The position numbers were made by a program, and so were the translations under genes. Below are positions 1 to 64,000 of a stretch of 64,000 nt of DNA, piece by piece (positions within the stretch are counted from its first letter, which is position 1; each line of letters begins with the position of its first letter). A model generated the notes under the pieces. It made no database searches and had not been told where the DNA came from. It saw nothing but the letters and a program-made list of their open reading frames with translations. This DNA comes from Patescibacteria group bacterium (GTDB lineage Bacteria > Patescibacteriota > Patescibacteriia > Patescibacteriales > WJLG01), in NCBI GenBank assembly GCA_028707065.1, contig JAQTUZ010000002.1, positions 70,513 through 134,512 of the forward strand, written 5' to 3'.

Positions 1-670
1 CTAATAGACATTTTCTTTTAGTTTGTTCGCACCCGATTAAAAGCGATCCGCTGCCGGCAAACCCATCAAAGACAAAATCGTTTATTTTGGTGCTGTTGAG
101 GATTAAGCGCCTTAATAATCCGACCGGTTTCATGGTACTGTGCAATTTGCTTTTATTTGGTTTAGGATAGAACAAGACGCTCTTATCCTGGGAGTGGCGG
201 AAGTCATGGGCGCCATACCAGCCATAGGCGATTAATTCATGCTGGGGCAGATAATCCAAGCGGCCAATTACCGCTTGTGATTTAACCCAAATGAGCAACT
301 GGGTGAATTTGTATTTGGCCTGAAGCATTGCCTCTCGCAAGGCGAAAATCATCTTGTCGCTGTTAAAAATATAGACGGCATTTTTTCTGGCCAGATACGG
401 TTTTATGTTTTCCAGCCACTGAATCGTGAAGTCGCGATATTCTTCGTCGCTTTGCGCCTGGTCGTTGGCAATGATTTTTTCACAGCCCAATTTTTGCTTG
501 AACCCTGATTTGCTCTCGACGTAGCCAACTCCATAGGGAACATCGGAAATAATCGCGGTAATTTTATCCTCGCCGATAAGGCGTTTTAATAATTCCTTAT
601 CATTAACATCGCCGCAGGCCAATCGATTATTGCCCAAGCGGAAAATTTCTCCCGTTTTAACTTTTTTCAT
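1..670 (-). CDS. DNA methyltransferase (N6-adenine/N4-cytosine type), 3' end cut by window edge
   Basis: Not in the ORF track because no stop lies in the window. Manual minus-strand translation from ATG at 670 stays open to position 2: MKKVKTGEIFRLGNNRLACGD...ISDVPYGVGY (motif IV, DPPY-like)...FDGFAGSGSLLIGCEQ (motif I FxGxG). It overlaps the upstream gene by 14 nt. Confidence 0.8.
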   Translation of the reverse strand, partial: MKKVKTGEIFRLGNNRLACGDVNDKELLKRLIGEDKITAIISDVPYGVGYVESKSGFKQKLGCEKIIANDQAQSDEEYRDFTIQWLENIKPYLARKNAVYIFNSDKMIFALREAMLQAKYKFTQLLIWVKSQAVIGRLDYLPQHELIAYGWYGAHDFRHSQDKSVLFYPKPNKSKLHSTMKPVGLLRRLILNSTKINDFVFDGFAGSGSLLIGCEQTKRKCLL

Positions 671-1952
671 GGTTGTATTTTGCCTTGTTGAGCTTCTTGG
701 CCCTCAGGCCACTAAGCTTTTCAAAGCGATTAATTATTAATTGGCAAAAAATTTGATCCTTTTCGATTAGGTATGCCCGCCGTTTTAATTGCTCGCAAGC
801 GATCAGCGTCGATCCTGATCCGCCGAACAGATCAAGCACGATGTCATTGATCTTGGTGCATCGTCTGAGGGCTTTTTCATGTAGAGTCGGCGGCTTTGAT
901 GTTGGGTGCTCATAATCCTGCCCGGGCAGACGTTTAACCAGCCAGATATCAAGAAGATCGAGAATATCTTCGATTGTTCGGTTGCCGGTGCCGATTTCTT
1001 TGTTTAGGATTTCATTAAGGTTGTTGATCGGCGCTACGTAGGGCTTGTTTTTAATGCCGTAAACTACTGGCTCATAGCATTTGTTGAAAGCGACTTGCGG
1101 GGTTACATTAAATCCATTTTTCATCCAGAGGCAGGTTCGCTGGTATTTTATGCCGAGTTCGGCATACAGCGCTTGGATCATGCCCACATACTTCTGATCG
1201 CAATACCAGAAAAAATGCAGATCCGGCTTGCTGACCGACAAGGCGGTTTGCATTGCCTGTTTGGTAAACTCTCTGAATTCTGCGTCGGTTTTGTTGTCAT
1301 TGACTTGTCCGCCGTAGTTTTGTTTTCCGCCCAAGCCTTTAGCGTAGTCGAGGGAAATATTATAGGGGCTATCGCAGTAGACCATGCTGGCTCGCTCTCC
1401 GGCCAACAGAATTTTTCCGTTATTCTGATCGGTCGAATCGGCGCAGAGGAGGCGATGGCTGCCTAACTGGAAAAGGTCGCCTGTTTTAATGCTGGTCTCC
1501 TTTATTTTTTCTAATTCCTTTTCTTCTTGAAAATCGTCGTCCTCGATTTCTAAAACGTCATTCCAGATTGCGCCGATTTCTTCGGAATCAAAACCCACGT
1601 CCAGCAAGGTTTCGATTTCAAAGTTTTTCAATAGCTCAAGATCCCATTCTCCTTGCGCCTTGTTCATTAATAAATTCAAATCTTTTTCCTTTTTGGGATT
1701 TAAATTTACGAAAATGACCGGCACTTCTTTGTAATTTAATTTTTGGGCGATTTTCCATCTTTGGTGGCCAGAAATTATCACGTTCTCGCGCCCTTTGAAT
1801 CGGTTGGCGACGATTGGATCCAGAAGCTGGTAAGTTTCAATGCTTCTGGTTAATACTTTTTCCTGGCTGGCCGTAAGGCGTCGAGGATTATATTCGGCCG
1901 CCTTGAGCTGTGCCGGAGGCACCATTATGATCTTAGGATTGATTTTCTTCAT
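657..1952 (-). CDS. ParB-like N-terminal domain fused to DNA methyltransferase
   Basis: 431-aa ORF. The N-terminus has ParB/Srx-type ISGHQRW. CDSPYNI is motif IV and LDLFGGSGSTLIACEQ is motif I (beta-class order). This architecture is common in phages and prophages. Confidence 0.85.
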   Translation of the reverse strand: MKKINPKIIMVPPAQLKAAEYNPRRLTASQEKVLTRSIETYQLLDPIVANRFKGRENVIISGHQRWKIAQKLNYKEVPVIFVNLNPKKEKDLNLLMNKAQGEWDLELLKNFEIETLLDVGFDSEEIGAIWNDVLEIEDDDFQEEKELEKIKETSIKTGDLFQLGSHRLLCADSTDQNNGKILLAGERASMVYCDSPYNISLDYAKGLGGKQNYGGQVNDNKTDAEFREFTKQAMQTALSVSKPDLHFFWYCDQKYVGMIQALYAELGIKYQRTCLWMKNGFNVTPQVAFNKCYEPVVYGIKNKPYVAPINNLNEILNKEIGTGNRTIEDILDLLDIWLVKRLPGQDYEHPTSKPPTLHEKALRRCTKINDIVLDLFGGSGSTLIACEQLKRRAYLIEKDQIFCQLIINRFEKLSGLRAKKLNKAKYNHEKS

Positions 1953-2116
1953 ACGGATTTAGTTTTTAGTTTATTAATAAATCGCGCGGAAATAAAAAAA
2001 CCTACTCCGCACGCGAAATAAAAGAAGTCGACGCTTCGCTTATTTCTTGCGCGGAATAGGCATGGCTCTTTGAGCGCTACACTACTCGCTTTTTACTACG
2101 CAGTATTATTTAATTT

Positions 2117-2530
2117 TTAACTTTCATTTTTTGCCAATCTTCTTAAAATCCTTTTTCCTTTGACGCTATTTTTAAATTCAACAGCATCCTTTCCAAGAAG
2201 GATCGGCACATTATTCGGCACGCTTATTAAAACGCGCCTTCCTTGCTTTCGGCATTCGTTTATCGTCTCTTGCAGAACCGGATCATTCAGGCCCATGTCA
2301 ATATTAAAATTAATTATACCTTCTTTATTTTTTTCTTGCGGCGGAAGAGGGGAGTAGAGTCTTGCTGGTTTTTTCCAAAAAATCAACCTTTTAAAAAATT
2401 TGCCAATCTCATTTGTAGTTCGGGTATTTGTGTGAAGCTGAATATCGGTCATTTGTAAAACAATATCCTCTGGTCCGGGAGCAGACTGAGCTGGCTTAAG
2501 TTCTAATTTTTGGATTATTTTTTCTTCCAT
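2117..2530 (-). CDS. hypothetical protein
   Basis: 137-aa ORF upstream of and co-oriented with the methyltransferases. No motif recognised. Confidence 0.45.
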   Translation of the reverse strand: MEEKIIQKLELKPAQSAPGPEDIVLQMTDIQLHTNTRTTNEIGKFFKRLIFWKKPARLYSPLPPQEKNKEGIINFNIDMGLNDPVLQETINECRKQGRRVLISVPNNVPILLGKDAVEFKNSVKGKRILRRLAKNES

Positions 2531-2646
2531 GTCTTAAGTATAGCACGCCGTACAAATTACGCAAGAGGTACAACAAATATTTGACTTGTTTCGAGCTCTA
2601 TGCTAAGCTTGTGATAGCTAATATAAAAGCACGTAAAATTCAACTT

Positions 2647-3288
2647 ATGAAAAAAATGAACGAAAATCAGCAAAAAATTCTCAAACTTGCTTTAAAAGAG
2701 GATATAAGCAAGTTGACCCCAATGGAAATAGCTAGAAAAACGGGCATTGATCACGTCTTCAAAGTTCAATACCATATGGATCAACTTAGAAAAAAGGGCT
2801 TGCTTTATTTCAATAAAAAAGACAAAAAAAGCGAAGTTGCCAAGAGTGGATCGTTTGTTATTGATAAACTTTTACGCATTCCGATTGTTGGCGCGGCTAA
2901 TTGTGGTCCGGCTACCGAACTGGCTCATGAAAACATAGAAGGATATTTGAGTGTATCCAAAGAATTTTTGCCTAAGGCAGACCAGAATAGCTTGATGGCG
3001 GTCCGAGCAGTTGGCGAATCGTTAAATAAAGCCAAAATTGATGGCGAGAGCGTCGAGAGCGGCGATTATGTTATTGTCGACTGCAATAGAACCCCAGAGC
3101 CCGGTGATTACGTCTTGTCGGTTATTGATGATGCCGCCAATTTTAAAAAGTTCTATAAGACCGGAGACGAGGTTAGGCTTGTATCGGAATCGACCCTAGA
3201 CATTCCGCCCATCGTTTTACACAAAAAAGATTTAGACTCTATCGGCTACGCCGTTAACGGCGTAGCGATAAAGGTATTTAAAAAATAA
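2647..3288 (+). CDS. LexA/CI-like repressor (winged-helix N-terminus plus S24 self-cleaving peptidase domain)
   Basis: ATG at 2647 lies in frame within ORF 2581..3288. Ala-Gly-type cleavage region IVGAANCG, Ser motif VGESL (GDSM-like), Lys region ANFKKF. The N-terminus is HTH-like. Confidence 0.75.
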   Translation: MKKMNENQQKILKLALKEDISKLTPMEIARKTGIDHVFKVQYHMDQLRKKGLLYFNKKDKKSEVAKSGSFVIDKLLRIPIVGAANCGPATELAHENIEGYLSVSKEFLPKADQNSLMAVRAVGESLNKAKIDGESVESGDYVIVDCNRTPEPGDYVLSVIDDAANFKKFYKTGDEVRLVSESTLDIPPIVLHKKDLDSIGYAVNGVAIKVFKK

Positions 3289-3300
3289 TATTTTAAATGT

Positions 3301-3510
3301 ATGCCTCCAAAATACATTCGCAATGCCGGCAAGCAATGGACTCCGACAGAAGTGAAACAATTAAAAGTCCTTGCTAAACAGGACACCCCAACTCGTGTAA
3401 TCGGTTTAAAATTAGGCCGTCCGGTTGCCGGTGTTCAGAGTAAAGCCTCGGCTCTTGGCGTGAGCTTGAAACCGACAAATCAAGCGCCGTATAACCGCAG
3501 AGGAAAATAA
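3301..3510 (+). CDS. small Myb/SANT-like HTH protein (hypothetical)
   Basis: 69-aa ORF with WTPTEVKQLKVL, a Myb-like pattern. Its stop lies 1 nt before the next start, so it is probably translationally coupled to the nucleotidyltransferase gene. Confidence 0.5.
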   Translation: MPPKYIRNAGKQWTPTEVKQLKVLAKQDTPTRVIGLKLGRPVAGVQSKASALGVSLKPTNQAPYNRRGK

Positions 3511-3511
3511 T

Positions 3512-4501
3512 ATGATAAACACTTTATTAGAGAATTTTCTTATTAAGAAAATTAATCCGGATCCGGAAATCATTAATCAAGCCTCTGAAAGCCAGGAAAG
3601 ACTTAGAGAAATTTTGGCAAATAAGTTGGAAGAAGACAATAGCTTGCCTTCCGTTCTTGAGGGCGAGGATTTTCTCTACGGATCTGCCATCAGGGGAACA
3701 AAGCCAGCACCGTTTGATGATGTTGATTTAATGCTTGTTTTAGATGGATCAACCTTGGTTGCCAAAGAAGGTGGTCAGGAAATGGGTCCAGCATATGGAA
3801 GCGGGAAAACATTTAATCCGCTGACTTTGCCGCAATATAAAGATGAGTTCGGAAATATATCTTCTCAAAAAATTCTAAACCGCATCCGCGAAGTTTTAAG
3901 TGAAACTTATTCTCGTTCCGAAATCAGAAAAGATGGGCAAGCAATTAATGTTTGGTTGGATGCATATGGTTTTGGAATTGATGTTGTCCCTGCTTTTAAA
4001 ATCGCACATACTAGAGCCGGTACCCATTATTTTATTCCCGAAGGAACAAATTCGAATATGTGGCAATCTACGAATCCGCTTTCTGATATTGAAGCATTTA
4101 AAAAAGAAGATGCAAGATTGGGCGGTGTTTTATCTTCAAGTTGTCGACTTATGAGAAAATGGAATGAGTTGAGTAACGCTGACAGGCTTTCAGGATTCCA
4201 TGTGGATGCGCTTGTTTATCGTTCGCTCTTTGGGAAAAATATTACGACACTTGAAAATGCCTTGCGAGAGTGTTTTAATTTGTTTGATCAGCATCTTGTC
4301 TTAACTTGTCCGCAATTTTCTGGGTTTGCCCCACATATTGATTACAAACTTTCGGCTGAGAATCGAGCACAAAGCATCAAGATGGCACAGGAAGCAAAGA
4401 ATTGTTTTTCGGCGCCTGGGTCTGGTCTACTCTTTTCCCTGCCAGCAAGCACTAATATGCGACTTTGGAATAAAATATTCAACGGGGAATTACTTAAGTA
4501 A
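3512..4501 (+). CDS. SMODS / CD-NTase-like nucleotidyltransferase (CBASS-like cyclase candidate)
   Basis: Pol-beta NTase motifs: YGSAIRGT (GS), DDVDLMLVLD (DxD) and a third acidic residue in GIDVVPAF. The downstream IPEG...W..TNP pattern is typical of SMODS. Confidence 0.7.
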   Translation: MINTLLENFLIKKINPDPEIINQASESQERLREILANKLEEDNSLPSVLEGEDFLYGSAIRGTKPAPFDDVDLMLVLDGSTLVAKEGGQEMGPAYGSGKTFNPLTLPQYKDEFGNISSQKILNRIREVLSETYSRSEIRKDGQAINVWLDAYGFGIDVVPAFKIAHTRAGTHYFIPEGTNSNMWQSTNPLSDIEAFKKEDARLGGVLSSSCRLMRKWNELSNADRLSGFHVDALVYRSLFGKNITTLENALRECFNLFDQHLVLTCPQFSGFAPHIDYKLSAENRAQSIKMAQEAKNCFSAPGSGLLFSLPASTNMRLWNKIFNGELLK

Positions 4502-4505
4502 AAGT

Positions 4506-5390
4506 ATGAATAATATTATTGCCAGACAAAATCAACCCGATCAGATTAATAGATTGGCCGCCCAAAGGTATCTATATTCTAAAGCGAAAAATTTTTTTCT
4601 TGCTCGGCTGTTTTTATCCCTCGTGTTTGCAATCATCGCTCCAATTTTAATGTTAGAATTTAAAAATACCCAATATTATATCGCCATATCCGCAGTTTTT
4701 TATTTGTTTGTTGACTTTTTCTTTTTAAGAAGAGTTGAGAATTCTGATAGAAAAAATGCGGCAAAAATTCAAGAAAGTTTTGATTTGGAATTATTTGAAC
4801 TGCCGTGGAACGATATAGTTGCTGGGAATAAAATTGAAGAAGAGAAAGTACTTTCGTCCTCGAAAAAGTATAAGAAAAAAGTGAAAAATAATTTGGCAAA
4901 TTTGTATGATTGGTATTCTAAAGAAATAGGAGATATTGATCTTCTGCCCGCGGTTGCCATTTGCCAGCGGACAAACGTGTATTGGGACGTGTCTTTGCGA
5001 GAGAAGCTTTTTTGGTCAATTATGGCCATAATTTTATTGTTAAGCTTCGTATTATTTTTTTGGGGCAAAAATTCAATAGTGTTTTTATTTTCAGTTCTTC
5101 CTTTTTACGAAGTTATCATTGATTATGCGGCATCGCAGTATTCTTCGGTAGGCAGAATTAAGGAACTTAAAAATAAAATTGAAGAATTACTGGAAAAGCT
5201 ACCTGAATTTAAAAATATCAACAGTGGCATAAAAGGCAGTCTAAGAGCAATTCAGGATCAGCTTTTTAGACACAGGGAGTCGTGTTCGTTTGTTCCAGAT
5301 TGGTTTTATAAAATTTTTAGAGACAGACAGGAGGAGGAGATGAATTATTGTGCGAAACATTATGTTGATAAATTCCTAAGTAAAGTGTAG
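4506..5390 (+). CDS. four-TM effector, SMODS-associated S-4TM/SLATT-like
   Basis: ATG at 4506 is in frame within ORF 4326..5390, 4 nt after the NTase stop. Two pairs of hydrophobic helices (LFLSLVFAIIAPILML, YYIAISAVFYLFVDFFFL, LFWSIMAIILLLSFVLFFW, IVFLFSVLPFYEVII) precede a charged C-terminal tail. Confidence 0.6.
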   Translation: MNNIIARQNQPDQINRLAAQRYLYSKAKNFFLARLFLSLVFAIIAPILMLEFKNTQYYIAISAVFYLFVDFFFLRRVENSDRKNAAKIQESFDLELFELPWNDIVAGNKIEEEKVLSSSKKYKKKVKNNLANLYDWYSKEIGDIDLLPAVAICQRTNVYWDVSLREKLFWSIMAIILLLSFVLFFWGKNSIVFLFSVLPFYEVIIDYAASQYSSVGRIKELKNKIEELLEKLPEFKNINSGIKGSLRAIQDQLFRHRESCSFVPDWFYKIFRDRQEEEMNYCAKHYVDKFLSKV

Positions 5391-5583
5391 CAGGTAATGA
5401 GTTGTGCTATGTTTTGATATTTTTGTCAAATGGTGCATAAAAGCAATCCCTTTTTATAGTGTCCCATTTGTCCCATTTTGTTTTTAGACCCTTGACCCAA
5501 GTGCCTCATTTTTGCCCCTGGACGATGTCGCATAAAACCCTTATGATGATTGTATAACTGGGGTACTTAACCCAAGTGTCCCG

Positions 5584-5625
5584 CTAACTAAAATAACCTG
5601 ACCTGCGTCAGGTTATTTTAGTTAG
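5584..5625 (+). terminator. perfect 19-bp AT-rich hairpin after the CBASS-like operon
   Basis: ctaactaaaataacctgac / ctgc / gtcaggttattttagttag. Confidence 0.6.
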
Positions 5626-5762
5626 AATGGAAAAGGATAGGATTCGAAAGGCGGAGCGATGTTGGCCGAGCTTTTTGGCGAGGCCAACCGCGAGCCGGGG
5701 TCGCGACCGAACGAGCGGAAGCGAGTGAGAGTTGTGACCGAATCCCATCCTCTCCGCTCAAA
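5598..5762. repeat. 165-nt direct repeat, copy 1 (hairpin half plus GC-rich element with tRNA-3'-like ends)
   Basis: Identical to 5966-6130 except for one mismatch (offset 368 nt). The GC-rich core is bounded by GGATAGGATTCG ... CGAATCCCATCC. Confidence 0.9.
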
Positions 5763-5799
5763 TATAAAATCACGGCTCGTCGCCGTGATTTTATATTTG
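5759..5799. terminator. perfect 17-bp hairpin between GC-rich elements
   Basis: caaatataaaatcacgg / ctcgtcg / ccgtgattttatatttg. Confidence 0.45.
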
Positions 5800-5965
5800 A
5801 GAAGAAAGGGAAGGGGATTCGAACTGGTTGCGAGCGAGCTATGAGTCGCGAGGGAACGAGCGACGAATAAGCGAGCGACGCCAGACGCGACCCGCGGGAG
5901 CGTTTGGCGGCAACCCTGGACAAGAGAGCGAGCCGCTTTCCGGCGGCGAGCGAACGCGTTTCTTT

Positions 5966-6130
5966 CTGACCTGCGTCAGGTTATTTTAGTTAGAATGGAA
6001 AAGGATAGGATTCGAAAGGCGGAGCGATGTTGGCCGAGCTTTTTGGCGAGGCCAACCGCGAGCCGGGGTCGCGACCGAACGAGCGGAAGCGAGTGAGAGT
6101 TGTGACCGAATCCCATCCTCTCCGTTCAAA
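5966..6130. repeat. 165-nt direct repeat, copy 2
   Basis: See copy 1. Only the last 5 bp of the left hairpin arm are kept. Confidence 0.9.
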
Positions 6131-6248
6131 ATATTCAGATTTCCAAAAGTTATTTTTGGTATTTGACGCTTACCGATATTCATGCTATATTTCGGATAAG
6201 AAAATTACATCGTTATTTATCAATAAATCTTTACCAAAGGAGGAAGTT

Positions 6249-6557
6249 GTGAACAGAATCGTGAGAAGCGCGGCCGGAAGCGTTTTTTTGGCGCCGAGGG
6301 GCCTTGTCGCGCCCGTGAAGTCCAAGATGATTTCGAAGAGAAGGATTCGGAAAGATTGGCGGCTGGATTTGAAAACTCTGGTGTGGATGCTGGCGATTAC
6401 CATTTCTGGCGGATACGTGATTGCCAATTGGGATGAGCTCGCGGCAAAATTCAGCTCACCAATTTCGTATCAGTATGACAAATTCACGTCGCTTATCGAG
6501 CGCGGAGTTGTCGCGCTGGAGCGTGATGCCAACAACGGTACGCCCCGGCGTCCGTAA
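6249..6557 (+). CDS. hypothetical small membrane protein
   Basis: GTG at 6249 is preceded by AAGGAGG (6237-6243) and is in frame within ORF 6027..6557. The upstream part of that ORF is just the repeated GC-rich element. Confidence 0.35.
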   Translation: MNRIVRSAAGSVFLAPRGLVAPVKSKMISKRRIRKDWRLDLKTLVWMLAITISGGYVIANWDELAAKFSSPISYQYDKFTSLIERGVVALERDANNGTPRRP

Positions 6558-6697
6558 AGATCAATCAAGCCGAAAAGAAAAAGGCGGTGGGAGTCAGAAC
6601 TCGACCGCTTTTATTTTATCTAAAAATTTTTTTGATTGAAATAAAATAGCCAGGAAAACTGATTCCTGGCTATGCGCTATTTTTTTTGAGATCCTTT

Positions 6698-7999
6698 TTA
6701 TGCCCGTCCGATGGCTTTGAAGCCGATGTCAGTGCGGTAACGCGCATTTTCCCACCTGATCAGCTTTACTGCCTGGTAGGCCCGAGTTTGAGCGTCGAAT
6801 AACTTGTCTCCCTTTGCCGATACATCGATAACTCGCCCTCCTGCCGTCAAATACACGCCGGATCGGGGGTCGAGTCCGGTGGCCGCGTGTAATATTTGCA
6901 CATCGGCCAGGCAGGCGGCTTCTTCCAGTCCGGAAATCGGAAGTCCGGTTTTGGGTTTTTCCGGATATTCGCCCGACACCATTACCACGCAAAGAGCCGG
7001 CCGCGGATCCCACTGAATCGTCATGCCGGCTAAACTTCCTTTGGCCGTTGCCAAAAGGAAGGGCAGGATATCAGACTTCATCCGCAGGAGGATCGGCTGG
7101 ATTTCCGGGTCGCCGAAACGGATGTTGAATTCCAGCACCCGCACGTCTTCGCCGTCGATCATCAGTCCGGCGTAAAGGAGGCCGCGGAAAGGCATGCCTT
7201 CGTTCTTCATCGCTTCAACCGTCGGCTTCATGATCGTCTCCATGATTTTTTCACTTAAAGCGGGGGTAACGACTGGCGCCGGAGAATAGGCTCCCATGCC
7301 GCCGGTATTGGGGCCTTGGTCGTTGTCGCGGGCTCGCTTATGGTCTTGGGCGGTGGCTAAAGGTAAAACGCGCTTGCCGTCCACGAAGGCCATAAAGGAG
7401 GCTTCTTCGCCCGAAAGGAAATCTTCGATGACGATCTGATTGCCGGCATCGCCGAATTTCTTGTCCACCATCATGGCGCGGATCGTATTTTCAGCCTCGG
7501 CAAGCGTTGGGCAATCAATCGCCCCTTTGCCTGAAGCCAGGCCCGAGGTTTTGATGAACACGTGCGGGTCTGTTTTGCGACGCATATATTCCAGCGCGGA
7601 ATCGGGATTGGAAAAGGTATCGAAGGCCGCCGTAGGAATTTCGTATCTTCTCAGCAGCTGCTTCATGGCCGCCTTGGAGCCTTCCAAAATCGATGCTTTT
7701 TTGGACGGACCGAAAACCGGGATGCCCGCTCTCCGCAAACGGTCAGACAAACCGGCCACCAGGGGCGCTTCCGGCCCGATCACCGCCAAGCCGATCTTCT
7801 TGACTTTGGCAAATGACACTATGGATGACGGATACTTAGCATCAATAGGTACGCACTGGGCTGTCCGGCTGATTCCGCCGTTGCCCGGCAGGCAGTAAAT
7901 TTTTCCTGCCAGCGGGGATTGGCTGATTTTTTCCACGAGCGCGGCTTCACGGCCGCCGCTGCCGATCACCATGACATTGAGTTTAGCTTTTTTGGCCAT
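6698..7999 (-). CDS. purD: phosphoribosylamine--glycine ligase
   Basis: 433 aa. The N-terminus VMVIGSGGREAALV and the ATP-grasp body are typical of PurD. Confidence 0.95.
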   Translation of the reverse strand: MAKKAKLNVMVIGSGGREAALVEKISQSPLAGKIYCLPGNGGISRTAQCVPIDAKYPSSIVSFAKVKKIGLAVIGPEAPLVAGLSDRLRRAGIPVFGPSKKASILEGSKAAMKQLLRRYEIPTAAFDTFSNPDSALEYMRRKTDPHVFIKTSGLASGKGAIDCPTLAEAENTIRAMMVDKKFGDAGNQIVIEDFLSGEEASFMAFVDGKRVLPLATAQDHKRARDNDQGPNTGGMGAYSPAPVVTPALSEKIMETIMKPTVEAMKNEGMPFRGLLYAGLMIDGEDVRVLEFNIRFGDPEIQPILLRMKSDILPFLLATAKGSLAGMTIQWDPRPALCVVMVSGEYPEKPKTGLPISGLEEAACLADVQILHAATGLDPRSGVYLTAGGRVIDVSAKGDKLFDAQTRAYQAVKLIRWENARYRTDIGFKAIGRA

Positions 8000-8280
8000 C
8001 GACTCCTCCTTGATTGTTGAGTGATTGGGGATTAGAAAATATCGACTTATTATGTGGAATAATTCAAAGGGCTATCAAAAAGATTTGTCGGAACGCTTTT
8101 TGTTTTTTTTTCAGAAACAAATCATCCAGAATCAATAAATTTTATTCCTATATTTTTTATCTGTCAATGTCAATGCCGATCAAGACAGGAGACTTTTTTA
8201 TAAAACTTTGCCGACTGCAGAAAATAAGATATAATATATTCGGTGATTATAAATCAAATCGTTAATTTAAAAATGAGAAC

Positions 8281-9009
8281 ATGAATATTTTATTTTCTAT
8301 CATCTTGGCTTGTTTCGCGATCAGCTTATGCGTCTGGGTGGCGGTTTTGTTTTTATTTTTCAAGAGAGAAACGCTGAGCAAGATAACGATATTCTTGGTG
8401 TCGCTTTCCGCCGGAGCTTTGATCGGCGGCGCTTTTTTGCATCTTTTGCCCGAGGCGGCGGAGAAAATGGATTCGACCATGCTTTATTTCATAGTTTTGT
8501 CCGCTTTCATTTTTTTCTTTTTCATGGAAAAATTATTATTTTGGCGCCACTGCCACGAGGAGAATTGTTCGGTCCACTCTTTCGGTTATATGAATTTGGT
8601 CGGGGATTCGGTGCATAATTTTATCGACGGGTTGGTGATCGCCAGCACATTTTTAATCGATATCAAATTGGGAATAATCACGACGCTGGTTATCGCCTTG
8701 CACGAAATCCCGCAAGAGATCGGCGATTTCGGCGTGCTGATCCATGCCGGATTTGAAAAAAAGAAAGCCCTGATAGTGAACTATATCGTTGCCTTAACCG
8801 TTGTTTTGGGCGGAGTCGTCGGATATTTTATCTCCTTCGCCCTTAATAATATTATTCCCTTTCTTTTGCCTTTCGCGGCGGGCGGATTTATTTATATCGC
8901 CGCTTCCGATCTGATGCCGGAAATAAGAAAAGAAACCAATTTAAAGAAAGCCGTCAGCTCTTTTGTGATTTTTATCCTGGGCATTGTTTTGATGTTCGTG
9001 CTAAAATAA
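8281..9009 (+). CDS. ZIP family metal (zinc) transporter
   Basis: Multi-TM protein with HNFIDGLVIAS and ALHEIPQEIGDFGVLI, the ZupT/ZIP signatures. Confidence 0.8.
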   Translation: MNILFSIILACFAISLCVWVAVLFLFFKRETLSKITIFLVSLSAGALIGGAFLHLLPEAAEKMDSTMLYFIVLSAFIFFFFMEKLLFWRHCHEENCSVHSFGYMNLVGDSVHNFIDGLVIASTFLIDIKLGIITTLVIALHEIPQEIGDFGVLIHAGFEKKKALIVNYIVALTVVLGGVVGYFISFALNNIIPFLLPFAAGGFIYIAASDLMPEIRKETNLKKAVSSFVIFILGIVLMFVLK

Positions 9010-9074
9010 ATCGGTGGTTAAGAAAAAATTACGGCCCACTTGTTTTTTTATTAATTTTTTGATAAATTTAAAAT

Positions 9075-9908
9075 ATGATGAAGAAAATCAGTTATTGCGC
9101 ATTGGGCGCTTTTGTTTTTTTGGTGATCGTTATATCGCCTTGTTTGGCGCTGACTGCGAGTTCGGCTAATTTGACAGTGCCCTATATCAGGGAAGTTCCG
9201 GCCGGCACCTCGGGCGGCCCATGGAAAAATGCCTGCGAAGAGGCATGTTTTGCGATGCTGGAAAAATATTATACTGGCAAAAAAGTGATGAATCTGGCCG
9301 AAGGCAAAGCATTCATGATTATGCTTTTTAACAAGCAGAATGTCCTTTATGGTTCAAATGTCAATTCTGATATGGCGCAAAGCAAATATCTGATCAATAC
9401 TTATACGGTTTATAATGCCAAGATCGTGGAAAATCCCACCATTGCTCAAATTAAAAGCGAGATCGACGCCGGCCGCCCGGTAATTACGCCGCATTACGGT
9501 TTTGCTTTGCATAACCCGAACATTCCTTTTTTGCGCACCGGCACTTCTTATCATATGACGGTCATTACCGGTTATGACGATGCCAAACAGCAATTCATCA
9601 CTAATGATCCGGGAGATACGGTCGACGGCCAGAGCTATCGTTACGGTTACGATCTGTTTATGGGGACGATCCACGATTACAGCTATAAGACAAAAAAGGC
9701 CAACGGTCCGGCGCGGGCGATCTTCACTTATCCGAAATTGGTTAAAGTCGCGGGCAGTTCGAGGATTTATTATCTCCATGATAATATCTGGCAATACGTG
9801 ACCGATCCGGCGGCTTTTAAAAACCATGGTTGGAAATGGGAAGCGGTAAATGTCGTGGACAGAAAATGGCTGGCCACTTTCAAAATGGGCGAGAATATTA
9901 ATAAATGA
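9075..9908 (+). CDS. secreted peptidase C39-like domain protein
   Basis: Signal peptide. Candidate catalytic Cys in NACEEACFAM and His in SYHMTVITGYDD. Confidence 0.6.
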   Translation: MMKKISYCALGAFVFLVIVISPCLALTASSANLTVPYIREVPAGTSGGPWKNACEEACFAMLEKYYTGKKVMNLAEGKAFMIMLFNKQNVLYGSNVNSDMAQSKYLINTYTVYNAKIVENPTIAQIKSEIDAGRPVITPHYGFALHNPNIPFLRTGTSYHMTVITGYDDAKQQFITNDPGDTVDGQSYRYGYDLFMGTIHDYSYKTKKANGPARAIFTYPKLVKVAGSSRIYYLHDNIWQYVTDPAAFKNHGWKWEAVNVVDRKWLATFKMGENINK

Positions 9909-9986
9909 TGGTTGACAAGTCTTTTGTGTTATTATCGAACAATTGCTCATTGATTATAATCATTTAACGATAGCAAGAAGGGAATA

Positions 9987-10388
9987 ATGCCTATGCCTCA
10001 TGTTTCTCAGGGAAAATTCGGCACTGTCATCAATTGCATGGACGGCCGCACCCAGCAAGTTGCGGCTGATTTTTTGCGATCGCGCTACGGTTTGGATTGG
10101 GTTGATACGATCACCGAACCCGGACCGGACAAAATTTTAGCCGATGGCTTGGAATTTAGCATCATCGAGAATATCAAGCATCGCTTGGGAATTTCCATCA
10201 ACAAACATGAATCAAGCCTGATCGCTGTCGTGGCGCATGAAGAATGCGCGGGCAATCCGGTGGAAAAGGAGGAGCATTTTAAGCATCTGCGCCAGGCGCG
10301 GACCAAAATTGAACAATTCGGTTTTGCCGCCGAAATAATTCTGCTTTGGGTGCCGGCCGGCTGGGATAAAGTTGAAGTTATTGAATAA
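9987..10388 (+). CDS. hypothetical protein (weak beta-carbonic-anhydrase-like metal-site pattern)
   Basis: 133 aa. NCMDGR and HEECAG resemble the CxDxR / HxxC zinc ligands. The resemblance is weak. Confidence 0.45.
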   Translation: MPMPHVSQGKFGTVINCMDGRTQQVAADFLRSRYGLDWVDTITEPGPDKILADGLEFSIIENIKHRLGISINKHESSLIAVVAHEECAGNPVEKEEHFKHLRQARTKIEQFGFAAEIILLWVPAGWDKVEVIE

Positions 10389-10489
10389 TAATTTAACCGG
10401 AAAGATAAATTGCGGTAGCCAAAAGCTGCCGTGTTTTTTATTTGACGATTAGCACTAAAATAAGGTATTTTACCAAGTAGAGTAATACT

Positions 10490-10556
10490 GGAGGTGTGCT
10501 AGAGTGGTCGAATAGGACAGTCTTGTCAGCCAGAGGCTGATCCGCCTTTGGCGGAA
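10490..10556 (+). pseudogene. tRNA-Ser 5'-half pseudo-copy with an insertion in the anticodon loop
   Basis: The first 36 nt are identical to the tRNA-Ser at 10609 (ggaggtgtgctagagtggtcgaataggacagtcttg). About 29 nt of two mini-hairpins follow, then aaaactgt. There is no variable arm, T arm or acceptor 3' strand. Confidence 0.6.
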
Positions 10557-10608
10557 AAACTGTTTGCCTGTTAGGGTAAAGATGATATTTTTAAAAAAGA
10601 ATAAATTC

Positions 10609-10695
10609 GGAGGTGTGCTAGAGTGGTCGAATAGGACAGTCTTGAAAACTGTTAGGCCAGCAATGGCCTCAGAGGTTCGAATCCTCTCGCCTCCG
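10609..10695 (+). tRNA. tRNA-Ser (anticodon UGA), type II
   Basis: Hand-folded cloverleaf: acceptor GGAGGTG/CGCCTCC, anticodon arm ACAGT-CTTGAAA-ACTGT, long variable arm, T arm AGAGG-TTCGAAT-CCTCT, discriminator G73. Confidence 0.9.
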
Positions 10696-10743
10696 CATAA
10701 AATTCAAAATGACCTTTTGTCTTTTAAATTTTATATGAAACAA

Positions 10744-10956
10744 GAGAGATTCGAGCGGGGAAGGTTTGGAAACCGGGAGGTTTCCACTGTTTCCGGGGGA
10801 TGGTATTGGAAGGGGTGGAAACCCCTTCCAAAAGCGAGTCGCCCCGGGCGGCGAGCGCGTTCGAATAGCGAAGCGCCTCTCGCCTCCGCATCAGTTCGCC
10901 CGGGTATTTACCCGGGCGCCCCGTCGGATGACGGGGCGAATCTCGCCCTCTCCGCA
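10744..10956. other. GC-rich multi-hairpin element with two tRNA-3'-end-like motifs
   Basis: Perfect hairpins GGAAACC/GGTTTCC, GGAAGGGG/CCCCTTCC, CGCCCGGG/CCCGGGCG and GCCCCGTC/GACGGGGC. The ends GAGATTCG...CGAATCTC can pair. It contains cctctcgcctccgca and ctcgccctctccgca. Confidence 0.6.
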
Positions 10957-10980
10957 TTAAATAAATAACAAATAACAATT

Positions 10981-12099
10981 ATGAAAAAGAAATTTTTCAT
11001 CGCGGTAATTCTGTTTCTGGTGGTGATTATTATCGTGGGAGTGGTAAGTTATTTTGTTTACCTCAAACGTCAGACGCAGCCGCCAAATCCGCCCAACGTC
11101 ATTACTTCGATCGTGATTGACTGCGGCGATAGTTATGATTGCCTGGGCCAGCAAGTTTCTCAAGGCAAGGCTGCCAAAGTCGTGATCGATGAAAAAATTA
11201 CTTCTTTAAATTTGGAAGAAAAAAGCGAGGTGAAGATTGAGCCGGCGAACGGTCAATTCCGGGTGACGATGACCGAATTGGAATTGAAAAAAATTGTCAG
11301 TCCGCCGCAGCCGACCAAGTCGATCGTCGGTTCGATTGTTTCAGGTGGAACGGGTGGAGCTGCTTGCCCAAAAATACTTGATAATCTTTTATCCCTTGAA
11401 TCAACTACTGCCACGTGTTTGACTGATACGGCCGATGAAGCGTGGACTCTGGCTAAAGATGGATTGTCAGATTCGGCGATCAAGAAGTATTCCTGCCAGG
11501 GCAGCTTGATCGATGAAATAAAAAGAATTTGCACCAGCCCGGATTATCCCAATTTTCCTCCCTATGTTAAAAAACCCGCTGTTTATCTTTATCCCGAGCA
11601 GCCGACCAAAGTTAGCGTGGCGGTTGATTTGAAGGGAATCATCACCAAGAGCGACCCGGAGTATTATCAGGGTTGGGAAGTAACTGCCGAACCCGGCGGG
11701 CTGATCAACGGCCAATATGATTATTTATTTTACGAGGCGCAATTGGACCAGCTCCAGCTGCCCCGCGAAGGCTGGGTTGTTGCCGGTGAAAAATTAGAAA
11801 ATTGGTTTGATTCGAATTTGCCAAAACTCGGTTTGAATGGCCATGAAAAATCGCAATTCAAGGAATATTGGTTAGCCGAGCTGCCGCCGGCGGAATATTA
11901 TGAGATCAAACTTTTGTCCGATTCTTTTCTCGCGCAAAATATGAATTTAAAGATAAGTCCGCAACCGACCACGTTGATCCGACGCGATTTTTATTTCCAG
12001 CCACTGGAAAAAAAGATTATTCTGGCCGAACCGCGAATCATTACTCCGGAGCGGAAAGGTTTTACCGTCGTTGAATGGGGCGGAATGTTAAATGAATAA
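10981..12099 (+). CDS. hypothetical membrane-anchored protein
   Basis: 372-aa ORF with an N-terminal TM helix. No motif recognised. Confidence 0.6.
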   Translation: MKKKFFIAVILFLVVIIIVGVVSYFVYLKRQTQPPNPPNVITSIVIDCGDSYDCLGQQVSQGKAAKVVIDEKITSLNLEEKSEVKIEPANGQFRVTMTELELKKIVSPPQPTKSIVGSIVSGGTGGAACPKILDNLLSLESTTATCLTDTADEAWTLAKDGLSDSAIKKYSCQGSLIDEIKRICTSPDYPNFPPYVKKPAVYLYPEQPTKVSVAVDLKGIITKSDPEYYQGWEVTAEPGGLINGQYDYLFYEAQLDQLQLPREGWVVAGEKLENWFDSNLPKLGLNGHEKSQFKEYWLAELPPAEYYEIKLLSDSFLAQNMNLKISPQPTTLIRRDFYFQPLEKKIILAEPRIITPERKGFTVVEWGGMLNE

Positions 12100-12135
12100 A
12101 AGTTTCGCGATGATTTATTTATAAATATTATTTTT

Positions 12136-12840
12136 ATGGATCAAAAAATTTCGCAATCTGGCAAACGGCCATTTTTTCGCTTGCCTTCTTTAACGGTTAT
12201 TTTGGTCGGTGTCGTTGTTGTTGCTGTTCTTGCGAACCTCGGTTTTTATTGGTATCAACGGACTAAATATAAAAAAGAGATTATCCCCTTGAATTTTATC
12301 GGTGAAAAGGTCGCCGGCGATTACCAATGGACTGATACAACCCTGGAGGCGAAATACGCCAAAGTGCCTTGGGATAAAATTATCGCCACTAAACTGGTCG
12401 GACTTTCCTACGGCGGACCTTTGGTGGAAAAAAAGACGGACGGCTGCGGGGCCAGCGATGGCGGGGATTATCTGCGCATTGAAGGCGGTTTATGCGCTAC
12501 CGGTTATTGGTTGGAAGATTCCAATGGAACAAAAATTGATTCAAAAGAAAAATTGGCTGCCCGTTTCGCGCCAATCAAAAGCGAGACCGTTGCCGCGTCT
12601 TATGTTGCCGTGACGCAAAGCAGCCTGGTGCTCGACGAGGACGGAATTCCGGCCGGCAATACTTTGACAATCACCGATGGATTCTTGGTTCAATTATTTT
12701 ATGGCAATGCCTATGGTTGCGGCACTCATCAGCTAACCGGCGTGATTTATAAAGTTTCGTCCAGCGGGGAGATCAAACAAATAGCCGCGGAAAAAGAAAA
12801 ACCGCCTCAGCCGGGTGAGCCCATCATCTGCGTTGATTAA
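12136..12840 (+). CDS. hypothetical membrane-anchored protein
   Basis: 234-aa ORF with an N-terminal TM helix. Confidence 0.6.
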   Translation: MDQKISQSGKRPFFRLPSLTVILVGVVVVAVLANLGFYWYQRTKYKKEIIPLNFIGEKVAGDYQWTDTTLEAKYAKVPWDKIIATKLVGLSYGGPLVEKKTDGCGASDGGDYLRIEGGLCATGYWLEDSNGTKIDSKEKLAARFAPIKSETVAASYVAVTQSSLVLDEDGIPAGNTLTITDGFLVQLFYGNAYGCGTHQLTGVIYKVSSSGEIKQIAAEKEKPPQPGEPIICVD

Positions 12841-12903
12841 CAAAGTCCTTTCTCCCGCCTACGCACAGCTTCGGCGGGCAAGGCAAGAGAGGGTCTAAAT
12901 CTT

Positions 12904-13668
12904 ATGACCAAGAAAACTATAAAAATTGTGCTTTGGTGGGCGCTGTTAGTAATTATTCTAATAGCCATCGGTTGGGTGGTTTGGGAATTTACGCTTGATG
13001 ATACCAAGGGAGAAGAAAACCCGGTGAAGATCGCGGTCAGAACGGCTTATTATAAGGTCGCGCTGGTTATCCCGACCAAGTCAAAACCAGCGGTTAAATT
13101 GGCTGTGCCTTATCATCGCCAGCAACATAATCTTTCCTGTGAAGTCGCTTCGCTCGTTATGGCGCTGCAATATCAGGGAGTTAAGGTGACCGAGAATGAA
13201 TTAATCGCGCAATTGCCAAGCTCTGATCCGGGACCGCGCAATCCGGGAAATATCTGGGGCGATCCGAATTTAGGCTTTGTCGGCAACATCAACGGCTCAA
13301 TGCCTAACACCGGCTATGGCGTTTACGAGCAGCCGATTTTTGACTTGGCAAACAAATACCGCGCGGCCAAAGTTATCGCGAGCGGCACACTCACTGATTT
13401 GATCACCGCGTTGACCGATAATAATCCCGTGGTTGTTTGGGGCGTGATCGGAAAGGGGAGAGATATTTCCTGGCAAACTTCCGCCGGTTTGATAATTAAA
13501 GCGAAGATGGATGAACACGCGCGAACTTTGATCGGTTACACCGGCACCTCGGATAATCCGCAATTGATGATATTGCTTGATCCGATCTTCGGCGAAATCA
13601 GAATGAAAGTCGCGGATTTTTTAACCAACTGGGGAAAGCTTGATAATAAAGCCGTGGTTGTATATTAA
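12904..13668 (+). CDS. secreted peptidase C39-like domain protein
   Basis: N-terminal TM helix. HNLSCEVASLVMAL (Cys) and HARTLIGYTG (His) match the C39_2-type pattern. Confidence 0.65.
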   Translation: MTKKTIKIVLWWALLVIILIAIGWVVWEFTLDDTKGEENPVKIAVRTAYYKVALVIPTKSKPAVKLAVPYHRQQHNLSCEVASLVMALQYQGVKVTENELIAQLPSSDPGPRNPGNIWGDPNLGFVGNINGSMPNTGYGVYEQPIFDLANKYRAAKVIASGTLTDLITALTDNNPVVVWGVIGKGRDISWQTSAGLIIKAKMDEHARTLIGYTGTSDNPQLMILLDPIFGEIRMKVADFLTNWGKLDNKAVVVY

Positions 13669-13692
13669 TTTTTAAAAATTAACTAAATTTTT

Positions 13693-14016
13693 ATGGACAA
13701 ATCCAACATCACGACAGCTTTTGAGTTGCATGGTAAAAAGATCGTCAAGAATTTCGGGCTGGTCAGAGGCATCACCGTCCGCTCGCGCTCGATCGTCGGG
13801 TCGATCGGCGGCGCGCTGCAAACTTTATTAGGCGGCAACATCTCGCTTTTCACCTCGCTCTGCGAAAAGTCTAGAGAAGAAGCTTTCGAGCTGATGATCA
13901 AGCACGCCGAAGAGCTGGGCGCCAACGCCATCATCAGCGTGCGCTACGACGCCAATGAAGTCATGAGCGGAGTCACTGAAGTGCTCTGTTACGGCACGGC
14001 GGTGAAAGTCGAATAA
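13693..14016 (+). CDS. YbjQ/UPF0145 family protein
   Basis: 107 aa with family-typical [15 protein letters not shown]...[11 protein letters not shown]. Confidence 0.8.
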
Positions 14017-14031
14017 ATTAAATTTAAAAAT

Positions 14032-14175
14032 ATGAGGAAAAATTGGTCATTGGGATTTTTGGGGTTAATGGGGATCAGAGGTATAATAGGGATGATCAAT
14101 GGCGATTGGCTGGAAGCGATCTGGGTCGCCTGGTTTGCCTGGTTTACCTATTTTATTCCCGAGAAAAATGAATAA
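14032..14175 (+). CDS. small hydrophobic protein (47 aa), hypothetical
   Basis: Manual ORF MRKNWSLGFLGLMGIRGIIGMINGDWLEAIWVAWFAWFTYFIPEKNE, below the ORF-track size cutoff. Confidence 0.3.
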   Translation: MRKNWSLGFLGLMGIRGIIGMINGDWLEAIWVAWFAWFTYFIPEKNE

Positions 14176-14304
14176 CCACGCCTTGTTTTAATAAACTGGC
14201 TTGGAATAAAATTCGGCGAAGTGAACAGCAATTAATATTGTCGGGAATATACCCACCCCGGCAGCTTAGGCGTGGCCACCCCTCCCAAGAGGGGAATAAA
14301 ATTT

Positions 14305-14652
14305 ATGTCTAATCTCATCAAGTCATTTTTGTCGGTCAATTATTTCCATTGGCTGCTCATTTCGATGGTTTTTTACGCGGGCGGAGAATTTTTTTCCAAG
14401 AAATTCGCCATGGGCCCGAAGGTAAGCATCTTAATCGTGGTTTTAGTTTTTTATTCCTTGAATGTCTTGGCTTGGCTGGCAGCGCTTTGGAATAAAGAGG
14501 AACTGGCGATCGTCGGAACGACTTGGGCGGTGCTTAGCGTGATGGTAACGATTTCCATCGGGATTTTTATTTTTGGCGAAAGATTGAATGGGTACGGGAT
14601 CGCCGGAATAATTTTTGGTGTTGTCGCCATCGCCTTATTATCAATGGCTTAA
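14305..14652 (+). CDS. SMR/DMT-type small 4-TM transporter
   Basis: ATG at 14305 is in frame within ORF 14272..14652. Four TM helices with a membrane Glu in GGEFFSK. Confidence 0.6.
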   Translation: MSNLIKSFLSVNYFHWLLISMVFYAGGEFFSKKFAMGPKVSILIVVLVFYSLNVLAWLAALWNKEELAIVGTTWAVLSVMVTISIGIFIFGERLNGYGIAGIIFGVVAIALLSMA

Positions 14653-14658
14653 TAATTA

Positions 14659-15240
14659 ATGATGAATTTTATGAACCAATTTTTTAAAAAAATAATTTTT
14701 ATCGCGGTTATCTTGGCTTTGGTTTTTGGCTTTGCTTATTCGATCTGTCAGCAAGTTTTGCGCCAGGGCGCCAATGATCCGCAGATCCAGATTGCCCGCG
14801 ACGCTGCCGTCAAGCTGGCTTTGGGCGAAGGGCCGGATTATTATCGCAGCGATGTTTACGGCCAAGTTGACATTGCCAAGAGTTTATCGCCGTTTTTGAT
14901 GACTTTTGATGGCTCAAGAAATGTTTTATCCACCAATGCCACCTTGAACGGCAAAGCGGCCGTTCCGCCGGCCGGAGTTTTCGCTTATGCCAAAAAGCAT
15001 GGCGAGAATCGGGTGACTTGGCAACCGGCCAAGGGAGTCAGAATTGCGGCAGTAATGGTCCATTATAGCGGCGTGGGGGAAGGTTATGCCTTGTCCGGCA
15101 GATCATTAGCCGAAGTGGAAAAGCGATCTGGGTCGCTCGAATTTTTAACTTTTTGGGTATGGTTATTCTCGGTAATAGTTTCAGCAGTATTAATTTTTGT
15201 CGGTGAAAAAAATGTCGTACCAGCTCGAAGATTCAATTAG
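14659..15240 (+). CDS. hypothetical membrane protein
   Basis: 193-aa ORF with TM helices at both ends. Confidence 0.55.
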   Translation: MMNFMNQFFKKIIFIAVILALVFGFAYSICQQVLRQGANDPQIQIARDAAVKLALGEGPDYYRSDVYGQVDIAKSLSPFLMTFDGSRNVLSTNATLNGKAAVPPAGVFAYAKKHGENRVTWQPAKGVRIAAVMVHYSGVGEGYALSGRSLAEVEKRSGSLEFLTFWVWLFSVIVSAVLIFVGEKNVVPARRFN

Positions 15241-15259
15241 TTTTAACTTATTTATCAAT

Positions 15260-15568
15260 ATGAAAAATTCAAAATTAGCCGTTTTAGCTCTTCTACATTC
15301 CTTGGGGATCGCGGTTTATATCGCCATTGTCGCCCTGATCATGCAAAACGCCGAAAAAATGTTCGGCAAAATGAATGATATTTTTGGGCCGATCGCTTTC
15401 TTGCTCTTGTTCGTTTTGTCGGCGGCGATCACTGGCTCGTTAGCGCTTGGCCGCCCAGTCATACTTTTTCTGGATAACCGCAAAGCCGAGGCGATAAAAA
15501 TGTTTCTCTATACCATCGGCTGGCTTTTGGTGATTACCGTTATTGTCTTTTTGATTAAGATTCTTTAA
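15260..15568 (+). CDS. hypothetical small membrane protein
   Basis: ATG at 15260 (MKNSKLAV...) is in frame within ORF 15197..15568. Three hydrophobic helices. Confidence 0.5.
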   Translation: MKNSKLAVLALLHSLGIAVYIAIVALIMQNAEKMFGKMNDIFGPIAFLLLFVLSAAITGSLALGRPVILFLDNRKAEAIKMFLYTIGWLLVITVIVFLIKIL

Positions 15569-15584
15569 TGATATTGTCTGGCTA

Positions 15585-15613
15585 GTTGACAGAATTTTTT
15601 ATCTATGCTACAA
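15585..15613 (+). promoter_or_regulatory. sigma70-type promoter
   Basis: TTGACA-N17-TACAAT, about 350 nt upstream of the DEAD-box helicase start. Confidence 0.55.
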
Positions 15614-15787
15614 TGATATTACTAATAAATTAGGCTATTCTATTAATAGATAGCCTTGATTCGATCTCATTGCGTTTGCAACTCTCTTCTATATAAGATT
15701 GGCGACCATTGTTGAACTCGGGTCGCATTTATTTTATATTGTCATTACGCTTCATTTGTTGTGGCGGATAATGATTTAACTTTTTTT

Positions 15788-15930
15788 GTCATCCTGATCC
15801 CGCCTCAGCGGGAGAAGGATCTATTTGCGCGAAGCGTGAGTACTATCGACAAAAATTTTTATCGTCTTTATTCGAGCTACCTCATCATAGATCCTTCGTC
15901 GCCCCGCAGGGCGGAACTCCTCAGGATGAC
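15788..15930 (+). promoter_or_regulatory. nested-stem structured element in the helicase 5' leader
   Basis: Outer stem GTCATCCTGA/TCAGGATGAC, inner stem GAAGGATCTAT/ATAGATCCTTC, side hairpins TCCCGC-ctca-GCGGGA and CGCCC-cgca-GGGCG. Confidence 0.4.
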
Positions 15931-15960
15931 AAAGAAAACGGAACGACAATCAAATCAATT

Positions 15961-17664
15961 ATGTCAGAAGAAAAAAACGAGACCTTGAGTTTCAATGGCC
16001 TTGGCATTGCCGAGAAGCTTTTGGAAACTATCAACAAGCTGGGTTTGTCGGAACCGACGCCCATCCAATTTAAGTCTATTCCTGTCGCTGTCGAAGGAAA
16101 GGATATTATCGGTGTGGCTCAGACCGGAACTGGCAAAACTTTAGCTTTCGCTATCCCCATGATTCAGCGTTTGGCTTTGTATAAAGGTAAGGGATTAGTG
16201 CTTTTGCCGACCCGCGAGCTCGCTTTGCAGGTGGATGAAAGTATGCGCGCTTTTGGCGCTTCGATCGGATTGCGTACCGCAGTTATAATTGGCGGCGAAT
16301 CGATTAATCGACAGCGCGAAATGGTGCGCCGCAATCCTCATGTCTTGATTGCGACTCCGGGCCGGATGAATGATTTTATCCAGCGCGGTTGGATTAATTT
16401 AAGCGATGTCAAAGTATTAGTCTTGGATGAAGCTGATATGATGTTGGATATGGGATTTGCTCCCCAGATCGAAACCATCATCAAGAAAATCCCCAAGGCA
16501 AGGCAGACCATGCTTTTTTCCGCGACCATGCCTAAGGAGATCATCAAATTAGCTGCCAACCACATGGCCGAACCGATTAGCGTGGAGGTGGCGCCGTCCG
16601 GACAAACCGCCGCCGGCATCAATCAGGAGATTTATATCATCCATAAAGACGCCCGCTTGAGTCAATTGGAAAAACTTCTGCAAGAATCGGCCGGTTCGGT
16701 TTTGATTTTCTGCCGCACCAAGCGGGGAGTGAAAAAATTGACCGAGCAAGTGGAAATGATGGGCCATCGCGCCGCGGAAATCCATTCGAATCGTTCGCTG
16801 GAACAGCGCCGCAAGGCCTTAGCCGGCTTCAAGTCCCGCAAATACCGGGTATTAGTTGCAACTGACATTGCCGCACGCGGCATTGATGTGAAAGACATCG
16901 AGTTGGTTGTCAATTTCGATCTGCCGGAAGATCCGGGCGATTATGTGCACCGCATCGGCCGCACCGGACGCGCCGGCAAAACCGGCAAAGCGATTTCTTT
17001 CGCCATGCCGGATCAGATCCGCGACGTGCGCGCGATCGAACGCCTGATCAAAAAAACCATCCCCTTAACCAAATTAGCTGAGTATAACGAATCAAGTTCG
17101 TATGCTTCGGCTCCGGCTCGCCATTTTGGCAGAAAATTTTCCCGGCCATTCAATCGAGTCCAGGCTGGATTTGCCAAAAGGGGCCAGGAAAGATTCGGTT
17201 ATAAAAAATTTAATCACACTGATCAACCTAGCGAACGCGGCTTTAGTAAATACAAGTCTAAACCGGCTGATAACCGCTCTGATTTCGGTAATGATAAATT
17301 CAAACCCAAACGGGAAGGCTTCCGCTCTGATTTCGGCCATGATAAATTCAAGGCTAAAAAAGAGGGATACCGTTCTGATTTTGGTCGCGACAAATTCAAA
17401 CATAATAAACCAGGTCTCCATTCTGATTCCGGCTACAATAAATTTGCGCCGCATTTGCGTCGCAGTCCCGCGGCGGAGACTGCGGCGGGGCAGAAACGCG
17501 GTTTTGATCCGTTAGAATATTTTTCCAATCGTCCGGAAACCCGAGTTATGACTGATAAAGAAAGATTCCGCGCCAGCTTAAGAGAAGGCGATGATCGCCC
17601 CTCGTTCGGCCGCAAGAAGAATTTTTCCGGCAAAGGCCGCCGCGATAATCGATTTCATCGATAA
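15961..17664 (+). CDS. DEAD-box ATP-dependent RNA helicase with repetitive basic C-terminal tail
   Basis: AQTGTGKT, VLDEADMMLD, SAT and HRIGRTGRAG motifs. The C-terminus carries RSDFGxDKFK repeats. Confidence 0.9.
   Translation: MSEEKNETLSFNGLGIAEKLLETINKLGLSEPTPIQFKSIPVAVEGKDIIGVAQTGTGKTLAFAIPMIQRLALYKGKGLVLLPTRELALQVDESMRAFGASIGLRTAVIIGGESINRQREMVRRNPHVLIATPGRMNDFIQRGWINLSDVKVLVLDEADMMLDMGFAPQIETIIKKIPKARQTMLFSATMPKEIIKLAANHMAEPISVEVAPSGQTAAGINQEIYIIHKDARLSQLEKLLQESAGSVLIFCRTKRGVKKLTEQVEMMGHRAAEIHSNRSLEQRRKALAGFKSRKYRVLVATDIAARGIDVKDIELVVNFDLPEDPGDYVHRIGRTGRAGKTGKAISFAMPDQIRDVRAIERLIKKTIPLTKLAEYNESSSYASAPARHFGRKFSRPFNRVQAGFAKRGQERFGYKKFNHTDQPSERGFSKYKSKPADNRSDFGNDKFKPKREGFRSDFGHDKFKAKKEGYRSDFGRDKFKHNKPGLHSDSGYNKFAPHLRRSPAAETAAGQKRGFDPLEYFSNRPETRVMTDKERFRASLREGDDRPSFGRKKNFSGKGRRDNRFHR
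17275..17448 (+). repeat. about 48-nt in-frame tandem repeat (about 3.5 copies) inside the helicase gene
   Basis: cgctctgatttcggtaatgataaattcaaa..., cgctctgatttcggccatgataaattcaag..., cgttctgattttggtcgcgacaaattcaaa..., cattctgattccggctacaataaattt. Confidence 0.7.
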
Positions 17665-17675
17665 AAGATTATAAT

Positions 17676-17713
17676 AAAACAGCGCTGCAAAAAAATGTCA
17701 GCGCTGTTTTTTA
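17676..17713 (+). terminator. rho-independent terminator of the helicase gene
   Basis: aaaacagcgctg / loop / cagcgctgtttttt. Confidence 0.75.
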
Positions 17714-17909
17714 TTGGCCATGCAGCAGTCTCGCGTTTAGCGGACTGCTGCCAACGGCAAAAAAGTCCCCTCTCGAGAGGGGTGGACCGCCGCCTCGGCG
17801 GGACGGGGTGTGTTACAACTTTTTTATGGTAAAAAATTTTCGCCACTTTTTTTAAAAAAAGTGGCACATCCCGCAAAAATGACGGGACAAGAAAAACTGC
17901 GCGCTGGAC

Positions 17910-18025
17910 AAATTTTGGGACGCTCCGCCATGAAACCTAGTAAAATTTCGAACTCGCTTGCGCGGCGCAAGCTCAAACAACGAAATTTTGCACGGTTTCC
18001 ACGCTGTGCGTCTTATCCAAAATTT
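17910..18025. ncRNA. candidate structured RNA: about 116-nt fully nested long hairpin
   Basis: Five nested helices: AAATTTTGG/CCAAAATTT, GACGC/GCGTC, GAAACC/GGTTTC, AAAATTTCG/CGAAATTTT and GCTTGCG/CGCAAGC. Strand and class are unknown. Confidence 0.35.
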
Positions 18026-18114
18026 TCCAATGCGCGCTACAAGGAAGTTTATTTATTGATTAATGAATAAAAAATAAAAAAGGCGAGTAGCTGATGCTAA
18101 ACGCCTTTTGTGTG

Positions 18115-18672
18115 TTACTTACGAACGGCCAGGACGCGAATATCTCGGCTTAGATATCCGTTGGCTGTATCAAGCCAACTTAATGTTATGGTTACCTTGG
18201 AAAATTGCTCGTTCCAGTAAGTATACGGTATTCGGGGACAACCTTCGTCATTCCAGATTGACCCTATTTCAAGGATCACGTGCGTTTTTGATTCATCGGG
18301 GTAATACTGACCGAATATTAGAAGCTCCGGCAATGTCCCTGGACGAAATCCCGCGTTGTCCAAATCATTTAGAAGATTTTTGTCTGGGGTGTGATCTTTA
18401 AACTGTACAAACTGAAGATCAACTTGAACCTTCCCATGACCGGTAACGGGAAAGTTTTCGGTGGTATAGTCTGGCCGGTAACAACCATAATTGCTCAAGG
18501 ATATCATTGAATCCAGGGAGAGAGAATAATCAATCGATACTGGAAAAATATTTGACACTGAAAGAATGTCTGGATTGCCAGATGGTCCCGTGGGGGAATT
18601 TTTTGCGCAATTTGTAATCATGGTTAAACCGATAATAGTGGCAAGGGCAAGACAAATGGTTTTGTGAAACAT
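18115..18672 (-). CDS. hypothetical lipoprotein
   Basis: Signal peptide with lipobox-like MITNC. Confidence 0.6.
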   Translation of the reverse strand: MFHKTICLALATIIGLTMITNCAKNSPTGPSGNPDILSVSNIFPVSIDYSLSLDSMISLSNYGCYRPDYTTENFPVTGHGKVQVDLQFVQFKDHTPDKNLLNDLDNAGFRPGTLPELLIFGQYYPDESKTHVILEIGSIWNDEGCPRIPYTYWNEQFSKVTITLSWLDTANGYLSRDIRVLAVRK

Positions 18673-18854
18673 GGTGGAATACCTCCATTTAAAGATTTAA
18701 AGAACAAGTTTGTTATTCTATATACTGTATGCATATCATATTTTAGCAAAAAAGTCAATGGTGACGTAATGGAATTGAATAGACAGATTAATTTGGATAA
18801 TTTATAATATTGACACGGCCTAGATGCCGTATTTATATTAATTTTTAGGCTGTT

Positions 18855-19913
18855 ATGAAACAAAAGATAATCGCTACAATCGGCAAGAAGACTGAAAGTT
18901 ATGAGATGTTGAAGGCTTTAACTTTGGCCGGGATGGATATTGCCCGGATAAATTTTTCCCACGCCACTTACGAGCAATGGAATGATATCCGGGAAAAATT
19001 GAAAAAAATTAAGGAAGAGACCGGCAAGGATGTGAAGATGATGATGGACTTGCAAGGCCCGCGCATCCGCGTCGGCGTACTGCCTCACGAATTGCATTTG
19101 AATGAAAATGAAGTATATTGTTTTTCTTCCCGGGACGCCGATATTGAAAAAAAAGAAATTCCGATCGATCATGAAGAATTGGTCGATGATGTGAAATTGG
19201 GTGATCCATTTTATTTGTCCAACGGCTCGATCGAAATGAACGTCACGGAAATTAAGGATAAGAAAATTTGCGCCCGGGTCGAACGTGGCGGATTTTTGGC
19301 CTCGCGCAAAGGGATTAATGTGCCAAAAACTCATTTGTCCGGCGGCGGTTTTACTCCAAAAGACGCTGAAGACGCCAAATTCGGCGCGGAAAATGGAGCT
19401 GATTTTATATGTTTATCGTTCGTGCAAACTCCCGATGATGTTAGAAATTTGAAAAATCTTTTAGGCGATAAAAAAATTCCCGTGATCGCCAAGATCGAGC
19501 GGGCCAACGCCTTAGACGTGATTGATGACATTATCAAAAATTCCGACGGCATCATGGTTGCTCGCGGCGATTTGGGGATCGAAGTTCCTTATGAGGATCT
19601 GCCGATCATCCAAAAAGACCTGATCCGCCATGCTCATTGGCATGAAAAACCGGCGATCGTGGCCACGGAAATGCTCGCTTCGATGAGCGAAAAGCCCAAA
19701 CCGACCCGCGCCGAAGTCGCTGACGTGGCCAACGCCATCTTTGACGGCGCCGACGCCGTGATGCTTTCTGATGAAACCGCCGTGGGTAATTATCCGATCG
19801 AAGCGGTGACGGTGATGCATAAAGTCGTTGATCGGACTGACAACTTTTTCAACACCACGAATTATTTTGACCAATGCAAGGTTGGCGAACAATCAATAAA
19901 AAATAAGCTGTAA
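18855..19913 (+). CDS. pyk: pyruvate kinase (short form, no C-terminal regulatory domain)
   Basis: KIIATIG...DIARINFSH...MMDLQGPRIRVG...MVARGDLGIEVP. It is only 352 aa. Confidence 0.85.
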   Translation: MKQKIIATIGKKTESYEMLKALTLAGMDIARINFSHATYEQWNDIREKLKKIKEETGKDVKMMMDLQGPRIRVGVLPHELHLNENEVYCFSSRDADIEKKEIPIDHEELVDDVKLGDPFYLSNGSIEMNVTEIKDKKICARVERGGFLASRKGINVPKTHLSGGGFTPKDAEDAKFGAENGADFICLSFVQTPDDVRNLKNLLGDKKIPVIAKIERANALDVIDDIIKNSDGIMVARGDLGIEVPYEDLPIIQKDLIRHAHWHEKPAIVATEMLASMSEKPKPTRAEVADVANAIFDGADAVMLSDETAVGNYPIEAVTVMHKVVDRTDNFFNTTNYFDQCKVGEQSIKNKL

Positions 19914-19936
19914 TTTATTTATAATTTATTAATATT

Positions 19937-21763
19937 ATGGACAATTTTGAACAATTGCCGCCTCCGGCCGAGGAAAAAAAATTGCCGGGTCCGGCTCTGC
20001 CCCAGGCGTCTTTGGCGGATATTTCGCCCGCCTCGTCTCTGCCTACAAACAGTCAGCCGCAGCCAAAAGCACGGCGGCCGAAATTTTTGTTAATTTTTTT
20101 GATAATTCTCGTTGTGATTTTATTGTCGGCGGGTGGCGCTTTCGCTTATGTTTATAACTATAAGCCGGAACTGATGCCGAGTTTTCTTTCTTCTCTGCTT
20201 AAACCGCAAGATGTGCTGAAAAGAATGTATTTGGCGGTTACCGAGCTTAAATCATTTGAATTTGACGGCAGCGATGTTTCCGCTATCAGCTATGAACCGA
20301 CAACTCCCGCGGCTAATGCCGCGGCCACCGGAACAGAGGATATGTTTGCCACCGAGGTCAATCCTTTCGCGCCGACAACGCCGGGTAATTTTAACTTGAA
20401 CGTTACTTATCAAGGCGCGCTTGATTGGCATGATAAACATGATTTCAAAGTTCATGCTACCACGGGTTTGGAATTAGGCGGCGATGGCTTGGATCTTGGT
20501 TTCTTTAAAATTCCTCCCTTCAAGCTTCAGATTGATTTGAAGAAATTCGCCCAGAGTATTTATGCCAAAGCTAACCTTGCCCTGAAAGGCGATGATGGGA
20601 TTTTGTCTGCTTTGCCGGTAGATTCTGCGCAATTTTTCGACAAATGGGTAAGGTTCGATCTGGCTGCGGCAACTTCAACCGATCAGGAATTGAGCGTTAA
20701 AGAAGCTTTTGATAAATATAAAGCCAAGTTCGAGTTGACGGACGAGCAGATCGCGGCGATCAAAAAACTTTTGTATAATTCCAATATTGTTAAAGTAACC
20801 GCCAAATTGCCCGACGAAAAGATCAATGGCGTTGATACGTTTCATTATCGCTATTCTTATGATAAAGAGGCGTTAATAAAATTCGTCGAAGCGGCTGACG
20901 ATGTAAGCAAGGGCAAACTTTTGGCGGACGTGAATAAAGCTGATTGGATTAAACAAGTCAGTGAAGCGAAATTTCCGGAAAGCGAGATTTGGATCGGTAA
21001 GAAAGATTTTCTGCCTTATCAAAGTTATTTTTCCTCAACGACGGTCTCCGAATTTGCCGGGCTTAAAGTTACGGTTAAATCGGATTCGACCCTGAAGCTG
21101 AAAAATTTCAACCAGCCGGTAACGGTGGAAAAGCCGGCCGCCTCGGTAACTTTGGCTGAACTACTGGAAAATACTTTGGGAGTCGCGCGCGCCAAAGCGC
21201 GGGACGCGAAACGGGTGGCGGACATCAAGCAAATCCAAACCGCTTTGGAACTTTATTATGATGATAATGGCCGTTATCCCGCCTCGTTTGATCTTAGCGG
21301 TTCCGGCAGCCTTAAGTCAGACACTGCCACTTATATGTATATTCTTCCGGCCAATCCTGAGCCCAGAACCGACGGCGGCTGTCCAGATGAAAATTATTCT
21401 TACTCGACCGATTCCGCCGGCACAAGTTATCAGTTGAATTATTGTTTAGGTGGGGAAGCGGCGGGAATTCCGGCCGGACCGAATATTGCGACGCCTTCCG
21501 GTATCAGCGATCGGACCACTAACGGCAGCGCCCATCCGTTGAATTCCGGCGACACGGTAAGTTCTTCCGCGCCGGGGAATGCGCAGAGTGATGTCGACAA
21601 TGGCCAAGATTCCGATCAAGACGGATTAACCGATTGGCAGGAAACAAATATTTATCATACCGATCCAAACATTGCCGACACCGACGGCGATGGCTATCAA
21701 GACGGTGCCGAGGTGGAAAGCGGTTATAACCCGAACGGCCCGGGAAAATTGTCGCCCTGGTAA
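19937..21763 (+). CDS. large membrane-anchored protein with internal pilin-like segment and C-terminal Asp-rich calcium-binding (TSP3-like) repeats
   Basis: N-terminal TM helix. ARAKARDAKRVADIKQIQTALELYYDDNGRYP resembles the pilin at 45646. The C-terminus has DSDQDGLTDW...DTDGDGYQDG. Confidence 0.65.
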   Translation: MDNFEQLPPPAEEKKLPGPALPQASLADISPASSLPTNSQPQPKARRPKFLLIFLIILVVILLSAGGAFAYVYNYKPELMPSFLSSLLKPQDVLKRMYLAVTELKSFEFDGSDVSAISYEPTTPAANAAATGTEDMFATEVNPFAPTTPGNFNLNVTYQGALDWHDKHDFKVHATTGLELGGDGLDLGFFKIPPFKLQIDLKKFAQSIYAKANLALKGDDGILSALPVDSAQFFDKWVRFDLAAATSTDQELSVKEAFDKYKAKFELTDEQIAAIKKLLYNSNIVKVTAKLPDEKINGVDTFHYRYSYDKEALIKFVEAADDVSKGKLLADVNKADWIKQVSEAKFPESEIWIGKKDFLPYQSYFSSTTVSEFAGLKVTVKSDSTLKLKNFNQPVTVEKPAASVTLAELLENTLGVARAKARDAKRVADIKQIQTALELYYDDNGRYPASFDLSGSGSLKSDTATYMYILPANPEPRTDGGCPDENYSYSTDSAGTSYQLNYCLGGEAAGIPAGPNIATPSGISDRTTNGSAHPLNSGDTVSSSAPGNAQSDVDNGQDSDQDGLTDWQETNIYHTDPNIADTDGDGYQDGAEVESGYNPNGPGKLSPW

Positions 21764-21788
21764 AATTAAATTAATAACAATATTTTTT

Positions 21789-22094
21789 ATGGGCTCAAAT
21801 TGGTCGCAACAGGCATGCTTGAAATTAAGCCCGGCGCAGGGTTTGATCAGGCCGCCAAAGCTAAAGGTGGGGGGAATTTATAATTTTAAAAAAGAGAAAC
21901 AGCGGCTGTATATGATCGATACGCCGATGAATCTTTTGAGCGACAAATGGGAAGCGATCGGCATGGTTTTGATCACGGAAATAACTGTTAAACAAACATA
22001 TACCAAGGGTAAGTATAAAGTGCTGAAGATCTTCAATCCGAAGGACGCGGCAGCGATTTCTAGGAATTTGATACCGTACTATAAATTTAGATAA
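21789..22094 (+). CDS. hypothetical protein
   Basis: ATG at 21789 is in frame within ORF 21672..22094, whose upstream part overlaps the preceding gene. Confidence 0.45.
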   Translation: MGSNWSQQACLKLSPAQGLIRPPKLKVGGIYNFKKEKQRLYMIDTPMNLLSDKWEAIGMVLITEITVKQTYTKGKYKVLKIFNPKDAAAISRNLIPYYKFR

Positions 22095-22131
22095 TTTGTA
22101 ATTCATAATTTGTAATTTGTAATTGAAGTCC

Positions 22132-23001
22132 ATGCCCGAACTGCCGGAAGTTGAGACGATTAGACACGACCTTGCCCGGAAAATAGTTGGCGCGAAAATC
22201 AGCGCGGTTGAGGTCAGAGATAAAAAATTAGGCGAAGCTAAAAACTTCGCCCGTGTTTTAGTCGGCAATAAGATCATCGCCGCCGAGCGGATCGGCAAGC
22301 TTTTGATAATGAGATTGAATGATAAAAATTTTTTGCTGATTCATTTGAAGATGACCGGCCAGCTGGTTTACGAAGATCAGGAAGAATTGCTGGCAGGAGG
22401 CCATGCGTTTAAGGAAGGGGATCTATTAGAGGAAATCGGGGGAAAGTTGCCCAATAAATACACCCGCTTCATTTTGAATTTTGCCGGCGGCAAAAAATTA
22501 TTTTTTAATGATACGCGCCGTTTTGGTTATGTTAAGATCGTTGACAAAAAAGAATTGGCTGAAATTAAAACCAGATTCGGCATCGAGCCGTTGCAAGCTA
22601 ATTTTACTTTGGCGAATTTAAAGAAAATTTTGGCGGACAAGAAGATCAATATCAAAGCCGCGCTGATGGACCAAAAAAATATCGCCGGGATCGGCAATAT
22701 TTACGCCTCGGAAATTTTATATGTCGCCCGCGTCAAGCCGACTCGTCCGGCCGGAAGTCTGAAAGCGGATGAGATCGGAAAAATTTTTCAAGCTTCAAAA
22801 GCGGTTTTAAAGAACGCTATCAAACATCGCGGCACGACTTTCAGCGATTATGTCGATACCGGCGGCAAAAAAGGAAATTTTTCCAAACTTTTAAAAGTTT
22901 ATGAGCGGGCAGGGGAGAAATGCCAGGTTTGCGGCGGAACGATTAAAAATACTAAAATAGCCGGTCGGAGCACTTATTTTTGCCCGAAATGCCAACATTA
23001 G
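22132..23001 (+). CDS. mutM: formamidopyrimidine-DNA glycosylase
   Basis: Starts MPELPEVE (catalytic Pro2). C-terminal zinc finger CQVCG...CPKCQ. Confidence 0.9.
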   Translation: MPELPEVETIRHDLARKIVGAKISAVEVRDKKLGEAKNFARVLVGNKIIAAERIGKLLIMRLNDKNFLLIHLKMTGQLVYEDQEELLAGGHAFKEGDLLEEIGGKLPNKYTRFILNFAGGKKLFFNDTRRFGYVKIVDKKELAEIKTRFGIEPLQANFTLANLKKILADKKINIKAALMDQKNIAGIGNIYASEILYVARVKPTRPAGSLKADEIGKIFQASKAVLKNAIKHRGTTFSDYVDTGGKKGNFSKLLKVYERAGEKCQVCGGTIKNTKIAGRSTYFCPKCQH

Positions 23002-23120
23002 TTAATTAGTTGATTGGTTAATTAGTTTCGGCTGAACCAAGTTCGCCTCTAAAGAATACGCAGTCTAGAATGATGAACTTTGTTTTACTAAAACTAATTA
23101 ACTAATCAACCAATCAACTG
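22999..23120. repeat. word-repeat inverted repeat (AATTAGTT word family)
   Basis: Left arm tagttaattagttgattggttaattagttt, right arm aaaactaattaactaatcaaccaatcaactg, about 60-nt spacer. Confidence 0.7.
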
Positions 23121-23192
23121 CCTTGACTTTTCCTTTAAAATTCAATAAGATACTAACATATCTAATTATTTAAACAGCATAATACTAACGAT

Positions 23193-23348
23193 ATGTCTCA
23201 AGACAATTTGATCAAGTTCGAATGCACGGAATGCAAAAAAATCACTCATTTTTCCCACAAAAATAAGAAAATTTTGAAGGAAAGGCTGGAATTGAATAAA
23301 TATTGCCAGAATTGCAAAAAGCATACTCTTCACAAGGAAACAAAATAG
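23193..23348 (+). CDS. rpmG: 50S ribosomal protein L33
   Basis: Manual 51-aa ORF, below the track cutoff: [51 protein letters not shown]. It has the CxxC...CxxC L33 pattern. A TTGACT-N17-TAAGAT promoter lies upstream. Confidence 0.85.
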
Positions 23349-23427
23349 TTAATTAGTTGATTGGTTAATTAGTTTTTTAGATACGACGTTTCGTCTGTTT
23401 TTTGTATTTGGTTAATTACCGTTCGTT

Positions 23428-23841
23428 ATGCTTATAAATAAAAAAATCAAATTTGCTATATTATTTTTTTTGGTTTTTGTTTTGTCCGGTTGCCAGACTT
23501 TTGGCGTGAGCGATGGCTTGAAGATTTTAAACGATAATCTGGGCAAGGCCTTGAACAGTTTGGGAGAAAATCAAGCCAGTTCGACTTTTAACTTCTTTGG
23601 CAAAAGCAATTCGACTAAGGATAAGGCGCTAACCTCGGCCGATCTGTCCGCGGCCGACAAACAAGCGATCGACGATTGGCTCGTTAAAAAAAGTTTGAAC
23701 CGCTACGGCGACGCCAAAAACGCGCTTTATACCGGCGGCACGCCGCTTTTTGATGAAGCGACCGGCAAAGCGATTGAACGCTATGATTATATCCTAAATA
23801 AATTCCCCGGTATTTTGGAACAAATTAAAAAAGGGGATTGA
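23428..23841 (+). CDS. hypothetical lipoprotein
   Basis: Signal peptide with lipobox LSGC. Confidence 0.55.
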   Translation: MLINKKIKFAILFFLVFVLSGCQTFGVSDGLKILNDNLGKALNSLGENQASSTFNFFGKSNSTKDKALTSADLSAADKQAIDDWLVKKSLNRYGDAKNALYTGGTPLFDEATGKAIERYDYILNKFPGILEQIKKGD

Positions 23842-23869
23842 TCCGGGGCCGCAAGGCTAACCTAAAAAT

Positions 23870-24928
23870 ATGGATAGAATTTTAATGACAAGAGTTTTTT
23901 TATTAGTGCTTCTTTTCGCGGTTTTGGGAGCGTGTTTTTTGGTTTTTAAGCCGTTCTTGATTGTTATTTTAGTGGCTGCCGTTTTAGCTTCTATTTTTTA
24001 TCGGCCCTATGAATGGCTGGCGAAAAAGCTCGGCGGGCGGAAAAAGATCGCCGCTTTAATTATGTGCGTCTTGATCATTCTGGTTATCATTATTCCGTTG
24101 ACAAATTTGATCGTTTTCGGGGCGCAAAAGTCGGTGGCCGCTTATTCAGACATGATGAATTTTTTAAATACCGGCGGTCTTGAAAATACGATTGAGAAAA
24201 GCGCTCTGAAAAATTTTCAGGAATTGTTCAATGTCGGCGGCGAAGGATTAAAAGCGCTTATCTTGGATGTCGCCCAGAAATCCAGTAACTTTTTAATGAG
24301 CGGCGCGGCCGGGTTTCTGAAAGGGACGACGACTTTCCTTATTTCTTTGATCCTGATCATTTTCACTCTGTTCTTTTTCTTTATCGATGGCCAAAAAATG
24401 CTGGAGCGGCTGATGTATTGGACGCCGCTGCCGGATAAATACGATCATCTGATAATCAAAAAGTTCCGCGATGTAAGCTATAGCGTTTTCCTTTCGACTT
24501 TTTTGGTCGCGCTGGTGCAAGCATCTTTAATAGCCGCGGTTTTTTTTATCGTTGGTCTGCCGGCGTTTTTTCCGGCGATCGCCACCGCGCTTTTGTCGAT
24601 GATCCCGTTTTTCGGCGCCTGGCTGGTCTGGCTGCCGGCCGGCATTTATCTTCTGGCAATCGGCCATATTTGGCAGGGAATTTTCATGATTCTTTTCGGC
24701 GCGGCGATAATCAGCACGGTTGACAATGTGATCCGGATGTTTGTGATCAAGGGCAAGGCCGAAGTGCACCCGATATTTATTTTGTTCTCGGTTTTGGGAG
24801 GCATTGCTTTGTTCGGCTTCTGGGGCATCGTTATCGGGCCGCTGCTGATCTCTTTGGCCGTGACCATTTTAAATATTTACGACGAATTGGAATACAGCAA
24901 GATTCTTCATAAAAAAGCGGATTTTTAA
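23870..24928 (+). CDS. AI-2E family transporter (PerM/UPF0118)
   Basis: Polytopic membrane protein, paralogous to the next gene (shared ...FFFFIDGQKMLERLMY..PLP.KYD...). Confidence 0.8.
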   Translation: MDRILMTRVFLLVLLFAVLGACFLVFKPFLIVILVAAVLASIFYRPYEWLAKKLGGRKKIAALIMCVLIILVIIIPLTNLIVFGAQKSVAAYSDMMNFLNTGGLENTIEKSALKNFQELFNVGGEGLKALILDVAQKSSNFLMSGAAGFLKGTTTFLISLILIIFTLFFFFIDGQKMLERLMYWTPLPDKYDHLIIKKFRDVSYSVFLSTFLVALVQASLIAAVFFIVGLPAFFPAIATALLSMIPFFGAWLVWLPAGIYLLAIGHIWQGIFMILFGAAIISTVDNVIRMFVIKGKAEVHPIFILFSVLGGIALFGFWGIVIGPLLISLAVTILNIYDELEYSKILHKKADF

Positions 24929-24946
24929 AATAACCGGAAATAAATT

Positions 24947-26011
24947 ATGAACAAGAATTTATTAAGCAAAGGGTTTTTGATCACCTTGGTTGTCGCTTCT
25001 TTGGTTGCTTGTTATTTCGTCTTTCGCCCGTTTTTAGCGGAAATTTTAGTGGCCGCCATTTTAGCGACGATCTTTTACCGGCCGTTCGAATGGCTGGCTA
25101 AAAAAATTGGCGGGAGAAGAAAAATCGCCGCGCTGATCATGTGTATTTTGATCGTAGTGGTGATCATTGTCCCCTTGATCAACGTGATAATTTTGGCTGC
25201 CAAGGAATCCGTGGTCGCTTATGGGCAAACCGCTGATTTTTTCAATAAGACTGATTGGAATGCCATGATCCAATCCGGCCCCTTGTCCAAAATAAAGGGC
25301 TTGAATCTGAGCGATGGCAACATCCAAAATTTTGTAATGGATTTCATCCAGAAATCCAGCAATTGGCTGGTGAGCGGCGCCGCTGGCCTTATCAAAGGAA
25401 CGACCAATTTTGTGATTTCCGTAATATTTATTATTCTTACGATGTTTTTCTTTTTTATCGACGGTCAGAAAATGTTGGAACGATTGATGTATCTTACCCC
25501 GCTGCCCAATAAATACGATCGTTCTATTTTCAAGAAATTTCAGGATGTCAGCTTGTCTTTCATTGTTTCTACTTTTGTCGCGGCTATTCTCCAGGGATTC
25601 GCCTGCTGGCTGGGTTTTTTTATCATCACCCTGCCGATCTTTTTCAATATTCCTTTTCCGGCCTTTTTTGCCGGCATTGCCGCGGCCTTCCTTTCTTTGA
25701 TTCCGCTGTTAGGGGCTTGGTTTATTTGGCTGCCCAGCGCGATTTTTCTGGCGCTTACGGGCAATATCTGGGCGGCGTTATTCATTACCCTGTGGGGCAT
25801 TTTGATCATTCATCCCATTGATAATATTGTTAAGCCGCTGATCATCCATAAAAAGGCCGAAGTTCATCCGATATTTTTGTTATTCTCTATCCTGGGCGGC
25901 ATCGTCTTATTCGGTTTCTGGGGCTTGGTCATCGGCCCGCTGATCGTCGCGGTTACGGTCACGATTTTCCATATTTACGAATTGGAATATAAAAACGTCT
26001 TGGAAAAATAA
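24947..26011 (+). CDS. AI-2E family transporter (PerM/UPF0118), tandem paralog
   Basis: Collinear similarity to 23870..24928 along the full length. Confidence 0.8.
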   Translation: MNKNLLSKGFLITLVVASLVACYFVFRPFLAEILVAAILATIFYRPFEWLAKKIGGRRKIAALIMCILIVVVIIVPLINVIILAAKESVVAYGQTADFFNKTDWNAMIQSGPLSKIKGLNLSDGNIQNFVMDFIQKSSNWLVSGAAGLIKGTTNFVISVIFIILTMFFFFIDGQKMLERLMYLTPLPNKYDRSIFKKFQDVSLSFIVSTFVAAILQGFACWLGFFIITLPIFFNIPFPAFFAGIAAAFLSLIPLLGAWFIWLPSAIFLALTGNIWAALFITLWGILIIHPIDNIVKPLIIHKKAEVHPIFLLFSILGGIVLFGFWGLVIGPLIVAVTVTIFHIYELEYKNVLEK

Positions 26012-26012
26012 T

Positions 26013-26357
26013 ATGATTAATGAAAAAAGTTTTGAACCAAGTTTTAATGCGGCAGAAAATACCGAGCAGCAAAAATTTGATTGGCGGAAATTTCTTGATA
26101 AACCAGAAATGATTCCAGCAAGATTAGCCGAACAACTTGATACGATTACACAGTTTGTCAATGATGATACTGAAGGAGCCGGAGAAATTTGGGAAACAAT
26201 CAAAGCTGGGCAAACCCATGGCCATGTTCTGCAATATTTGACCGGTTGTTTCCGTGATGTGATAAATCAAGAAGATCGGGAAGAATTGAGCAAGCTTTTC
26301 AAAGAGGCCGGCGAAAAAAGAATGCCAATGGGAGATATGAGATTGAAGCTCGATTGA
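26013..26357 (+). CDS. hypothetical protein
   Basis: 114-aa acidic ORF starting 1 nt after the previous stop. Confidence 0.5.
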   Translation: MINEKSFEPSFNAAENTEQQKFDWRKFLDKPEMIPARLAEQLDTITQFVNDDTEGAGEIWETIKAGQTHGHVLQYLTGCFRDVINQEDREELSKLFKEAGEKRMPMGDMRLKLD

Positions 26358-26393
26358 TTTATAATTTTTAATCCATAATTTGTAATTGATTTT

Positions 26394-26464
26394 GCGGGGT
26401 TCGTATAGTGGTAGTACAGGGGTCTCCAAAACCTCTAGCGTGGGTCCGATTCCTACACCCCGTG
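26394..26464 (+). tRNA. tRNA-Trp (anticodon CCA), canonical type I
   Basis: Hand fold: acceptor GCGGGGT/ACCCCGT (G1-U72 wobble), anticodon arm GGGGT-CTCCAAA-ACCTC, short variable loop, T arm GTGGG-TCCGATT-CCTAC, discriminator G73. Confidence 0.85.
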
Positions 26465-26578
26465 CGTATATAAAATCATGTAAAGCGACCCGAAGGCCGA
26501 TTATTTTCGGGTTCCAGACCCAGACAGGTAAAAGTTTTTTGGATAGAAAATTTTAATTTTAAGATTAGATTTTTTTAT

Positions 26579-27808
26579 ATGGCCTATAAGGACGTGTCTG
26601 ACGACGCAATAAATTCAATAGCAAAATTTATTAATCAAAAGAGTAACAAGAATTACTCTATTCCTGTCGTTGGAGACGAGAACAATCCAGAGGTTCCACA
26701 TATTTTTGAAATAATTCCGTTTAATGAAATCGATAAAACTTCAAGTAAATTTTATGCAATAGACGGAAGTTATAATTCTCAAGAATTCTATAACGGTATG
26801 TGTATTGCGGTGTACGCCGCTGGGTATGTTTGCTATAAAGATGGAAAGCAGGTTTGTTTGAATGGGTTAGACGATCCAGTGATATTGGGAAAATCCTACT
26901 TTCCTGAAAGAGTTTTGGTTATAAATGATGAGGATAAGGAACTGATATATGATGAGTTGTTTTCTCTGGATCCGGTCAAGAAGTTAATTGCTTTTTTTGG
27001 GGATCCTGTTAGGGATATTTTTGCGTATGACAAAAAGGCTGTTTGTACCACAACATCAGCATTACTATCTTTTTGCCAGAGCGTTCTTGAATTGGCACTC
27101 ATATATGAAATTGCAAATCTTAAAACCACAGAAGTTGGCGACTTTATTTTACGAGATGGCACTTTAAGACCGATAGATGTTAAGCAAAAGTATTCTGTCA
27201 TGTTGGGAGAATATTTAAAGAAAAAAGGAATTATTATTGTTGCCATAACAAAAAATTCTGGAATTAAGATGGAGCTCTCATATACTTTCAAACAAATTGA
27301 TACATATCTTCAAGATAAATTAAAGCCGACATACTCATTTAAAAACCAAGATTCTAAATGTCAAAAACTTTGTTGTTGGTTTGAAGTTCCCACGACAGTT
27401 CTTTCCAGCGCATATGGTCAAATGTATATAAAAAAGGAGCTTACGGGCGGAAGAGGTTTTGGTTTGTTTTTTGTAGCTAGACTGGATTACGTTGAAAAAT
27501 TACAGAATTACGATTGGCTCGTTGTCGACGTTAATATCTTTGATGCAATTCCTGGAATCAAAACATTTGATATTAAACGAGACATTTTATTTTTAGAGAG
27601 TCTTTTTAAAGAGCTTACTCGTCTTACCCAAGAACATTATATTCTTGGGTATCCTTATCCTTTAGTAGAGGTGCACAATTTTATCACTCTTAAAAAGACA
27701 TTTAAAGATGAAATAATAAAGAGGGTAAAGTTTGCGTTATACGGCAATCAGCAAATGGATAATGTTGATATTGAAAATATATTTTTAGATATACACGATC
27801 GTTTTTAA
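26579..27808 (+). CDS. NurA-like nuclease
   Basis: FYAIDGSYN, ILRDGTLRP and VAITKNSGIK match the conserved DGS / DG(T/S)L / K.S strands of NurA. It sits immediately upstream of a HerA-like ATPase. Confidence 0.65.
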   Translation: MAYKDVSDDAINSIAKFINQKSNKNYSIPVVGDENNPEVPHIFEIIPFNEIDKTSSKFYAIDGSYNSQEFYNGMCIAVYAAGYVCYKDGKQVCLNGLDDPVILGKSYFPERVLVINDEDKELIYDELFSLDPVKKLIAFFGDPVRDIFAYDKKAVCTTTSALLSFCQSVLELALIYEIANLKTTEVGDFILRDGTLRPIDVKQKYSVMLGEYLKKKGIIIVAITKNSGIKMELSYTFKQIDTYLQDKLKPTYSFKNQDSKCQKLCCWFEVPTTVLSSAYGQMYIKKELTGGRGFGLFFVARLDYVEKLQNYDWLVVDVNIFDAIPGIKTFDIKRDILFLESLFKELTRLTQEHYILGYPYPLVEVHNFITLKKTFKDEIIKRVKFALYGNQQMDNVDIENIFLDIHDRF

Positions 27809-27825
27809 TAATTTAATATAAAAAT

Positions 27826-29487
27826 ATGATAAGTAAGGAAAATTTCGGAGTTTTGTATGGGCAAAAAACCACAGAAGATGCTCTGCTTATTTACTCATCT
27901 TATGCTGATTCTAAAGCAAGTCCTCAAACTGGTGATTTTATTGTTTTGGCGCCGAAGGATGAGAGCGGGATAAAGTTTCTCTCAAGAGTTGATGCAGAAA
28001 TTTACGACGAGGATCCGATTTTTAAATCTCAGGATAAGACGCTTATCGCGGTTCACTATGCCCGAATTGCAGAGCGTGAGCTTTCCGAAAGAGATAAGCA
28101 AAAAATTTTTAGCTATACGTATAAAGTTAAAATTTTGGGTACGTTCACTAACAATGGAGGCGGTATAGATTTTACAACCGCCGTAAGAAAGCTCCCCACG
28201 GTTTCGTATCATGCCCGACATCTTTTACCGGAAGAAATTAAATATATTTTAAATAAGGATAATCAACAGGAAGGTAGCCAACCATCAGCTTTAGGATATC
28301 TTTGTATCGGTGATTCCGAACAAAAGGAAAAGGGTGAAATATTTTTCGATATCAATAAACTTTGTAAAAAAAGAACAATGGTCTTTGCTCAATCTGGTTT
28401 CGGTAAGACAAACTTGGTTAAAACCTTGATTTATCATGCTATAGGTGATACTGGCTACGGGAAGCTTGTCTTCGATTTAAACGGAGAATATGCTTTAAAA
28501 AGTCAAAAGACAAATGGTCTCGGCGATATTAATGAGCAGAAAATAAAAGACAATCTAGTTGTGTATACTGATAAGTCAATTCCAGTAGAGTACAATGGTC
28601 GTTTTATTGCTGGTGGAAAAGTCGCCTTAAACATGTATAAGAATTTATCCGTAGGTGATGTGCTAAATTTTACTACTGGTTTTTCTGATGTAATGAAATC
28701 TTTTCTTATTTATTTGAACGATGGTGCTGGAAATTTTATGGAAAAGATTGAAGATTATGCCAGTACTCCACAAAATTTATATAAAGATTTCCCTGATTTT
28801 TGGGGTCAAGAGAAGTCGGATAAAAAAACAGGAGAATTTAAAGATGATGCTAAAGCACGTCCTACAATAATGGGCATTAGAAAAAGAATTGGTTTTCTTT
28901 TGGATGAGAAGGGTGGCTTGCATTCTAATTCGTCAACTTTAGTGGAGGATGTTTGTAAATATTTACGAGAAGGAAAAACTGTTGTATTGGATCTTTCAAT
29001 GAAAGATGACACCGAATCAAGTATTATTTCTACAATTATTGTGCGTAAAATATTCGAGATTAATAAAGCTAGTTTTACAACGGAAGAGGATATCGGCGAG
29101 CCAATTCCTTGCGTTATATTTGTTGAAGAGGCGCAAAATGTTTTATCGGAAGAATTCGTGAAATCAAATGCTAATCCTTTTGTGCGTATTGCAAAAGAAG
29201 GAAGAAAATTTGGAATCGGATTAGTCGGCATTACTCAGAGGCCATCGGCAATTTCTGAAGAAATAAGAACTCAGGCTGATAATTTTTTTGCATTTCACAT
29301 GGGGAATAGTGATGATATACGTGCGCTAGTCAAATCTAATTCTAATTATGATGGTGTCATTGCTAAATTTATTCAAAGCGAAACAATCCCCGGTAATTTG
29401 TACATGGTTTCTTCTACACAGGCGTTTGTTCTGCCCATCCGAGTATATGAATTTGAGAAAATGATAAAAACAAAACTATACAAATAG
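27826..29487 (+). CDS. HerA/DUF87-type (FtsK-HerA superfamily) ATPase
   Basis: Walker A AQSGFGKTN, Walker B CVIFVEEAQN, EGRKFGIGLVGITQRPSAIS. Confidence 0.8.
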   Translation: MISKENFGVLYGQKTTEDALLIYSSYADSKASPQTGDFIVLAPKDESGIKFLSRVDAEIYDEDPIFKSQDKTLIAVHYARIAERELSERDKQKIFSYTYKVKILGTFTNNGGGIDFTTAVRKLPTVSYHARHLLPEEIKYILNKDNQQEGSQPSALGYLCIGDSEQKEKGEIFFDINKLCKKRTMVFAQSGFGKTNLVKTLIYHAIGDTGYGKLVFDLNGEYALKSQKTNGLGDINEQKIKDNLVVYTDKSIPVEYNGRFIAGGKVALNMYKNLSVGDVLNFTTGFSDVMKSFLIYLNDGAGNFMEKIEDYASTPQNLYKDFPDFWGQEKSDKKTGEFKDDAKARPTIMGIRKRIGFLLDEKGGLHSNSSTLVEDVCKYLREGKTVVLDLSMKDDTESSIISTIIVRKIFEINKASFTTEEDIGEPIPCVIFVEEAQNVLSEEFVKSNANPFVRIAKEGRKFGIGLVGITQRPSAISEEIRTQADNFFAFHMGNSDDIRALVKSNSNYDGVIAKFIQSETIPGNLYMVSSTQAFVLPIRVYEFEKMIKTKLYK

Positions 29488-29492
29488 ATAAA

Positions 29493-30704
29493 ATGTTACA
29501 ACTTGATGTAAAAAAGAAAATAAATTTAGATACTCTTTTTGAAGACTTAGCCCAAAAAGACAATCTTGTTCTTGAGGAAAAAGTTAAACTCTTGATTTTG
29601 AGGGATCTTTTACGTTTAAATTGGAAAATAGATTTTGATAAAAACAAGATTGTTATTGCCCCTCCTGAGAATTATGATAAGGAGACTGTTCGTCTTGCCA
29701 TGTCTCACAAACGTAAAGAGTCAATTGGTGATAATGCCGAATGGATAAGAAACAATATTGAATTTGCTAGAAATAATCTTGCGGATGGGAAAGATGTTTT
29801 AAGGTCAAAGATAAAACCAATAATTGAGGTATGTGAATCTCCTAGACAACACGATTTATTTAGACTGTATCGGTATTATTGGTCATCTGCTCATAGTGAA
29901 TATGTTGGCAGAAGGATAAAATTAATTATAAGAGACGGTGGTTTGCCCAATAAGCCAGTTATAGGAATAGCTGCTTTAGGTAGTCCAATTATTCATATTC
30001 CTGATCGTGATAATTGGATAGGTTGGGATAAAAATTTAAGAACAAAAAATCTTATTTATGCAATGGATGCATATGTTATAGGTGCGCTGCCTCCTTATAA
30101 TTATTTATTAGGCGGCAAACTCGTTTCTTATGTTTTAGCGTCCAACGAGGTTAGAAAGATATATAAAGATAAGTATAAAAATAAAATTACTTTAATTGAC
30201 AAAAAGAAAGCGAGTGATTTGGTATGTATTTTTACTACCAGCTTGTATGGTAAGAGTGCTCAGTATAATCGGGTAAAATATAAAAGTAAATTACTCTATA
30301 TGCCGATAGGGGAGACGAGGGGTTTTGGAACTCTACATTTATCTAGCGAAACTTTAGATGCAATGTTGGAATTATTGTTTTCAAAAGGAATTTTTGTAAC
30401 AAATAAATTTGGTGATGGTCCAAGTTGGAGCATGAGAGTTATTAGGACGGTGGGGGACATGCTTAATTTCGATTCTGATTTTCTTCTTAGGCATTCTTTT
30501 AAGAGAGGAATTTATGTTGTTCGGCTCGCGAGTAATTTTCGTAATTTTTTAAATGGTAAAGACAAAAAACCAAAATATTATAACTATTCGCTTAAAAATT
30601 TAGTTTCTTTTTGGAAAAAACGTTGGTTTAAAAATAGAAAGCAGAATATTGATGTTATTCAAAAGGTTGAAGCTTTTAATAAATCCGATTTTAATATTCT
30701 TTAA
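29493..30704 (+). CDS. DUF4338 (Druantia DruA)-like protein
   Basis: LYRYYWSSAHSEYVGRRIKLIIR...IGIAALGSPIIHIPDRDNWIGW...NLIYAMDAYVIGALPPYN..LGGKLVSYVLA matches, from memory, the YHYLG...RD.WIGW...N..R.L.LP core. It needs HMM confirmation. Confidence 0.55.
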   Translation: MLQLDVKKKINLDTLFEDLAQKDNLVLEEKVKLLILRDLLRLNWKIDFDKNKIVIAPPENYDKETVRLAMSHKRKESIGDNAEWIRNNIEFARNNLADGKDVLRSKIKPIIEVCESPRQHDLFRLYRYYWSSAHSEYVGRRIKLIIRDGGLPNKPVIGIAALGSPIIHIPDRDNWIGWDKNLRTKNLIYAMDAYVIGALPPYNYLLGGKLVSYVLASNEVRKIYKDKYKNKITLIDKKKASDLVCIFTTSLYGKSAQYNRVKYKSKLLYMPIGETRGFGTLHLSSETLDAMLELLFSKGIFVTNKFGDGPSWSMRVIRTVGDMLNFDSDFLLRHSFKRGIYVVRLASNFRNFLNGKDKKPKYYNYSLKNLVSFWKKRWFKNRKQNIDVIQKVEAFNKSDFNIL

Positions 30705-30748
30705 AACTGTAGGTTAAATGACAAGATAATCAAGGACAAGCTAAATAT

Positions 30749-31657
30749 ATGGATATATCACAGGCAAAGGGTTATCTCTTTGAGTATGTAGTCCAAAATT
30801 TATTAAAAAAATCTGGTTACGTGAAAGTGAGGATGGCAAATATAAGAGGCAGGGGTGGCGATCATCAAATAGACGCCTATGGCTTATTATCAATTCCAAC
30901 GCCTTTTATTTATCCAATAAGATTGATATGTGAAGCTAAAAATTACGGAGATAAAATTGGATTAGGAAAAATCAGGGATTTTGTTGGAGTAATGAAGGAT
31001 ATTTCGGAAAAATATACTACTCGAAAAAATGGCAAATATGAAAGATTTTCTGACTCCGGTTGCTATTTTTCAACAAAGGGTTTCACGATGGACGCTCAAA
31101 AATATGCATGGGCTCAAAATATTTTTTTGGTCTCTCATAATGGTATTGATAGATCTAATGAGATAGTAAAAGTTATTGATGAATTTTTATCTAGCAATCA
31201 GTTTGATGGTTTGAACAAGGGAGGGTTGATAGAAAGGTTTAAAGTATTTTTTGAAAGAAGATTTGACGATTTAGCAATTTCTTTCACGGTCGGTATTGTA
31301 AATGGTAAATATCCAACAGTAATTGTTGGCAATAAGGGGTTGGTCGATAAAATAAAGCAATTTTTGCCGTCTGATTCCGATTCTTTTGGGGCGACAAAAA
31401 CATCGCGAGAGTGGAATGAAACTGATACATATTTTAATGTTTTTATAAATGAATTAGGGGAGGAAATAAAGGTTTCAGTCCCTAATTTCATAGCTAAACA
31501 TATTGTAAATAAGATAGATAGGTCAAGGCCTGGTAATAAGATATTTTATATAGACGTGCCAGTGCTATCTAAAATAAGGCGTTTTGTTACTATTGATGTT
31601 TCATTGGGTGAATTTGAAACTGCGGATTATTTGGATAAATTGAGAAGGGATTCATAG
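30749..31657 (+). CDS. Mrr-like PD-(D/E)xK restriction endonuclease domain protein with unknown C-terminal half
   Basis: GYLFEYVVQNLLKKSGY, GGDHQIDAYG, LICEAKNYGDKIGLGKIRDFVG, GCYFSTKGFTMDAQKYA. Confidence 0.7.
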   Translation: MDISQAKGYLFEYVVQNLLKKSGYVKVRMANIRGRGGDHQIDAYGLLSIPTPFIYPIRLICEAKNYGDKIGLGKIRDFVGVMKDISEKYTTRKNGKYERFSDSGCYFSTKGFTMDAQKYAWAQNIFLVSHNGIDRSNEIVKVIDEFLSSNQFDGLNKGGLIERFKVFFERRFDDLAISFTVGIVNGKYPTVIVGNKGLVDKIKQFLPSDSDSFGATKTSREWNETDTYFNVFINELGEEIKVSVPNFIAKHIVNKIDRSRPGNKIFYIDVPVLSKIRRFVTIDVSLGEFETADYLDKLRRDS

Positions 31658-31776
31658 TGGCCCAGGGCCATATAGTGTCCCATTTGTCCCATTTAGTCTG
31701 CCCCATATGCCGTATAAAATATCATTGAATAATGCCGAAACTACTTGTATAATGTAATATAGACCCGTACGTGGTG

Positions 31777-31820
31777 CTGAAAATAAAAATGCTGGCTTGC
31801 GCCAGTATTTTTATTTTCAG
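31777..31820 (+). terminator. 20-bp AT-rich hairpin after the four-gene cassette
   Basis: ctgaaaataaaaatgctggc / ttgc / gccagtatttttattttcag (one mismatch). Confidence 0.65.
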
Positions 31821-31887
31821 TATCGAGGAGAATGGAATCGGACTGGCCGTGAGCGAACGCGGAATTCCCTCTATCCCCGTGAATTAG
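31821..31887. other. short GC-rich element with a tRNA-Trp-3'-end-like terminus
   Basis: gaggagaatggaatcgg...cggaattccctctatccccgtg. The end resembles tRNA-Trp ccgattcctacaccccgtg. Confidence 0.4.
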
Positions 31888-31890
31888 ATA

Positions 31891-31916
31891 ATATCGCCTC
31901 ATTAGCGATATTTTTT
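31891..31916 (+). terminator. hairpin plus T-run
   Basis: atatcgc / ctcatta / gcgatat followed by tttttt. Confidence 0.5.
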
Positions 31917-31958
31917 GATAGAAAAATTAAGCCTTTGTTATCAATAGCCGGCTTTATA

Positions 31959-31995
31959 TAAAAAAACCGCCCGAATGGTTTTGGCCATTGGGCGG
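31959..31995 (-). terminator. rho-independent terminator of the RT gene
   Basis: The minus strand reads ccgcccaatggcc aaaa ccattcgggcgg ttttttt. Confidence 0.65.
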
Positions 31996-32035
31996 AGTAA
32001 AATTGCGTTTACTTTCGATTTGTACATTCCAAATT

Positions 32036-33085
32036 TCAAGTTCCGATCATTGCCAGAAGTTTTTCATAAGGCCGTCGAATTTGCTGCGGTAGGCCCATTT
32101 TTTTGTAAACCGGTTTCATTGAAGCCACCAGACCTAAAGCCCGGGGCCTTAACTCCGGTTTGGATATTGCCAAATGCAATAAGGCTCTGGCCAGTCTCCG
32201 CTTTTTCTTCGGACAGGTAATGCCGCCCTGGGTAATGAAACTGGTCAATCTCAGGCCGGTAAGCATAACTTGGCCGTGCTTCTTGTGCTGATAGGAAGTT
32301 TTTTGGGGATTGACCCGAAAACCCGATTGCTCCACGACCGTCACCAATTCCTTCCTTATTCCTTCAGGGATCGGCAGGGCCGAAGAAACCGCGATATTGT
32401 CGACATAGCAGGAAATCTTAAAATCTTCAGATTTGCCGAGTCGCGAAAGAAAAGTGGTCAGCCAGCTTCCATAAAGGGCGAGGGCGAAAAGCAGCGGAGC
32501 GGTTGGAGTCCCTTGAGGAACGATTCCGTCAGTCGTGGTCAGCTGTAAAATTAACTTGACCAAGCCGCGAAAGTCAGCCTCAAATTCAGACCAGTCGCTC
32601 CCCGCCAAAATCATTTTTCCCACCGAAGTGTTGTTCAAAAAGATATCTGACGTGTCCATCGCGTACGATGTAAATGCCGTCTCCAGCCAAAACGCCCGGT
32701 CGATAATCCGGCGCAGGAGATGTTCCCGCAAAGCCTTTAGATCTACGGACGGAAAAGCATTCTGCAGATCAAGCTGGTAAAACCAATAAGATGCGCTATG
32801 CTTTCGGGCGTGATCAATGTAGGAGCCGCTTCCTTTTCTTAAGCCGAAAATAAAATTATTATAATGCCGCGCCAGAGGGAAACAAAGACGGCTTAAGCAC
32901 CGCTGTCTCAATATTCTTTGCAAGAGATGAAGCGGCGAGGCGGGAAGATAAACTTTTCTCGGAGTATTGTTTTTTCTCGGCAGCTCTTTGATCGTGTAAT
33001 TTCCCACGCAAGCCAGAGCCTCTTCGATTAACGATCGGTCGGTTTGAATGATTTCGGATAAAAAAACGATCGGATCAATATTCAT
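32036..33085 (-). CDS. retron-type reverse transcriptase
   Basis: RT motifs PRKVYLPASPLHLLQRIL, FGLRKGSGSYIDHARKH (NAxxH-like), YQLDLQNAFPSV, VPQGTPTAPLLF, YVDNIAVSS (YxDD variant), GFRVNPQKT, VMLTGLRLT (VTG-like). AGGAGG RBS. Confidence 0.8.
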   Translation of the reverse strand: MNIDPIVFLSEIIQTDRSLIEEALACVGNYTIKELPRKNNTPRKVYLPASPLHLLQRILRQRCLSRLCFPLARHYNNFIFGLRKGSGSYIDHARKHSASYWFYQLDLQNAFPSVDLKALREHLLRRIIDRAFWLETAFTSYAMDTSDIFLNNTSVGKMILAGSDWSEFEADFRGLVKLILQLTTTDGIVPQGTPTAPLLFALALYGSWLTTFLSRLGKSEDFKISCYVDNIAVSSALPIPEGIRKELVTVVEQSGFRVNPQKTSYQHKKHGQVMLTGLRLTSFITQGGITCPKKKRRLARALLHLAISKPELRPRALGLVASMKPVYKKMGLPQQIRRPYEKLLAMIGT

Positions 33086-33120
33086 GTTGTCCTCCTCTAT
33101 ATTATTTTATTGTAAAGATC

Positions 33121-33310
33121 AAAAAAAGGGGGCAGCAGAAGGAGTTTTCCCCTTCTGCCGCAGCTTCCATGCTGAAGAAGTTGTCCTTGAAACTACCAGC
33201 TGCCAGATACTGACAGCCGCCGCCAGGTATGCCAGCAGAGAGGTCCGCCAGCTGCATATACTATGAATAGTACATGATACCTATTCGCAGTATTCAAGCT
33301 ACGTGCCCCA
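33121..33310 (-). ncRNA. candidate retron msr-msd-like non-coding RNA
   Basis: It lies between a strong minus-strand promoter and the RT start. It is GC-rich and holds several 6-10-bp stems. The boundaries are approximate. Confidence 0.3.
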
Positions 33311-33314
33311 CTCG

Positions 33315-33343
33315 ATATTATGGCAAAAAAATCTTTTTGTAAA
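33315..33343 (-). promoter_or_regulatory. sigma70-type promoter upstream of the RT leader
   Basis: The minus strand reads TTTACA-N17-TAATAT. Confidence 0.5.
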
Positions 33344-33447
33344 GAGTCGCTTCTCTTTGGTCTTGCCGCAGTTTTGCCTTGGATTGCGGCAAAATGCGAT
33401 TGTCGGCCGTCGCAGTCCGCGCTGATCCTGCGACGGAACCAAGCCAA

Positions 33448-33480
33448 CAAAAAAACATCCGCCCGAGCGGATGTTTTTTT
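33448..33480. terminator. bidirectional terminator
   Basis: aaaaaaa catccgc ccga gcggatg ttttttt. Confidence 0.7.
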
Positions 33481-33490
33481 GAATGGATAT

Positions 33491-33970
33491 TTAATCGGCG
33501 GAAATTTTGGAAGCGATGAGGAGCGCCAGTTTTTCCGTTTTCTGTTTATCCGGCGCGATGATGACGACGTAACTCTTTCCTTTATCGAAATAAATTACGG
33601 TTCGGCCGTCCGGCATCGTGCCTTCCTTGCCCACGCCGTTGGTAATGGGAAAAACTTTATCAGTGGCGGTATAAGAAAAAGATAATGAGGTACGGATATA
33701 ATTGACCCGTTCATCGCTCACTAAAATCAAATTGGGCGCTTCCGAATCTGTCGCTTCGGCTTTTTCGGCCACGCTAAAGTAATAGGCTCCGGAATAGCGG
33801 CCGTTGGCGGCAGGCACTGCCTTGGCATCGGTAAAGCCGGCAATGGTTAGATCGGCGGCGTTGACCAAGGCGTTTTGGTCGGCGGCGGTTTGTGCTTTTG
33901 AATTGGCGATCCCGATGGAGGCGATGAGCAATAGCGCGAAAACGGCGCAAATAAATAATTTTTTGTTCAT
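33491..33970 (-). CDS. hypothetical secreted protein
   Basis: 159 aa with a signal peptide, MNKKLFICAVFALLLIASIGIANS. Confidence 0.55.
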   Translation of the reverse strand: MNKKLFICAVFALLLIASIGIANSKAQTAADQNALVNAADLTIAGFTDAKAVPAANGRYSGAYYFSVAEKAEATDSEAPNLILVSDERVNYIRTSLSFSYTATDKVFPITNGVGKEGTMPDGRTVIYFDKGKSYVVIIAPDKQKTEKLALLIASKISAD

Positions 33971-34167
33971 ATTTTTCTTATCTTATTAGTTCCTTGTTTT
34001 GATTATAGCATAAATAATTTTTTATTCCACCTCAAATTAATTTAGTTACTTTTTATCCGCAGAGAATATGAATATCGTAGCTATTTACAAAATTATATTT
34101 TTATGTTATGGTACTTGGTTCTTTTGTCCTTTACAGCAACATAAAAATTCAACCAAGAGGTGAAAAG

Positions 34168-35007
34168 ATGAAAATATTCACGATTATCGCATTATCATTG
34201 CTTTTTAGCTGTTCGACTTATCTGGTTCCGGATCGTAAGATCAAATTAAGTTCCGGGCTGGAATTTAGCGAGAGTTTTATCTACGAGGGCACGACGTATT
34301 CTCTCGATAAACGATACCAAAAAGCATTGAAACCGATCGCTTTATTTCCCGAGGCGAATATTCTTCTCTCGGGAGTTGACAGGCTGGTGGATGACCTTGA
34401 CCATCATCAGAGCGAGGAGATGACCAAAAACTTTTATCTGAAAGTCAGAAATAGAGAAAAGTATGAGCAGGCAATATTCGAGTTGGCGGACAAATACGGC
34501 AAGGGCCGAAAATTGAACGAATTGAATGCCCGCGAAGCTCTGGTTTTGATTGCTCAAATCGTCAGGGGCCAGCTTGCGGATACCGGCGCGGTCGACAGTC
34601 TGATCGGAAAAGAAATCAATGAGCTGTTCCGGGTGCTGGAAACTAGGAAGAATTTTCACGTGAGCATTTTTGAGGTGATGAGTTTTGATGAGTATTTTTT
34701 GGCGGGATATAAAAATGCGGGCTATCGCTGCGGGATGGTTTCATGGAATGCGATTTACATTTTTGATCTATTGCAGGCTTATATTCCCGCGCTGGCCGAT
34801 GTCCGCATTTACGAATGCGGCACTCGCGGACCAGCCCATAGCTTCAATCTTCTTCTTAGCCGCCAGGGCGATCGCGTCGGCGTTTATTTGATCGATTTTC
34901 AGAAAGAAAAATTCTGGGAATCTAAACTCGAGATGATGCCATTACCCTGGGAAATGGTAAATCAGCTTGATATGTCGGATATCGGCATATCTCGCCTGGG
35001 CAGATAG
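34168..35007 (+). CDS. hypothetical lipoprotein
   Basis: ATG at 34168 follows GAGGTG. Lipobox LLFSC. Confidence 0.55.
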   Translation: MKIFTIIALSLLFSCSTYLVPDRKIKLSSGLEFSESFIYEGTTYSLDKRYQKALKPIALFPEANILLSGVDRLVDDLDHHQSEEMTKNFYLKVRNREKYEQAIFELADKYGKGRKLNELNAREALVLIAQIVRGQLADTGAVDSLIGKEINELFRVLETRKNFHVSIFEVMSFDEYFLAGYKNAGYRCGMVSWNAIYIFDLLQAYIPALADVRIYECGTRGPAHSFNLLLSRQGDRVGVYLIDFQKEKFWESKLEMMPLPWEMVNQLDMSDIGISRLGR

Positions 35008-35053
35008 GGGTTCTTCGGAACCTCTTTTTTTTGTACGAATTGCTAAGCGAAGT

Positions 35054-35767
35054 TTATCCTTTGGCGATGACCAGTCCCCAAACTTTGCCGGCGCCGGCGG
35101 ATTTTAAGATCCCGGCGGCTTCATTGAGAGTCGAGCCGGTAGTGGCCACATCGTCAACTAAAAGAATTTTTTTTCCGGATAGATTTTCGCCGCTCGGCGC
35201 AAAACAGCCCGTGATATTTTGTCTTCTGGCCGCCCCGTCCAATTTGGCTTGGGGCATTTTATGTTTGACGCGGATCAGAGTGTCTTGACAGGCAAGACTG
35301 GCGCGTTTGGCAAAATGGTTAGCGATTATTTCCGCCTGGTTGAAGCCGCGCCAATTGTATCTTTTCCGATGCAAGGGGATCGGGGTGACGATAAATTTCC
35401 GCAAATTGATATTTTTTAATTTTTCTTCGGCCGCCAATTTTTCCAGATAGCGGCCGGCGATCGCGGCCAGCACCTCGCCCAATTCGCGGGCAAAAGAATA
35501 TTTTAATTTTTTTATCAGTTCGTTGACGACGCGGTCGGAGTAATCGGCGCAAACAAAAACGCCGTCCAAATTATAATTGGCGGCGCAAGCCGGACAAGTC
35601 GATCCGAAGGAATTATCTTTACCGCAGAAAAAGCAAGCGGTATTTCTTCCCAACGGCAGTTTTAGCAAGCAATCCGGGCAAAGCCAGACGTCCTCCTTGC
35701 CGCAGCCGGCGCATTCGACAGGAAAAAGTAAATTTAACAATTTTGATTTTATTGTTTTGTCATCCAT
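35054..35767 (-). CDS. comFC: ComF family protein (phosphoribosyltransferase-type)
   Basis: N-terminal CxxC...CxxC zinc motifs and the PRTase loop ILLVDDVATTGSTL. Confidence 0.8.
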   Translation of the reverse strand: MDDKTIKSKLLNLLFPVECAGCGKEDVWLCPDCLLKLPLGRNTACFFCGKDNSFGSTCPACAANYNLDGVFVCADYSDRVVNELIKKLKYSFARELGEVLAAIAGRYLEKLAAEEKLKNINLRKFIVTPIPLHRKRYNWRGFNQAEIIANHFAKRASLACQDTLIRVKHKMPQAKLDGAARRQNITGCFAPSGENLSGKKILLVDDVATTGSTLNEAAGILKSAGAGKVWGLVIAKG

Positions 35768-35795
35768 GGCGGGCTGATCGCGAAAGAGACTTGAT

Positions 35796-35869
35796 ATTTG
35801 AAATTAGAAATTGGAAATTAGGCGTAAAAAATATATATTCCAAATTTCAAATTTCAAATTTCTAATTTC
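35796..35869. repeat. word-repeat inverted repeat (GAAATT word family)
   Basis: atttgaaattagaaattggaaattagg ... ccaaatttcaaatttcaaatttctaatttc. Confidence 0.7.
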
Positions 35870-35874
35870 TCTAT

Positions 35875-37113
35875 CTACTTCAATAAAATTTTATGCACCA
35901 ATTTCGTGTTGCTGTCCTGGAAAAACAAGCTGCTGCCGTCATTGGTGACCACGAGATTGGACATATTATAATTGCCGTCCGGGACAGCGACCAATTTTTT
36001 TTCTCCGGTGGCAATATTGATCTGATAAAGATTGTCGCTGGTATTTTGCGCCAATTCCGGAAAAAGGCCGGCGCCCGTATCCAGGCTTTGCGGTACGCCG
36101 CAATACATCGTCGTGTTATTGGCAAAAGTGCATTTGCTTGCCCAGGTAGCAACGCCCAGATTCCGCCGATTGGCGCCGATCGAATCGCCCTGCGCGTCAA
36201 CCGCCCACAATTCCGGCTTTAAATTATTGGCCGAGGAATAAACGCTATAGGCCAGCTGATCGCCTTGCGTTGACCATTTCGGCTGGAAACCGCGGCCCTC
36301 GATCACCGTTGATTTGAAATTTTCGCCGTTTTGTCCGAGAAAAAATACTTCCTGGCGGTCCAGATCGATCCCCTGGGTGTACATGGCGATGGTTTGATTG
36401 TTGGGCGACCAGGAATCATAAACCGTATCGGCGTTGGCTCCGATCTGCTCGATCGGCCGCCTGCCCGTGCCGTCATCATTGGCCACGGCCAAATAATTAT
36501 TTTCCGTGTCGATGTTCGAGCTCTTCAAGACGATCTGGGAACCGTTGGCGGAAAAATCAAATTCATTCCAAGTGCTGGGCAAAGTAACTTGTTTTTTAGT
36601 GTCGAAATTATAAAGAATTTTGGAATTATCCGGATATTCGATGATCGCTTTGTTTTTTTGCGGCGCCCAGACGACATTACTGACATTATAAAATATCTGA
36701 TCGGAAAGCAGCGTCACTTTGCCGTTATTGTCAACGCGATAAAATTTTCCATCATTTTGATTATAATATTGAACGCCCGAACCGTTTCCGGAAAGCGTCG
36801 GGTTGATCGTTGCGGCGGTATTGATCGCCGGAGCCGAGGTAAGGCCGCCGGCAGCTTTAGCCGTCGCGACCGGTTTGGCCGGGGCGATAGGAATGCCGCC
36901 CGGGCCGGTAGTCGCGGTCGGCGTGACCGGGCCGCCAGCGCCGGAGATGGGGAGTTTTCCGGTGGAAGTAGCGGTAACCGGCGGTTGGGGCGCGGGGGAG
37001 GGCAGGGAAGGCTTGATAAAAATAAAATAAAGCAAATACCCCAAAGCCGCCACCAGGACCAGAAAGCCGATGATGATGAAAACTCGTTGATATTTGGTGA
37101 AAAAATTCATCAT
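35875..37113 (-). CDS. membrane-anchored TolB-like beta-propeller protein
   Basis: N-terminal TM helix and a Pro/Ala/Thr-rich linker. PD40-like WSPNNQTIAMYT and PKWSTQGDQLAYS. Confidence 0.55.
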   Translation of the reverse strand: MMNFFTKYQRVFIIIGFLVLVAALGYLLYFIFIKPSLPSPAPQPPVTATSTGKLPISGAGGPVTPTATTGPGGIPIAPAKPVATAKAAGGLTSAPAINTAATINPTLSGNGSGVQYYNQNDGKFYRVDNNGKVTLLSDQIFYNVSNVVWAPQKNKAIIEYPDNSKILYNFDTKKQVTLPSTWNEFDFSANGSQIVLKSSNIDTENNYLAVANDDGTGRRPIEQIGANADTVYDSWSPNNQTIAMYTQGIDLDRQEVFFLGQNGENFKSTVIEGRGFQPKWSTQGDQLAYSVYSSANNLKPELWAVDAQGDSIGANRRNLGVATWASKCTFANNTTMYCGVPQSLDTGAGLFPELAQNTSDNLYQINIATGEKKLVAVPDGNYNMSNLVVTNDGSSLFFQDSNTKLVHKILLK

Positions 37114-37363
37114 AGATATTAAGCGTTAGAACATTGGAACGTCGGGGCATCGGAGCCTGTTTCAGTTATGGCGTTTTCCCCAAGCCCGGATTACCAAGAT
37201 TCTTTTTTTGTGTTATAATTTTAAGAGGACTATGCTATAATATATTATAAGGCAAATCAGCGGTTAAATCAATTGCCGGTTGTTTCAAGGTGTGTGTAAA
37301 AAATTGCCAGGGTCGGCTGGTTTCGCAGGAACGCGATATTTCGCGTTCTGACAAAATTAATTT

Positions 37364-38407
37364 ATGGCTTTATTTTCATCAAACAGCGCTTACATCGGAG
37401 TAGATATCGGGGCTTCGGCCATCAAAATGGTGGAGTTGGAAAAAAAACAAGGCCGAATCGAATTGGTTTCTTACGGTTATAGCGAAAATATCAAGGAGAT
37501 CGCCGGCGACGGCTGGACGAAGAACACCGAGTACGTCGTGAAAGTTATCGATAAAGTTTATAAAAAAATGGAAGCTACCACCAATCTGGCGGTGGCGACT
37601 TTGCCGGCTTTTTCAGTTTTTTCTTCGATCATCACTTTGCGCAATGTGGACAAGAAGGGGCTGGCCGCGGCCGTGGAATGGGAGGCGAAAAAATTCATTC
37701 CTTTGCCGCTTGAGGAAATGATTTTGGATTGGAAGGTGATCAGCAGCGCCAAGGACAAAGAAAAAAACAATACCATGGTCCTTTTGACCGGTTCGCCGAA
37801 AAATTTGGTTAAACGGTACGTGAATATTTTCCGCAAGACTCTGGTCAATCTGACCAATTTGGAGCCGGAAACTTTCGCTTTGATCAGGGCGCTGGTCGGC
37901 TCGGATAAATCAACCCTGATGCTGGCCGAGATCGGCGCCGCCAACACTGACATTTTTATCGTTAAAGAAGGGATCCCCGTTTTATCGCGCAGTTTGGACA
38001 TCGGAGGGAAAACGATCAGCAAGGCGATCGCTTCTTCGCTCTCCATCAGTTTGGAAAGAGCGGAACAATTCAAACGCGATCTGGGAATCGCCGGCAATCA
38101 AGCCGGCGGCGACGTGATCCCGAAAACGATCGGCAATGCTATCGTGCCGATGATCGAGGAAATCAAATATTTATTGAATTTGTACCAGAATAAAAACGCC
38201 GATAAAGTGGAAAAAATCATTTTAGCCGGCGGTTCGGCATTACTGCCCAATTTCTCCTCTTATTTGTCGGAGAAACTTAACATCAATGTTTTTGCCGGCG
38301 ATCCCTGGGCGAGAATTTCCTATCAGCCGGAATTAAAACCGATTTTGGCCGAGATCGGACCTTCTTTCGCGGTGGCCATCGGAGCGGCGCTGAGAGAACT
38401 GTCGTAA
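37364..38407 (+). CDS. pilM: type IV pilus assembly protein PilM
   Basis: Actin-like ATPase, IGVDIGASAIKMVEL...ILAGGSALLP. Confidence 0.85.
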   Translation: MALFSSNSAYIGVDIGASAIKMVELEKKQGRIELVSYGYSENIKEIAGDGWTKNTEYVVKVIDKVYKKMEATTNLAVATLPAFSVFSSIITLRNVDKKGLAAAVEWEAKKFIPLPLEEMILDWKVISSAKDKEKNNTMVLLTGSPKNLVKRYVNIFRKTLVNLTNLEPETFALIRALVGSDKSTLMLAEIGAANTDIFIVKEGIPVLSRSLDIGGKTISKAIASSLSISLERAEQFKRDLGIAGNQAGGDVIPKTIGNAIVPMIEEIKYLLNLYQNKNADKVEKIILAGGSALLPNFSSYLSEKLNINVFAGDPWARISYQPELKPILAEIGPSFAVAIGAALRELS

Positions 38408-38410
38408 AAC

Positions 38411-38527
38411 ATGATGCGAATACTACGAATTATTCGCGAATACCGCAAATTATTTATCGAATTATTTAATAATAATTCGATAGACCTGTTCGTAGTATTC
38501 GCGTAAAATTTGTTGTATTCGCATCAT
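38411..38527. repeat. word-repeat inverted repeat (CGAATA word family)
   Basis: atgatgcgaatactacgaattattcgcgaataccgcaaatt ... ctgttcgtagtattcgcgtaaaatttgttgtattcgcatcat. Confidence 0.7.
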
Positions 38528-38549
38528 AAAATGAAGTATTTATAGATCT

Positions 38550-39458
38550 ATGACCCTATTCTCTTTTTTACAAAAACCAAAAAAAGTTGAAGAGACCGGC
38601 GATGATTCGGGCAAGAAGATCGAGTTCGCGCAAAAGTTGCCCGCGGGTGAAGTCGAAGGCAAGGAAGCCTCAAAAGGCGGCAGTTTTAATTTTCTTAAAG
38701 GTTTGGATGAAAGGGAAGCGGGCGAGAAAGCCCCGGTAACGATCGCGCGCGAGCCAGAGGCGCCGTCTCCGGAAAATTCGGAGGAAGAAGAATCGGCCCC
38801 GGAAAAAAAGCCAAAGCAAGCCGGCCGGCTGGCTAAGTTTTTAAAATTCGATTTCGGCTCCCGAGGCGATAAAAATCCTTCTCGAATATTGGAAGTTAAT
38901 TTGGTCAAAGGCGAGATTGTCAAATTTTTTGATTGGCAGAGAGGGATTTTGGTGCTCTTAGTCGCCATTTTTATCGCCATGGCGGTTTTGAGCGGCATCT
39001 ATTGGGGGATTTCTTGGTGGGGAGCAAGCAATCAAAATGGCGTAAATAGCGATTATTTAGAGCAATATTATAAAGTCAGCAAGCAAATAAACGAGCTTAA
39101 TCCGCAAGTTGATCAAGTCCTCGCTTTCAAAGCCAAGCTTGATCAAGTTAATTTCTTGCTGGAGCGGCATATTTATTGGACTAATTTTTTCACTTTTCTG
39201 GAAGACAATACTTTATCCAATGTTTATTTTTCCGGATTCGAAGGCACGGTCAACGGCAGTTATTCTTTGGCGGCGGCAACCGACAATCTTGACGCGATTG
39301 ACGCGCAGATAAAAAAGCTGCTGGTTAATCCCGATATCGTGAAAGCCCAAGTCGATTCCGGAACAGTTTCCGGAGAAAAGGGCAAACCGGCCGTTTTCTT
39401 TTCTTTGTCGTTCGTCCTTGATCCAAAAATATTTTTATATTCAGAAAAAAATAAATAA
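38550..39458 (+). CDS. PilN-like pilus assembly protein with disordered N-terminus
   Basis: Single TM helix (ILVLLVAIFIAMAVLSGIYW), in the position after pilM. Confidence 0.5.
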   Translation: MTLFSFLQKPKKVEETGDDSGKKIEFAQKLPAGEVEGKEASKGGSFNFLKGLDEREAGEKAPVTIAREPEAPSPENSEEEESAPEKKPKQAGRLAKFLKFDFGSRGDKNPSRILEVNLVKGEIVKFFDWQRGILVLLVAIFIAMAVLSGIYWGISWWGASNQNGVNSDYLEQYYKVSKQINELNPQVDQVLAFKAKLDQVNFLLERHIYWTNFFTFLEDNTLSNVYFSGFEGTVNGSYSLAAATDNLDAIDAQIKKLLVNPDIVKAQVDSGTVSGEKGKPAVFFSLSFVLDPKIFLYSEKNK

Positions 39459-39536
39459 CCTTAACACCTTGAAAAGGGGAGTCTTGATCCCGCCGCGGCG
39501 GGACTAGCAGGGGTTTCCCCTTTAATCTGAATTTTT

Positions 39537-40184
39537 ATGGCGCAAAAGAGTCCCGAAGAGATTGAAGGCAATATTGAAGAAAAAAAAATCCGCACCAAGC
39601 AATTCAATAAATTTTTCAGTGATTATTTCAATTGGATTGTCGGCGGCGTGGTGGTGGCGATTTTTATTATTGGTTTTTTTGTCTTATTGCTTCCTAAATA
39701 CGGACAAACTGTCGATTATCTAAATATCTCCAATCAGCAGGAGATCTTGGATGCTTCGGCCAAGCGGGACGAGTTGAGCAAGATCCAGCAATTGCTGACC
39801 GCCTACAATAAAATCGATAAACAATATATCGATAAAGTCAACGCCATCGCTCCGGTAATCAAAAACAAGGAAGAGCTGTTTTCGGAATTGAATTATTTGG
39901 TTTCGGTGAATCAGCTTTTTTTGCAATCGATCAGTTTGAGCTCGACTGCCACTTACCAGGATCAAAACATCGTGCCGATCGCTCCGCAGGAGAAAGCGAT
40001 CAGCGGCAGCCTGGAAACGGTGAACATTGTTTTAAGCGTCAAAGGAACGACTTATGAATCGTTCAAAAATCTTCTGTCCGATCTGGAGAATAATTTGCGG
40101 CTGATGGATGTTTTGAGCATTAAATTCAGCCCCAGCGGCCAGACGACCAGTTTGATCATCAATGCTTACTATTCGAAAAATTAA
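39537..40184 (+). CDS. PilO-like pilus assembly protein
   Basis: Single N-terminal TM helix plus a coiled-coil segment. Called from gene order. Confidence 0.45.
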   Translation: MAQKSPEEIEGNIEEKKIRTKQFNKFFSDYFNWIVGGVVVAIFIIGFFVLLLPKYGQTVDYLNISNQQEILDASAKRDELSKIQQLLTAYNKIDKQYIDKVNAIAPVIKNKEELFSELNYLVSVNQLFLQSISLSSTATYQDQNIVPIAPQEKAISGSLETVNIVLSVKGTTYESFKNLLSDLENNLRLMDVLSIKFSPSGQTTSLIINAYYSKN

Positions 40185-40259
40185 TCATTTCGGCCGGGGA
40201 GCCTTGATCCCGCTCGGGCGGGACGAGCAAGAGTTTTCTCCTTAATTTGAACCTATCTT

Positions 40260-40547
40260 ATGGCTTTGGCAAAAATTTCTCGCAACAATCAAATCATCAT
40301 TTATCTGGCCATCCTTATCTTGGTGGTAATTTTCTTTTTTTATTTTTTTCGGCAGGCGTTGATAATGCCTAGCGGTTTAAGCGAATTGCAGGTTACGACC
40401 AAGCAAACCGGCGCGGTTATCAATCGGGCCGCGATAAACATCAATCTTGATCTGTTCGGGACGCCAAAATTCATGAAACTAAGATCGGAAGTGGCGCCAA
40501 CGACCAGTTTTCAAAGCGGAAAAAGAAATCCTTTCGAACCGCAATAA
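40260..40547 (+). CDS. small membrane protein, possibly PilP-like
   Basis: TM helix and C-terminal GKRNPFEP, an RDPF-like motif. Confidence 0.4.
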   Translation: MALAKISRNNQIIIYLAILILVVIFFFYFFRQALIMPSGLSELQVTTKQTGAVINRAAININLDLFGTPKFMKLRSEVAPTTSFQSGKRNPFEPQ

Positions 40548-40665
40548 TGTCTGTCTAATAAAAAGTTGTCATCAAGGTAGTGCTAACCACCCAATTTTTT
40601 TAGTTTAACGAGACAGGGTGAATTTCTTTCGCGGCAATCGGGAGGTTTATTCCTTAATTTGAACT

Positions 40666-42429
40666 ATGTTAAATGATAAGGAAAAAGAATTTTTGGATTT
40701 GCTGACCGCTAAAAATATCATTACGGGAGTTAAGCAAGCCGAGTTGGAAAAATTTTTGGCGGGAACGGAAAAGACCTTGGAAGACGTTTTGCTTGAGGAA
40801 AAAATTCTCAGCGCGGAGGAAATCGTCGCTCTCAAAGCCGAAGCGGCCGGCGTTGTTTACCGCGATATCAGCGATATTTCGGTTACCGAGGAAGCTTTGG
40901 GCGTCATCCCTTTCGAAGTAGCGCAGAATTATAAAATCGCTTGTTTTGAAAAAACCGGCAACAAGATCAAGGTCGGCCTGATCGATCCGTATAATTCTCG
41001 CGCGTTCGAAGCGGTAAATTTTTTGGTTAAAGAGCAGAATCTGAAAGTCGAGTTTTATCTCATCTCTGAAGAAAATTTAGACAATATTTTTAATAAATAC
41101 CGGACGCTCTCCAAGGAAATTTCGACGGCCCTGGAAACCAAGGCCAGGGAAGCCGGGGAAGTGGAGACGATCGAGGAGGGCCGGGCCGAAGAATTGGCGG
41201 AAGAAAATGTTATCAGTGCGCCGGTGGCCAGGATCGTTTCCGTGATCATCAGGCACGCGGTTGAAGAAAAAGCCAGCGATATTCATATTGAGCCGATGCC
41301 CAAGGAAACCAGAGTGCGGTATCGGGTTGACGGCTTATTGCGGACTTCCTTGATTTTGCCCAAAAGCATCCACAGCGCCATCGTCGGCCGCATCAAAGTT
41401 CTGGCTAAATTGAAATTGGACGAAACCAGAATTCCCCAAGACGGCCGCATCCGCCTGCTGATCAATAAAAAGGAGATCGATTTCAGAATTTCCATCATGC
41501 CGCTCTTGGGCGAAGAAAAAGTAGTGATGAGAATCTTGGATTTGGGCCGGGGAATACCTTCGCTGGAAGAACTGGGCTATGATGAGCACGCCTTGAAAAT
41601 CATCCGCAAAACCATCAAGAAAACTTTCGGACTTTTTTTGATCACCGGTCCGACCGGTTCGGGAAAATCCACGACCTTGGCCGCGGTGCTGAATATCCTT
41701 AATCGCGAAGAGATCAATATCGTGACTCTTGAAGATCCGATCGAATATTTCGTCAAAGGCACGAATCAATCGCAGATCCGGCCGAATATCGGTTATACTT
41801 TCGCTAACGGCCTGCGTTCGATTTTGCGCCAGGATCCGGACGTGGTGATGGTCGGCGAGATCAGAGACAACGAATCGGCCGAACTTTGCGTTAATGCCGG
41901 TTTGACCGGCCATTTTGTCTTATCCACCTTGCATACCAACAGCGCGATGGACGTGGTGCCCCGCTTGGTCGATATGAAAGTCGAGCCGTTTCTTCTGGCT
42001 TCGACGCTCAAATCGATGGTGGCGCAAAGATTGGCCAGAAGGATCTGTCTGAACTGCAAAAAGAATCTTAAAGTCGAACCGGGAGTGATCGAGCAGGTCC
42101 GGAGAGAATTGGCGCAAGTTCCTTCCTATATGCTGCAAGCAAGGTTGCCGGGCGTCAAAACCGTAAAAGACATCGACGAATCTTTTTTTTATTACGGTCC
42201 GGGCTGCATCCATTGCAAGAATACCGGTTATCAGGGGCGCATCGCCATTTTGGAAATTATCGACGTCAATGAAAAAATCCAGGAAATGGTCTTGAATCCC
42301 AAGAAAATCATCCGCGAAGATGATGTCCGCTCCAGCCAGGAATTCATTACGATCAAGGAAGACGGCATTATCAAATCCCTTCAGGGTTTAACCACCTTGC
42401 AGGAAGTGTACAGAGTCATTCAGGAGTAA
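40666..42429 (+). CDS. pilB: type IV pilus assembly ATPase PilB (GspE family)
   Basis: Walker A GPTGSGKST, Asp/His boxes and the tetracysteine CLNC...CIHC. Confidence 0.9.
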   Translation: MLNDKEKEFLDLLTAKNIITGVKQAELEKFLAGTEKTLEDVLLEEKILSAEEIVALKAEAAGVVYRDISDISVTEEALGVIPFEVAQNYKIACFEKTGNKIKVGLIDPYNSRAFEAVNFLVKEQNLKVEFYLISEENLDNIFNKYRTLSKEISTALETKAREAGEVETIEEGRAEELAEENVISAPVARIVSVIIRHAVEEKASDIHIEPMPKETRVRYRVDGLLRTSLILPKSIHSAIVGRIKVLAKLKLDETRIPQDGRIRLLINKKEIDFRISIMPLLGEEKVVMRILDLGRGIPSLEELGYDEHALKIIRKTIKKTFGLFLITGPTGSGKSTTLAAVLNILNREEINIVTLEDPIEYFVKGTNQSQIRPNIGYTFANGLRSILRQDPDVVMVGEIRDNESAELCVNAGLTGHFVLSTLHTNSAMDVVPRLVDMKVEPFLLASTLKSMVAQRLARRICLNCKKNLKVEPGVIEQVRRELAQVPSYMLQARLPGVKTVKDIDESFFYYGPGCIHCKNTGYQGRIAILEIIDVNEKIQEMVLNPKKIIREDDVRSSQEFITIKEDGIIKSLQGLTTLQEVYRVIQE

Positions 42430-42435
42430 AAGAAT

Positions 42436-42564
42436 AAATCCGAAACTCAAAATCCTAAATCCGAAACAAATTTAAAGCACAAAATCCAAAATCCAAAACG
42501 TTTCGAATTTTTGTTATTTGGATTTCGGATTTGTCTCGGATTTTGTGCTTAGGATTTCGGATTT
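42436..42564. repeat. word-repeat inverted repeat (GGATTT/AAATCC word family)
   Basis: aaatccgaaactcaaaatcctaaatccgaaac...gcacaaaatccaaaatccaaaacg / ...atttggatttcggatttgtctcggattttgtgcttaggatttcggattt. Confidence 0.7.
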
Positions 42565-42597
42565 CAACGTTTGTTATGCTATAGGGATTAATATATT

Positions 42598-43011
42598 ATG
42601 ATTAAAGAAATAGTTGACAATAAAGACAAACCAAGGATTTTACTCTTGGAGGATTATCCCGATTTGATCGAGTATTACTTTGCCAAATTGACCGAGGCGG
42701 GATTTGCGGTGGATGTGGAAAGCGATGAAGACCATGGCCTCTCGCAAGTCTTAAAAGATAAGCCGGATCTGGTTATTTTAGATATCAGTTTGCCCAAAGC
42801 CGATGATTTCGGTTTTATCAGGGAAATGAAAAAGCATCCGGAAATAGCGGGTGTACCGGTTTTGATCTTAACCGATCTGGCGGACGAGAAAGACGTTGAG
42901 GCGGGTTTGAAAGCGGGAGCCAGCGTTTATCTGGTCCGGGATGATTTCGCTTTTGCCCAAGTTATTGATAAGATAAAGGAAGTGATCGAAAAAGTAAGAA
43001 GTAAGAAGTGA
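42598..43011 (+). CDS. single-domain response regulator (CheY-like receiver)
   Basis: ILLLEDYPDL, phospho-acceptor region DLVILDISLP, and PVLILTD. Confidence 0.85.
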   Translation: MIKEIVDNKDKPRILLLEDYPDLIEYYFAKLTEAGFAVDVESDEDHGLSQVLKDKPDLVILDISLPKADDFGFIREMKKHPEIAGVPVLILTDLADEKDVEAGLKAGASVYLVRDDFAFAQVIDKIKEVIEKVRSKK

Positions 43012-43057
43012 GAAGTAAGAAATCATTTTTAGTTCTGACTTCTTACTTCTAATTTCT
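42993..43057. repeat. word-repeat inverted repeat (GTAAGAA word family)
   Basis: agtaagaagtaagaagtgagaagtaagaaatc ... ctgacttcttacttctaatttct. The left arm overlaps the CDS 3' end. Confidence 0.65.
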
Positions 43058-43072
43058 AACTCCCTGTTTTAT

Positions 43073-44119
43073 ATGGATTCTCCCGTAGAATTTTTTAAAC
43101 GCATGTTGCTCGATTTGGCCAAGAAAAACGCTTCGGGGTTGCATTTGTCCGTGGGTTCGGTTCCCATGTTGCGCAATTACGGCCGGTTGAACGAGCAAGA
43201 AGGCGAGGAGGTGCTTGTAAAAGAGGATTTGGAAAAAATCATCCGCTCTTTTCTTTCCGAAGAAGAGTTGAGTATTTTGGCGGAAAAAAAAGAGCTGCTT
43301 TTCGTCAAAGATTTCGGAGAAAATTTTCGTTTTCGCGTCAATGTTTTTTATCAAAAAGACAGCCCTTCCATTTCCCTGTCCTATATTTCCGAATCAATCG
43401 CCGATTTGGACAATCTGGGCTTTCCCAATACTTTCAAGAAAAATTTGTTAAACGCCACCGGGCTTTTGATCGTGGCCGGGCCGCCGGCTTCGGGAAAGAC
43501 TTCGACGATCGCCGCCATCATTGAGCGGATCAATAAAGAAAAAAGAAAATATATCATCACTCTCGAAGATCCGATCGAGAAAATTTTCGTCAACAAAAAA
43601 AGTTTGATTGATCAGCGCCAAGTCGGCCGCGACGTCAATAATTTTTTTGACGGCTTGCGGCATTGTTTGGAAGAAGATATTGATGTTGTTTATATCGACG
43701 AGATCAGGGTGGATTTCGAGTTAGCTTTGCCTTATATTTTAGAATTGGCTTCGGGAAATACTTTGGTTATTCTGGAGATCAACGCGGAAAATTCCATCCG
43801 GGCGCTGGAAAAAATTCTTAACACGGCGAGCAAGAATTTAACCAAGGAATCCGTCCATTTTATGCTGGCCGACGTTCTTTTCGGAGTGGTCGCGCAAAGG
43901 TTGATCCCCAATCGGGAAAGCGGCCTTTCGCTGGCGCTGGAGGTGTTATTGTCCAATTTCGCCGTTAAATCATTGATCAGGGAAGGGAATATTTACCAAT
44001 TGGAAGGGATTATCCAGAATTCGGCCGAAGAAGGAATGATCAGCATGGAAAAATCGATCAAAGATCTGGTTCTTTCCGGGGAAGTGGACCGCACGGAAGC
44101 GGGGGACATTGAAATTTGA
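43073..44119 (+). CDS. pilT: twitching motility ATPase PilT
   Basis: Walker A GPPASGKTST and the body typical of PilT. Confidence 0.9.
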   Translation: MDSPVEFFKRMLLDLAKKNASGLHLSVGSVPMLRNYGRLNEQEGEEVLVKEDLEKIIRSFLSEEELSILAEKKELLFVKDFGENFRFRVNVFYQKDSPSISLSYISESIADLDNLGFPNTFKKNLLNATGLLIVAGPPASGKTSTIAAIIERINKEKRKYIITLEDPIEKIFVNKKSLIDQRQVGRDVNNFFDGLRHCLEEDIDVVYIDEIRVDFELALPYILELASGNTLVILEINAENSIRALEKILNTASKNLTKESVHFMLADVLFGVVAQRLIPNRESGLSLALEVLLSNFAVKSLIREGNIYQLEGIIQNSAEEGMISMEKSIKDLVLSGEVDRTEAGDIEI

Positions 44120-44269
44120 AATTAGTTGATTAGTCAATTAGTTAATTAGTTTACGTTATCAAAGATTGGTTATTTTAAAGTCATAAAATAGAAAATTTTT
44201 CCATAGCCGATCAAATTTAACGAATCTGTTAACACCAAAACTAATTAACCAATTAACTAATCGACTAAT
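44120..44269. repeat. word-repeat inverted repeat (AATTAGTT word family)
   Basis: aattagttgattagtcaattagttaattagttta ... aaactaattaaccaattaactaatcgactaat. About 85-nt spacer. The right arm ends 3 nt before the pilC start. Confidence 0.7.
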
Positions 44270-44272
44270 ATT

Positions 44273-45478
44273 ATGCCAATATATAGATATGACGCCATCA
44301 ATGGCCAGGGCAAAAAAACCAACGGTTTGTTGAATGCCTATAACCGCCGCGCCGCCACGGAAAGGCTGGAAGAGCTGGCTTTGACCAATATCGTTCTTAA
44401 GGACAAGACCGACAGTTTGGAATTGAAACTGACGACTTTTTTTTCGCCGGTCAAAGCCAAAGATCTGGTGATTTTTTCGCGGCAATTTTCCGTGATGATC
44501 TCCGCCAATTTGGCGCTGGTGCAATCGCTGCGGATCGCGGCCGAACAGACGGATAATGTTTCTTTGAAAATGAATATCTTTGAAATCGCCTATGAAGTGG
44601 ATGGCGGATCGACTTTGTCGGCGGCCATGGCCAAGCGGCCGAAAATTTTTTCGCCTTTCTATACCAACGTGGTCAAATCAGGCGAGACTTCCGGCCGTCT
44701 TGACGAGGTATTGAATTATTTGGCCGACGAAATTGAAAATGATTATGACATGACTTCGAAGATCAAGGGAGCGATGATCTATCCGGCTTTTGTTTTGATC
44801 GGATTGTTCGCGGTGGGGGTTTTAATGATGGTCGTGGTTGTGCCGCAATTGACCAATATTTTTAAAGAAACCGGCGCTGCTTTGCCTTTTGCCACCAGGA
44901 TCTTAATAAACATTTCCGATTTCATGATCAATTATTGGTGGGTGCTGATCATTTTGGCCATCGCCGCCATTATCGCCATTCGTGTTTTTCTTAATACCGA
45001 GTTGGGAAAAAAAACTGTTGATCTGATCAAATTGCGGTTGCCGGTTTTTGGCAATCTTTTCCAGCTGATCTATATCGTGCGCTTCACCAGATCGATGAAT
45101 ACTTTGATTATCGGCGGCGTCACAATTTCCAAAAGTTTGGAAGTCGTGGCCAACGTCGTGGGCAATACCGTTTACAAAGATCTGATCCTCCAAAGCCACA
45201 AGAGCGTGGAAGAGGGCGGCTCATTAGCCAGGGTCTTCTTATCCAGCGATGTCGTGCCGAAAATGGTGCCGCAAATGATCGTGGTCGGCGAAAAAACCGG
45301 CAAGCTGGATCTGGTTTTTCGGAAAATCACCGATTTTTATACGCGGGAAATCAAGAACATTTTAGCCAATCTGGTCGCCTTGCTTGAGCCGTCGATCATG
45401 GTGGTGATGGGCGTGGCCGTCGGCGTCATGGTGGCCGCGGTAATTATGCCGATGTACAATCTGGCCGGCCAATTTTAG
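44273..45478 (+). CDS. pilC: type IV pilus platform protein PilC (GspF family)
   Basis: Two GspF-type repeats and three TM segments. Confidence 0.9.
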   Translation: MPIYRYDAINGQGKKTNGLLNAYNRRAATERLEELALTNIVLKDKTDSLELKLTTFFSPVKAKDLVIFSRQFSVMISANLALVQSLRIAAEQTDNVSLKMNIFEIAYEVDGGSTLSAAMAKRPKIFSPFYTNVVKSGETSGRLDEVLNYLADEIENDYDMTSKIKGAMIYPAFVLIGLFAVGVLMMVVVVPQLTNIFKETGAALPFATRILINISDFMINYWWVLIILAIAAIIAIRVFLNTELGKKTVDLIKLRLPVFGNLFQLIYIVRFTRSMNTLIIGGVTISKSLEVVANVVGNTVYKDLILQSHKSVEEGGSLARVFLSSDVVPKMVPQMIVVGEKTGKLDLVFRKITDFYTREIKNILANLVALLEPSIMVVMGVAVGVMVAAVIMPMYNLAGQF

Positions 45479-45645
45479 GTTAAATCGCGGGTTGACTTCC
45501 CGTTAGCCGCGAAATAGTGTATAATAATAGCAGGGTGTTGATAATTATGTTGCGCGCCTTTTTCAAAGATGATATAATAATAATAGATTATAAATAAGCT
45601 GACTTTTAATGCGCGTTTTTAAGCCCTTAAAAGCAGAAAATATCT

Positions 45646-46149
45646 ATGGATAAAAAAAACACAAAGCAAAAAGGCTTTACCCTGGTTGAATTGCTGGTGG
45701 TAATCGCCATCATCGGCCTGCTCTCCACCTTATCGATCGTGGCTTTAAACAGCGCCAGGACCAAGGCCAGAGACGCGGCGCGCACGGCCTCGATAAAGCA
45801 ATGGCAAACCGCGCTGGAACTTTATTATTCGGACCGGGGCGGTTATCCTAACGGTGTCGAAGGCTCTCCCGCCAACATTTACCAAACTGGTACTGTCGGG
45901 AGCTCCACTCCGGGCTGGCCGCTTACCAAACAGGATGTCACTTATTTGGGAAAGGTTCCGAATAATACTGTTCCTTGGACAGGAGGCCCTTGCACTACCG
46001 GCGCTGATTTTGATTACGTACCAGATCCAACCTGGACGGGCGATAAGGCTGACACAGGAACCACTTACGCGATCACTTATTGTCTGGAAGGCGGTGCGGG
46101 AGGCATTGCTGCCGGGTGGCATACGGCGACGCCGGCTGGAATTCAGTAA
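45646..46149 (+). CDS. type IV pilin (prepilin with N-methylation motif)
   Basis: KGFTLVELLVVIAIIGLL class III signal. Confidence 0.85.
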   Translation: MDKKNTKQKGFTLVELLVVIAIIGLLSTLSIVALNSARTKARDAARTASIKQWQTALELYYSDRGGYPNGVEGSPANIYQTGTVGSSTPGWPLTKQDVTYLGKVPNNTVPWTGGPCTTGADFDYVPDPTWTGDKADTGTTYAITYCLEGGAGGIAAGWHTATPAGIQ

Positions 46150-46277
46150 TCAAAATTCAGTTATTCTAAACGCAAAATTTACCACTTTAATAAATTCCCT
46201 TCTAACTGGAAGGGAATTTATTTTTTTGCCCGTAAATGTTATAATTAGTTATTATTGTTTCAGTTAAATTTTTGTTT

Positions 46278-48584
46278 ATGTTTTCATTACGCCGGGAAAA
46301 AGCGATCAAATTTTGCCAGACCGCGATCGATTGGCTTAGCTTGAGCCTGATTTTTTTGGTGCCGCTGTATTTTGCTTTTTTTCATGAGCTATTCAGTATT
46401 TTTACGCTGGATAAAGTGGTGATGCTGAGAACGCTGGTGGCCACAGCGGCTTTGATATTTCTGGCAAAGATTTTTTTAGCCGGCAATGTCAGCTTTCGCT
46501 TTGGCAAGCGCTATTTGATCTTTGCCGGCTTGCTGGCTTTATCGTGGTTGCTTTCCGCTTCTTTCTCGGCGATCAGCTCTTATGGTTTTTGGGGGTATTA
46601 TCCTAGATTGCAAGGCTTCCTGACTTTGATTTTTTATTTATTGTTCGTTGTTCTCTTATTGTTCAATCTGAATAATTTTTCCCAAGTCAGGCGTTTTATC
46701 GGGGCAATGCTCCTGTCTTCGCTATTCGCGTGTTGTTACGGGCTGATCCAATATTTCGGCTTTGATCCGATCAGGTGGGCGGAAACCAGCCGGATTTTTT
46801 CCACTTTCGGCCAGCCGAATTTTTTCGGCCATTGGCTCATCTTGGTCATTCCTTTCACGGTTTACGCGCTTGTTTTCTGGGCGCGCCGTTTTTTAACCAG
46901 GTCGCTGCTCGGCATTTTGCTTTTGGGCCAGCTGGCTTGCTTGCTTTTTACTTACAGCCGTTCCGCCTGGCTGGGGCTGGCGGCGGAAATATTCTTGGCC
47001 GTTTTGTTTTTGTTATTTTTGCGGGGAAGAAAAAAAATCGCGCTTAGTTTGATAATATTGTCTCTGGCCGGCCTTATTTTTGCTTCATCTTTTTTCTCTT
47101 TTTCCCCGCGGCCGGCGGTTGCCAATTATTCTTTGCCATCCCGGCTGGCGGCCATTTTCGATTTCAGCCAGGGAACGGTCAGGGTGCGCGTGGAAACTTG
47201 GCAAGCCGCGCTGGCTCTATTCAAAGAGGAAAGCGTTTTCCGCAAGCTCATTGGCTATGGGCCGGATTCTTTGTATGAGCCATTTTTGCGGCATTATCAG
47301 GCCAGCTGGGCGCTTGATGAAAATGTCGATTCTTGGCCGGATCGATCCCATAATTCGTTTTTGGATATTTTGTTGTCTTTCGGGCTGCTTGGCCTGGCGG
47401 TGTATTCGCTTGTTTTTGTCTTTTTAGCCGGGCAGGTTTGGCGTTTCTTTAAAACTGGCAAGCGAGACGAAAATTTTCGGCTGGCCATCGTCTGCGTCAT
47501 TGCCTTAACCGGATATTTCTTTAATAATTTATTCAGTTTCTCGGATACGCCGCAATATTTATATTTTTATCTGATTTTGGGTTTATTGATCTTTTCTTTG
47601 ACTCGGGCCCGGGAGGAAAAAGAGATCAGCATCGGCTTGACTGTTTTTTCGCGCGCGGCTATCTTCGCTTCTTTTTTTATTCTGGCGGCAATTTTTATTT
47701 TTTATTTTAATGCCAGGCTGATTTTGGCGGATTATTATTATATGCAGGCGGCGCTTAATGTTAAAGATAATAATTGTCCGAAAGCGCTCGCCGCTAACAC
47801 CGCGGCGATCGCCTGGGGCGGGGGAAACAGCCTCTATTACCAAAATGGATATATCGCCAACGGCTTGTCTTGTTTTAACGGCTTGCCGGCAGGCGCGCAA
47901 GAAAAATTGAGAGACAATCTGCTTTTTTATCTCAGCCGCCTGCCGGTGGATAAGTTTTTTTACTTTGCCGAGAGCAAGGTTGACGTCAGCGTGTTGCTGG
48001 CCAATTTTGATCAGGCTTATTATCCGCAGGCGGAAAAGGATTTTGCCGCTCTGGCCGAAAAATATCCGCAAGTCAGCACTGTTTACAGCAATTGGGCCAA
48101 TTTTGAGATGATCAAGGGCGATTACGATAAGGCGATCGAAGTCGGTAATCAGGGCCTCGCGACTTTGCCCTTAAAGGAAATGGAACAGCGGGGATATTTC
48201 ACTCACCGGCCGGTAATCGAATCCTGGCAGATCGATTTTTATGACCTTATCGGCGACGCCTATGCCGGCAAAAAGGACTGGAATAATGCTTTGAGTTATT
48301 ATGACCGCGGCGTTAAGCTCAATCCCTATTATCTGCCGGCTTATCAGAAGATCGCGGCCGTTTACGCGGCAAAAAAAGATTGGGATAAGGCGATATGGTA
48401 TAATAATAAAGGTTATCGGCTTAATCCGGCGGATTATTCCTGGCCCTTGGCTATCGGGCATTTGTATCAGGAGAAAGGCGATAAAAGCGCGGCGATTGAA
48501 TATTTCCAGAAAGTTTTGCGGTTGAATCCGGATAATAAGGACGCGCAAAGCTCGATTGACAGCTTGAAAGATCAGCTTGAATAG
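46278..48584 (+). CDS. O-antigen ligase (Wzy_C)-like polytopic membrane protein with C-terminal TPR repeats
   Basis: More than 10 TM helices, an O-antigen-ligase-like loop region, and a C-terminal TPR array (YDKAIEV..., NNALSYYDRGVKLNP, WDKAIWYNNKGYRLNP). Confidence 0.7.
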   Translation: MFSLRREKAIKFCQTAIDWLSLSLIFLVPLYFAFFHELFSIFTLDKVVMLRTLVATAALIFLAKIFLAGNVSFRFGKRYLIFAGLLALSWLLSASFSAISSYGFWGYYPRLQGFLTLIFYLLFVVLLLFNLNNFSQVRRFIGAMLLSSLFACCYGLIQYFGFDPIRWAETSRIFSTFGQPNFFGHWLILVIPFTVYALVFWARRFLTRSLLGILLLGQLACLLFTYSRSAWLGLAAEIFLAVLFLLFLRGRKKIALSLIILSLAGLIFASSFFSFSPRPAVANYSLPSRLAAIFDFSQGTVRVRVETWQAALALFKEESVFRKLIGYGPDSLYEPFLRHYQASWALDENVDSWPDRSHNSFLDILLSFGLLGLAVYSLVFVFLAGQVWRFFKTGKRDENFRLAIVCVIALTGYFFNNLFSFSDTPQYLYFYLILGLLIFSLTRAREEKEISIGLTVFSRAAIFASFFILAAIFIFYFNARLILADYYYMQAALNVKDNNCPKALAANTAAIAWGGGNSLYYQNGYIANGLSCFNGLPAGAQEKLRDNLLFYLSRLPVDKFFYFAESKVDVSVLLANFDQAYYPQAEKDFAALAEKYPQVSTVYSNWANFEMIKGDYDKAIEVGNQGLATLPLKEMEQRGYFTHRPVIESWQIDFYDLIGDAYAGKKDWNNALSYYDRGVKLNPYYLPAYQKIAAVYAAKKDWDKAIWYNNKGYRLNPADYSWPLAIGHLYQEKGDKSAAIEYFQKVLRLNPDNKDAQSSIDSLKDQLE

Positions 48585-48675
48585 TTAGCTTGCCGTAGGA
48601 CCGCAATATTTCGCGTTCTAATCGCGGGAACGCAAGGTATTGTGTTCCCGCCGCCGTCAATTTCTTTAAATTTTT

Positions 48676-49500
48676 ATGATTTATTATTTTATATTCATTT
48701 CATTTTTGTTCGGCGCCGTGATCGGCAGTTTTACCAATTGTTTTGTCTGGCGTCTGCATGAAAATGAGACCTTGTGGGACCGGTCTTATTGCCCCAAATG
48801 CCGGAAAATGATCGCCTGGTTCGATAATATTCCGGTCTTAAGTTTTTTCGTCTTAGGCGGACGCTGCCGGCAGTGCGGGAAGAGAATATCCTGGCAATAT
48901 CCGCTGGTGGAATTTACTACCGCCTGCTTTTTTGCCCTGTCTTTTTATCTCTTGGCTAAAAATATCATTGGCGGAGGAAGTTTATCCGATAATCTTTATC
49001 TTCTTTCCGGCAACGCCTTTATCTTGTCCTTGGTCAAAGATTGGTTGCTAATCTTTACTTTAACGGTGATCTTTATTTATGATTGCCGCTGGTATCTTAT
49101 TCCGGACAAAGTGGTCATTCCCGGGGCTTTGATAATCTTTCTGCTTAATCTTTTTTTAGGCTATAATTGGTTAGTATTGTTGATTTGTGCGCTGGTGGGT
49201 GGCAGTTTTTTCCTCCTGCAATTTTTGGTTTCGCGGGGAAAATGGGTCGGAGGAGGGGATATTCGCCTGGGAATTCTTTTAGGATTTTCCACCGGGCGTT
49301 ACGCGGAATTGGTCCTGGCGATATTACTTACCTATTTTATCGGTTCGGTCATCGGTACATTATTGGTGATTTTTGGCAAGAAACATTGGAGTTCCAAGGT
49401 GCCCCTGGGGGTTTTTATGGCCCCGGCCTTGCTTATTACCTTGTTCTGGGGCCCCGAGATCGTCAATTGGTATCTTAATCTTTTCTGGGCATTTCCTTAA
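48676..49500 (+). CDS. pilD: prepilin peptidase (A24 family)
   Basis: CPKC...CRQCG zinc motif and GGGDIRLG catalytic Asp motif. Confidence 0.85.
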   Translation: MIYYFIFISFLFGAVIGSFTNCFVWRLHENETLWDRSYCPKCRKMIAWFDNIPVLSFFVLGGRCRQCGKRISWQYPLVEFTTACFFALSFYLLAKNIIGGGSLSDNLYLLSGNAFILSLVKDWLLIFTLTVIFIYDCRWYLIPDKVVIPGALIIFLLNLFLGYNWLVLLICALVGGSFFLLQFLVSRGKWVGGGDIRLGILLGFSTGRYAELVLAILLTYFIGSVIGTLLVIFGKKHWSSKVPLGVFMAPALLITLFWGPEIVNWYLNLFWAFP

Positions 49501-49545
49501 AAAGGCTGTTGGCAAGGGAGGGCGGATATAGTATAATAAACACAT

Positions 49546-49649
49546 AATCCGAACCTACGAAATATCCGAATACAACGAACGTTTTTAACTAATATTTGTT
49601 TTGTTCAGAGGGTTCGTAGTATTCGTGTATAATTCGTAGTATTCGTATT
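49546..49649. repeat. word-repeat inverted repeat (CGAATA word family)
   Basis: aatccgaacctacgaaatatccgaatacaacgaacg ... ggttcgtagtattcgtgtataattcgtagtattcgtatt. Confidence 0.7.
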
Positions 49650-49686
49650 ATATACCCAAGTTAATCAAGTTAAGAAAAACGTTAAT

Positions 49687-50949
49687 ATGAAAGAGGATTC
49701 AATTGTCGGTTTAGATATCGGTTCCACTGAAGTCAGGCTGGTGCTGGGACAGAGGAATGAGCAAAATGGCGGCCGCTTGCAGATAATCGGGGCGATTTCC
49801 TCGCCCTCCGAAGGCATTAGCAAAGGAATGGTTAAAAGTATCGATGATACCACTTCTTCGGTTTCTTCGCTTTTGGAAAAAGCCGAGCGTTTGATCGGTT
49901 TGCCGATCGGCGCGGTCTATGTCAGCGTCAATGATCCTTATATCAAGTGTGAGAAAAGCAAAGGCGTGGTGGCAGTCGGCAAAAGCAATGGCGAGATCAG
50001 CCAGGAAGACGTGGAGCGGGCGATCGAAGCGGCGCGCACCTTGAGCATGCCGCCGAATTACGAAATACTTCATGTCATTCCCATAAAATTCACGGTTGAT
50101 AATCAGGAAGACGTTAAAGATCCGATCGGCATGAGCGGCATTCGCCTCGAAGTCGAGGCCTTGATCGTGCAGGGGATGACCAGCCAGATTAAAAATTTGA
50201 CTAAGGCGATCTATCGCACCGGATTAAACATCGATGATCTGGTTTTATCTTCCTTGGCGTTAGGCGAGGCGGTCTTGAGTCCCAAGCAAAAAGATTTGGG
50301 CGTGGCCGTTGCCGGCATCGGCGCTTCCACCACTACCCTGGCTGTTTATGAAGAAGGGAAATTGATCCATGCCGCGGTCATCCCGATCGGGAGCGAACAT
50401 ATCACTTCCGATATTGCCATCGGGTTGCGCTGTCCGATCAATTTGGCCGAACGGGTAAAGATCGAATATGGCAATGCCGTGCCCAAGAATTTTTCCGGCA
50501 AAGAAGAAGTGGATATTTCCGAGCTGGCCAAAGAAGAAGAAGTGGAAGATGATATCAAAGAAATCTCCAAAAAATATGTCGCGGAAATAATTGAAGCCCG
50601 GGCCGAAGAGATTTTCGACCGTCTTGATGAACAATTGAAAAAGATCGACCGTTCGGGACTCTTGCCGGCCGGCATTGTTTTAGCGGGCGGCGGCGCGAAA
50701 TTGGCTGGTTTAGTCGAGGTAGCCAAAGATCGGTTGCGCCTGCCGGCCAGCGTGGGCATTTGCCGCAATGCCGAGATCATCTTCGATAAAGTCAATGATT
50801 CTAAATATTTAACCGCTCTGGGTTTGGTGATCTGGGGAAACTCTTTCATGACTAAAAGAGTCACGCGAGGCGCTTGGGGGGGCTTAAGTAATTTTTGGGA
50901 AGATACTAATAAAAAAATCAAGGATATTTTTTCTCGCTTTGCTCCGTGA
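49687..50949 (+). CDS. ftsA: cell division protein FtsA
   Basis: Actin-like, VGLDIGSTEVRLV...VLAGGGAKLAG. Upstream of ftsZ. Confidence 0.9.
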   Translation: MKEDSIVGLDIGSTEVRLVLGQRNEQNGGRLQIIGAISSPSEGISKGMVKSIDDTTSSVSSLLEKAERLIGLPIGAVYVSVNDPYIKCEKSKGVVAVGKSNGEISQEDVERAIEAARTLSMPPNYEILHVIPIKFTVDNQEDVKDPIGMSGIRLEVEALIVQGMTSQIKNLTKAIYRTGLNIDDLVLSSLALGEAVLSPKQKDLGVAVAGIGASTTTLAVYEEGKLIHAAVIPIGSEHITSDIAIGLRCPINLAERVKIEYGNAVPKNFSGKEEVDISELAKEEEVEDDIKEISKKYVAEIIEARAEEIFDRLDEQLKKIDRSGLLPAGIVLAGGGAKLAGLVEVAKDRLRLPASVGICRNAEIIFDKVNDSKYLTALGLVIWGNSFMTKRVTRGAWGGLSNFWEDTNKKIKDIFSRFAP

Positions 50950-51167
50950 GCATAATCGATTGATTGTATAACATTTTTAGTCAGCTGTTTTTAAGTTGAT
51001 GTTTGATAGTAAAAAATTGGCTAAAATAAGTTAATTAATTCGTAAGTTATTAAGCCGGACAAAGGCTTGATATTTTTTTTACAATAGGATAAACTTATAG
51101 TATAATGTTTCAGGTGTGTAAATAATTTATACTGCTTGATTAGCGTGATAAATCATCTCAAAATTTT

Positions 51168-52355
51168 ATGGCTGAAATAAAACCATTGGCCGAAACATTC
51201 GCCAAGATCAAAGTCGTGGGCGTGGGCGGCGGCGGCGGAGCCGCGATCCAAAGAATGATCGAAAAAGAGATCAGAGGCGTGGATTTTATTGCCATCAATA
51301 CCGATGTGCAGGCTTTGCATTACAATAAAGCCGGCGATAAATTGCATATTGGCAAATCGGTTACCAGAGGTCTGGGAGCGGGAATGAATCCGGAATTGGG
51401 CCGGCAGGCGGCGGAAGAATCGCAGAATGAGGTCAGGGATGTTTTAAAAGGCTCGGATATGGTGTTTATTACCTGCGGTTTGGGCGGCGGAACCGGTACG
51501 GGAGCGGCGCCGGTAGTGGCGGAGATCGCCCGGGATCTGGGCGCGCTGACCGTGGCGGTCGTGACCAGGCCCTTTTCTTTTGAAGGCGGACAGCGCAAGG
51601 CGATCGCCGAGCGCGGCTTTGCCGAACTGGCTGATAAGGTTGATACGATCATCACCATCAACAATGATAAATTATTGCAGATCATCGATAAGAAAACTTC
51701 TTTGATGGAAGCTTTTTCGGTAGCGGACGATGTGTTGCGCCAGGGCGTCCAGGGCATTGCCGAGATCATCACTATTCCCGGCTTGATCAACGTTGACTTT
51801 GCCGATGTCCGGGCGGTGATGCAAAATGCCGGCTCGGCTTTGATGGGCATCGGCCAGGCGTCGGGCGAAAATCGGGCGATTGAGGCGGCCAAGGCGGCGA
51901 TCAATTCCACTTTGCTGGATATGTCGATCGACGGCGCGCGCGGGATCGTTTTTACCATTACCGGCGGAACCAATCTGGGCATGAACGAAGTTTCCGAGGC
52001 CGCGAAGGTGATTACCGCTTCGGCCGATTCTGAAGCCAAGATAATTTTTGGCGCGGTAATTGACGAGCGATTAAAAGATGAAATAAAAGTTACGGTCGTG
52101 GCCACCGGTTTTGACGGCCAGGCGCGGGATATTTCCGGCAAACAAATGCGCACTGCTTATACGCCTAATTCCTTTATCGCGGAGAAGGAAGACAAAAGCC
52201 GCGGCTGGTTCGGCGGCAAGTCTGATAATACGTCCGATACAATGAAGAAAAGCAAGATCTCGCCGGTAAAAATGGCCCAGGAAGAATTGCCGGACGAAGA
52301 ATCGGAAGAAGGCGAACTCGGCATCCCGGCGTTTATTAGGAAGAAAATGAAATAG
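51168..52355 (+). CDS. ftsZ: cell division protein FtsZ
   Basis: [26 protein letters not shown] and NVDFADV. Confidence 0.95.
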
Positions 52356-52467
52356 AAGTAAGAAGGCAGAAGTAAGAAGTAAAAAACCCTTGACTTATTT
52401 TGCCGATTTGATATGCTTAAAATAGATTAGAACTTTGAAAGGCTGGGGCTGGACACCCCTAATAAAA

Positions 52468-52559
52468 GGCATCTGAGACACAAACTTGTGTCGATCCCGG
52501 CGTGGGCACCAAAAAAGTCCAACGCCGAGAGGCGTTTTCTGAGAGAAATCTTAGATGCC
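52468..52559 (+). promoter_or_regulatory. candidate structured leader / attenuator
   Basis: Closing stem GGCATCT...AGATGCC encloses the hairpins GACACAA/TTGTGTC and AACGCC-gaga-GGCGTT(ttct). CGGCGT could pair with ACGCCG as an alternative. TTGACT...TATGCT promoter-like sequence at about 52388-52415. Confidence 0.3.
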
Positions 52560-52644
52560 GCCTACGTCGGGATTGGTACAAGTTTTGTTTTTGTACCAAA
52601 CGCAAAAAGAGAGCCGCTCTGACTAGAAAGGAGAGTGGTGCAGA

Positions 52645-52770
52645 ATGAAATACTTTACGATTAAAGTTGGGCGTGATGCAAGAACCGGAAAGCTTATTAC
52701 TGTTCAAGAAGCCAGAAGAAGAAGTTCTACCGCTGTAGTTGAAACTATAAAAATCCCGCTAAAAAAATAA
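52645..52770 (+). CDS. small basic protein (41 aa), hypothetical
   Basis: Manual ORF MKYFTIKVGRDARTGKLITVQEARRRSSTAVVETIKIPLKK with an AAAGGAGAG RBS. A 12-bp hairpin (52766-52795) overlaps the stop. Confidence 0.35.
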   Translation: MKYFTIKVGRDARTGKLITVQEARRRSSTAVVETIKIPLKK

Positions 52771-52887
52771 TATCGGACTGTAATCCGATATTATTTACGA
52801 AATAGTGTATCTAAGAAAAAAATAGACGCGGCTTTCTTTTTTGTGTAGAAAAATCCGGCTATTAGCTGGGCATAAAATCTTATCGTT

Positions 52888-52972
52888 GGAGGGTTGACTG
52901 AGTGGTCTAAGGTGACCATCTCCAAAATGGTTATGCTGGGAGGCATCGAGGGTTCGAATCCCTCACTCTCCG
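52888..52972 (+). tRNA. type II (serine-like) tRNA with anticodon CCA
   Basis: Hand fold: acceptor GGAGGGT/ACTCTCC (G1-C72, G2-C71, A3-U70), D arm ACT-GAGTGGTCTAA-GGT, anticodon arm ACCAT-CTCCAAA-ATGGT, 16-nt variable arm TATGCTGGGAGGCATC, T arm GAGGG-TTCGAAT-CCCTC, discriminator G73. Confidence 0.75.
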
Positions 52973-53027
52973 CAAGAAAATTTTTATGCCCAACTCATGG
53001 TCGGATTTTTTATTTTGAAATAACTCG

Positions 53028-53057
53028 AATCCGGATTTAAGGCCGGATTATTTTTTT
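53028..53057 (+). terminator. hairpin plus T-run downstream of the tRNA
   Basis: aatccgg / atttaagg / ccggatt followed by attttttt. Confidence 0.55.
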
Positions 53058-53193
53058 GAGTTGTCGCGTTACCTTAGCACTGATATCAAGACATGTCAAT
53101 AGATAGGGGACAAAAAAACCAGCTCGAATAAGTCGAATGGTTTATCGCAAAAAATAACTGGTAATTTTTTGCATATGCAAGGGTTAAATATCA

Positions 53194-53339
53194 GAATTCT
53201 GCTGTTATCCACAGTATACCATTTTTAAGAATTCATGCCAATAGAAAATAGAATTCTAATAATTTCAGTCTAAAATTAGCTAAAAATCGACAAAGAATTC
53301 TTAATTATTCATAAGGAATTCTTATGAATTCACGAATTC
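53194..53339. repeat. cluster of seven GAATTC palindromes
   Basis: GAATTC at 53194, 53229, 53251, 53295, 53316, 53326 and 53334, mostly in the context aRGAATTCtNa. Confidence 0.8.
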
Positions 53340-53353
53340 TGAATTACCATAAA

Positions 53354-53758
53354 CTACCTGTTAATTGAAGCATTATCTTCTTTTGAAATGCATTTTTTAG
53401 AATTGATATCAAATTCATAACTCGGAACACAAACACAGTTGCCATCACGTTCATCTATGTATGAATATTCACCGCAATCTCTAAAAGGTTTTTTTTCGTA
53501 CCAAAATTCTGTTTGGCATTCTCCGTCTTTCATTTTTACTCTTGAGCATTCGCCAAATATTAACTTTCCATTGTCGGTTTTCTTGTAATTACAAATAAAA
53601 TTACCAAAAATCGCATCAAATGAAAATTCTTTTATTTCTACGCTTTCCCTACAATCATCAACTTTAATAGTCCCTTCTTTTTCACAACCCGAAACGAGTA
53701 AACATAATATTAAACTACAGAATAATAACCCCGCCTTTTTATTCATATTTTTTGCCAA
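53354..53758 (-). CDS. hypothetical Cys-rich lipoprotein
   Basis: Signal peptide with lipobox LVSGC. Multiple Cys residues. Confidence 0.55.
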   Translation of the reverse strand: MAKNMNKKAGLLFCSLILCLLVSGCEKEGTIKVDDCRESVEIKEFSFDAIFGNFICNYKKTDNGKLIFGECSRVKMKDGECQTEFWYEKKPFRDCGEYSYIDERDGNCVCVPSYEFDINSKKCISKEDNASINR

Positions 53759-53804
53759 AATTTATAGCCTAGTGTTACGTGTTATGAGTTATGTGTTATG
53801 CGAT

Positions 53805-54785
53805 TTATAGCAATGGCGTATTGAGGATTTCTTTGATTGATGAGAGCGCGGGACGTTTCTTTCCGATCAGCTTGTCTTTGCCCAGAAAAATTTTGTAGGC
53901 TTTTTCCACCGGGTAATCATAAAGCGTGACCGCCGCGATGGCGTCGGCCATGCGGATCGCTTCCTCAAGCGGGCGCTGAAAAATATTGCGGCCGACAGCG
54001 ACGCCGCGGGTGCCGGAGATATTGATTTGATTATGGATTTGCTGCAAGAATTTCTTTTCCGGCATCTTGGAACCGCCGATCGGAATGACCTGGGAACGCC
54101 CGGCCGCCGTCACCACTTCGCGGAATTTTTTGGCGGTTTCGATCGTCGGTTTGTCATAAGGATAGCTGATCTTTACGAAATCGGCGCCCAGACAGACGGC
54201 CACGCCCGCGCCGCCGGCTAAAAGATGAATATCAGTCTCGTCTTTGACGGCTTTGCCGCGGGGATACATCCAAACGATCGCCAGCATGCCTTCCTGGTGC
54301 GCTTTATAAATGATACGCGCCGCCTGGCCGAAAGATTCGGATTCGAATTCGCTGCCGATATAGACGGTGTAGCCGACGCCGACGATGTTCAGGCCGGAAT
54401 CTTTTTTAAAATCAATAATATCTTCCATGGCCAGCCAGCGGTTGGAAAACGGGTCACGCTCGGTTTTTTTGATGATATTTGTTTTGGAATTAGCTTTAAT
54501 GATCAGCGGCACTTTTGGGCAGAGGTCGGCATATTTGGCGATCAAGCCCAGTTGCGAACCCAAGACGCCGATATGCGCTTTTTTGGCGATCTCGAAAAAA
54601 TGCCGGGGATCGGCGACCTCAGGGCTTATTCCCGGACCGACAAAATCGTCATTCAAATGCTCGACCTTTTGGTCGCAGGCGAACATAAATAATTTTCCCG
54701 TGCCCCGGGTGGCAATTTCCCAATTTTTTAAGTATTCAGCTCGTTTAGCCTTAGGCACGGTATAAGGGACATGGATTTTTTGCAT
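53805..54785 (-). CDS. class I fructose-bisphosphate aldolase (DhnA/FbaB, archaeal type)
   Basis: Length and motifs of the DeoC/LacD-type aldolase fold: MFACDQKVEH, Schiff-base Lys region DFVKISYP. Confidence 0.75.
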   Translation of the reverse strand: MQKIHVPYTVPKAKRAEYLKNWEIATRGTGKLFMFACDQKVEHLNDDFVGPGISPEVADPRHFFEIAKKAHIGVLGSQLGLIAKYADLCPKVPLIIKANSKTNIIKKTERDPFSNRWLAMEDIIDFKKDSGLNIVGVGYTVYIGSEFESESFGQAARIIYKAHQEGMLAIVWMYPRGKAVKDETDIHLLAGGAGVAVCLGADFVKISYPYDKPTIETAKKFREVVTAAGRSQVIPIGGSKMPEKKFLQQIHNQINISGTRGVAVGRNIFQRPLEEAIRMADAIAAVTLYDYPVEKAYKIFLGKDKLIGKKRPALSSIKEILNTPLL

Positions 54786-54868
54786 AAGTATGTTTGTATG
54801 ATAAAATAAAGATATAATATAAGCTTTTTATATTATAGCACAAATTGGAAACATGATAAACAAGCCGG

Positions 54869-54964
54869 AATTTTTGCAATTTTTAAATTTTTAAAGAAAT
54901 TTCAATTTTTAATTTTTAAAAATTAGACATTAAAAATTATTTAAAAATTCAAAAATTAAAAATT
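54869..54964. repeat. word-repeat inverted repeat (AAATTTTT word family)
   Basis: aatttttgcaatttttaaatttttaaagaaatttcaatttttaattttt ... ttaaaaattatttaaaaattcaaaaattaaaaatt, in the divergent FBA/gpmI intergenic region. Confidence 0.6.
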
Positions 54965-54970
54965 TTATAT

Positions 54971-56581
54971 ATGGAAGAAAAAAGGAAGAAAAGACCAATA
55001 GTACTAGTCATTTTAGATGGTTGGGGCGAGTGGGATATTGAAAAAGGCAATCCGGTCGTTAAGTCTAAATTGCCTTTGATCGATAAATTGAACGCCCACT
55101 ATCCAAAAACTTATCTGCAAGCGTCAGGCATGGCGGTCGGCTTGCCTTGGGGCGTACGGGGCAATTCCGAAGTCGGGCATCAGACTATCGGCTCGGGCCA
55201 GATCGTCTTTCAATTTTTGCCGACGATCACCACCGCGATCGGCGAGGGATCTTTTTTTAAGAATGAAGCATTGCTCGGCGCTTTTGCCTGGGCGAAAAAA
55301 AATAATTCCAATCTGCACGTCCTGGGCTTATTGAGCGACGGAGCGGTTCATTCCCACATCGAACATCTGTTCGCGCTTTTGGAAATGGCCAAAAAAAACG
55401 AGGTCAAGGAAGTTTATATCCATGCCGTGACTGATGGCCGCGATACTCATCCGCAAAGCGCCAAAAAATATTTGAGCATGCTGGAAAATAAGATCAGCGA
55501 GATCGGCATCGGCAAAATCAGTACTCTAAGCGGCCGCTATTTTACCATGGACCGGAATAATAATTGGGACAGGGTGGAAAAAGCATTTTTAGCGATAACT
55601 GCCGGCATCGGGGTCAAGGAAAAAAATCCGCATGAGGCGGTTGATAATCAGTATGCCCGCGGAATTTTTGACGAATATTTGGAACCGGTAATTTTAACCG
55701 GCGACAATGAGGACCCGGTTTGCTTGGTTAAAGATAACGACGCGCTGATCTGTTTTAATTTCCGCAAAGATCGTTCCCGGCAGATCACCAAGGCGTTTGT
55801 CCTGCCTGGTTTCAAAGAATTCAAACAGGCCAAGCCGCCGGCCAACATTAAATACGTTTGTTTTGCCCAATATGAGGAAAATTTGCCGGCTGAAGTGGCG
55901 TTCGAGGAACAGCAAATAACCGTGCGCTTGGGCGAAATATTGTCAAAAAATTGGAAAAGGCAATTGCGCATTTCCGAAACGGAAAAATACGCCCATGTCA
56001 CTTATTTTTTCAATGGGGGGATGGAAGAGCCGTTTTTTTACGAGGACCGGATACTCGTCCCTTCCAAGCAAGTTAAATCTTATGCCGACGCGCCGGAAAT
56101 GAGCGCCACGGAGATTACGGAAAAATTGGTCGAAGCGATGAATAAAAATAATTATGATTTTATTCTGGTCAATTACGCCAATTCCGATATGGTCGGGCAT
56201 ACGGGAAATTATAACGCGGCCGTCAAGGCGCTCCAGCATGTCGATGGCTGTTTGGAAAAATTAATTGAAGCCGTGTTTGCCAAAGGAGGGGAGTTGATTA
56301 TTACCGCCGATCACGGCAATGTCGAAGAAATGTTGAATATTTATACGGGCGAACCTGATACCCAGCATTCCAAAAATGTCGTGCCTTGCTGGTACGTGGC
56401 TCCTGATAGTTGGATCGAAAGTCAGGAAAAACCCAAAAAGATTGAAGCGGGCGGATTGCTGGTTGATCTGGCGCCGACGATCCTGGATCTCCTGGGTTTT
56501 GAAAAACATTCGGCCATGGTCGGCTCGAGCCTGATCAAGCAATTCAAGAGGCAGCAGCCGGAGGTTGAAGAAGAAATTTGA
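54971..56581 (+). CDS. gpmI: 2,3-bisphosphoglycerate-independent phosphoglycerate mutase
   Basis: VLVILDGWG, SEVGHQTIGSG, ADHGN. Confidence 0.9.
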   Translation: MEEKRKKRPIVLVILDGWGEWDIEKGNPVVKSKLPLIDKLNAHYPKTYLQASGMAVGLPWGVRGNSEVGHQTIGSGQIVFQFLPTITTAIGEGSFFKNEALLGAFAWAKKNNSNLHVLGLLSDGAVHSHIEHLFALLEMAKKNEVKEVYIHAVTDGRDTHPQSAKKYLSMLENKISEIGIGKISTLSGRYFTMDRNNNWDRVEKAFLAITAGIGVKEKNPHEAVDNQYARGIFDEYLEPVILTGDNEDPVCLVKDNDALICFNFRKDRSRQITKAFVLPGFKEFKQAKPPANIKYVCFAQYEENLPAEVAFEEQQITVRLGEILSKNWKRQLRISETEKYAHVTYFFNGGMEEPFFYEDRILVPSKQVKSYADAPEMSATEITEKLVEAMNKNNYDFILVNYANSDMVGHTGNYNAAVKALQHVDGCLEKLIEAVFAKGGELIITADHGNVEEMLNIYTGEPDTQHSKNVVPCWYVAPDSWIESQEKPKKIEAGGLLVDLAPTILDLLGFEKHSAMVGSSLIKQFKRQQPEVEEEI

Positions 56582-56642
56582 AATTGGAAATTAGAAATTA
56601 GATATTAGGATGACAAATTTCTAATATCAAATTTCCAATTTC
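56573..56642. repeat. word-repeat inverted repeat (GAAATT word family)
   Basis: gaaatttgaaattggaaattagaaattagatattagg ... caaatttctaatatcaaatttccaatttc. The left arm overlaps the gpmI stop. Confidence 0.7.
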
Positions 56643-56654
56643 TGACTGTTTAAC

Positions 56655-56688
56655 AAAAAAACGCCTTCTTTTCTGAAGACGTTTTTTT
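56655..56688. terminator. bidirectional terminator between gpmI and ferredoxin
   Basis: aaaaaaacgccttc ttttct gaagacgttttttt. Confidence 0.7.
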
Positions 56689-56700
56689 GAAAGTAAATAC

Positions 56701-56877
56701 CTATTCTTCTACAAAAATTGCTTCTACCGGGCATTGGTCGGCGGCAGACAGGGCGCATTCGTGGTTGGCGCCGATGACGGTGGACTTGCCCGTCTCGTCC
56801 AATTTAAAAGTATCCGGGCAAACTTCGGTGCAGCGGCCGCAGCCGATGCATTTATCTCGGTCGACTTTGATAACCAT
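56701..56877 (-). CDS. 4Fe-4S ferredoxin (58 aa)
   Basis: Manual minus-strand ORF MVIKVDRDKCIGCGRCTEVCPDTFKLDETGKSTVIGANHECALSAADQCPVEAIFVEE. The plus-strand ORF 56687..56887 is its shadow. Confidence 0.8.
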   Translation of the reverse strand: MVIKVDRDKCIGCGRCTEVCPDTFKLDETGKSTVIGANHECALSAADQCPVEAIFVEE

Positions 56878-57055
56878 AATTAGTTGATTAGTTTATTAGT
56901 GAACTAGTTTTTATTATAGCATATTAATTTTATAGAACGTAGTAAGTCAAGTTGATAAAAACGATTGACAAAATTGAAATTATATGATATGTATATTATA
57001 TAAAAATGTTTTTTACAATCTACGGAAACTTTAAACTAAAACAATCGGAGGGTAT

Positions 57056-57940
57056 ATGTCTATCCTTGCTCGTTGTATTTTGGTCTTGTCATTTACAGCA
57101 GCCATCAGTCCTTTGACGGCAGAAAGCGAATCGGCGCCGAGAACAGGGATTTATATTGGCTACAATCGGAACACGCAATCGCCGCCGTCGGCCTTCGCCG
57201 TTTCCTGGACAGGGTCTGAATGGAAGAGTTTTGTGAGTGGAGGTTATATCGGTAACTTCAGTTTTTTACAGTGTGATACCGTGGCTTTTTGTAAAAACGT
57301 CTATTACAACGGCCACATTCCGGCGGAATATCTACAATGGCAGTATATTTGTAGGGCACCTGTGAACATTGACGATTATCCGTATGATTCTTCCGGCCTT
57401 TCAGGATTTTTTATGGCGAGCAGCTGCGGCATAGTCATTAACGGCCAGGGATATTTTTCTTATGGCATCGATAACGGAGAAATTTCGCTAAGCGCTAATT
57501 CTCTTGTCGGGGTTACGAGAGATTCTATCAGAATATGGAATGGAAGCGGTTGGATTCCTTCAAGCGACAGCATCCCGCCAAAGTTTGGCTGGGGTGAGAA
57601 AATTTTTTCCCGCAATTATACGCGCTTAAGTATCTATAACGGGTCAAAATATCGTGCTGACCTGAAGGGAAAGATTCAATTGGTTTACCGTGTTTCCGAT
57701 ACCAGTGATTTCATCTGTGTTCTTGGTACGGTTATGAATTTCAATGGAAGCAGCACCGGTGTTCGGAACTTCAAGCATCAAAGTCAAAGCTTACCCCTGA
57801 TAAATAATAGTCGTTCTTTAGGGCAAGCCTTTGATATCATGGGCAGGCGCCTAAATGTACCCTTTAATGCTAATCATTATTTGGGAATGAGAGTAATAGG
57901 TTATAGAGACGGATTTAAGGCGCAAGTTTCTGTAAAGTAG
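57056..57940 (+). CDS. hypothetical secreted protein
   Basis: 294 aa with a signal peptide. GGAGG RBS. Confidence 0.55.
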   Translation: MSILARCILVLSFTAAISPLTAESESAPRTGIYIGYNRNTQSPPSAFAVSWTGSEWKSFVSGGYIGNFSFLQCDTVAFCKNVYYNGHIPAEYLQWQYICRAPVNIDDYPYDSSGLSGFFMASSCGIVINGQGYFSYGIDNGEISLSANSLVGVTRDSIRIWNGSGWIPSSDSIPPKFGWGEKIFSRNYTRLSIYNGSKYRADLKGKIQLVYRVSDTSDFICVLGTVMNFNGSSTGVRNFKHQSQSLPLINNSRSLGQAFDIMGRRLNVPFNANHYLGMRVIGYRDGFKAQVSVK

Positions 57941-58085
57941 ATTTGAGGGTTATTCGTAATCTGCCCAGCGGCGGACGAATAACCCTTTTTTATTTCCTGA
58001 CTTTTGATTGACAAATTAATTTAATTATGCTAATTTGAAATGCATTATTATTTTAATGTCAATAAAATTTACAAGGAGGAAGGCC

Positions 58086-58325
58086 GTGAAAAATTCTTAT
58101 TGCGCTTTTAATTTGACAGTAGAGGAATTAAAAAGATTCTGTGCCGATTTTTACTCGGTAGAGTCAGCGAAGGTAACAATAGTTAAAATCATTCCGAGCG
58201 TGGGTCATCGCGGGTTTCATGTGTTCCTTAGAACGGATGATACTACTTCTGTTGATTTTTTGGAGGCATCCTTCCGCGATGGCCCCCTGCATGATAGTTG
58301 GGGCCAAAGGTTCAAAAAAGAGTAA
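58086..58325 (+). CDS. hypothetical protein (79 aa)
   Basis: GTG at 58086 lies 6 nt after AAGGAGG (58073-58079), in frame within ORF 58035..58325. Confidence 0.4.
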   Translation: MKNSYCAFNLTVEELKRFCADFYSVESAKVTIVKIIPSVGHRGFHVFLRTDDTTSVDFLEASFRDGPLHDSWGQRFKKE

Positions 58326-58435
58326 ACAAAAGTCAATTTCATTGACGATCCGTGGGGATTTTTTTCTCGCGGATTTTTTATTAACGCAGCCCTTGACGGG
58401 TTTTTTATATGTGTTATTATGAAATCAATCAAATA

Positions 58436-58548
58436 AAGCCATAGACAGCAGGCGGGGGAATCACCCCATTAAGACCTGCCGAGGCGAATTATAGATTCTC
58501 TATTTTTTGTTTTAATGTCTGTGGCTAAAACCACAGTTTTATTTTTTT
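58436..58548 (+). promoter_or_regulatory. candidate ribosomal protein L10 (rplJ) leader with attenuator hairpin
   Basis: Promoter TTGACG...TATTAT at about 58394-58420. Structured segment GCAGG-cGGGGaatcaCCCC-attaaga-CCTGC, then CTGTGG-ctaaaa-CCACAG followed by a T-run (58519-58548). Confidence 0.4.
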
Positions 58549-58553
58549 AAAAA

Positions 58554-58641
58554 TCAACATAACACACAGCACGTAACACATAACAGTAAAATTAATTTAT
58601 TTAACTGTTGCATGTTATGTGTTATGTGATATGTGTTACGT
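58554..58641. repeat. word-repeat inverted repeat (GTTATGTG word family)
   Basis: caacataacacacagcacgtaacacataacag ... ctgttgcatgttatgtgttatgtgatatgtgttacgtg. The right arm ends 6 nt before the rplJ start. Confidence 0.7.
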
Positions 58642-58647
58642 GAAAAT

Positions 58648-59175
58648 ATGCCTAAAACAAGAGCGCAAAAGCAGGTGATTCTGGATGGGTTGACCGAAAA
58701 GGCAAAGAAGGCCAAGTCCGTTGTTTTCGCCAAGTTCAACAAATTGCTGGTCAAGGAAAACGAGGATCTGCGCCATCGCCTCAAGGCCGAAGGCGGCGAA
58801 TATTATGTCGCCAAAAAGACTTTATTCAATCTGGCTTTCAAAAACAATCAGCAAGAGATTGATTTTAAAACCATGGACGGCCAAGTCGCGGCGATCTTCG
58901 GCTATCAAGACGAAGTTGCTCCGGCCAAAGTCGTGGATACTTTCCGCAAGGAAATGGAAGAGCCGAAGATATTTTTCTTGGGCGGAATTTTGGAGAATAA
59001 ATTCATTTCCAAAGAGATGGTGGAAAGCCTGGCCAAGCTTCCTTCCAGGAAGGAATTATACGCCAAGCTGGTCGGCTCGATGAACGCTCCGGTTTCCGGT
59101 TTCGTCAATGTCTTGGCTGGCAATTTACGCGGCTTAGTCACTTGTTTGAAAGCGATTGGCGAGAAGAAAGCTTAA
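58648..59175 (+). CDS. rplJ: 50S ribosomal protein L10
   Basis: ATG at 58648 (MPKTRAQKQ...). L10-typical sequence, followed by rplL. Confidence 0.9.
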   Translation: MPKTRAQKQVILDGLTEKAKKAKSVVFAKFNKLLVKENEDLRHRLKAEGGEYYVAKKTLFNLAFKNNQQEIDFKTMDGQVAAIFGYQDEVAPAKVVDTFRKEMEEPKIFFLGGILENKFISKEMVESLAKLPSRKELYAKLVGSMNAPVSGFVNVLAGNLRGLVTCLKAIGEKKA

Positions 59176-59180
59176 AATCT

Positions 59181-59277
59181 GATGCGAATGCCGCGAATTG
59201 GTCGCGAATGCCGCGAATGAATGCTAATAATATTCGCATTGATTAGCGGCATTAGCATAAATTTGCGGATTAGCATC
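59181..59277. repeat. word-repeat inverted repeat (GCGAATG word family)
   Basis: gatgcgaatgccgcgaattggtcgcgaatgccgcgaatgaatgc ... attcgcattgattagcggcattagcataaatttgcggattagcatc. Confidence 0.7.
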
Positions 59278-59317
59278 AATCTTATAATAATCTATTAATA
59301 AAACTAATATTAAATCT

Positions 59318-59713
59318 ATGGAAGACAAGAAGATCGAAGTTCCGGCCAAGTTTGAAAAATTGGTTGCGGAAATCGAAAAGATGAGCGTTTTGGACTTAGC
59401 CGAATTGGTTAAGATTCTCGAAGAAAAGTTCGGCGTTTCCGCTTCCGCCCCGGTAATGGCGGTAGCTGCCGGCGCGGCCGCGGCTGCCCCGGAGGAAGAG
59501 AAAGATTCTTTTAATGTCGAATTGACAGAAGCCGGCCCTAATAAGATCGCCGTCATCAAGGCGGTCAGAACCGTCACTGTGCTTGGTTTGAAAGAAGCCA
59601 AGGATCTGGTGGACGGAGCTCCGAAGATGGTGAAGGAAGGCGCCAAGAAGGAAGAAGCCGAATCCATCAAGAAGACCCTGGAAGCGGCCGGCGCGAAAGT
59701 GACTCTCAAATAG
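59318..59713 (+). CDS. rplL: 50S ribosomal protein L7/L12
   Basis: Ala-rich hinge, then [28 protein letters not shown]. Confidence 0.95.
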
Positions 59714-59727
59714 TGAATCTCTACAAT

Positions 59728-59762
59728 AAAAAAGATGTTGTCGGAAGGCAGCATCTTTTTTT
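59728..59762 (+). terminator. rho-independent terminator of rplJL
   Basis: aaaaagatgttg tcggaagg cagcatcttttttt. Confidence 0.7.
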
Positions 59763-59776
59763 GTTGAGATATATCT

Positions 59777-59869
59777 CTACGAATTACGAATTATTACGAA
59801 TATACGAATTATCTGATTGGCGGCTGAATTTAAAAATTCGTATATTCGTTTTTTATTCGTAGTTCGTAG
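59777..59869. repeat. word-repeat inverted repeat (ACGAAT word family)
   Basis: ctacgaattacgaattattacgaatatacgaatt ... aattcgtatattcgttttttattcgtagttcgtag. Confidence 0.7.
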
Positions 59870-59896
59870 AAAAAAAACGGATAGCTTTTCTTTTTC

Positions 59897-62191
59897 TTAC
59901 TTGATTATCGGCACCGCCATCTGATATACCGAATGCTCGGCCAAAATGTAGATTTGCTTATCTTTGTCGTTGACCGCGAAATCCTTAACATCGTTTAAAT
60001 CGGTAAAAATATATTGGGCCAGATACGCGCCTTTGTTGCTCCAGAGAACAAGACGCTTGGTGGCCGGTTCGAACACGAAGAAATAATCGGTGGTGACGAT
60101 GAGGCGGCTGGCAGCCGTGATCGGCGGATCGACGGTGTTTAAAGTCAGATCCACTTTTTTGCCCTTGAGATATTCTTCCACTCGTCCGTCGCGATATAAA
60201 ACATAGATATTGCCGTCAATAAAGATGCCCGAGCTGGAAGCGAGAGCGGCGGTCTGATTGAGCCATTTGGTTTTATTGATAAAGGAATCGGCGCTTCGGG
60301 TATAGCGGTAGATCTGGCCGAGATTTTTATCCAAAACATAAAGTTTGTCGCTGTAAGCCTGCAATCCGCTGATGTTATCTGTTGATGAAGGCAGAGTGAT
60401 TTTCAGCAAGCTCGGCTGATCGGTTTCATCGAGTTGAAAGATGTTGTTGCCTGATAAATAAAAAATATTATTCTCCTGGCCGGCCGACGGAAAACCGATC
60501 GGACCGGAGGTGGCGACGCCCAAATTATAAACCGCGGTTACCATGTTTTGTTTGACGTCAATCTTGAAGATCGCGTCATTCTTGGCGTCGCCGGCATAAA
60601 TAATATTGTTGTTCAAAAATAAATTTTGCGGATCGGCGGAGGGATTTAAGTTGGAAAAATCAGCGATCTTGGGCAGGCCGGAAATATTATTGATATTTTG
60701 GATCTTCAGCAATTGCTGTTTTTGCTTGTCGAAAAGAGCCTGAACCGATTGCCTCTTGCTGATTTCGGCCGCGGGTATCTGCGCCAATAAGTCTTTATTC
60801 AAATTAAAAAGCTGGCTGGCTTCGGTTTTATTGCCGTAAATAAAATCGGCATCGATCTTGTCCTGGTTCTTGCTGATCGAAGAAACCAGCGCGTTAAAAT
60901 CCCGGAGTTTAGCTTCATCTTTGTTGCGTTGATTGGTGATCGCCAAATTGGCAAAGAAGATCGCGATGCAGATCAGAGCCACCACCAGGATTATTTTTAT
61001 TTTTTTACCACTGATGACCAGCGGCGGCTTTTTTTCCGCCTTAGCCGAAGGATCGGCCGGGTTATCAAGAGCCTCATCATCATTGCGGCGGCGGAAAATT
61101 TGCGCCAGAGAAGAGAAAAAAGCCATGATTAATTTCCCGAATTTTTTAAAAAAGTCTTTGGTTTTTTCCGGCGAAACCAACCCGCTTCTTCGCTTAAAAA
61201 ATATTTTTTCTTTCAAGAGGAACATCCCGCGCGACGGTTTGGTTTCTCGCGGTGCGGCTGCCGGCTCGCTCGGCTTGATTTTTTGGCTGATCGCTCTGGT
61301 CCATTTTTTAAGGTTGACGATCCCGGCCGGCGTCATGATTTCCTCGGTTTTTTCCTCGGTGCGCACGATTTCCGGCTTATAATCCTCGATGGTTATTTCT
61401 TCTTCCAGGCGGCTTTTCAGCTCTTCTCCGGAAAAAGTCGTGGCCACGGTATTTTTAATAATGATCCCCAAAAAGGAAACGTAGGAATTTATCTGCTCGA
61501 GCAAATTGCGGATCTGTTCGGCCGCGCCGGCGGGGGACAGTTTGGTGATGATCCTGATCAGCTGCTTATTGGACAAATATTCGGATAAAGCTTCGTTGAT
61601 CGCCAAAAAATATCCGCCGATCGGAATTTTTCCGCTGACCACGTTGGAAAAAAGTTTATTGATATTGAGCGCTTCGGTTTCCGGAGCTTCGCCGACGTCG
61701 GAGATCTTGTATTCGATCTTTTCCATTTCCGGCTCCTCGCGGCCTTTCTGCTTGAGCGTGGTTTTTTCTTTGTAGATCAAGAGGGTTTTGTTTTTGCCCG
61801 TGCCGGAAAAATAGATTTCATTTTTATAGAGCACGCAGATGCTGACATTGAAGGCGTAAGGGCTGATTTTGATCTTTTCCTGGGTCAGAAATTCCGCCAA
61901 GTCTTTGTTGGTTTTAGCCAGCGAGCTTTCAAAAATGCTTTCCAAGGAGATCGATTCGATCCTTTCTTTTAAAATTACTTTTTCATTCTGATAATAATTG
62001 AAATTGATATTTTTTATCAAAAATTCCAGAATTTTGGGCGCTTCCGAGCCGGTCGATTGGATTTCGGCCAAAATAAAAAGCTTCCCGACCAAGGCCTCTT
62101 TCTGGTTGTCAGGCTGGGCGATAAAAATATCGCTGGCTGTGCCGGATTTTTGCTCGTTATTCAGTAATATCGAAGCTATTTTGTAATACAT
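59897..62191 (-). CDS. large hypothetical membrane protein (N-terminal cytoplasmic domain, central TM helix, C-terminal beta-propeller-like region)
   Basis: 764-aa ORF with a single central TM helix (IILVVALICIAIFFANLAI). No confident motif. Confidence 0.65.
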   Translation of the reverse strand: MYYKIASILLNNEQKSGTASDIFIAQPDNQKEALVGKLFILAEIQSTGSEAPKILEFLIKNINFNYYQNEKVILKERIESISLESIFESSLAKTNKDLAEFLTQEKIKISPYAFNVSICVLYKNEIYFSGTGKNKTLLIYKEKTTLKQKGREEPEMEKIEYKISDVGEAPETEALNINKLFSNVVSGKIPIGGYFLAINEALSEYLSNKQLIRIITKLSPAGAAEQIRNLLEQINSYVSFLGIIIKNTVATTFSGEELKSRLEEEITIEDYKPEIVRTEEKTEEIMTPAGIVNLKKWTRAISQKIKPSEPAAAPRETKPSRGMFLLKEKIFFKRRSGLVSPEKTKDFFKKFGKLIMAFFSSLAQIFRRRNDDEALDNPADPSAKAEKKPPLVISGKKIKIILVVALICIAIFFANLAITNQRNKDEAKLRDFNALVSSISKNQDKIDADFIYGNKTEASQLFNLNKDLLAQIPAAEISKRQSVQALFDKQKQQLLKIQNINNISGLPKIADFSNLNPSADPQNLFLNNNIIYAGDAKNDAIFKIDVKQNMVTAVYNLGVATSGPIGFPSAGQENNIFYLSGNNIFQLDETDQPSLLKITLPSSTDNISGLQAYSDKLYVLDKNLGQIYRYTRSADSFINKTKWLNQTAALASSSGIFIDGNIYVLYRDGRVEEYLKGKKVDLTLNTVDPPITAASRLIVTTDYFFVFEPATKRLVLWSNKGAYLAQYIFTDLNDVKDFAVNDKDKQIYILAEHSVYQMAVPIIK

Positions 62192-62262
62192 TTTTTAGGG
62201 CATTTTAACTCAAAATAAACCGTTTATCAATTGACGGTTCCTTCATTGGTGTATTATACTAT

Positions 62263-62390
62263 AAATTAGTTAATTAGTTAAGTAGTTAATTGGTTGTATT
62301 TTTTTATAGTTAAAATCGGGTTACGACCGGTAATTACACGAATAACTCCGCAAAATTGTAAACTAATTAACTAATCAACCAATTAACTAA
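62263..62390. repeat. word-repeat inverted repeat (AATTAGTT word family)
   Basis: aaattagttaattagttaagtagttaattggttg ... aaactaattaactaatcaaccaattaactaa. It lies in a divergent promoter region, and the right arm ends 4 nt before the ATG at 62395. Confidence 0.7.
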
Positions 62391-62394
62391 TTTT

Positions 62395-63039
62395 ATGCTT
62401 TCTAAATTATTCGGTTCCAATTCCCGAGTCAAAATATTAAAGGCTTTTTTGTTTCATCCGGATGAAAGATATTATATCCGGCAGCTTAGCCGTGATTTAA
62501 GTTTGCAAGTCAATTCGGTGCGCCGGGAATTGGAAAATTTGGAAGATTTCGGCTTATTGCTTTCGGAATCGAGTAACGGCGCGGAAAACCAAGAGGGGTT
62601 GATCGAGGCGAGAAGTTCTGATCGCTCCACCTACGCTAAGGCTTCGGCGGACAAGCAGGAAAAAAAATATTTCCGCGTCAACAAGGATTTTCATTTGTTC
62701 GAAGATATCAAGGGTTTGATCATCAAGTCGCAGCTTCTGCATAAGGACGATATTTCCAAGGATCTCTTGAAAGCCGGCAGCATAAAATTGCTCGTCTTGA
62801 CCGGAGTTTTCGTTAACGATTTCAAATCGCCGACCGACATGCTGATCGTCGGCAAAATAAATAAAGACCGCCTATTGAAAATTATTCGCGATTTGGAAAG
62901 GGAATTAGGGCGTGAGGTAAACTTCACGCTGTTATCGGCTACGGAATTCAAATATCGCCGCGATATCGCCGATATTTTTCTTTATGATCTTTTGGGAAAG
63001 GAAAAGATCATCGTGATTGATGAAATCGGCATCAGTTGA
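62395..63039 (+). CDS. winged-helix transcriptional regulator-like protein
   Basis: N-terminus RVKILKAFLFHPDERYYIRQLSRDLSLQVNSVRRELENLEDFGLL. Confidence 0.6.
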   Translation: MLSKLFGSNSRVKILKAFLFHPDERYYIRQLSRDLSLQVNSVRRELENLEDFGLLLSESSNGAENQEGLIEARSSDRSTYAKASADKQEKKYFRVNKDFHLFEDIKGLIIKSQLLHKDDISKDLLKAGSIKLLVLTGVFVNDFKSPTDMLIVGKINKDRLLKIIRDLERELGREVNFTLLSATEFKYRRDIADIFLYDLLGKEKIIVIDEIGIS

Positions 63040-63040
63040 G

Positions 63041-63145
63041 TATTGTTAAATTGTTAAATTGCTACATTGTTGCGCGACGAGAAAACATAGTTAAGAGATG
63101 ATTTAAATCGTTGCGTAACAATTTAACAATGCAGCAATGCAACAG
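63041..63145. repeat. word-repeat inverted repeat (ATTGTTA word family)
   Basis: tattgttaaattgttaaattgctacattgttgcgcgacg ... cgttgcgtaacaatttaacaatgcagcaatgcaacag. Confidence 0.7.
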
Positions 63146-63257
63146 TTATAAAATCTAGTTATTGACCAGTTGAAAATTGTTTGATAAAATATATCTCTAA
63201 GAAAACATTCAATCCGGCTCCAGCAGGGCAGAGGATTTTGTTTTTTTAAGCAAAAAC

Positions 63258-63551
63258 ATGGAGCGAGAAAATGACGAAAAATCCGGTGGTGTAAAAAATT
63301 TTGCTCTTGGAATGGCGCTTTATAGCAGCGCTTCAATTCTGGGACCGATAATTTTTTTTGGCGTTATCGGTTATTTTTTGGATAAGGCTTATAACGGCAA
63401 ACATTTGATCCTGTTGGTTTCCGTTTTCATCGCTTTTATTATCAGCAATATCTTAATCTTCCGCAAAACTTTCGCGGTCATGGCTGAACTGAAAAAATTC
63501 CACGGCAACGGCAAGAACGGATATGATGACGATAGTGATGACTGGCGGTGA
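63258..63551 (+). CDS. AtpZ/AtpI-like small membrane protein
   Basis: Two TM helices, directly upstream of ATP synthase subunit a. Confidence 0.6.
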   Translation: MERENDEKSGGVKNFALGMALYSSASILGPIIFFGVIGYFLDKAYNGKHLILLVSVFIAFIISNILIFRKTFAVMAELKKFHGNGKNGYDDDSDDWR

Positions 63552-63569
63552 AAATTATTTAAATATTTA

Positions 63570-63659
63570 ATTGTCGCATTGTTACATTGCTGCATTGTTA
63601 CGCAACGAAATTAATGCGTTAATAATTTAGCACTTTAGCAATGTAACAATGTAACAATG
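63570..63659. repeat. word-repeat inverted repeat (ATTGTTA word family)
   Basis: ttgtcgcattgttacattgctgcattgttacgcaacg ... gcactttagcaatgtaacaatgtaacaatg. The right arm includes the atpB start codon. Confidence 0.7.
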
Positions 63660-64000
63660 AAATTAGAGATTTCCATAGCTCCAGAAGCAGTATTTCACAT
63701 CGGTTCCTTTCCCGTAACCAATTCTTTTTTATTGATGATTGGCGTAACTTTATTTTTGATCGTCTGTGTAATCGTTTTGAATAAAAAGATCAGGATGGTG
63801 CCGAAAGGTTTTCAGAATCTGGTCGAGATGCTTTTTGAAGGCGCGCTGGATTTTGTCGATACGATTATGCTGGATAAGGAGAAGTCGCGCAAGGTTTTTC
63901 CCTTCGTTTTTTCCTTGTTTATCTTCATTTTAGTCGCTAATCTGGTTAATTTTATTCCCGGGCAGTCGGCTTTGACTATTAATGAAGGAGGAAAATTCGT
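63657..64000 (+). CDS. atpB: F0F1 ATP synthase subunit a (partial, runs off window)
   Basis: Manual translation MKLEISIAPEAVFHIGSFPVTNSFLLMIGV...LFIFILVANLVNFIPG. It has no stop in the window, so it is absent from the ORF track. Confidence 0.85.
   Translation, partial: MKLEISIAPEAVFHIGSFPVTNSFLLMIGVTLFLIVCVIVLNKKIRMVPKGFQNLVEMLFEGALDFVDTIMLDKEKSRKVFPFVFSLFIFILVANLVNFIPGQSALTINEGGKF

Follow-up and report, generated by a model that had tools for sequence, protein, structure and literature searches.

A retron-like reverse transcriptase–RNA family of CPR bacteria with a variant catalytic box and no partner toxin gene

The 64,000-nucleotide stretch of Patescibacteria DNA analyzed here (hereafter the window) encodes an intact reverse transcriptase (RT) that is closest to retron RTs by both profile and fold, together with a structured non-coding RNA immediately upstream (Table 1). 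This RT belongs to a distinct clade that is nearly confined to Patescibacteria (CPR) and lies within the radiation of retron RTs, and RT and RNA together represent a so far undescribed retron-like family of CPR bacteria that lacks a partner toxin gene and one catalytic residue. A search of the literature on retrons in CPR/Patescibacteria, or on RTs with YVDN, YIDN or YxDN boxes, yielded nothing relevant, and members of the family are scarce: a search of 185,579 species genomes with a single peptide pattern gave about 19 loci. We think it probable that the RT and the RNA form a self-contained, orphan, chromosomal two-part module of retron-like type, which is the best explanation of the evidence set out below.

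Table 1. Features of the RT–RNA locus, in coordinates of the window.
Feature	Position	Strand	Remarks
RT gene	32036-33085	minus	Intact, 349 aa, ATG start; NCBI MDD4901770.1, Patescibacteria MAG
RT motif A, Asp106	32770-32768	minus	Catalytic Asp
RT motif C, YVDN	32407-32396	minus	Residues 227-230; second Asp of YxDD replaced by Asn
Ribosome-binding site	33097-33091	minus	GAGGAGG, ahead of the RT ATG
Intrinsic terminator of the RT gene	31960-31995	minus	CCGCCCAATGG...CCATTCGGGCGG, then T7; read from sequence
Sigma-70-type promoter	33315-33343	minus	-35 TTTACA (33343-33338), 17-nt spacer, -10 TAATAT (33320-33315)
Structured non-coding RNA, msr-msd-like leader	33128-33310	minus	183 nt; delimited by the 5' and 3' ends of the closing helix
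P1a 5' strand, a1-like	33304-33309	minus	GGGGCA; pairs with TGCCCC at 33134-33129
P1b 5' strand	33296-33303	minus	CGTAGCTT; extends the closing duplex; pairs with 33166-33159
P1b 3' strand	33159-33166	minus	AAGCTGCG; partner of 33303-33296
Conserved G, candidate priming (branching) guanosine	33295	minus	Directly after the closing duplex, opposite G 33167
Core hairpin C	33197-33219	minus	CGGCTGTCAG-TAT-CTGGCAGCTG; flanked by GGCGG (5') and GUAG (3')
Variable, mostly unpaired stretch, candidate template (msd-like)	33168-33192	minus	Between hairpin C and the P1b 3' strand
Terminator/attenuator-like element	33121-33158	minus	Inserted hairpin 33158-33135, P1a 3' strand TGCCCC 33134-33129, T7 33127-33121
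Conserved tail, RNA to ribosome-binding site	33105-33120	minus	Window, GATCTTTACAATAAAA; family, uUGUUCUUUUAmAA

The minus-strand ORF of 349 aa matches Pfam RVT_1 (1.2e-15) and contains the IDHARKH, MLTGLRL and YVDN signatures that the initial annotation had read in it. Region X (SYIDHARKH in the window RT) follows the family pattern S-Y-x-x-H-A-x-x-H, with N replaced by H, in which H96 is invariant and H92 nearly so; region Y (MLTGL in the window RT; ITG, ICG or VTG in the family) includes the invariant G277. In the window RT and across the family, regions X (HAxxH) and Y (.TG) fit the retron definition. The insertion between motifs A and B, at first put at about 65 residues, measures about 35–40 aa when Ec86 and the shortest members of the family are taken as reference, and its length varies within the family.

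The assignment to a retron-type RT, also proposed by the initial annotation, is borne out by profile and structural comparisons. The 24 best PADLOC matches of the window RT are to retron RT models only, and the same is true of seven relatives. RT_VI (89.7 bits), RT_X (81.3 bits) and RT_III-A (80.8 bits) score highest, with several types within 10 bits. The window RT reaches the threshold of none of the type-specific retron models (types I–XIII and Ec107-like), and its scores against NCBIfam models are well below the cut-offs (St85, 69 vs 235 bits; TIR, 53 vs 600 bits; Ec67, 48 vs 450 bits). The family's own profile scores from 588 down to about 200 bits within the clade; against PDB it matches Ec86 best (1.7e-32), followed by Ec67, Ec83, Ec78 and Kva2, with RT domains of group II intron maturases (1.5e-12) as the first non-retron matches and DRT1 at 1.7e-5. 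When an AF2 model of the window RT (pLDDT 72.9) was searched with Foldseek, ranks 1–17 were retron RTs (E 6e-13 to 3e-7), and DRT9, DRT2 (1e-5 to 1e-6 for these two), Abi-P2 and UG15 ranked below all of them. There was no UG, Abi or DRT model among the best 25 PADLOC matches.

The RNA lies where an msr–msd RNA would be expected and, as had been suggested from the window alone, it is structured and has a1/a2-like ends; fold and covariance analysis across homologous loci shows that this structure is conserved and that the RNA always directly precedes the RT gene. The leader folds at -84 kcal/mol (z = -5.4), and none of 200 shuffles was as good. Its GC content was overstated at first: at 49%, against a local background of 42–53%, the leader is not markedly GC-rich. 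Across 31 loci, in an alignment (A6) that was fitted to the model and hence favours the modelled structure, 93.6% of cells pair (vs 27–50% in slid controls) and compensatory changes occur at 20 of 28 pairs; RNAalifold independently gave the same four helices, including P1a and P1b. A covariance model built on L002-type RNAs (R1) gave full-length matches in 30 of the 31 loci and a partial match in one, and it matched the window only locally, at the core hairpin (23 bits). Full-length membership therefore had to be assessed with a second model (R2), built from 11 homologues with the closer L001-type RNAs and with the window left out: its sole significant match in the window is full length (33309-33105, minus strand; 57.5 bits, E 9e-12). 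An Rfam scan of the leader, at gathering and at permissive E-value thresholds, gave no meaningful match.

The boundaries of the closing helix were set by hand, since the automatic search produced spurious helices in about one third of the RNAs. The GGGGCA/TGCCCC pair, previously put forward as possible a1/a2-like repeats, is a conserved and covarying closing helix (P1a), with 88.6% pairing and changes on both sides in five of its seven pairs. P1b extends it (94% paired; both-side changes in 5/6 pairs), so that compensatory changes are found in 10 of the 13 pairs of the combined duplex, into which the window RNA fits. Complementary a1/a2-like ends enclosing internal structures are thus present, by covariation, RNAalifold and the fit of the window. 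The G that follows the duplex is at least 90% conserved in the model-fitted alignment and faces a G of the 3' strand in all 18 RNAs in which P1b was located automatically. In retrons the priming G adjoins the a1/a2 stem, usually in an AGC context, and around the priming G of Ec86 the geometry is the same, with G facing G where the duplex ends on its inner side. The family has CUAG(C/G/A) or CUUG as context, giving AGC in only some members; by position and geometry, G33295 may be the primer.

Hairpin C is the most conserved element of the RNA, being 99% paired with both-side changes in 6 of 10 pairs, and was located on the same strand upstream of the RT in 37 loci (nhmmer, E<1e-5). It corresponds to the stem GCTGTCAG-tat-CTGGCAGC noticed in the initial annotation, and is likely the site recognized by the RT. 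At one locus (L114) the sequence of the hairpin C stem is completely different. The variable stretch that separates hairpin C from the P1b 3' strand is not conserved in sequence within the family, and it is placed with respect to a2 as a retron template is, which would suit such a role. No long, variable msd hairpin (10–50 bp) was found: the interval from hairpin C to a2 is about 25–35 nt, with local pairing of at most 4–5 bp, and the only 10-bp hairpin in the family RNA is sequence-conserved, unlike msd. The second stem noted at the outset, GCAGAAGG...CCTTCTGC, also exists, as an inserted hairpin that varies by lineage; it is confined to L001-type relatives and absent from L002-type RNAs, and about half of the family lacks it. 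A middle segment of the RNA can also serve as partner for the 5' strand of P1b, and this alternative pairing covaries too; either fold may therefore be the active one. The two mutually exclusive helices (X/X'1 and X/X'2) share one strand, and X'1 and X'2, which resemble direct repeats, lie on either side of the center of the RNA.

The TTTACA-N17-TAATAT promoter described earlier is present. Taken alone in the window it is weak (9/12 matches, equalled by about 10% of shuffles); however, each of 27 homologous loci has a promoter with at least 9/12 matches whose -10 box ends 4–9 nt before the RNA start. Most loci have 26–49 nt between a2 and the RT start codon, and the terminator that had been assigned to the RT gene itself was likewise found. 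We infer that this promoter drives the RNA and the RT as one transcription unit.

If the locus is such a two-part module, transcription from the single promoter would yield a structured RNA of about 185 nt, and transcripts that read through a weak terminator-like site would go on into the RT gene. The RT would bind the invariant hairpin C, and the closing duplex of P1a and P1b, like a1/a2 in retrons, would set G33295 beside the variable stretch at its 3' end. Priming on this G, the RT would copy the variable stretch to give a short cDNA, a few tens of nucleotides long and largely unstructured, in an msDNA-like RNA–DNA hybrid, with catalysis by the two universal carboxylates (the Asp of motif A and the first one of motif C). 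As there is no effector in cis, the module would act alone or with a factor encoded elsewhere. Several features count against this explanation: the second Asp of YxDD is replaced, a conserved long msd hairpin is lacking, the AGC context is only partial, the 5' strand of P1b has an alternative partner, the family is rare, and the T7 that follows the window RNA could end most transcripts before the RT gene. It is possible, if considerably less probable, that some Patescibacteria have domesticated the module as a retron-derived particle with a vertically inherited chromosomal function, and not as a defence of toxin–antitoxin type; in it, a two-carboxylate polymerase would make a very short, unstructured cDNA from a template devoid of an msd hairpin, and a switch between X/X'1 and X/X'2 would gate priming.

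The retron norm for motif C is YxDD, from which the window RT (YVDN) and most of its clade deviate. In a neighbor-joining tree, the clade comprises 54 representatives, 50 of them with DN, DG or DS, three with DD and one with DE; the 66 RTs outside it have DD. Among the RNA-linked RTs, 25 of 27 have N or G, and hence no acid, at the fourth position of the box. YVDN is a clade trait and not a private defect of the window RT. One rather unlikely reading is that the YxDN/YxDG clade has lost polymerase activity altogether, the RT persisting as the RNA-binding subunit of a ribonucleoprotein that makes no cDNA. This would agree with an RNA devoid of an msd-type hairpin, with the loss of the second Asp in 50 of the 54 clade members and with the drift of that position among N, G, S, E and D. 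That Asp is required in HIV-1 and other retroviral RTs, and for this reason activity is inferred here from the other catalytic residues that are kept. D106, A110, F111, Q191, G192, Y227 and D229 are invariant in the family alignment and K262 is nearly so, preserving the motif A Asp, the steric-gate Phe, the QG of motif B, the Tyr and first Asp of motif C and the Lys of motif D; such near-invariance across proteins of about 30% identity would be unexpected in a dead enzyme. Natural polymerases with an xDN motif are also active, such as the mononegavirus L proteins with motif C GDNQ.

A somewhat smaller likelihood attaches to the RNA being purely a cis-regulatory leader, a 5'-UTR that attenuates or autoregulates expression of an RT which copies something else. 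The window RNA does end in a terminator-like hairpin and T7 just before the ribosome-binding site (a terminator scan returned 13 pairs followed by a T-run inside the leader, about 35 nt before the RT start codon), the mutually exclusive helices sharing one strand are riboswitch-like, and the tail ahead of the ribosome-binding site is conserved. However, about half of the family dispenses with the terminator hairpin, and the RNA, with its closing duplex, conserved G and variable stretch, is laid out like that of a retron; wherever RTs of the retron clade have been tested, the adjacent RNA is the template.

It is improbable that the RT copies its RNA repeatedly, in the manner of DRT2 or DRT9, into a concatemeric cDNA that encodes or constitutes an effector. 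An RT accompanied by an RNA and by no effector gene would fit such a system, as would the repeat-like X'1 and X'2 around the center of the RNA; however, UG/DRT models and structures fall far below those of retrons, and the length of the inter-repeat unit is not conserved modulo 3. A DRT2-like never-ending ORF was rejected, given that only 10 of 31 RNAs keep any frame of the circularized unit free of stops.

Clustering of neighboring genes across 30 loci showed that only the RT is conserved beside the RNA, and no conserved effector gene in cis was found at the window locus or across these loci, in agreement with what had been reported for the window. Fused effectors in longer members were also considered and rejected: Pfam scans detected no fused domain in seven longer clade members (P0003, P0006, P0008, P0013, P0035, P0039 and the outlying P0101). 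The same scan covered three proteins outside the clade (P0040, P0093 and P0133), of which P0133 only has an extra domain, a fused protein kinase. At the other loci, housekeeping genes surround the RT and RNA. The module of one sub-lineage resides in conserved pheST/pyrEF synteny, the pheS/pheT arrangement being kept while PheS diverges to 65–90% identity and the RT to 46–64%, and several family loci adjoin pyrE/pyrF. A phosphoribosyltransferase (PRTase) effector of the type III-A style was rejected, as these recurrent neighbors are pyrE-like, lie beside or are fused with pyrF, and have no PADLOC match. The PRTase gene in the window is ComF-like and falls outside the cluster of pyrE-like neighbors.

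The initial annotation had named the NurA/HerA/DUF4338/Mrr genes as the nearest candidate partners, and it is true that this block is adjacent and convergent to the RT in the window and that HerA and DruA match defence models. In such a scheme, RT and RNA would be the sensor arm of a defence system with NurA, HerA, DruA-like and Mrr effectors, a reading that we regard as very improbable. When co-occurrence was checked, the four genes were absent from all of the approximately 30 homologous RT loci, and their GC content is 32–37%, compared with 47–48% for RT and RNA, which are like their flanks; on these two grounds a partnership is rejected. The NurA/HerA/DruA/Mrr block begins right after tRNA-Trp, as islands do, and the module is chromosomal and unrelated to this adjacent island. 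A search for an att site found the tRNA nowhere cleanly repeated; there is only a weak resemblance to its 3' end near 31850-31880. A phage origin was likewise rejected, with IMG/VR containing neither a family member or close relative nor the core RNA motif.

Least probable of all is that the RT is part of a mobile retroelement, whether group II intron or DGR, or is of Abi type, for which only general RT homology speaks: the RT clusters with none of the group II, Abi and UG RTs, it scores 20 bits against the group II maturase model TIGR04416 (cut-off 300) and 10 bits against AbiA, scans detected neither a group II intron RNA in the window nor any other Rfam family in the leader, general scans with NCBIfam-type models and PDB profiles returned no DGR model or chain, and the copies are single, in syntenic chromosomal sites, with none in viral contigs.

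Retrons are currently seen as three-part, toxin/antitoxin-like sensors of phage, and their RTs are prized as in-cell DNA factories in genome editing. The clade described here departs from this picture in lacking the second catalytic Asp and an effector, in having a compact RNA of new architecture, and in lying amid housekeeping genes of bacteria whose genomes measure about 1 Mb. Activity of the enzyme would show that a YxDN/YxDG site is workable for a retron-type RT, and would make a small RT (about 300–350 aa) with a short scaffold RNA available for engineering; inactivity would make it the first RNA-binding pseudo-enzyme derived from a retron. In either case the family offers a tractable case for studying the function of orphan retrons, and its RNA is of a kind that Rfam lacks.

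Compared with canonical retrons such as Retron-Eco1 (Ec86), the two-part module shares an RT that is closest to theirs by profile and fold and has regions X and Y, an RNA gene directly upstream of the RT in what is probably the same transcription unit, paired terminal inverted repeats with a conserved G at the inner end of the duplex, and a variable segment beside a2, where the retron template lies. Canonical retrons differ in having YADD in place of YxDN/YxDG, and a long msd hairpin and an effector gene, both of which are lacking in the family; the family RNA has two alternative helices on one strand; and canonical retrons occur in prophages and defence islands, whereas the family occurs in housekeeping regions of Patescibacteria. 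Canonical type models such as St85 are far from being reached by the window RT, and the closest PADLOC models (types VI, X and III-A) are weak matches that do not discriminate between types; the family RT has beside it neither the HTH of type VI nor the PRTase effector of type III-A. DRT2 (UG2) and DRT9 (UG28) likewise pair an RT with an upstream structured RNA and have cDNA as the functional product, but belong to a different RT lineage. Orphan retrons, namely clade 2 (Retron-Eco5 [Ec107]-like) and clade 11, consist of RT and RNA only (Mestre et al., 2020, PMC7736814; Toro, 2026, preprint), and the family resembles them in having no recurrent accessory gene. Ec107 itself keeps both Asp residues and produces a 107-nt msDNA with a hairpin, unlike what is proposed here, and the RT_Ec107-like model is outside the best 25 matches of the window RT and scores 71–93 bits for relatives, below other retron models. 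Ec107 nevertheless has a variant box (YCDD), is not prophage-borne and adjoins pyrE, as several loci of the CPR family adjoin pyrE/pyrF.

The minus-strand reverse transcriptase (RT) gene and the structured RNA encoded upstream of it are best explained as an orphan retron-like module. The initial annotation of an ORF with RT motifs, promoter, terminator and structured leader was correct, with three small amendments; among these, the segment inserted between motifs A and B comprises ~35–40 residues (not ~65) and varies in length among relatives, and the leader, at 49% GC against a background of 42–53%, is not particularly GC-rich. The RT is identical to NCBI MDD4901770.1 (Patescibacteria-group MAG, 139-kb contig), annotated merely as "reverse transcriptase domain-containing protein," and matches Pfam RVT_1 at 1.2e-15; its translation contains LDLQNAFPS (motif A), SYIDHARKH, PQGTPTAP (motif B) and MLTGL.

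Coordinates of the RT gene, its upstream RNA and the neighboring cassette (window positions unless a homologous locus is named).
Feature	Position	Strand	Remarks
RT ORF	32036-33085	-	intact, 349 aa, ATG start
Ribosome-binding site	5 nt upstream of RT start	-	GAGGAGG
Motif C	32407-32396	-	YVDN in translation
RT terminator	31995-31960	-	downstream of gene; clear hairpin + T7
Promoter	33343-33315	-	TTTACA-N17-TAATAT, upstream of leader
Leader	between promoter and RT	-	untranslated, 183 nt
P1a, 5' strand	33309-33304	-	GGGGCA
P1b, 5' strand	33303-33296	-	CGTAGCTT
Conserved G	33295	-	directly after P1b 5' strand
Variable 5' domain	between G33295 and hairpin C	-	enlarged in window
Hairpin C	33219-33197	-	invariant flanks GGCGG and CUGGUAG
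Non-conserved stretch	33192-33168	-	mostly unpaired
G	33167	-	before P1b 3' strand
P1b, 3' strand	33166-33159	-	
Lineage-specific hairpin	33158-33135	-	
P1a, 3' strand	33134-33129	-	
Conserved U-rich tail	33105-33120	-	uUGUUCUUUUAmAA; between RNA end and ribosome-binding site
Alternative-helix segments	L002 5153-5159 / 5173-5178 / 5264-5270 and equivalents		columns 16-22, 51-57, 159-164 of RNA alignment A4
tRNA-Trp	26394-26465		cassette starts directly after
NurA	26579-27808		cassette
HerA	27826-29487		cassette
DruA/DUF4338	29493-30704		cassette
Mrr	30749-31657		cassette

A word-index search returned only four relatives of the RT, and an exhaustive HMM search 168 representatives below 1e-30. 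In a crude neighbor-joining tree of 136 of the best HMM hits, one clade of 54 representatives carries 36 YxDN, 13 YxDG, 1 YxDS, 1 YxDE and 3 YxDD boxes, versus 66 YxDD, 12 YxDE and 4 YxDN in the rest of the tree. N or G occupies the fourth YxDD position in 25 of the 27 RTs linkable to an upstream RNA. YVDN is a trait of the clade. Across proteins ~30% identical, Asp106 (motif A), Ala110-Phe111, Gln191-Gly192, Tyr227, Asp229 and Lys262 (motif D) are invariant or nearly so; Ala110-Phe111 is aligned with the dNTP-selecting steric gate of HIV-1 RT (A114-Y115). This conservation of catalytic residues argues for, without proving, a working DNA polymerase that would use the two universal carboxylates. 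HIV-1 RT needs its second Asp; some natural polymerases carry xDN, such as GDNQ of the mononegavirus L proteins. That the RT is inactive and acts as an RNA-binding subunit is the leading alternative to an orphan retron-like module, albeit an unlikely one.

Acidic exceptions within the N/G clade are rare: YVDD in the RT of homologous locus L104 (734-1666), whose shortened RNA (574-722) is missing both P1b and the 5' domain, and YVDE in the RT of L095. Among weaker HMM hits, proteins P0105-P0151 form a separate group of ~300-aa RTs that have PQGAPTSNA and, with Glu replacing the second Asp, a box reading YVDE or YTDE; a further variant-active-site lineage may be represented here. The distant relatives at L016 (9650-9940), L018 (100-330) and L019 (9690-9970), one of them from Brennerbacteria, have a normal YADD or FADD box and, within a longer upstream RNA (~300 nt), a core hairpin of similar kind (such as GGCGGUCAG...CUGGCCGUUGGGUAA); thus, the RNA type may predate the loss of the second Asp.

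The proposal of a structured upstream RNA was borne out both by folding and by covariation. The leader folds at -84 kcal/mol (z = -5.4), with none of 200 shuffles equally good, and the first four relatives already had a similar leader. About 45 family loci were gathered by scanning GTDB genomes and JGI metagenomes, and an nhmmer profile of the core hairpin gave 37 loci (E<1e-5) in which this hairpin lies upstream of the RT and shares its strand. A hand-drawn structure with P1a, P1b and hairpins B and C, checked against 15 MAFFT-aligned RNAs, was 92.9% paired (slid controls, 25–53%), with nine pairs changed on both sides; RNAalifold on its own predicts the same four helices. A covariance model derived from that structure (R1) matched 15 non-seed loci at full length and a 16th, L089, partially. 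Across all 31 RNAs, 93.6% of cells pair (27–50% when slid), with compensatory changes in 20 of 28 pairs, in a model-fitted alignment that favors the modeled structure; hairpin C of L114 has a stem of entirely different sequence that still pairs. R1 matched the window RNA, which has a ~40-nt insertion, only locally; therefore, a second model (R2) was built from 11 closer RNAs with the window left out, and its sole significant match across the 64 kb was full length, at 33309-33105(-) (57.5 bits, E 9e-12). The leader RNA has no match in Rfam.

A sigma-70-type promoter with at least 9/12 matches precedes the RNA in 27 of 27 loci, ending 4–9 nt short of the RNA's first base, and in most loci the RT start codon lies 26–49 nt past the end of the RNA, which indicates that RNA and RT form one unit with a transcript starting at the closing helix. 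The U-rich tail keeps its position in ~30 loci, even though the RTs are only ~30% identical. Two related loci from Paceibacterota (L013, 9539-9559; L014, 1993-2013) carry an additional, weaker core hairpin motif ~250–300 nt upstream of their main RNA. Further GC-rich inverted repeats (e.g., TTGCCGCA...TGCGGCAA) at 33345-33490(-) sit between the RNA promoter and the terminator (~33480-33450) of an upstream 159-aa ORF; Rfam gave nothing above noise for this stretch.

The anatomy of the RNA follows the retron layout, in which terminal repeats (a1/a2) are combined with a priming G where a1 ends on its inner side and with a template that starts beside a2. P1b is followed by G on its 5' strand and preceded by G on its 3' strand in 18 of 18 RNAs in which P1b was located automatically; Ec86 has the same G-opposite-G geometry. 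Unlike retron RNAs, the family RNA has no long msd hairpin (10–50 bp by definition), and the AGC context of the candidate priming G occurs in some members only. In the orphan retron-like module, the RT would recognize the invariant hairpin C as a putative binding site, the closing duplex would present G33295 as the candidate priming site, and the RT, if active with YVDN, would copy the adjacent variable stretch, the predicted template, into a short cDNA. If the analogy with retrons holds, this cDNA would be a few tens of nucleotides long and largely unstructured.

As the third amendment, one of the stems named in the initial annotation scores, along with the T7 run 33127-33121, as an intrinsic terminator within the leader. 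Two segments are complementary to the 5' strand of P1b (GGGCUAG or GGCUUG): its 3' strand (GUAGCCC or GAAGCC) and a segment in the middle (CUAGUC or CAAGCU); where that 5' strand is altered (in L106, in L095 and throughout the L001-type), so are both of its partners. The two helices exclude each other, and both covary; the window RNA has no obvious middle partner. A purely regulatory leader is unlikely as well, and a little less probable than an inactive RT. Repetitive cDNA synthesis of the DRT2/DRT9 kind is very improbable, as the circularized unit has a stop-free frame in only 10 of 31 RNAs and its length is not conserved modulo 3.

When all ORFs within ~5 kb of the RNA were clustered for 30 non-redundant loci, the RT was the only gene common to all 30; housekeeping neighbors include MurJ, Mur ligase, PBP, MraW, ArgRS, PheRS, EF-P and pyrE/pyrF, and the longer clade members scanned have no recognizable extra domain. 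While the first interpretation was largely right, its proposed partner genes were not: NurA, HerA, DruA-like and Mrr genes are absent from all 30 loci, and the GC content of the cassette (32–37%) differs from that of the RT and RNA (47–48%, in line with the remaining window; flanks 42–53%). Low GC and a start beside tRNA-Trp are the signature of an island that landed by chance beside the RT gene, and the block 26394-31900 is probably a horizontally acquired defense island; a functional tie to it is scarcely credible. A weak stretch near 31850-31880 resembles the 3' end of this tRNA. At 35054-35767(-) lies a ComF-family protein (double zinc ribbon and PRTase) whose PRTase domain accounts for weak PADLOC matches to PsyrT and ShosT; it is probably the ordinary competence protein.

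The family is patchy (~19 loci among 185,579 species genomes, in a search confined to one peptide pattern), and neither RT family nor RNA core motif was found in 2.9 million viral contigs. Named hosts are nearly all Patescibacteria (Saccharibacteria, Paceibacterota, Parcubacteria, Doudnabacteria and Brennerbacteria), the others being an Omnitrophota MAG and two short contigs that binning assigned to Gammaproteobacteria; of these two contigs, L007 closely resembles Doudnabacteria L008 in RT and upstream RNA and may therefore have been mis-binned. In one sub-lineage, the module lies between pheS/pheT and pyrE/pyrF in six loci (L002, L011, L095, L106, L112 and L113, the last with pyrE/pyrF fused; also L001, L006 and L109). 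There, RT identity (46–64%) declines in step with PheS identity (65–90%), which indicates vertical inheritance under selection in this sub-lineage.

All lines of comparison point to retrons, as first proposed for this RT. Among its 25 best PADLOC models, 24 are retron RTs (RT_VI 89.7 bits, RT_X 81.3, RT_III-A 80.8) and the 25th is a CRISPR-associated RT; seven relatives give the same picture, and NCBIfam ranks the retron St85, TIR and Ec67 models first. A PDB search with a profile of 41 family members retrieved Ec86 RT (1.7e-32), then Ec67, Ec83, Ec78 and Kva2, ahead of the first non-retron chains, those of group II intron maturase RT domains (1.5e-12), and DRT1 (1.7e-5). Queried with a moderate-quality AlphaFold model (pLDDT 72.9, pTM 0.64), Foldseek puts retron RTs at ranks 1–17, followed by G2L4, group II, Abi-P2, DRT9, UG15 and DRT2. 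Both retron signature regions (Mestre et al., 2020) are present: X as S-Y-x-x-H-A-x-x-H (last His invariant) and Y as (I/V/L)(T/C)G (Gly invariant). In NCBIfam, the group II maturase model reaches only 20 bits (cut-off, 300) and AbiA 10 bits; of all alternatives, that the RT belongs to a group II intron, a DGR or the Abi type is the least probable.

No described retron type matched the RT: scores of 50–145 bits lie far under the curated cut-offs (235–600 bits), and the family's own profile scores clade members from 588 down to ~200 bits. A literature search found nothing on retrons in CPR bacteria or on a YVDN-type motif; variant retron boxes such as YCDD are known, with both Asp residues retained. 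Effector-less branches occur in clades 2 (Retron-Eco5/Ec107) and 11, and Ec107, from E. coli, is not prophage-borne and adjoins pyrE (Mestre et al., 2020); Ec107-like RTs again lacked accessory modules in a later survey (Toro, 2026). By HMM, this clade does not count as Ec107-like, and the shared pyrE adjacency may be coincidence. The family departs from retrons in its YxDD box, msd hairpin and effector, and agrees with them in RT lineage, regions X and Y, contiguity and a1/a2, which suggests a retron-like working without membership of a type described so far. The finding is real and worth pursuing: an under-studied bacterial radiation holds a coherent family, retron-like and previously undescribed, in which the active site is altered, the RNA fold is new and an effector is missing.

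Follow-up and report, generated by a model that had tools for sequence, protein, structure and literature searches.

SerRS ignores the anticodon, and the acceptor rules that have been described for tRNA-Ser are G73, G1-C72, G2-C71, (A/G)3-(U/C)70 and the absence of a C2-G71 antideterminant (PMC9976931). Serine misincorporation is therefore expected from a tRNA-Ser with a variant anticodon, and engineered or natural tRNA-Ser carrying a proline anticodon have been found to mistranslate in yeast, flies, and humans (PMC6827378, PMC9258585). These tRNAs, like the CUG-decoding tRNA-Ser of Candida, resemble the gene described here in that the body is of serine type but the anticodon is not. Two other systems are close to it. 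The tRNAProX of Streptomyces and Kitasatospora is a natural bacterial tRNA that joins one isotype's body to another's anticodon; it forms a conserved family with A33, A15-A48, and A34, and a dedicated synthetase, ProRSx, is co-encoded with it (PMC11415595). Allo-tRNAs, whose acceptor/T branches are of the 8/4 or 9/3 type (Mukai et al., PMC5389517), resemble it in having a long variable arm and identity elements like those of serine tRNAs, together with anticodons for other amino acids. Natural tRNAs in which body and anticodon disagree are rare, and they are raw material for codon reassignment and regulated mistranslation. Our literature search on serine-type mismatch tRNAs returned only the known mismatch-tRNA papers, and in the searchable literature we found no description of a class II tRNA-Trp in phages or of a Ser-type tRNA with a CCA anticodon.

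We became interested in one such tRNA gene in a metagenome-assembled genome of a CPR (Patescibacteria) bacterium. In a 64-kb window (the whole stretch of DNA that was analysed), positions 52888-52972 of the + strand encode a class II (long variable arm) 7/5 tRNA with a serine-type body and the anticodon CCA at 52922-52924, hereafter tRNA(CCA). Compared with the anticodon-variant tRNA-Ser above, it is a natural bacterial case. According to our analysis, the gene is real but stands alone, as an oddity found once in a variable insertion and not as part of a conserved system. The interpretation given in a first-pass annotation of this DNA is partly supported, although it missed the TrpRS identity of the molecule, the existence of a similar class in phages, and the lineage-specific insertion in which the gene lies.

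The first-pass annotation had folded the gene by hand as a canonical type II 7/5 tRNA with G73 and anticodon CCA, and ARAGORN, the Infernal alignment, and Rfam all agree. ARAGORN calls a tRNA at 52888-52973 (+) with the anticodon cca at raw position 35, and 52888-52972 matches RF00005 over model positions 1-71 with 50.3 bits (E 8.5e-08 for the 64-kb window), comparable to the 55 and 53.3 bits of the window's two ordinary tRNAs. The alignment also returns the acceptor pairs, 3-bp D stem, 16-nt variable arm, and T arm of the hand fold. The acceptor GGAGGGT/ACTCTCC consists of G1-C72, G2-C71, A3-U70, G4-C69, G5.U68, G6-C67, and U7-A66 (Infernal alignment and sequence). The D stem (ACU/GGU) carries the loop GAGUGGUCUAA; the anticodon stem ACCAU/AUGGU, a perfect 5 bp, closes the 7-nt loop CUCCAAA (52920-52926); the variable region, UAUGCUGGGAGGCAUC, forms a 5-bp stem capped by a GGGA loop; and the T arm GAGGG-UUCGAAU-CCCUC is followed by the acceptor strand and the discriminator G73 at 52972, with no encoded CCA end. 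The 10-25 pair is A10-U25 in place of the usual G10-C25, a double change, so that D-stem pairing is kept. Another fold or anticodon can be set aside, given the agreement of ARAGORN and Infernal and the 7-nt loop on a perfect 5-bp stem; the covariance-model check that the first-pass annotation had in view gives the same CCA anticodon and a score on par with ordinary tRNAs. The thermodynamic MFE fold was left unused, as it mispairs the D and anticodon arms, which is frequent with single tRNA sequences. The gene is intact and structurally genuine, scores on par with the other tRNAs of the window, and is not degenerate. We also noticed an antisense Rfam match to Plastid-psbI-rps4 (RF04351, a plastid 3'-UTR RNA), well under the gathering score, which we did not count as evidence.

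Judged from its sequence with the anticodon left aside, the body of tRNA(CCA) is serine-type. Anticodon-masked profile HMMs gave it 52.6 bits for Ser, 40.5 for the long-arm CCA class, 14.0 for Tyr, 12.8 for Leu, and 11.4 for type I Trp, where the 40.5 is biased upwards because that class was picked with a pattern that the query itself fits; in cross-validation, the profiles were right for 52/61 Ser and 91/94 long-arm CCA tRNAs. In BLAST against all sequences compared, the top full-length matches were tRNA-Ser(CGA), Ser(UGA), Ser(UGA), and Ser(CGA), and the 3' 27-32 nt share 93-97% identity with the ends of tRNA-Ser genes. By BLAST and profile, the closest kin is bacterial tRNA-Ser(CGA), which shares the 7/5 architecture, the 3-bp D stem with a GAGUGGUC-type loop, the 16-nt variable arm, G73, a GGAG... 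acceptor with G1-C72, G2-C71, and A3-U70, and the loop C32 U33 C34 N35 A36 A37 A38. The sole position that distinguishes the anticodon loop from that of Ser(CGA) is the middle anticodon base, C35 (52923) for G35, with which UGG (Trp) is read rather than UCG (Ser). The same features recur in part within the genome: the tRNA-Ser(UGA) at 10609-10696 (+), our serine-type reference (acceptor GGAGGTG/CGCCTCC, G73), has the same G1-C72, G2-C71, A3-U70, G4-C69, and G73, so the likeness that had been noted between the two genes holds for the first four acceptor pairs and the discriminator. Among the features of a SerRS substrate, tRNA(CCA) has the long arm, the 7/5 branches, G73, and the acceptor pairs, and is free of the C2-G71 antideterminant; the one it lacks is a serine-codon anticodon (NGA or GCU), in place of which it has CCA. 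The fallback offered by the first-pass annotation, namely a G35-to-C change in a tRNA-Ser(CGA), turns out to be the most economical origin, since it takes only CUCGAAA to CUCCAAA and the nearest full-length kin are Ser(CGA); this most parsimonious reading of the sequence is also the most likely one.

The molecule carries tryptophan identity as well. Bacterial TrpRS recognises its tRNA mainly by C34, C35, and A36 together with G73 (PMC9976931), and tRNA(CCA) has all of them, the first three in the loop CUCCAAA. An ordinary type I tRNA-Trp(CCA) had been reported at 26394, and ARAGORN places it at 26394-26465 (+); this Trp-type reference (G1.U72, C2-G71, G3-C70, G73) has the very same anticodon loop, so the mature tRNA(CCA) should pair well with UGG. 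Absent from tRNA(CCA) are the Trp-type acceptor end (A1-U72 or G1.U72), where it has G1-C72, and the class I body with a short variable loop, in line with its low type I Trp profile score. Since CCA and G73 are TrpRS determinants, the identity sets of both synthetases are carried by one molecule: for SerRS the long variable arm, G73, and the four acceptor pairs shared with tRNA-Ser(UGA), and for TrpRS C34, C35, A36, and G73. The two enzymes would be expected to compete for it, and any serylated share would lead to Trp-to-Ser substitution. The earlier claim that the tRNA would insert Ser at UGG if expressed and serylated is thus incomplete, in that it overlooked the TrpRS determinants; in contrast to other anticodon-variant tRNA-Ser, the new anticodon and the existing G73 make up the main TrpRS set here, and the tRNA would be ambiguous, not purely serine-inserting. 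Efficient serylation of a tRNA that decodes UGG should be strongly deleterious, an expectation that favours poor expression or chiefly Trp charging.

The genome uses the standard code, as had been stated: TAA, TAG, and TGA all serve as stops in the window, and its UGG codons align with W in orthologues from relatives (53/59, 31/37, and 32/35) and never with S, which excludes a reassignment of UGG to Ser. UCG makes up 21% of the Ser codons in the window, and ARAGORN finds no tRNA-Ser(CGA) within the 64 kb.

The parallels that the first-pass annotation drew with other systems do not fully carry over. With canonical 7/5 branches, and neither 8/4 nor 9/3, tRNA(CCA) is not an allo-tRNA. Unlike tRNAProX, it has canonical nucleotides, no relatives, and no dedicated synthetase beside it; none of the large ORFs in the 64-kb window contains an aminoacyl-tRNA synthetase domain.

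A similar overall shape is found in phages, whose tRNA arrays, as we observed, commonly include class II tRNAs that combine a Trp anticodon with a Trp-type acceptor stem. Long-arm tRNA(CCA) with G73 and a Ser-like D loop occurred on at least 120 metagenome contigs and 33 viral contigs, and a scan without the D-loop constraint added 92 further long-arm tRNA(CCA). In 22 of the 24 loci with at least 12 tRNAs, the long-arm gene was the lone Trp-anticodon tRNA, so a long arm seems to be no bar to Trp decoding. The class shares with the window gene the class II shape, G73, and the CUCCAAA loop, and in many cases the Ser-like D loop is the same too; the window gene fits the search pattern of the class (long variable arm, CCA, G73). 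Given this abundance, a long arm and G73 alone are unsafe as marks of serine identity; the first-pass annotation was right about the serine-type body. It is the acceptor stem, not the variable arm, that separates the window gene from the phage class. Phage members have A1-U72 or G1.U72, frequently with C2-G71, and their acceptor stems agree with those of type I tRNA-Trp from the same arrays in a paired comparison; among the matches listed, U72 was present in 69/92 and 51/67 unique sequences and G1-C72 in just 6/92 and 5/67. The window gene lacks the U72 signature and has a Ser-type acceptor (C72, G2-C71). Phage members also sit in multi-tRNA clusters, whereas the window gene is solitary, with no multi-tRNA cluster and no phage-like contig. 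Its specific sequence had no match in viral contigs and no close match in GenBank phages.

The gene lies in a lineage-specific, AT-rich intergenic insertion of 1.45 kb (52356-53804; GC 35.6% vs 43.4% for the window), recognised by its GC content and by comparison with relatives. Upstream is ftsZ (51168-52355, +; Pfam Tubulin and FtsZ_C), which we used as bait for relatives, and downstream is a DeoC/LacD-family aldolase gene (53805-54785, -; Pfam DeoC), which in relatives directly follows ftsZ. In all eight related genomes (FtsZ 77-95% identical), ftsZ is beside the DeoC gene with no tRNA between them, and the gap measures 59-540 nt or contains an unrelated ORF; the content varies, with 540 nt of other sequence in one relative (L083) and the unrelated ORF in another (L240). 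Neither an orthologue nor a second copy of tRNA(CCA) was found among the eight relatives or among the metagenome matches listed, and its absence from the relatives counts against a conserved, selected function. The orthologues with a Ser anticodon that the first-pass annotation had considered do not occur at this locus in the eight relatives, which have no tRNA there. A wider survey covered FtsZ-anchored loci from 80 genomes, 57 of which were scanned for tRNAs. In these more distant relatives there is almost never a tRNA close to ftsZ. Three Paceibacteria-type genomes have a tRNA-Ser(CGA) 1-4 kb downstream of ftsZ, inside a Val/Ser/Glu cluster, but we dropped an ancestral ftsZ/tRNA-Ser(CGA) synteny because ftsZ directly adjoins the DeoC-family gene in the eight closer relatives.

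The rest of the insertion gives few clues to its source. Without the tRNA, it shows no similarity to any compared locus, save a Logan contig from the same genome (L243), and an Rfam scan returned nothing besides the tRNA. Upstream of a putative small ORF of 41 aa (52645-52770, +) lie a promoter-like site (52390-52417) and, at about 52478-52600, a long hairpin, and a perfect 13-bp hairpin (52765-52796) comes after it; the ORF has no Pfam match and only a marginal PHROG match. An orphan ORF of 134 aa on the other strand (53354-53758, -), Cys-rich and with a lipoprotein-like N-terminus (LLVSGC), has no homologues, its lone database match being itself (PHE24_01510), and neither Pfam nor PHROGs place it in a family. 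The insertion is not flanked by direct repeats, and no PHROG matches indicate phage genes near the tRNA. With no direct repeats, ORF families, or similar loci, a transposon, MITE, or prophage remnant is unsupported.

The tRNA is bracketed by a 29-nt inverted repeat whose arms, at 52849-52877 (5' arm, leader, +) and 52982-53010 (3' arm, trailer, +), were found by a repeat search and are 86% complementary. The 5' arm occurs once in the window, and the 3' arm is identical in contig L243. The fold of 52840-53060 has a dG of -80.4 kcal/mol (z -5.9), and neither of the other two tRNAs in the window has a comparable leader-trailer helix. This enclosing helix, like the strain-specific insertion, sets the gene apart from tRNA-Ser(CGA). 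A terminator scan located a terminator-like hairpin with a T run downstream (53028-53056, +), and a promoter scan gave no convincing promoter directly upstream. A transcript of the gene, if one is made, would have to be freed from the 29-bp helix, presumably followed by RNase P cleavage, 3' trimming, and CCA addition.

How these observations are best explained depends in part on whether C35 is real. The independent 1.2-kb Logan contig L243 (SRR22315508) equals 52945-54141 at 100% identity, but it starts 21 nt from the anticodon, so that C35 rests on one assembly. The CCA could then be an artefact or minority allele, with 52923 miscalled or strains mixed and an ordinary tRNA-Ser(CGA) as the true gene. 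The single base that separates the loop from a canonical Ser(CGA) loop would suit this, as would the metagenomic origin of the sequence, the frequent use of UCG with no tRNA-Ser(CGA) in the window, and the contig break within the tRNA at 52944/52945, which is what a graph branch might produce, e.g., at a related tRNA with the same 3' 30 nt. However, consensus errors are rare in assembled contigs, there is no homopolymer at 52923, and the 9-nt stretch in common with the type I tRNA-Trp loop is much too short for chimeric assembly. The position of the break, 21 nt downstream of the anticodon, also does not fit, since a k=31 unitig interrupted by a SNP at 52923 would stop elsewhere. The lack of Ser(CGA) in the window is a weak argument: the eight relatives have no tRNA at this locus, so UCG must be decoded from elsewhere. 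We consider such an artefact improbable. The gene could instead be a silent or decaying redundant copy of tRNA-Ser whose anticodon was lost and which is hardly expressed or processed, or have a non-ribosomal role, e.g., as a structured RNA within the leader-trailer helix. Its singleton status in a variable insertion hot spot and the lack of a convincing promoter directly upstream fit this, the unusual helix could hinder access of RNase P, and the expected toxicity of Trp-to-Ser substitution speaks against high activity. Yet nothing is damaged in the cloverleaf or at any conserved tertiary position, the score equals those of essential tRNAs, the double change in the D stem retained pairing, and the terminator-like hairpin follows the unit as it would a transcribed gene; we regard this explanation as quite unlikely.

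It is also conceivable, though on balance still unlikely, that tRNA(CCA) is a working class II tRNA-Trp, charged by TrpRS through CCA and G73 and acquired horizontally, which would serve as extra Trp decoding capacity or as a variant that withstands some nuclease directed at tRNA-Trp. By analogy with the abundant long-arm genes of phage arrays, which are presumably Trp-charged, the shape would be no obstacle; the insertion looks foreign, the major bacterial Trp determinants are in place, and the cell's tolerance of the gene would make sense if it is charged harmlessly with Trp. Against this, the phage class has Trp-type acceptors, and C2-G71, often present there, is a SerRS antideterminant. 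The G1-C72, G2-C71, and A3-U70 of tRNA(CCA) differ from its own genome's tRNA-Trp and are the same as in tRNA-Ser(UGA), the Ser profile scores 12 bits higher, and the gene is outside any tRNA array, with no phage genes nearby and no match in viral contigs. The explanation that we favour, with about even confidence, is that tRNA(CCA) descends from a serine tRNA, in the simplest case by G35C in a tRNA-Ser(CGA), that it would have been imported or duplicated into the strain-specific insertion between ftsZ and the DeoC-family gene, and that it would have a dual SerRS/TrpRS identity. It is probably a young, accessory, neutral to mildly harmful variant and not a conserved recoding device.

The biological weight of a singleton tRNA(CCA) is probably small, unless it is expressed and serylated. 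There is a slim chance that it is expressed and truly ambiguous, with part Ser and part Trp charging and low-level Trp-to-Ser substitution at UGG in a CPR bacterium. Such a bacterium is probably dependent on external tryptophan, and if the tRNA were indeed ambiguous, the substitution might ease the stalling of ribosomes during a shortage of Trp-tRNA. More generally, tRNA(CCA) is a clean natural substrate for studying the competition between SerRS and TrpRS and single-step changes of amino-acid identity. G73 is common to bacterial Ser and Trp tRNAs, and a single G35C in tRNA-Ser(CGA) therefore creates the core of Trp identity. If tRNA(CCA) is truly ambiguous, it would, in evolutionary terms, be a living first step in the remoulding of a Ser tRNA into a Trp tRNA, and later changes at 1-72 and 2-71 would finish the switch. 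By such a route, the phage long-arm tRNA(CCA) could have arisen too, at least those with Ser-like D arms. The class II Trp-anticodon tRNAs of phages may merit more attention than tRNA(CCA) itself.

ARAGORN calls three tRNAs in the window, namely tRNA-Ser(UGA) at 10609-10696, a 72-nt tRNA-Trp(CCA) at 26394-26465, and an 86-nt "tRNA-Trp(cca)" at 52888-52973 (hereafter, the odd tRNA). Against the Rfam tRNA model, the odd tRNA (52888-52972) scores 50.3 bits over its full length (E 8.5e-08 for the window), compared to 55 and 53.3 bits for the two ordinary tRNAs. We took its structure from the Infernal alignment and the sequence, which match exactly the canonical 7/5 cloverleaf with anticodon CCA drawn in the first-pass annotation: an acceptor GGAGGGU/ACUCUCC, a 3-bp D stem with the D loop GAGUGGUCUAA, an anticodon stem ACCAU/AUGGU with the loop CUCCAAA (anticodon 52922-52924, C35 at 52923), a variable region of 16 nt that includes a 5-bp stem, a T arm of consensus type, and G73. 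The single-sequence minimum free energy fold, in which the D and anticodon arms are mispaired, as is usual for tRNAs, was set aside. None of the three tRNAs encodes its CCA end. The odd tRNA as observed, together with the ordinary tRNA-Trp(CCA) said to coexist with it, is confirmed as real by ARAGORN, Rfam, and Infernal; the interpretation first placed on it is supported only in part.

To classify the body, we built profile HMMs from all ARAGORN-called class II tRNAs among the gathered sequences and scored the odd tRNA with its anticodon masked. The serine profile (61 sequences) gives 52.6 bits, versus 40.5 for a class of long-arm tRNA(CCA) genes (94 sequences), 14.0 for tyrosine (14 sequences), 12.8 for leucine (67 sequences), and 11.4 for ordinary type I tRNA-Trp (16 sequences); the long-arm CCA score is biased upwards because the pattern used to gather that class also fits the odd tRNA. 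Five-fold cross-validation correctly separates 52 of 61 serine and 91 of 94 long-arm CCA sequences. By BLASTN, the best full-length match among GenBank phages is a tRNA-Ser(CGA) (MT836946, 76.7%) whose GGAGGGU 5' strand is identical, followed by a tRNA-Ser(UGA) and then an annotated tRNA-Ser; among all gathered sequences, the top four are Ser(CGA), Ser(UGA), Ser(UGA), and Ser(CGA), the last from an Adlerbacteria genome. Over its last 27-32 nt, the odd tRNA matches the 3' ends of tRNA-Ser genes at 93-97% identity. Acceptor pairs 1-4 and G73 are the same as in the genome's own tRNA-Ser(UGA), whose D loop differs by one base, and the D stem has A10-U25 where relatives have G10-C25, with pairing kept. 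The serine-type architecture proposed earlier therefore holds up: judged by its sequence, the body is that of a serine tRNA and is not degenerate.

A long variable arm with G73, which the first-pass annotation had taken as the mark of serine, is nevertheless insufficient alone. A scan for a pattern combining a serine-type D loop with the anticodon motif YUCCAA, a long gap, and the T loop matched at least 120 metagenome contigs and 33 IMG/VR contigs. ARAGORN called tRNA-Trp(cca) in 152 of the 154 extracted stretches (151 of the 153 matches listed, plus the odd tRNA as a control), and these comprise 95 unique sequences, or 94 without the odd tRNA. With the D-loop constraint dropped, a second scan found at least 92 long CCA tRNAs with many D-arm types. 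Members of this class (L084-L236 and L246-L345, from metagenomes and IMG/VR; e.g., L200:943, L199:1501, L110:3834) lie, among the matches listed, almost always within phage-style multi-tRNA arrays, and in 22 of the 24 listed loci that have 12 or more tRNAs, none but the long-arm one carries a Trp anticodon. The array on contig L200 has one tRNA per amino acid for all 20, the tryptophan one being the long-arm tRNA. Also among the matches listed, U72 is present in 69/92 and 51/67 unique sequences and G73 in 81/92 and 64/67, and the acceptors are Trp-type, with A1-U72 or G1.U72 and frequently C2-G71. Where an ordinary tRNA-Trp stands in the same array, an N1-U72/C2-G71/G3-C70/G73 signature is common to both (on L199, the two acceptors are ACGCAUG/CAUGCGU and ACGUAUG/CAUGCGU). 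Given such acceptors and this role in the arrays, long arm and G73 alone are not proof of serine, and TrpRS evidently tolerates a long variable arm. We found no description of a class II tRNA-Trp of phages in the full-text literature searched, and the class appears to be a phage "type II tRNA-Trp" that has gone undescribed.

Membership of the odd tRNA in this phage class is ruled out by its acceptor, which has C72, G2-C71, and A3-U70 versus G1.U72 and C2-G71 in its own genome's tRNA-Trp. Serine-type acceptors with CCA are rare exceptions among the matches listed (L105/L186, L166, and the viral contig L296). The tRNA at L105:123-216, identical to L186:2923-3016, has the serine-type acceptor GGAGAGA/UCUCUCC, G73, and the loop CUCCAAA; it adjoins a tRNA-Gln(CUG) in a high-GC (66-68%) organism, and its anticodon stem contains a bulge or mismatch. 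L296 (4186-4272) combines the acceptor GGAGCUG/CAGCUCC with CCA.

The FtsZ encoded just upstream has its nearest counterparts in Patescibacteria (candidate phyla radiation, CPR). Among species representatives, Falkowbacteria-type sequences reach 67%; the protein database contains the identical protein, from a Patescibacteria metagenome-assembled genome, and relatives ranging from 95 to 75% identity. In 30 ORFs (11,722 codons), TAA, TAG, and TGA all terminate genes, there are 135 UGG codons, and UCG accounts for 21% of the serine codons. Aligned with orthologues in three close relatives, UGG codons of the window correspond to W in 53/59, 31/37, and 32/35 cases and to S in none; UCG codons correspond overwhelmingly to S. 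Since UGG aligns with W and never S, and all three stops are used, the genetic code is standard, as first described, and UGG means tryptophan.

The odd tRNA starts 532 nt past ftsZ (51168-52355) and is followed by a convergent DeoC-family aldolase gene (53805-54785). The gene order (Wzy/TPR protein, prepilin peptidase, ftsA, ftsZ, DeoC-family gene, phosphoglycerate mutase ... rplJ, rplL) is kept in all eight related genomes compared (FtsZ 95, 94, 93, 92, 91, 80, 80, and 77% identical). In seven of them, ftsZ is directly followed by the DeoC-family gene at 126, 71, 540, 58, 138, 79, and 67 nt, and in the eighth an unrelated 305-aa ORF intervenes. The orthologous locus, where a counterpart had been suggested as a check, has no tRNA by ARAGORN in the DNA of six relatives, and in the two represented by gene tables the ftsZ-DeoC intervals are too short for any tRNA. 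The window's own interval (52356-53804; 1,449 nt, 35.6% GC versus 43.4% for the window) is not alignable to theirs. It contains a promoter-like site (52390-52417), downstream of this a long hairpin of ~26 consecutive pairs (about 52478-52600; fold of 52418-52660, z -5.0, no Rfam match), then an ORF of 41 aa with a perfect hairpin after it, and an orphan 134-aa lipoprotein-like ORF whose sole database match is itself. This insertion has no integrase, transposase, or phage genes, and a search for target-site repeats found none. Because the relatives' conserved locus lacks a tRNA and the insertion is unalignable, the odd tRNA is a gain specific to its lineage, located in an intergenic hot spot; it is a singleton. 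Three Paceibacteria-type CPR genomes have a tRNA-Val(GAC)/tRNA-Ser(CGA)/tRNA-Glu(UUC) cluster 1-4 kb past ftsZ (L034:10362-11120; L035:9681-9964; L039:2971-5076), unlike the closer relatives, which have no tRNA near ftsZ.

Our analysis adds a feature absent from the first account: a 29-nt inverted repeat (52849-52877/52982-53010, 86% complementary) that flanks the odd tRNA, is unique in the window, and has no comparable counterpart around the other two tRNAs. The region 52840-53060 folds at -80.4 kcal/mol (z -5.9), and past the 3' arm of the repeat lies a terminator-like hairpin with its T run (53028-53056). In a transcript, the repeat would form a long predicted leader-trailer helix around the tRNA; this helix may act as a processing stem of the RNase III type, may be left over from the ends of an inserted element, or may serve as a maturation brake.

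Elsewhere in the window, a low-GC (about 34%) defence island (26579-33085) begins right after the ordinary tRNA-Trp, beside which it may have integrated; it encodes NurA-like, HerA, DruA-like (Druantia), and Mrr-type endonuclease proteins and, on the reverse strand, a retron-type reverse transcriptase. There are also a CBASS-like pair at 3512-5390 (oligonucleotide cyclase with a SMODS domain, 3512-4501; 4TM effector, 4326-5390) and a ParB-fused type II DNA methyltransferase (657-1952, reverse strand). An ordinary ribosomal protein L10 leader (RF00557, 54.4 bits; 58421-58552), upstream of rplJ (58633-59175), served as the positive control for the Rfam scan.

We put at about even the chance that the odd tRNA is young and accessory, descends from a serine tRNA with a G35C-type change of the anticodon, and has a putative dual Ser/Trp identity. 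That it is instead a functional extra tRNA-Trp charged by TrpRS appears unlikely: the phage class offers long-arm tRNAs with this anticodon, and those carry Trp-type acceptors. Less probable still is a silent or decaying copy, a reading to be set beside the possible maturation brake on one side and the intact body on the other. We give slightly less credence again to CCA being a base-call or minor-allele artefact. An independent Logan contig from run SRR22315508 (L243, 1,197 nt) is identical to 52945-54141. It corroborates the tRNA over its 3' third and, beyond the gene, the trailer arm, terminator, and orphan ORF; it ends in the 3' strand of the variable arm, 21 nt past the anticodon, and so does not reach C35. 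This break is not where a SNP at 52923 would put it (k = 31), and may reflect another tRNA in the sample sharing the last 30 nt, e.g., a tRNA-Ser paralogue or strain variant. That the consensus should be wrong at precisely 52923 is a priori unlikely.

The suggested parallel with allo-tRNAs fails because the odd tRNA is 7/5 (PMC5389517). It differs from the tRNAProX pair in having no synthetase gene in the window, no odd nucleotides, and no family. By analogy, it would work like the anticodon-variant tRNA-Ser of yeast, flies, and humans, but unlike them its new anticodon would recruit a second synthetase. In the full-text literature searched, we found no canonical tRNA-Ser described from bacteria that bears a Trp anticodon.

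Bacterial SerRS recognises the long variable arm by its size and orientation, with help from G73 and the acceptor stem; the anticodon plays no part, and C2-G71 counts against recognition (PMC9976931). The major determinants of bacterial TrpRS are C34, C35, A36, and G73, with A1-U72 a minor one and pairs 2-71 to 4-69 contributing in B. subtilis (PMC9976931). The odd tRNA has the full serine set, including the acceptor pairs of its own tRNA-Ser(UGA), and also the major tryptophan set. As its loop CUCCAAA and the U31-A39 pair below are the same as in the tRNA-Trp sequences compared, it should decode UGG efficiently. The defensible mechanism would be one of dual identity, in which SerRS and TrpRS compete for the odd tRNA. 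The earlier proposal that it would insert serine at UGG thus survives for the serylated share but not for the whole, the TrpRS determinants being present too; that share would place serine at UGG codons in an organism that otherwise reads them as tryptophan.
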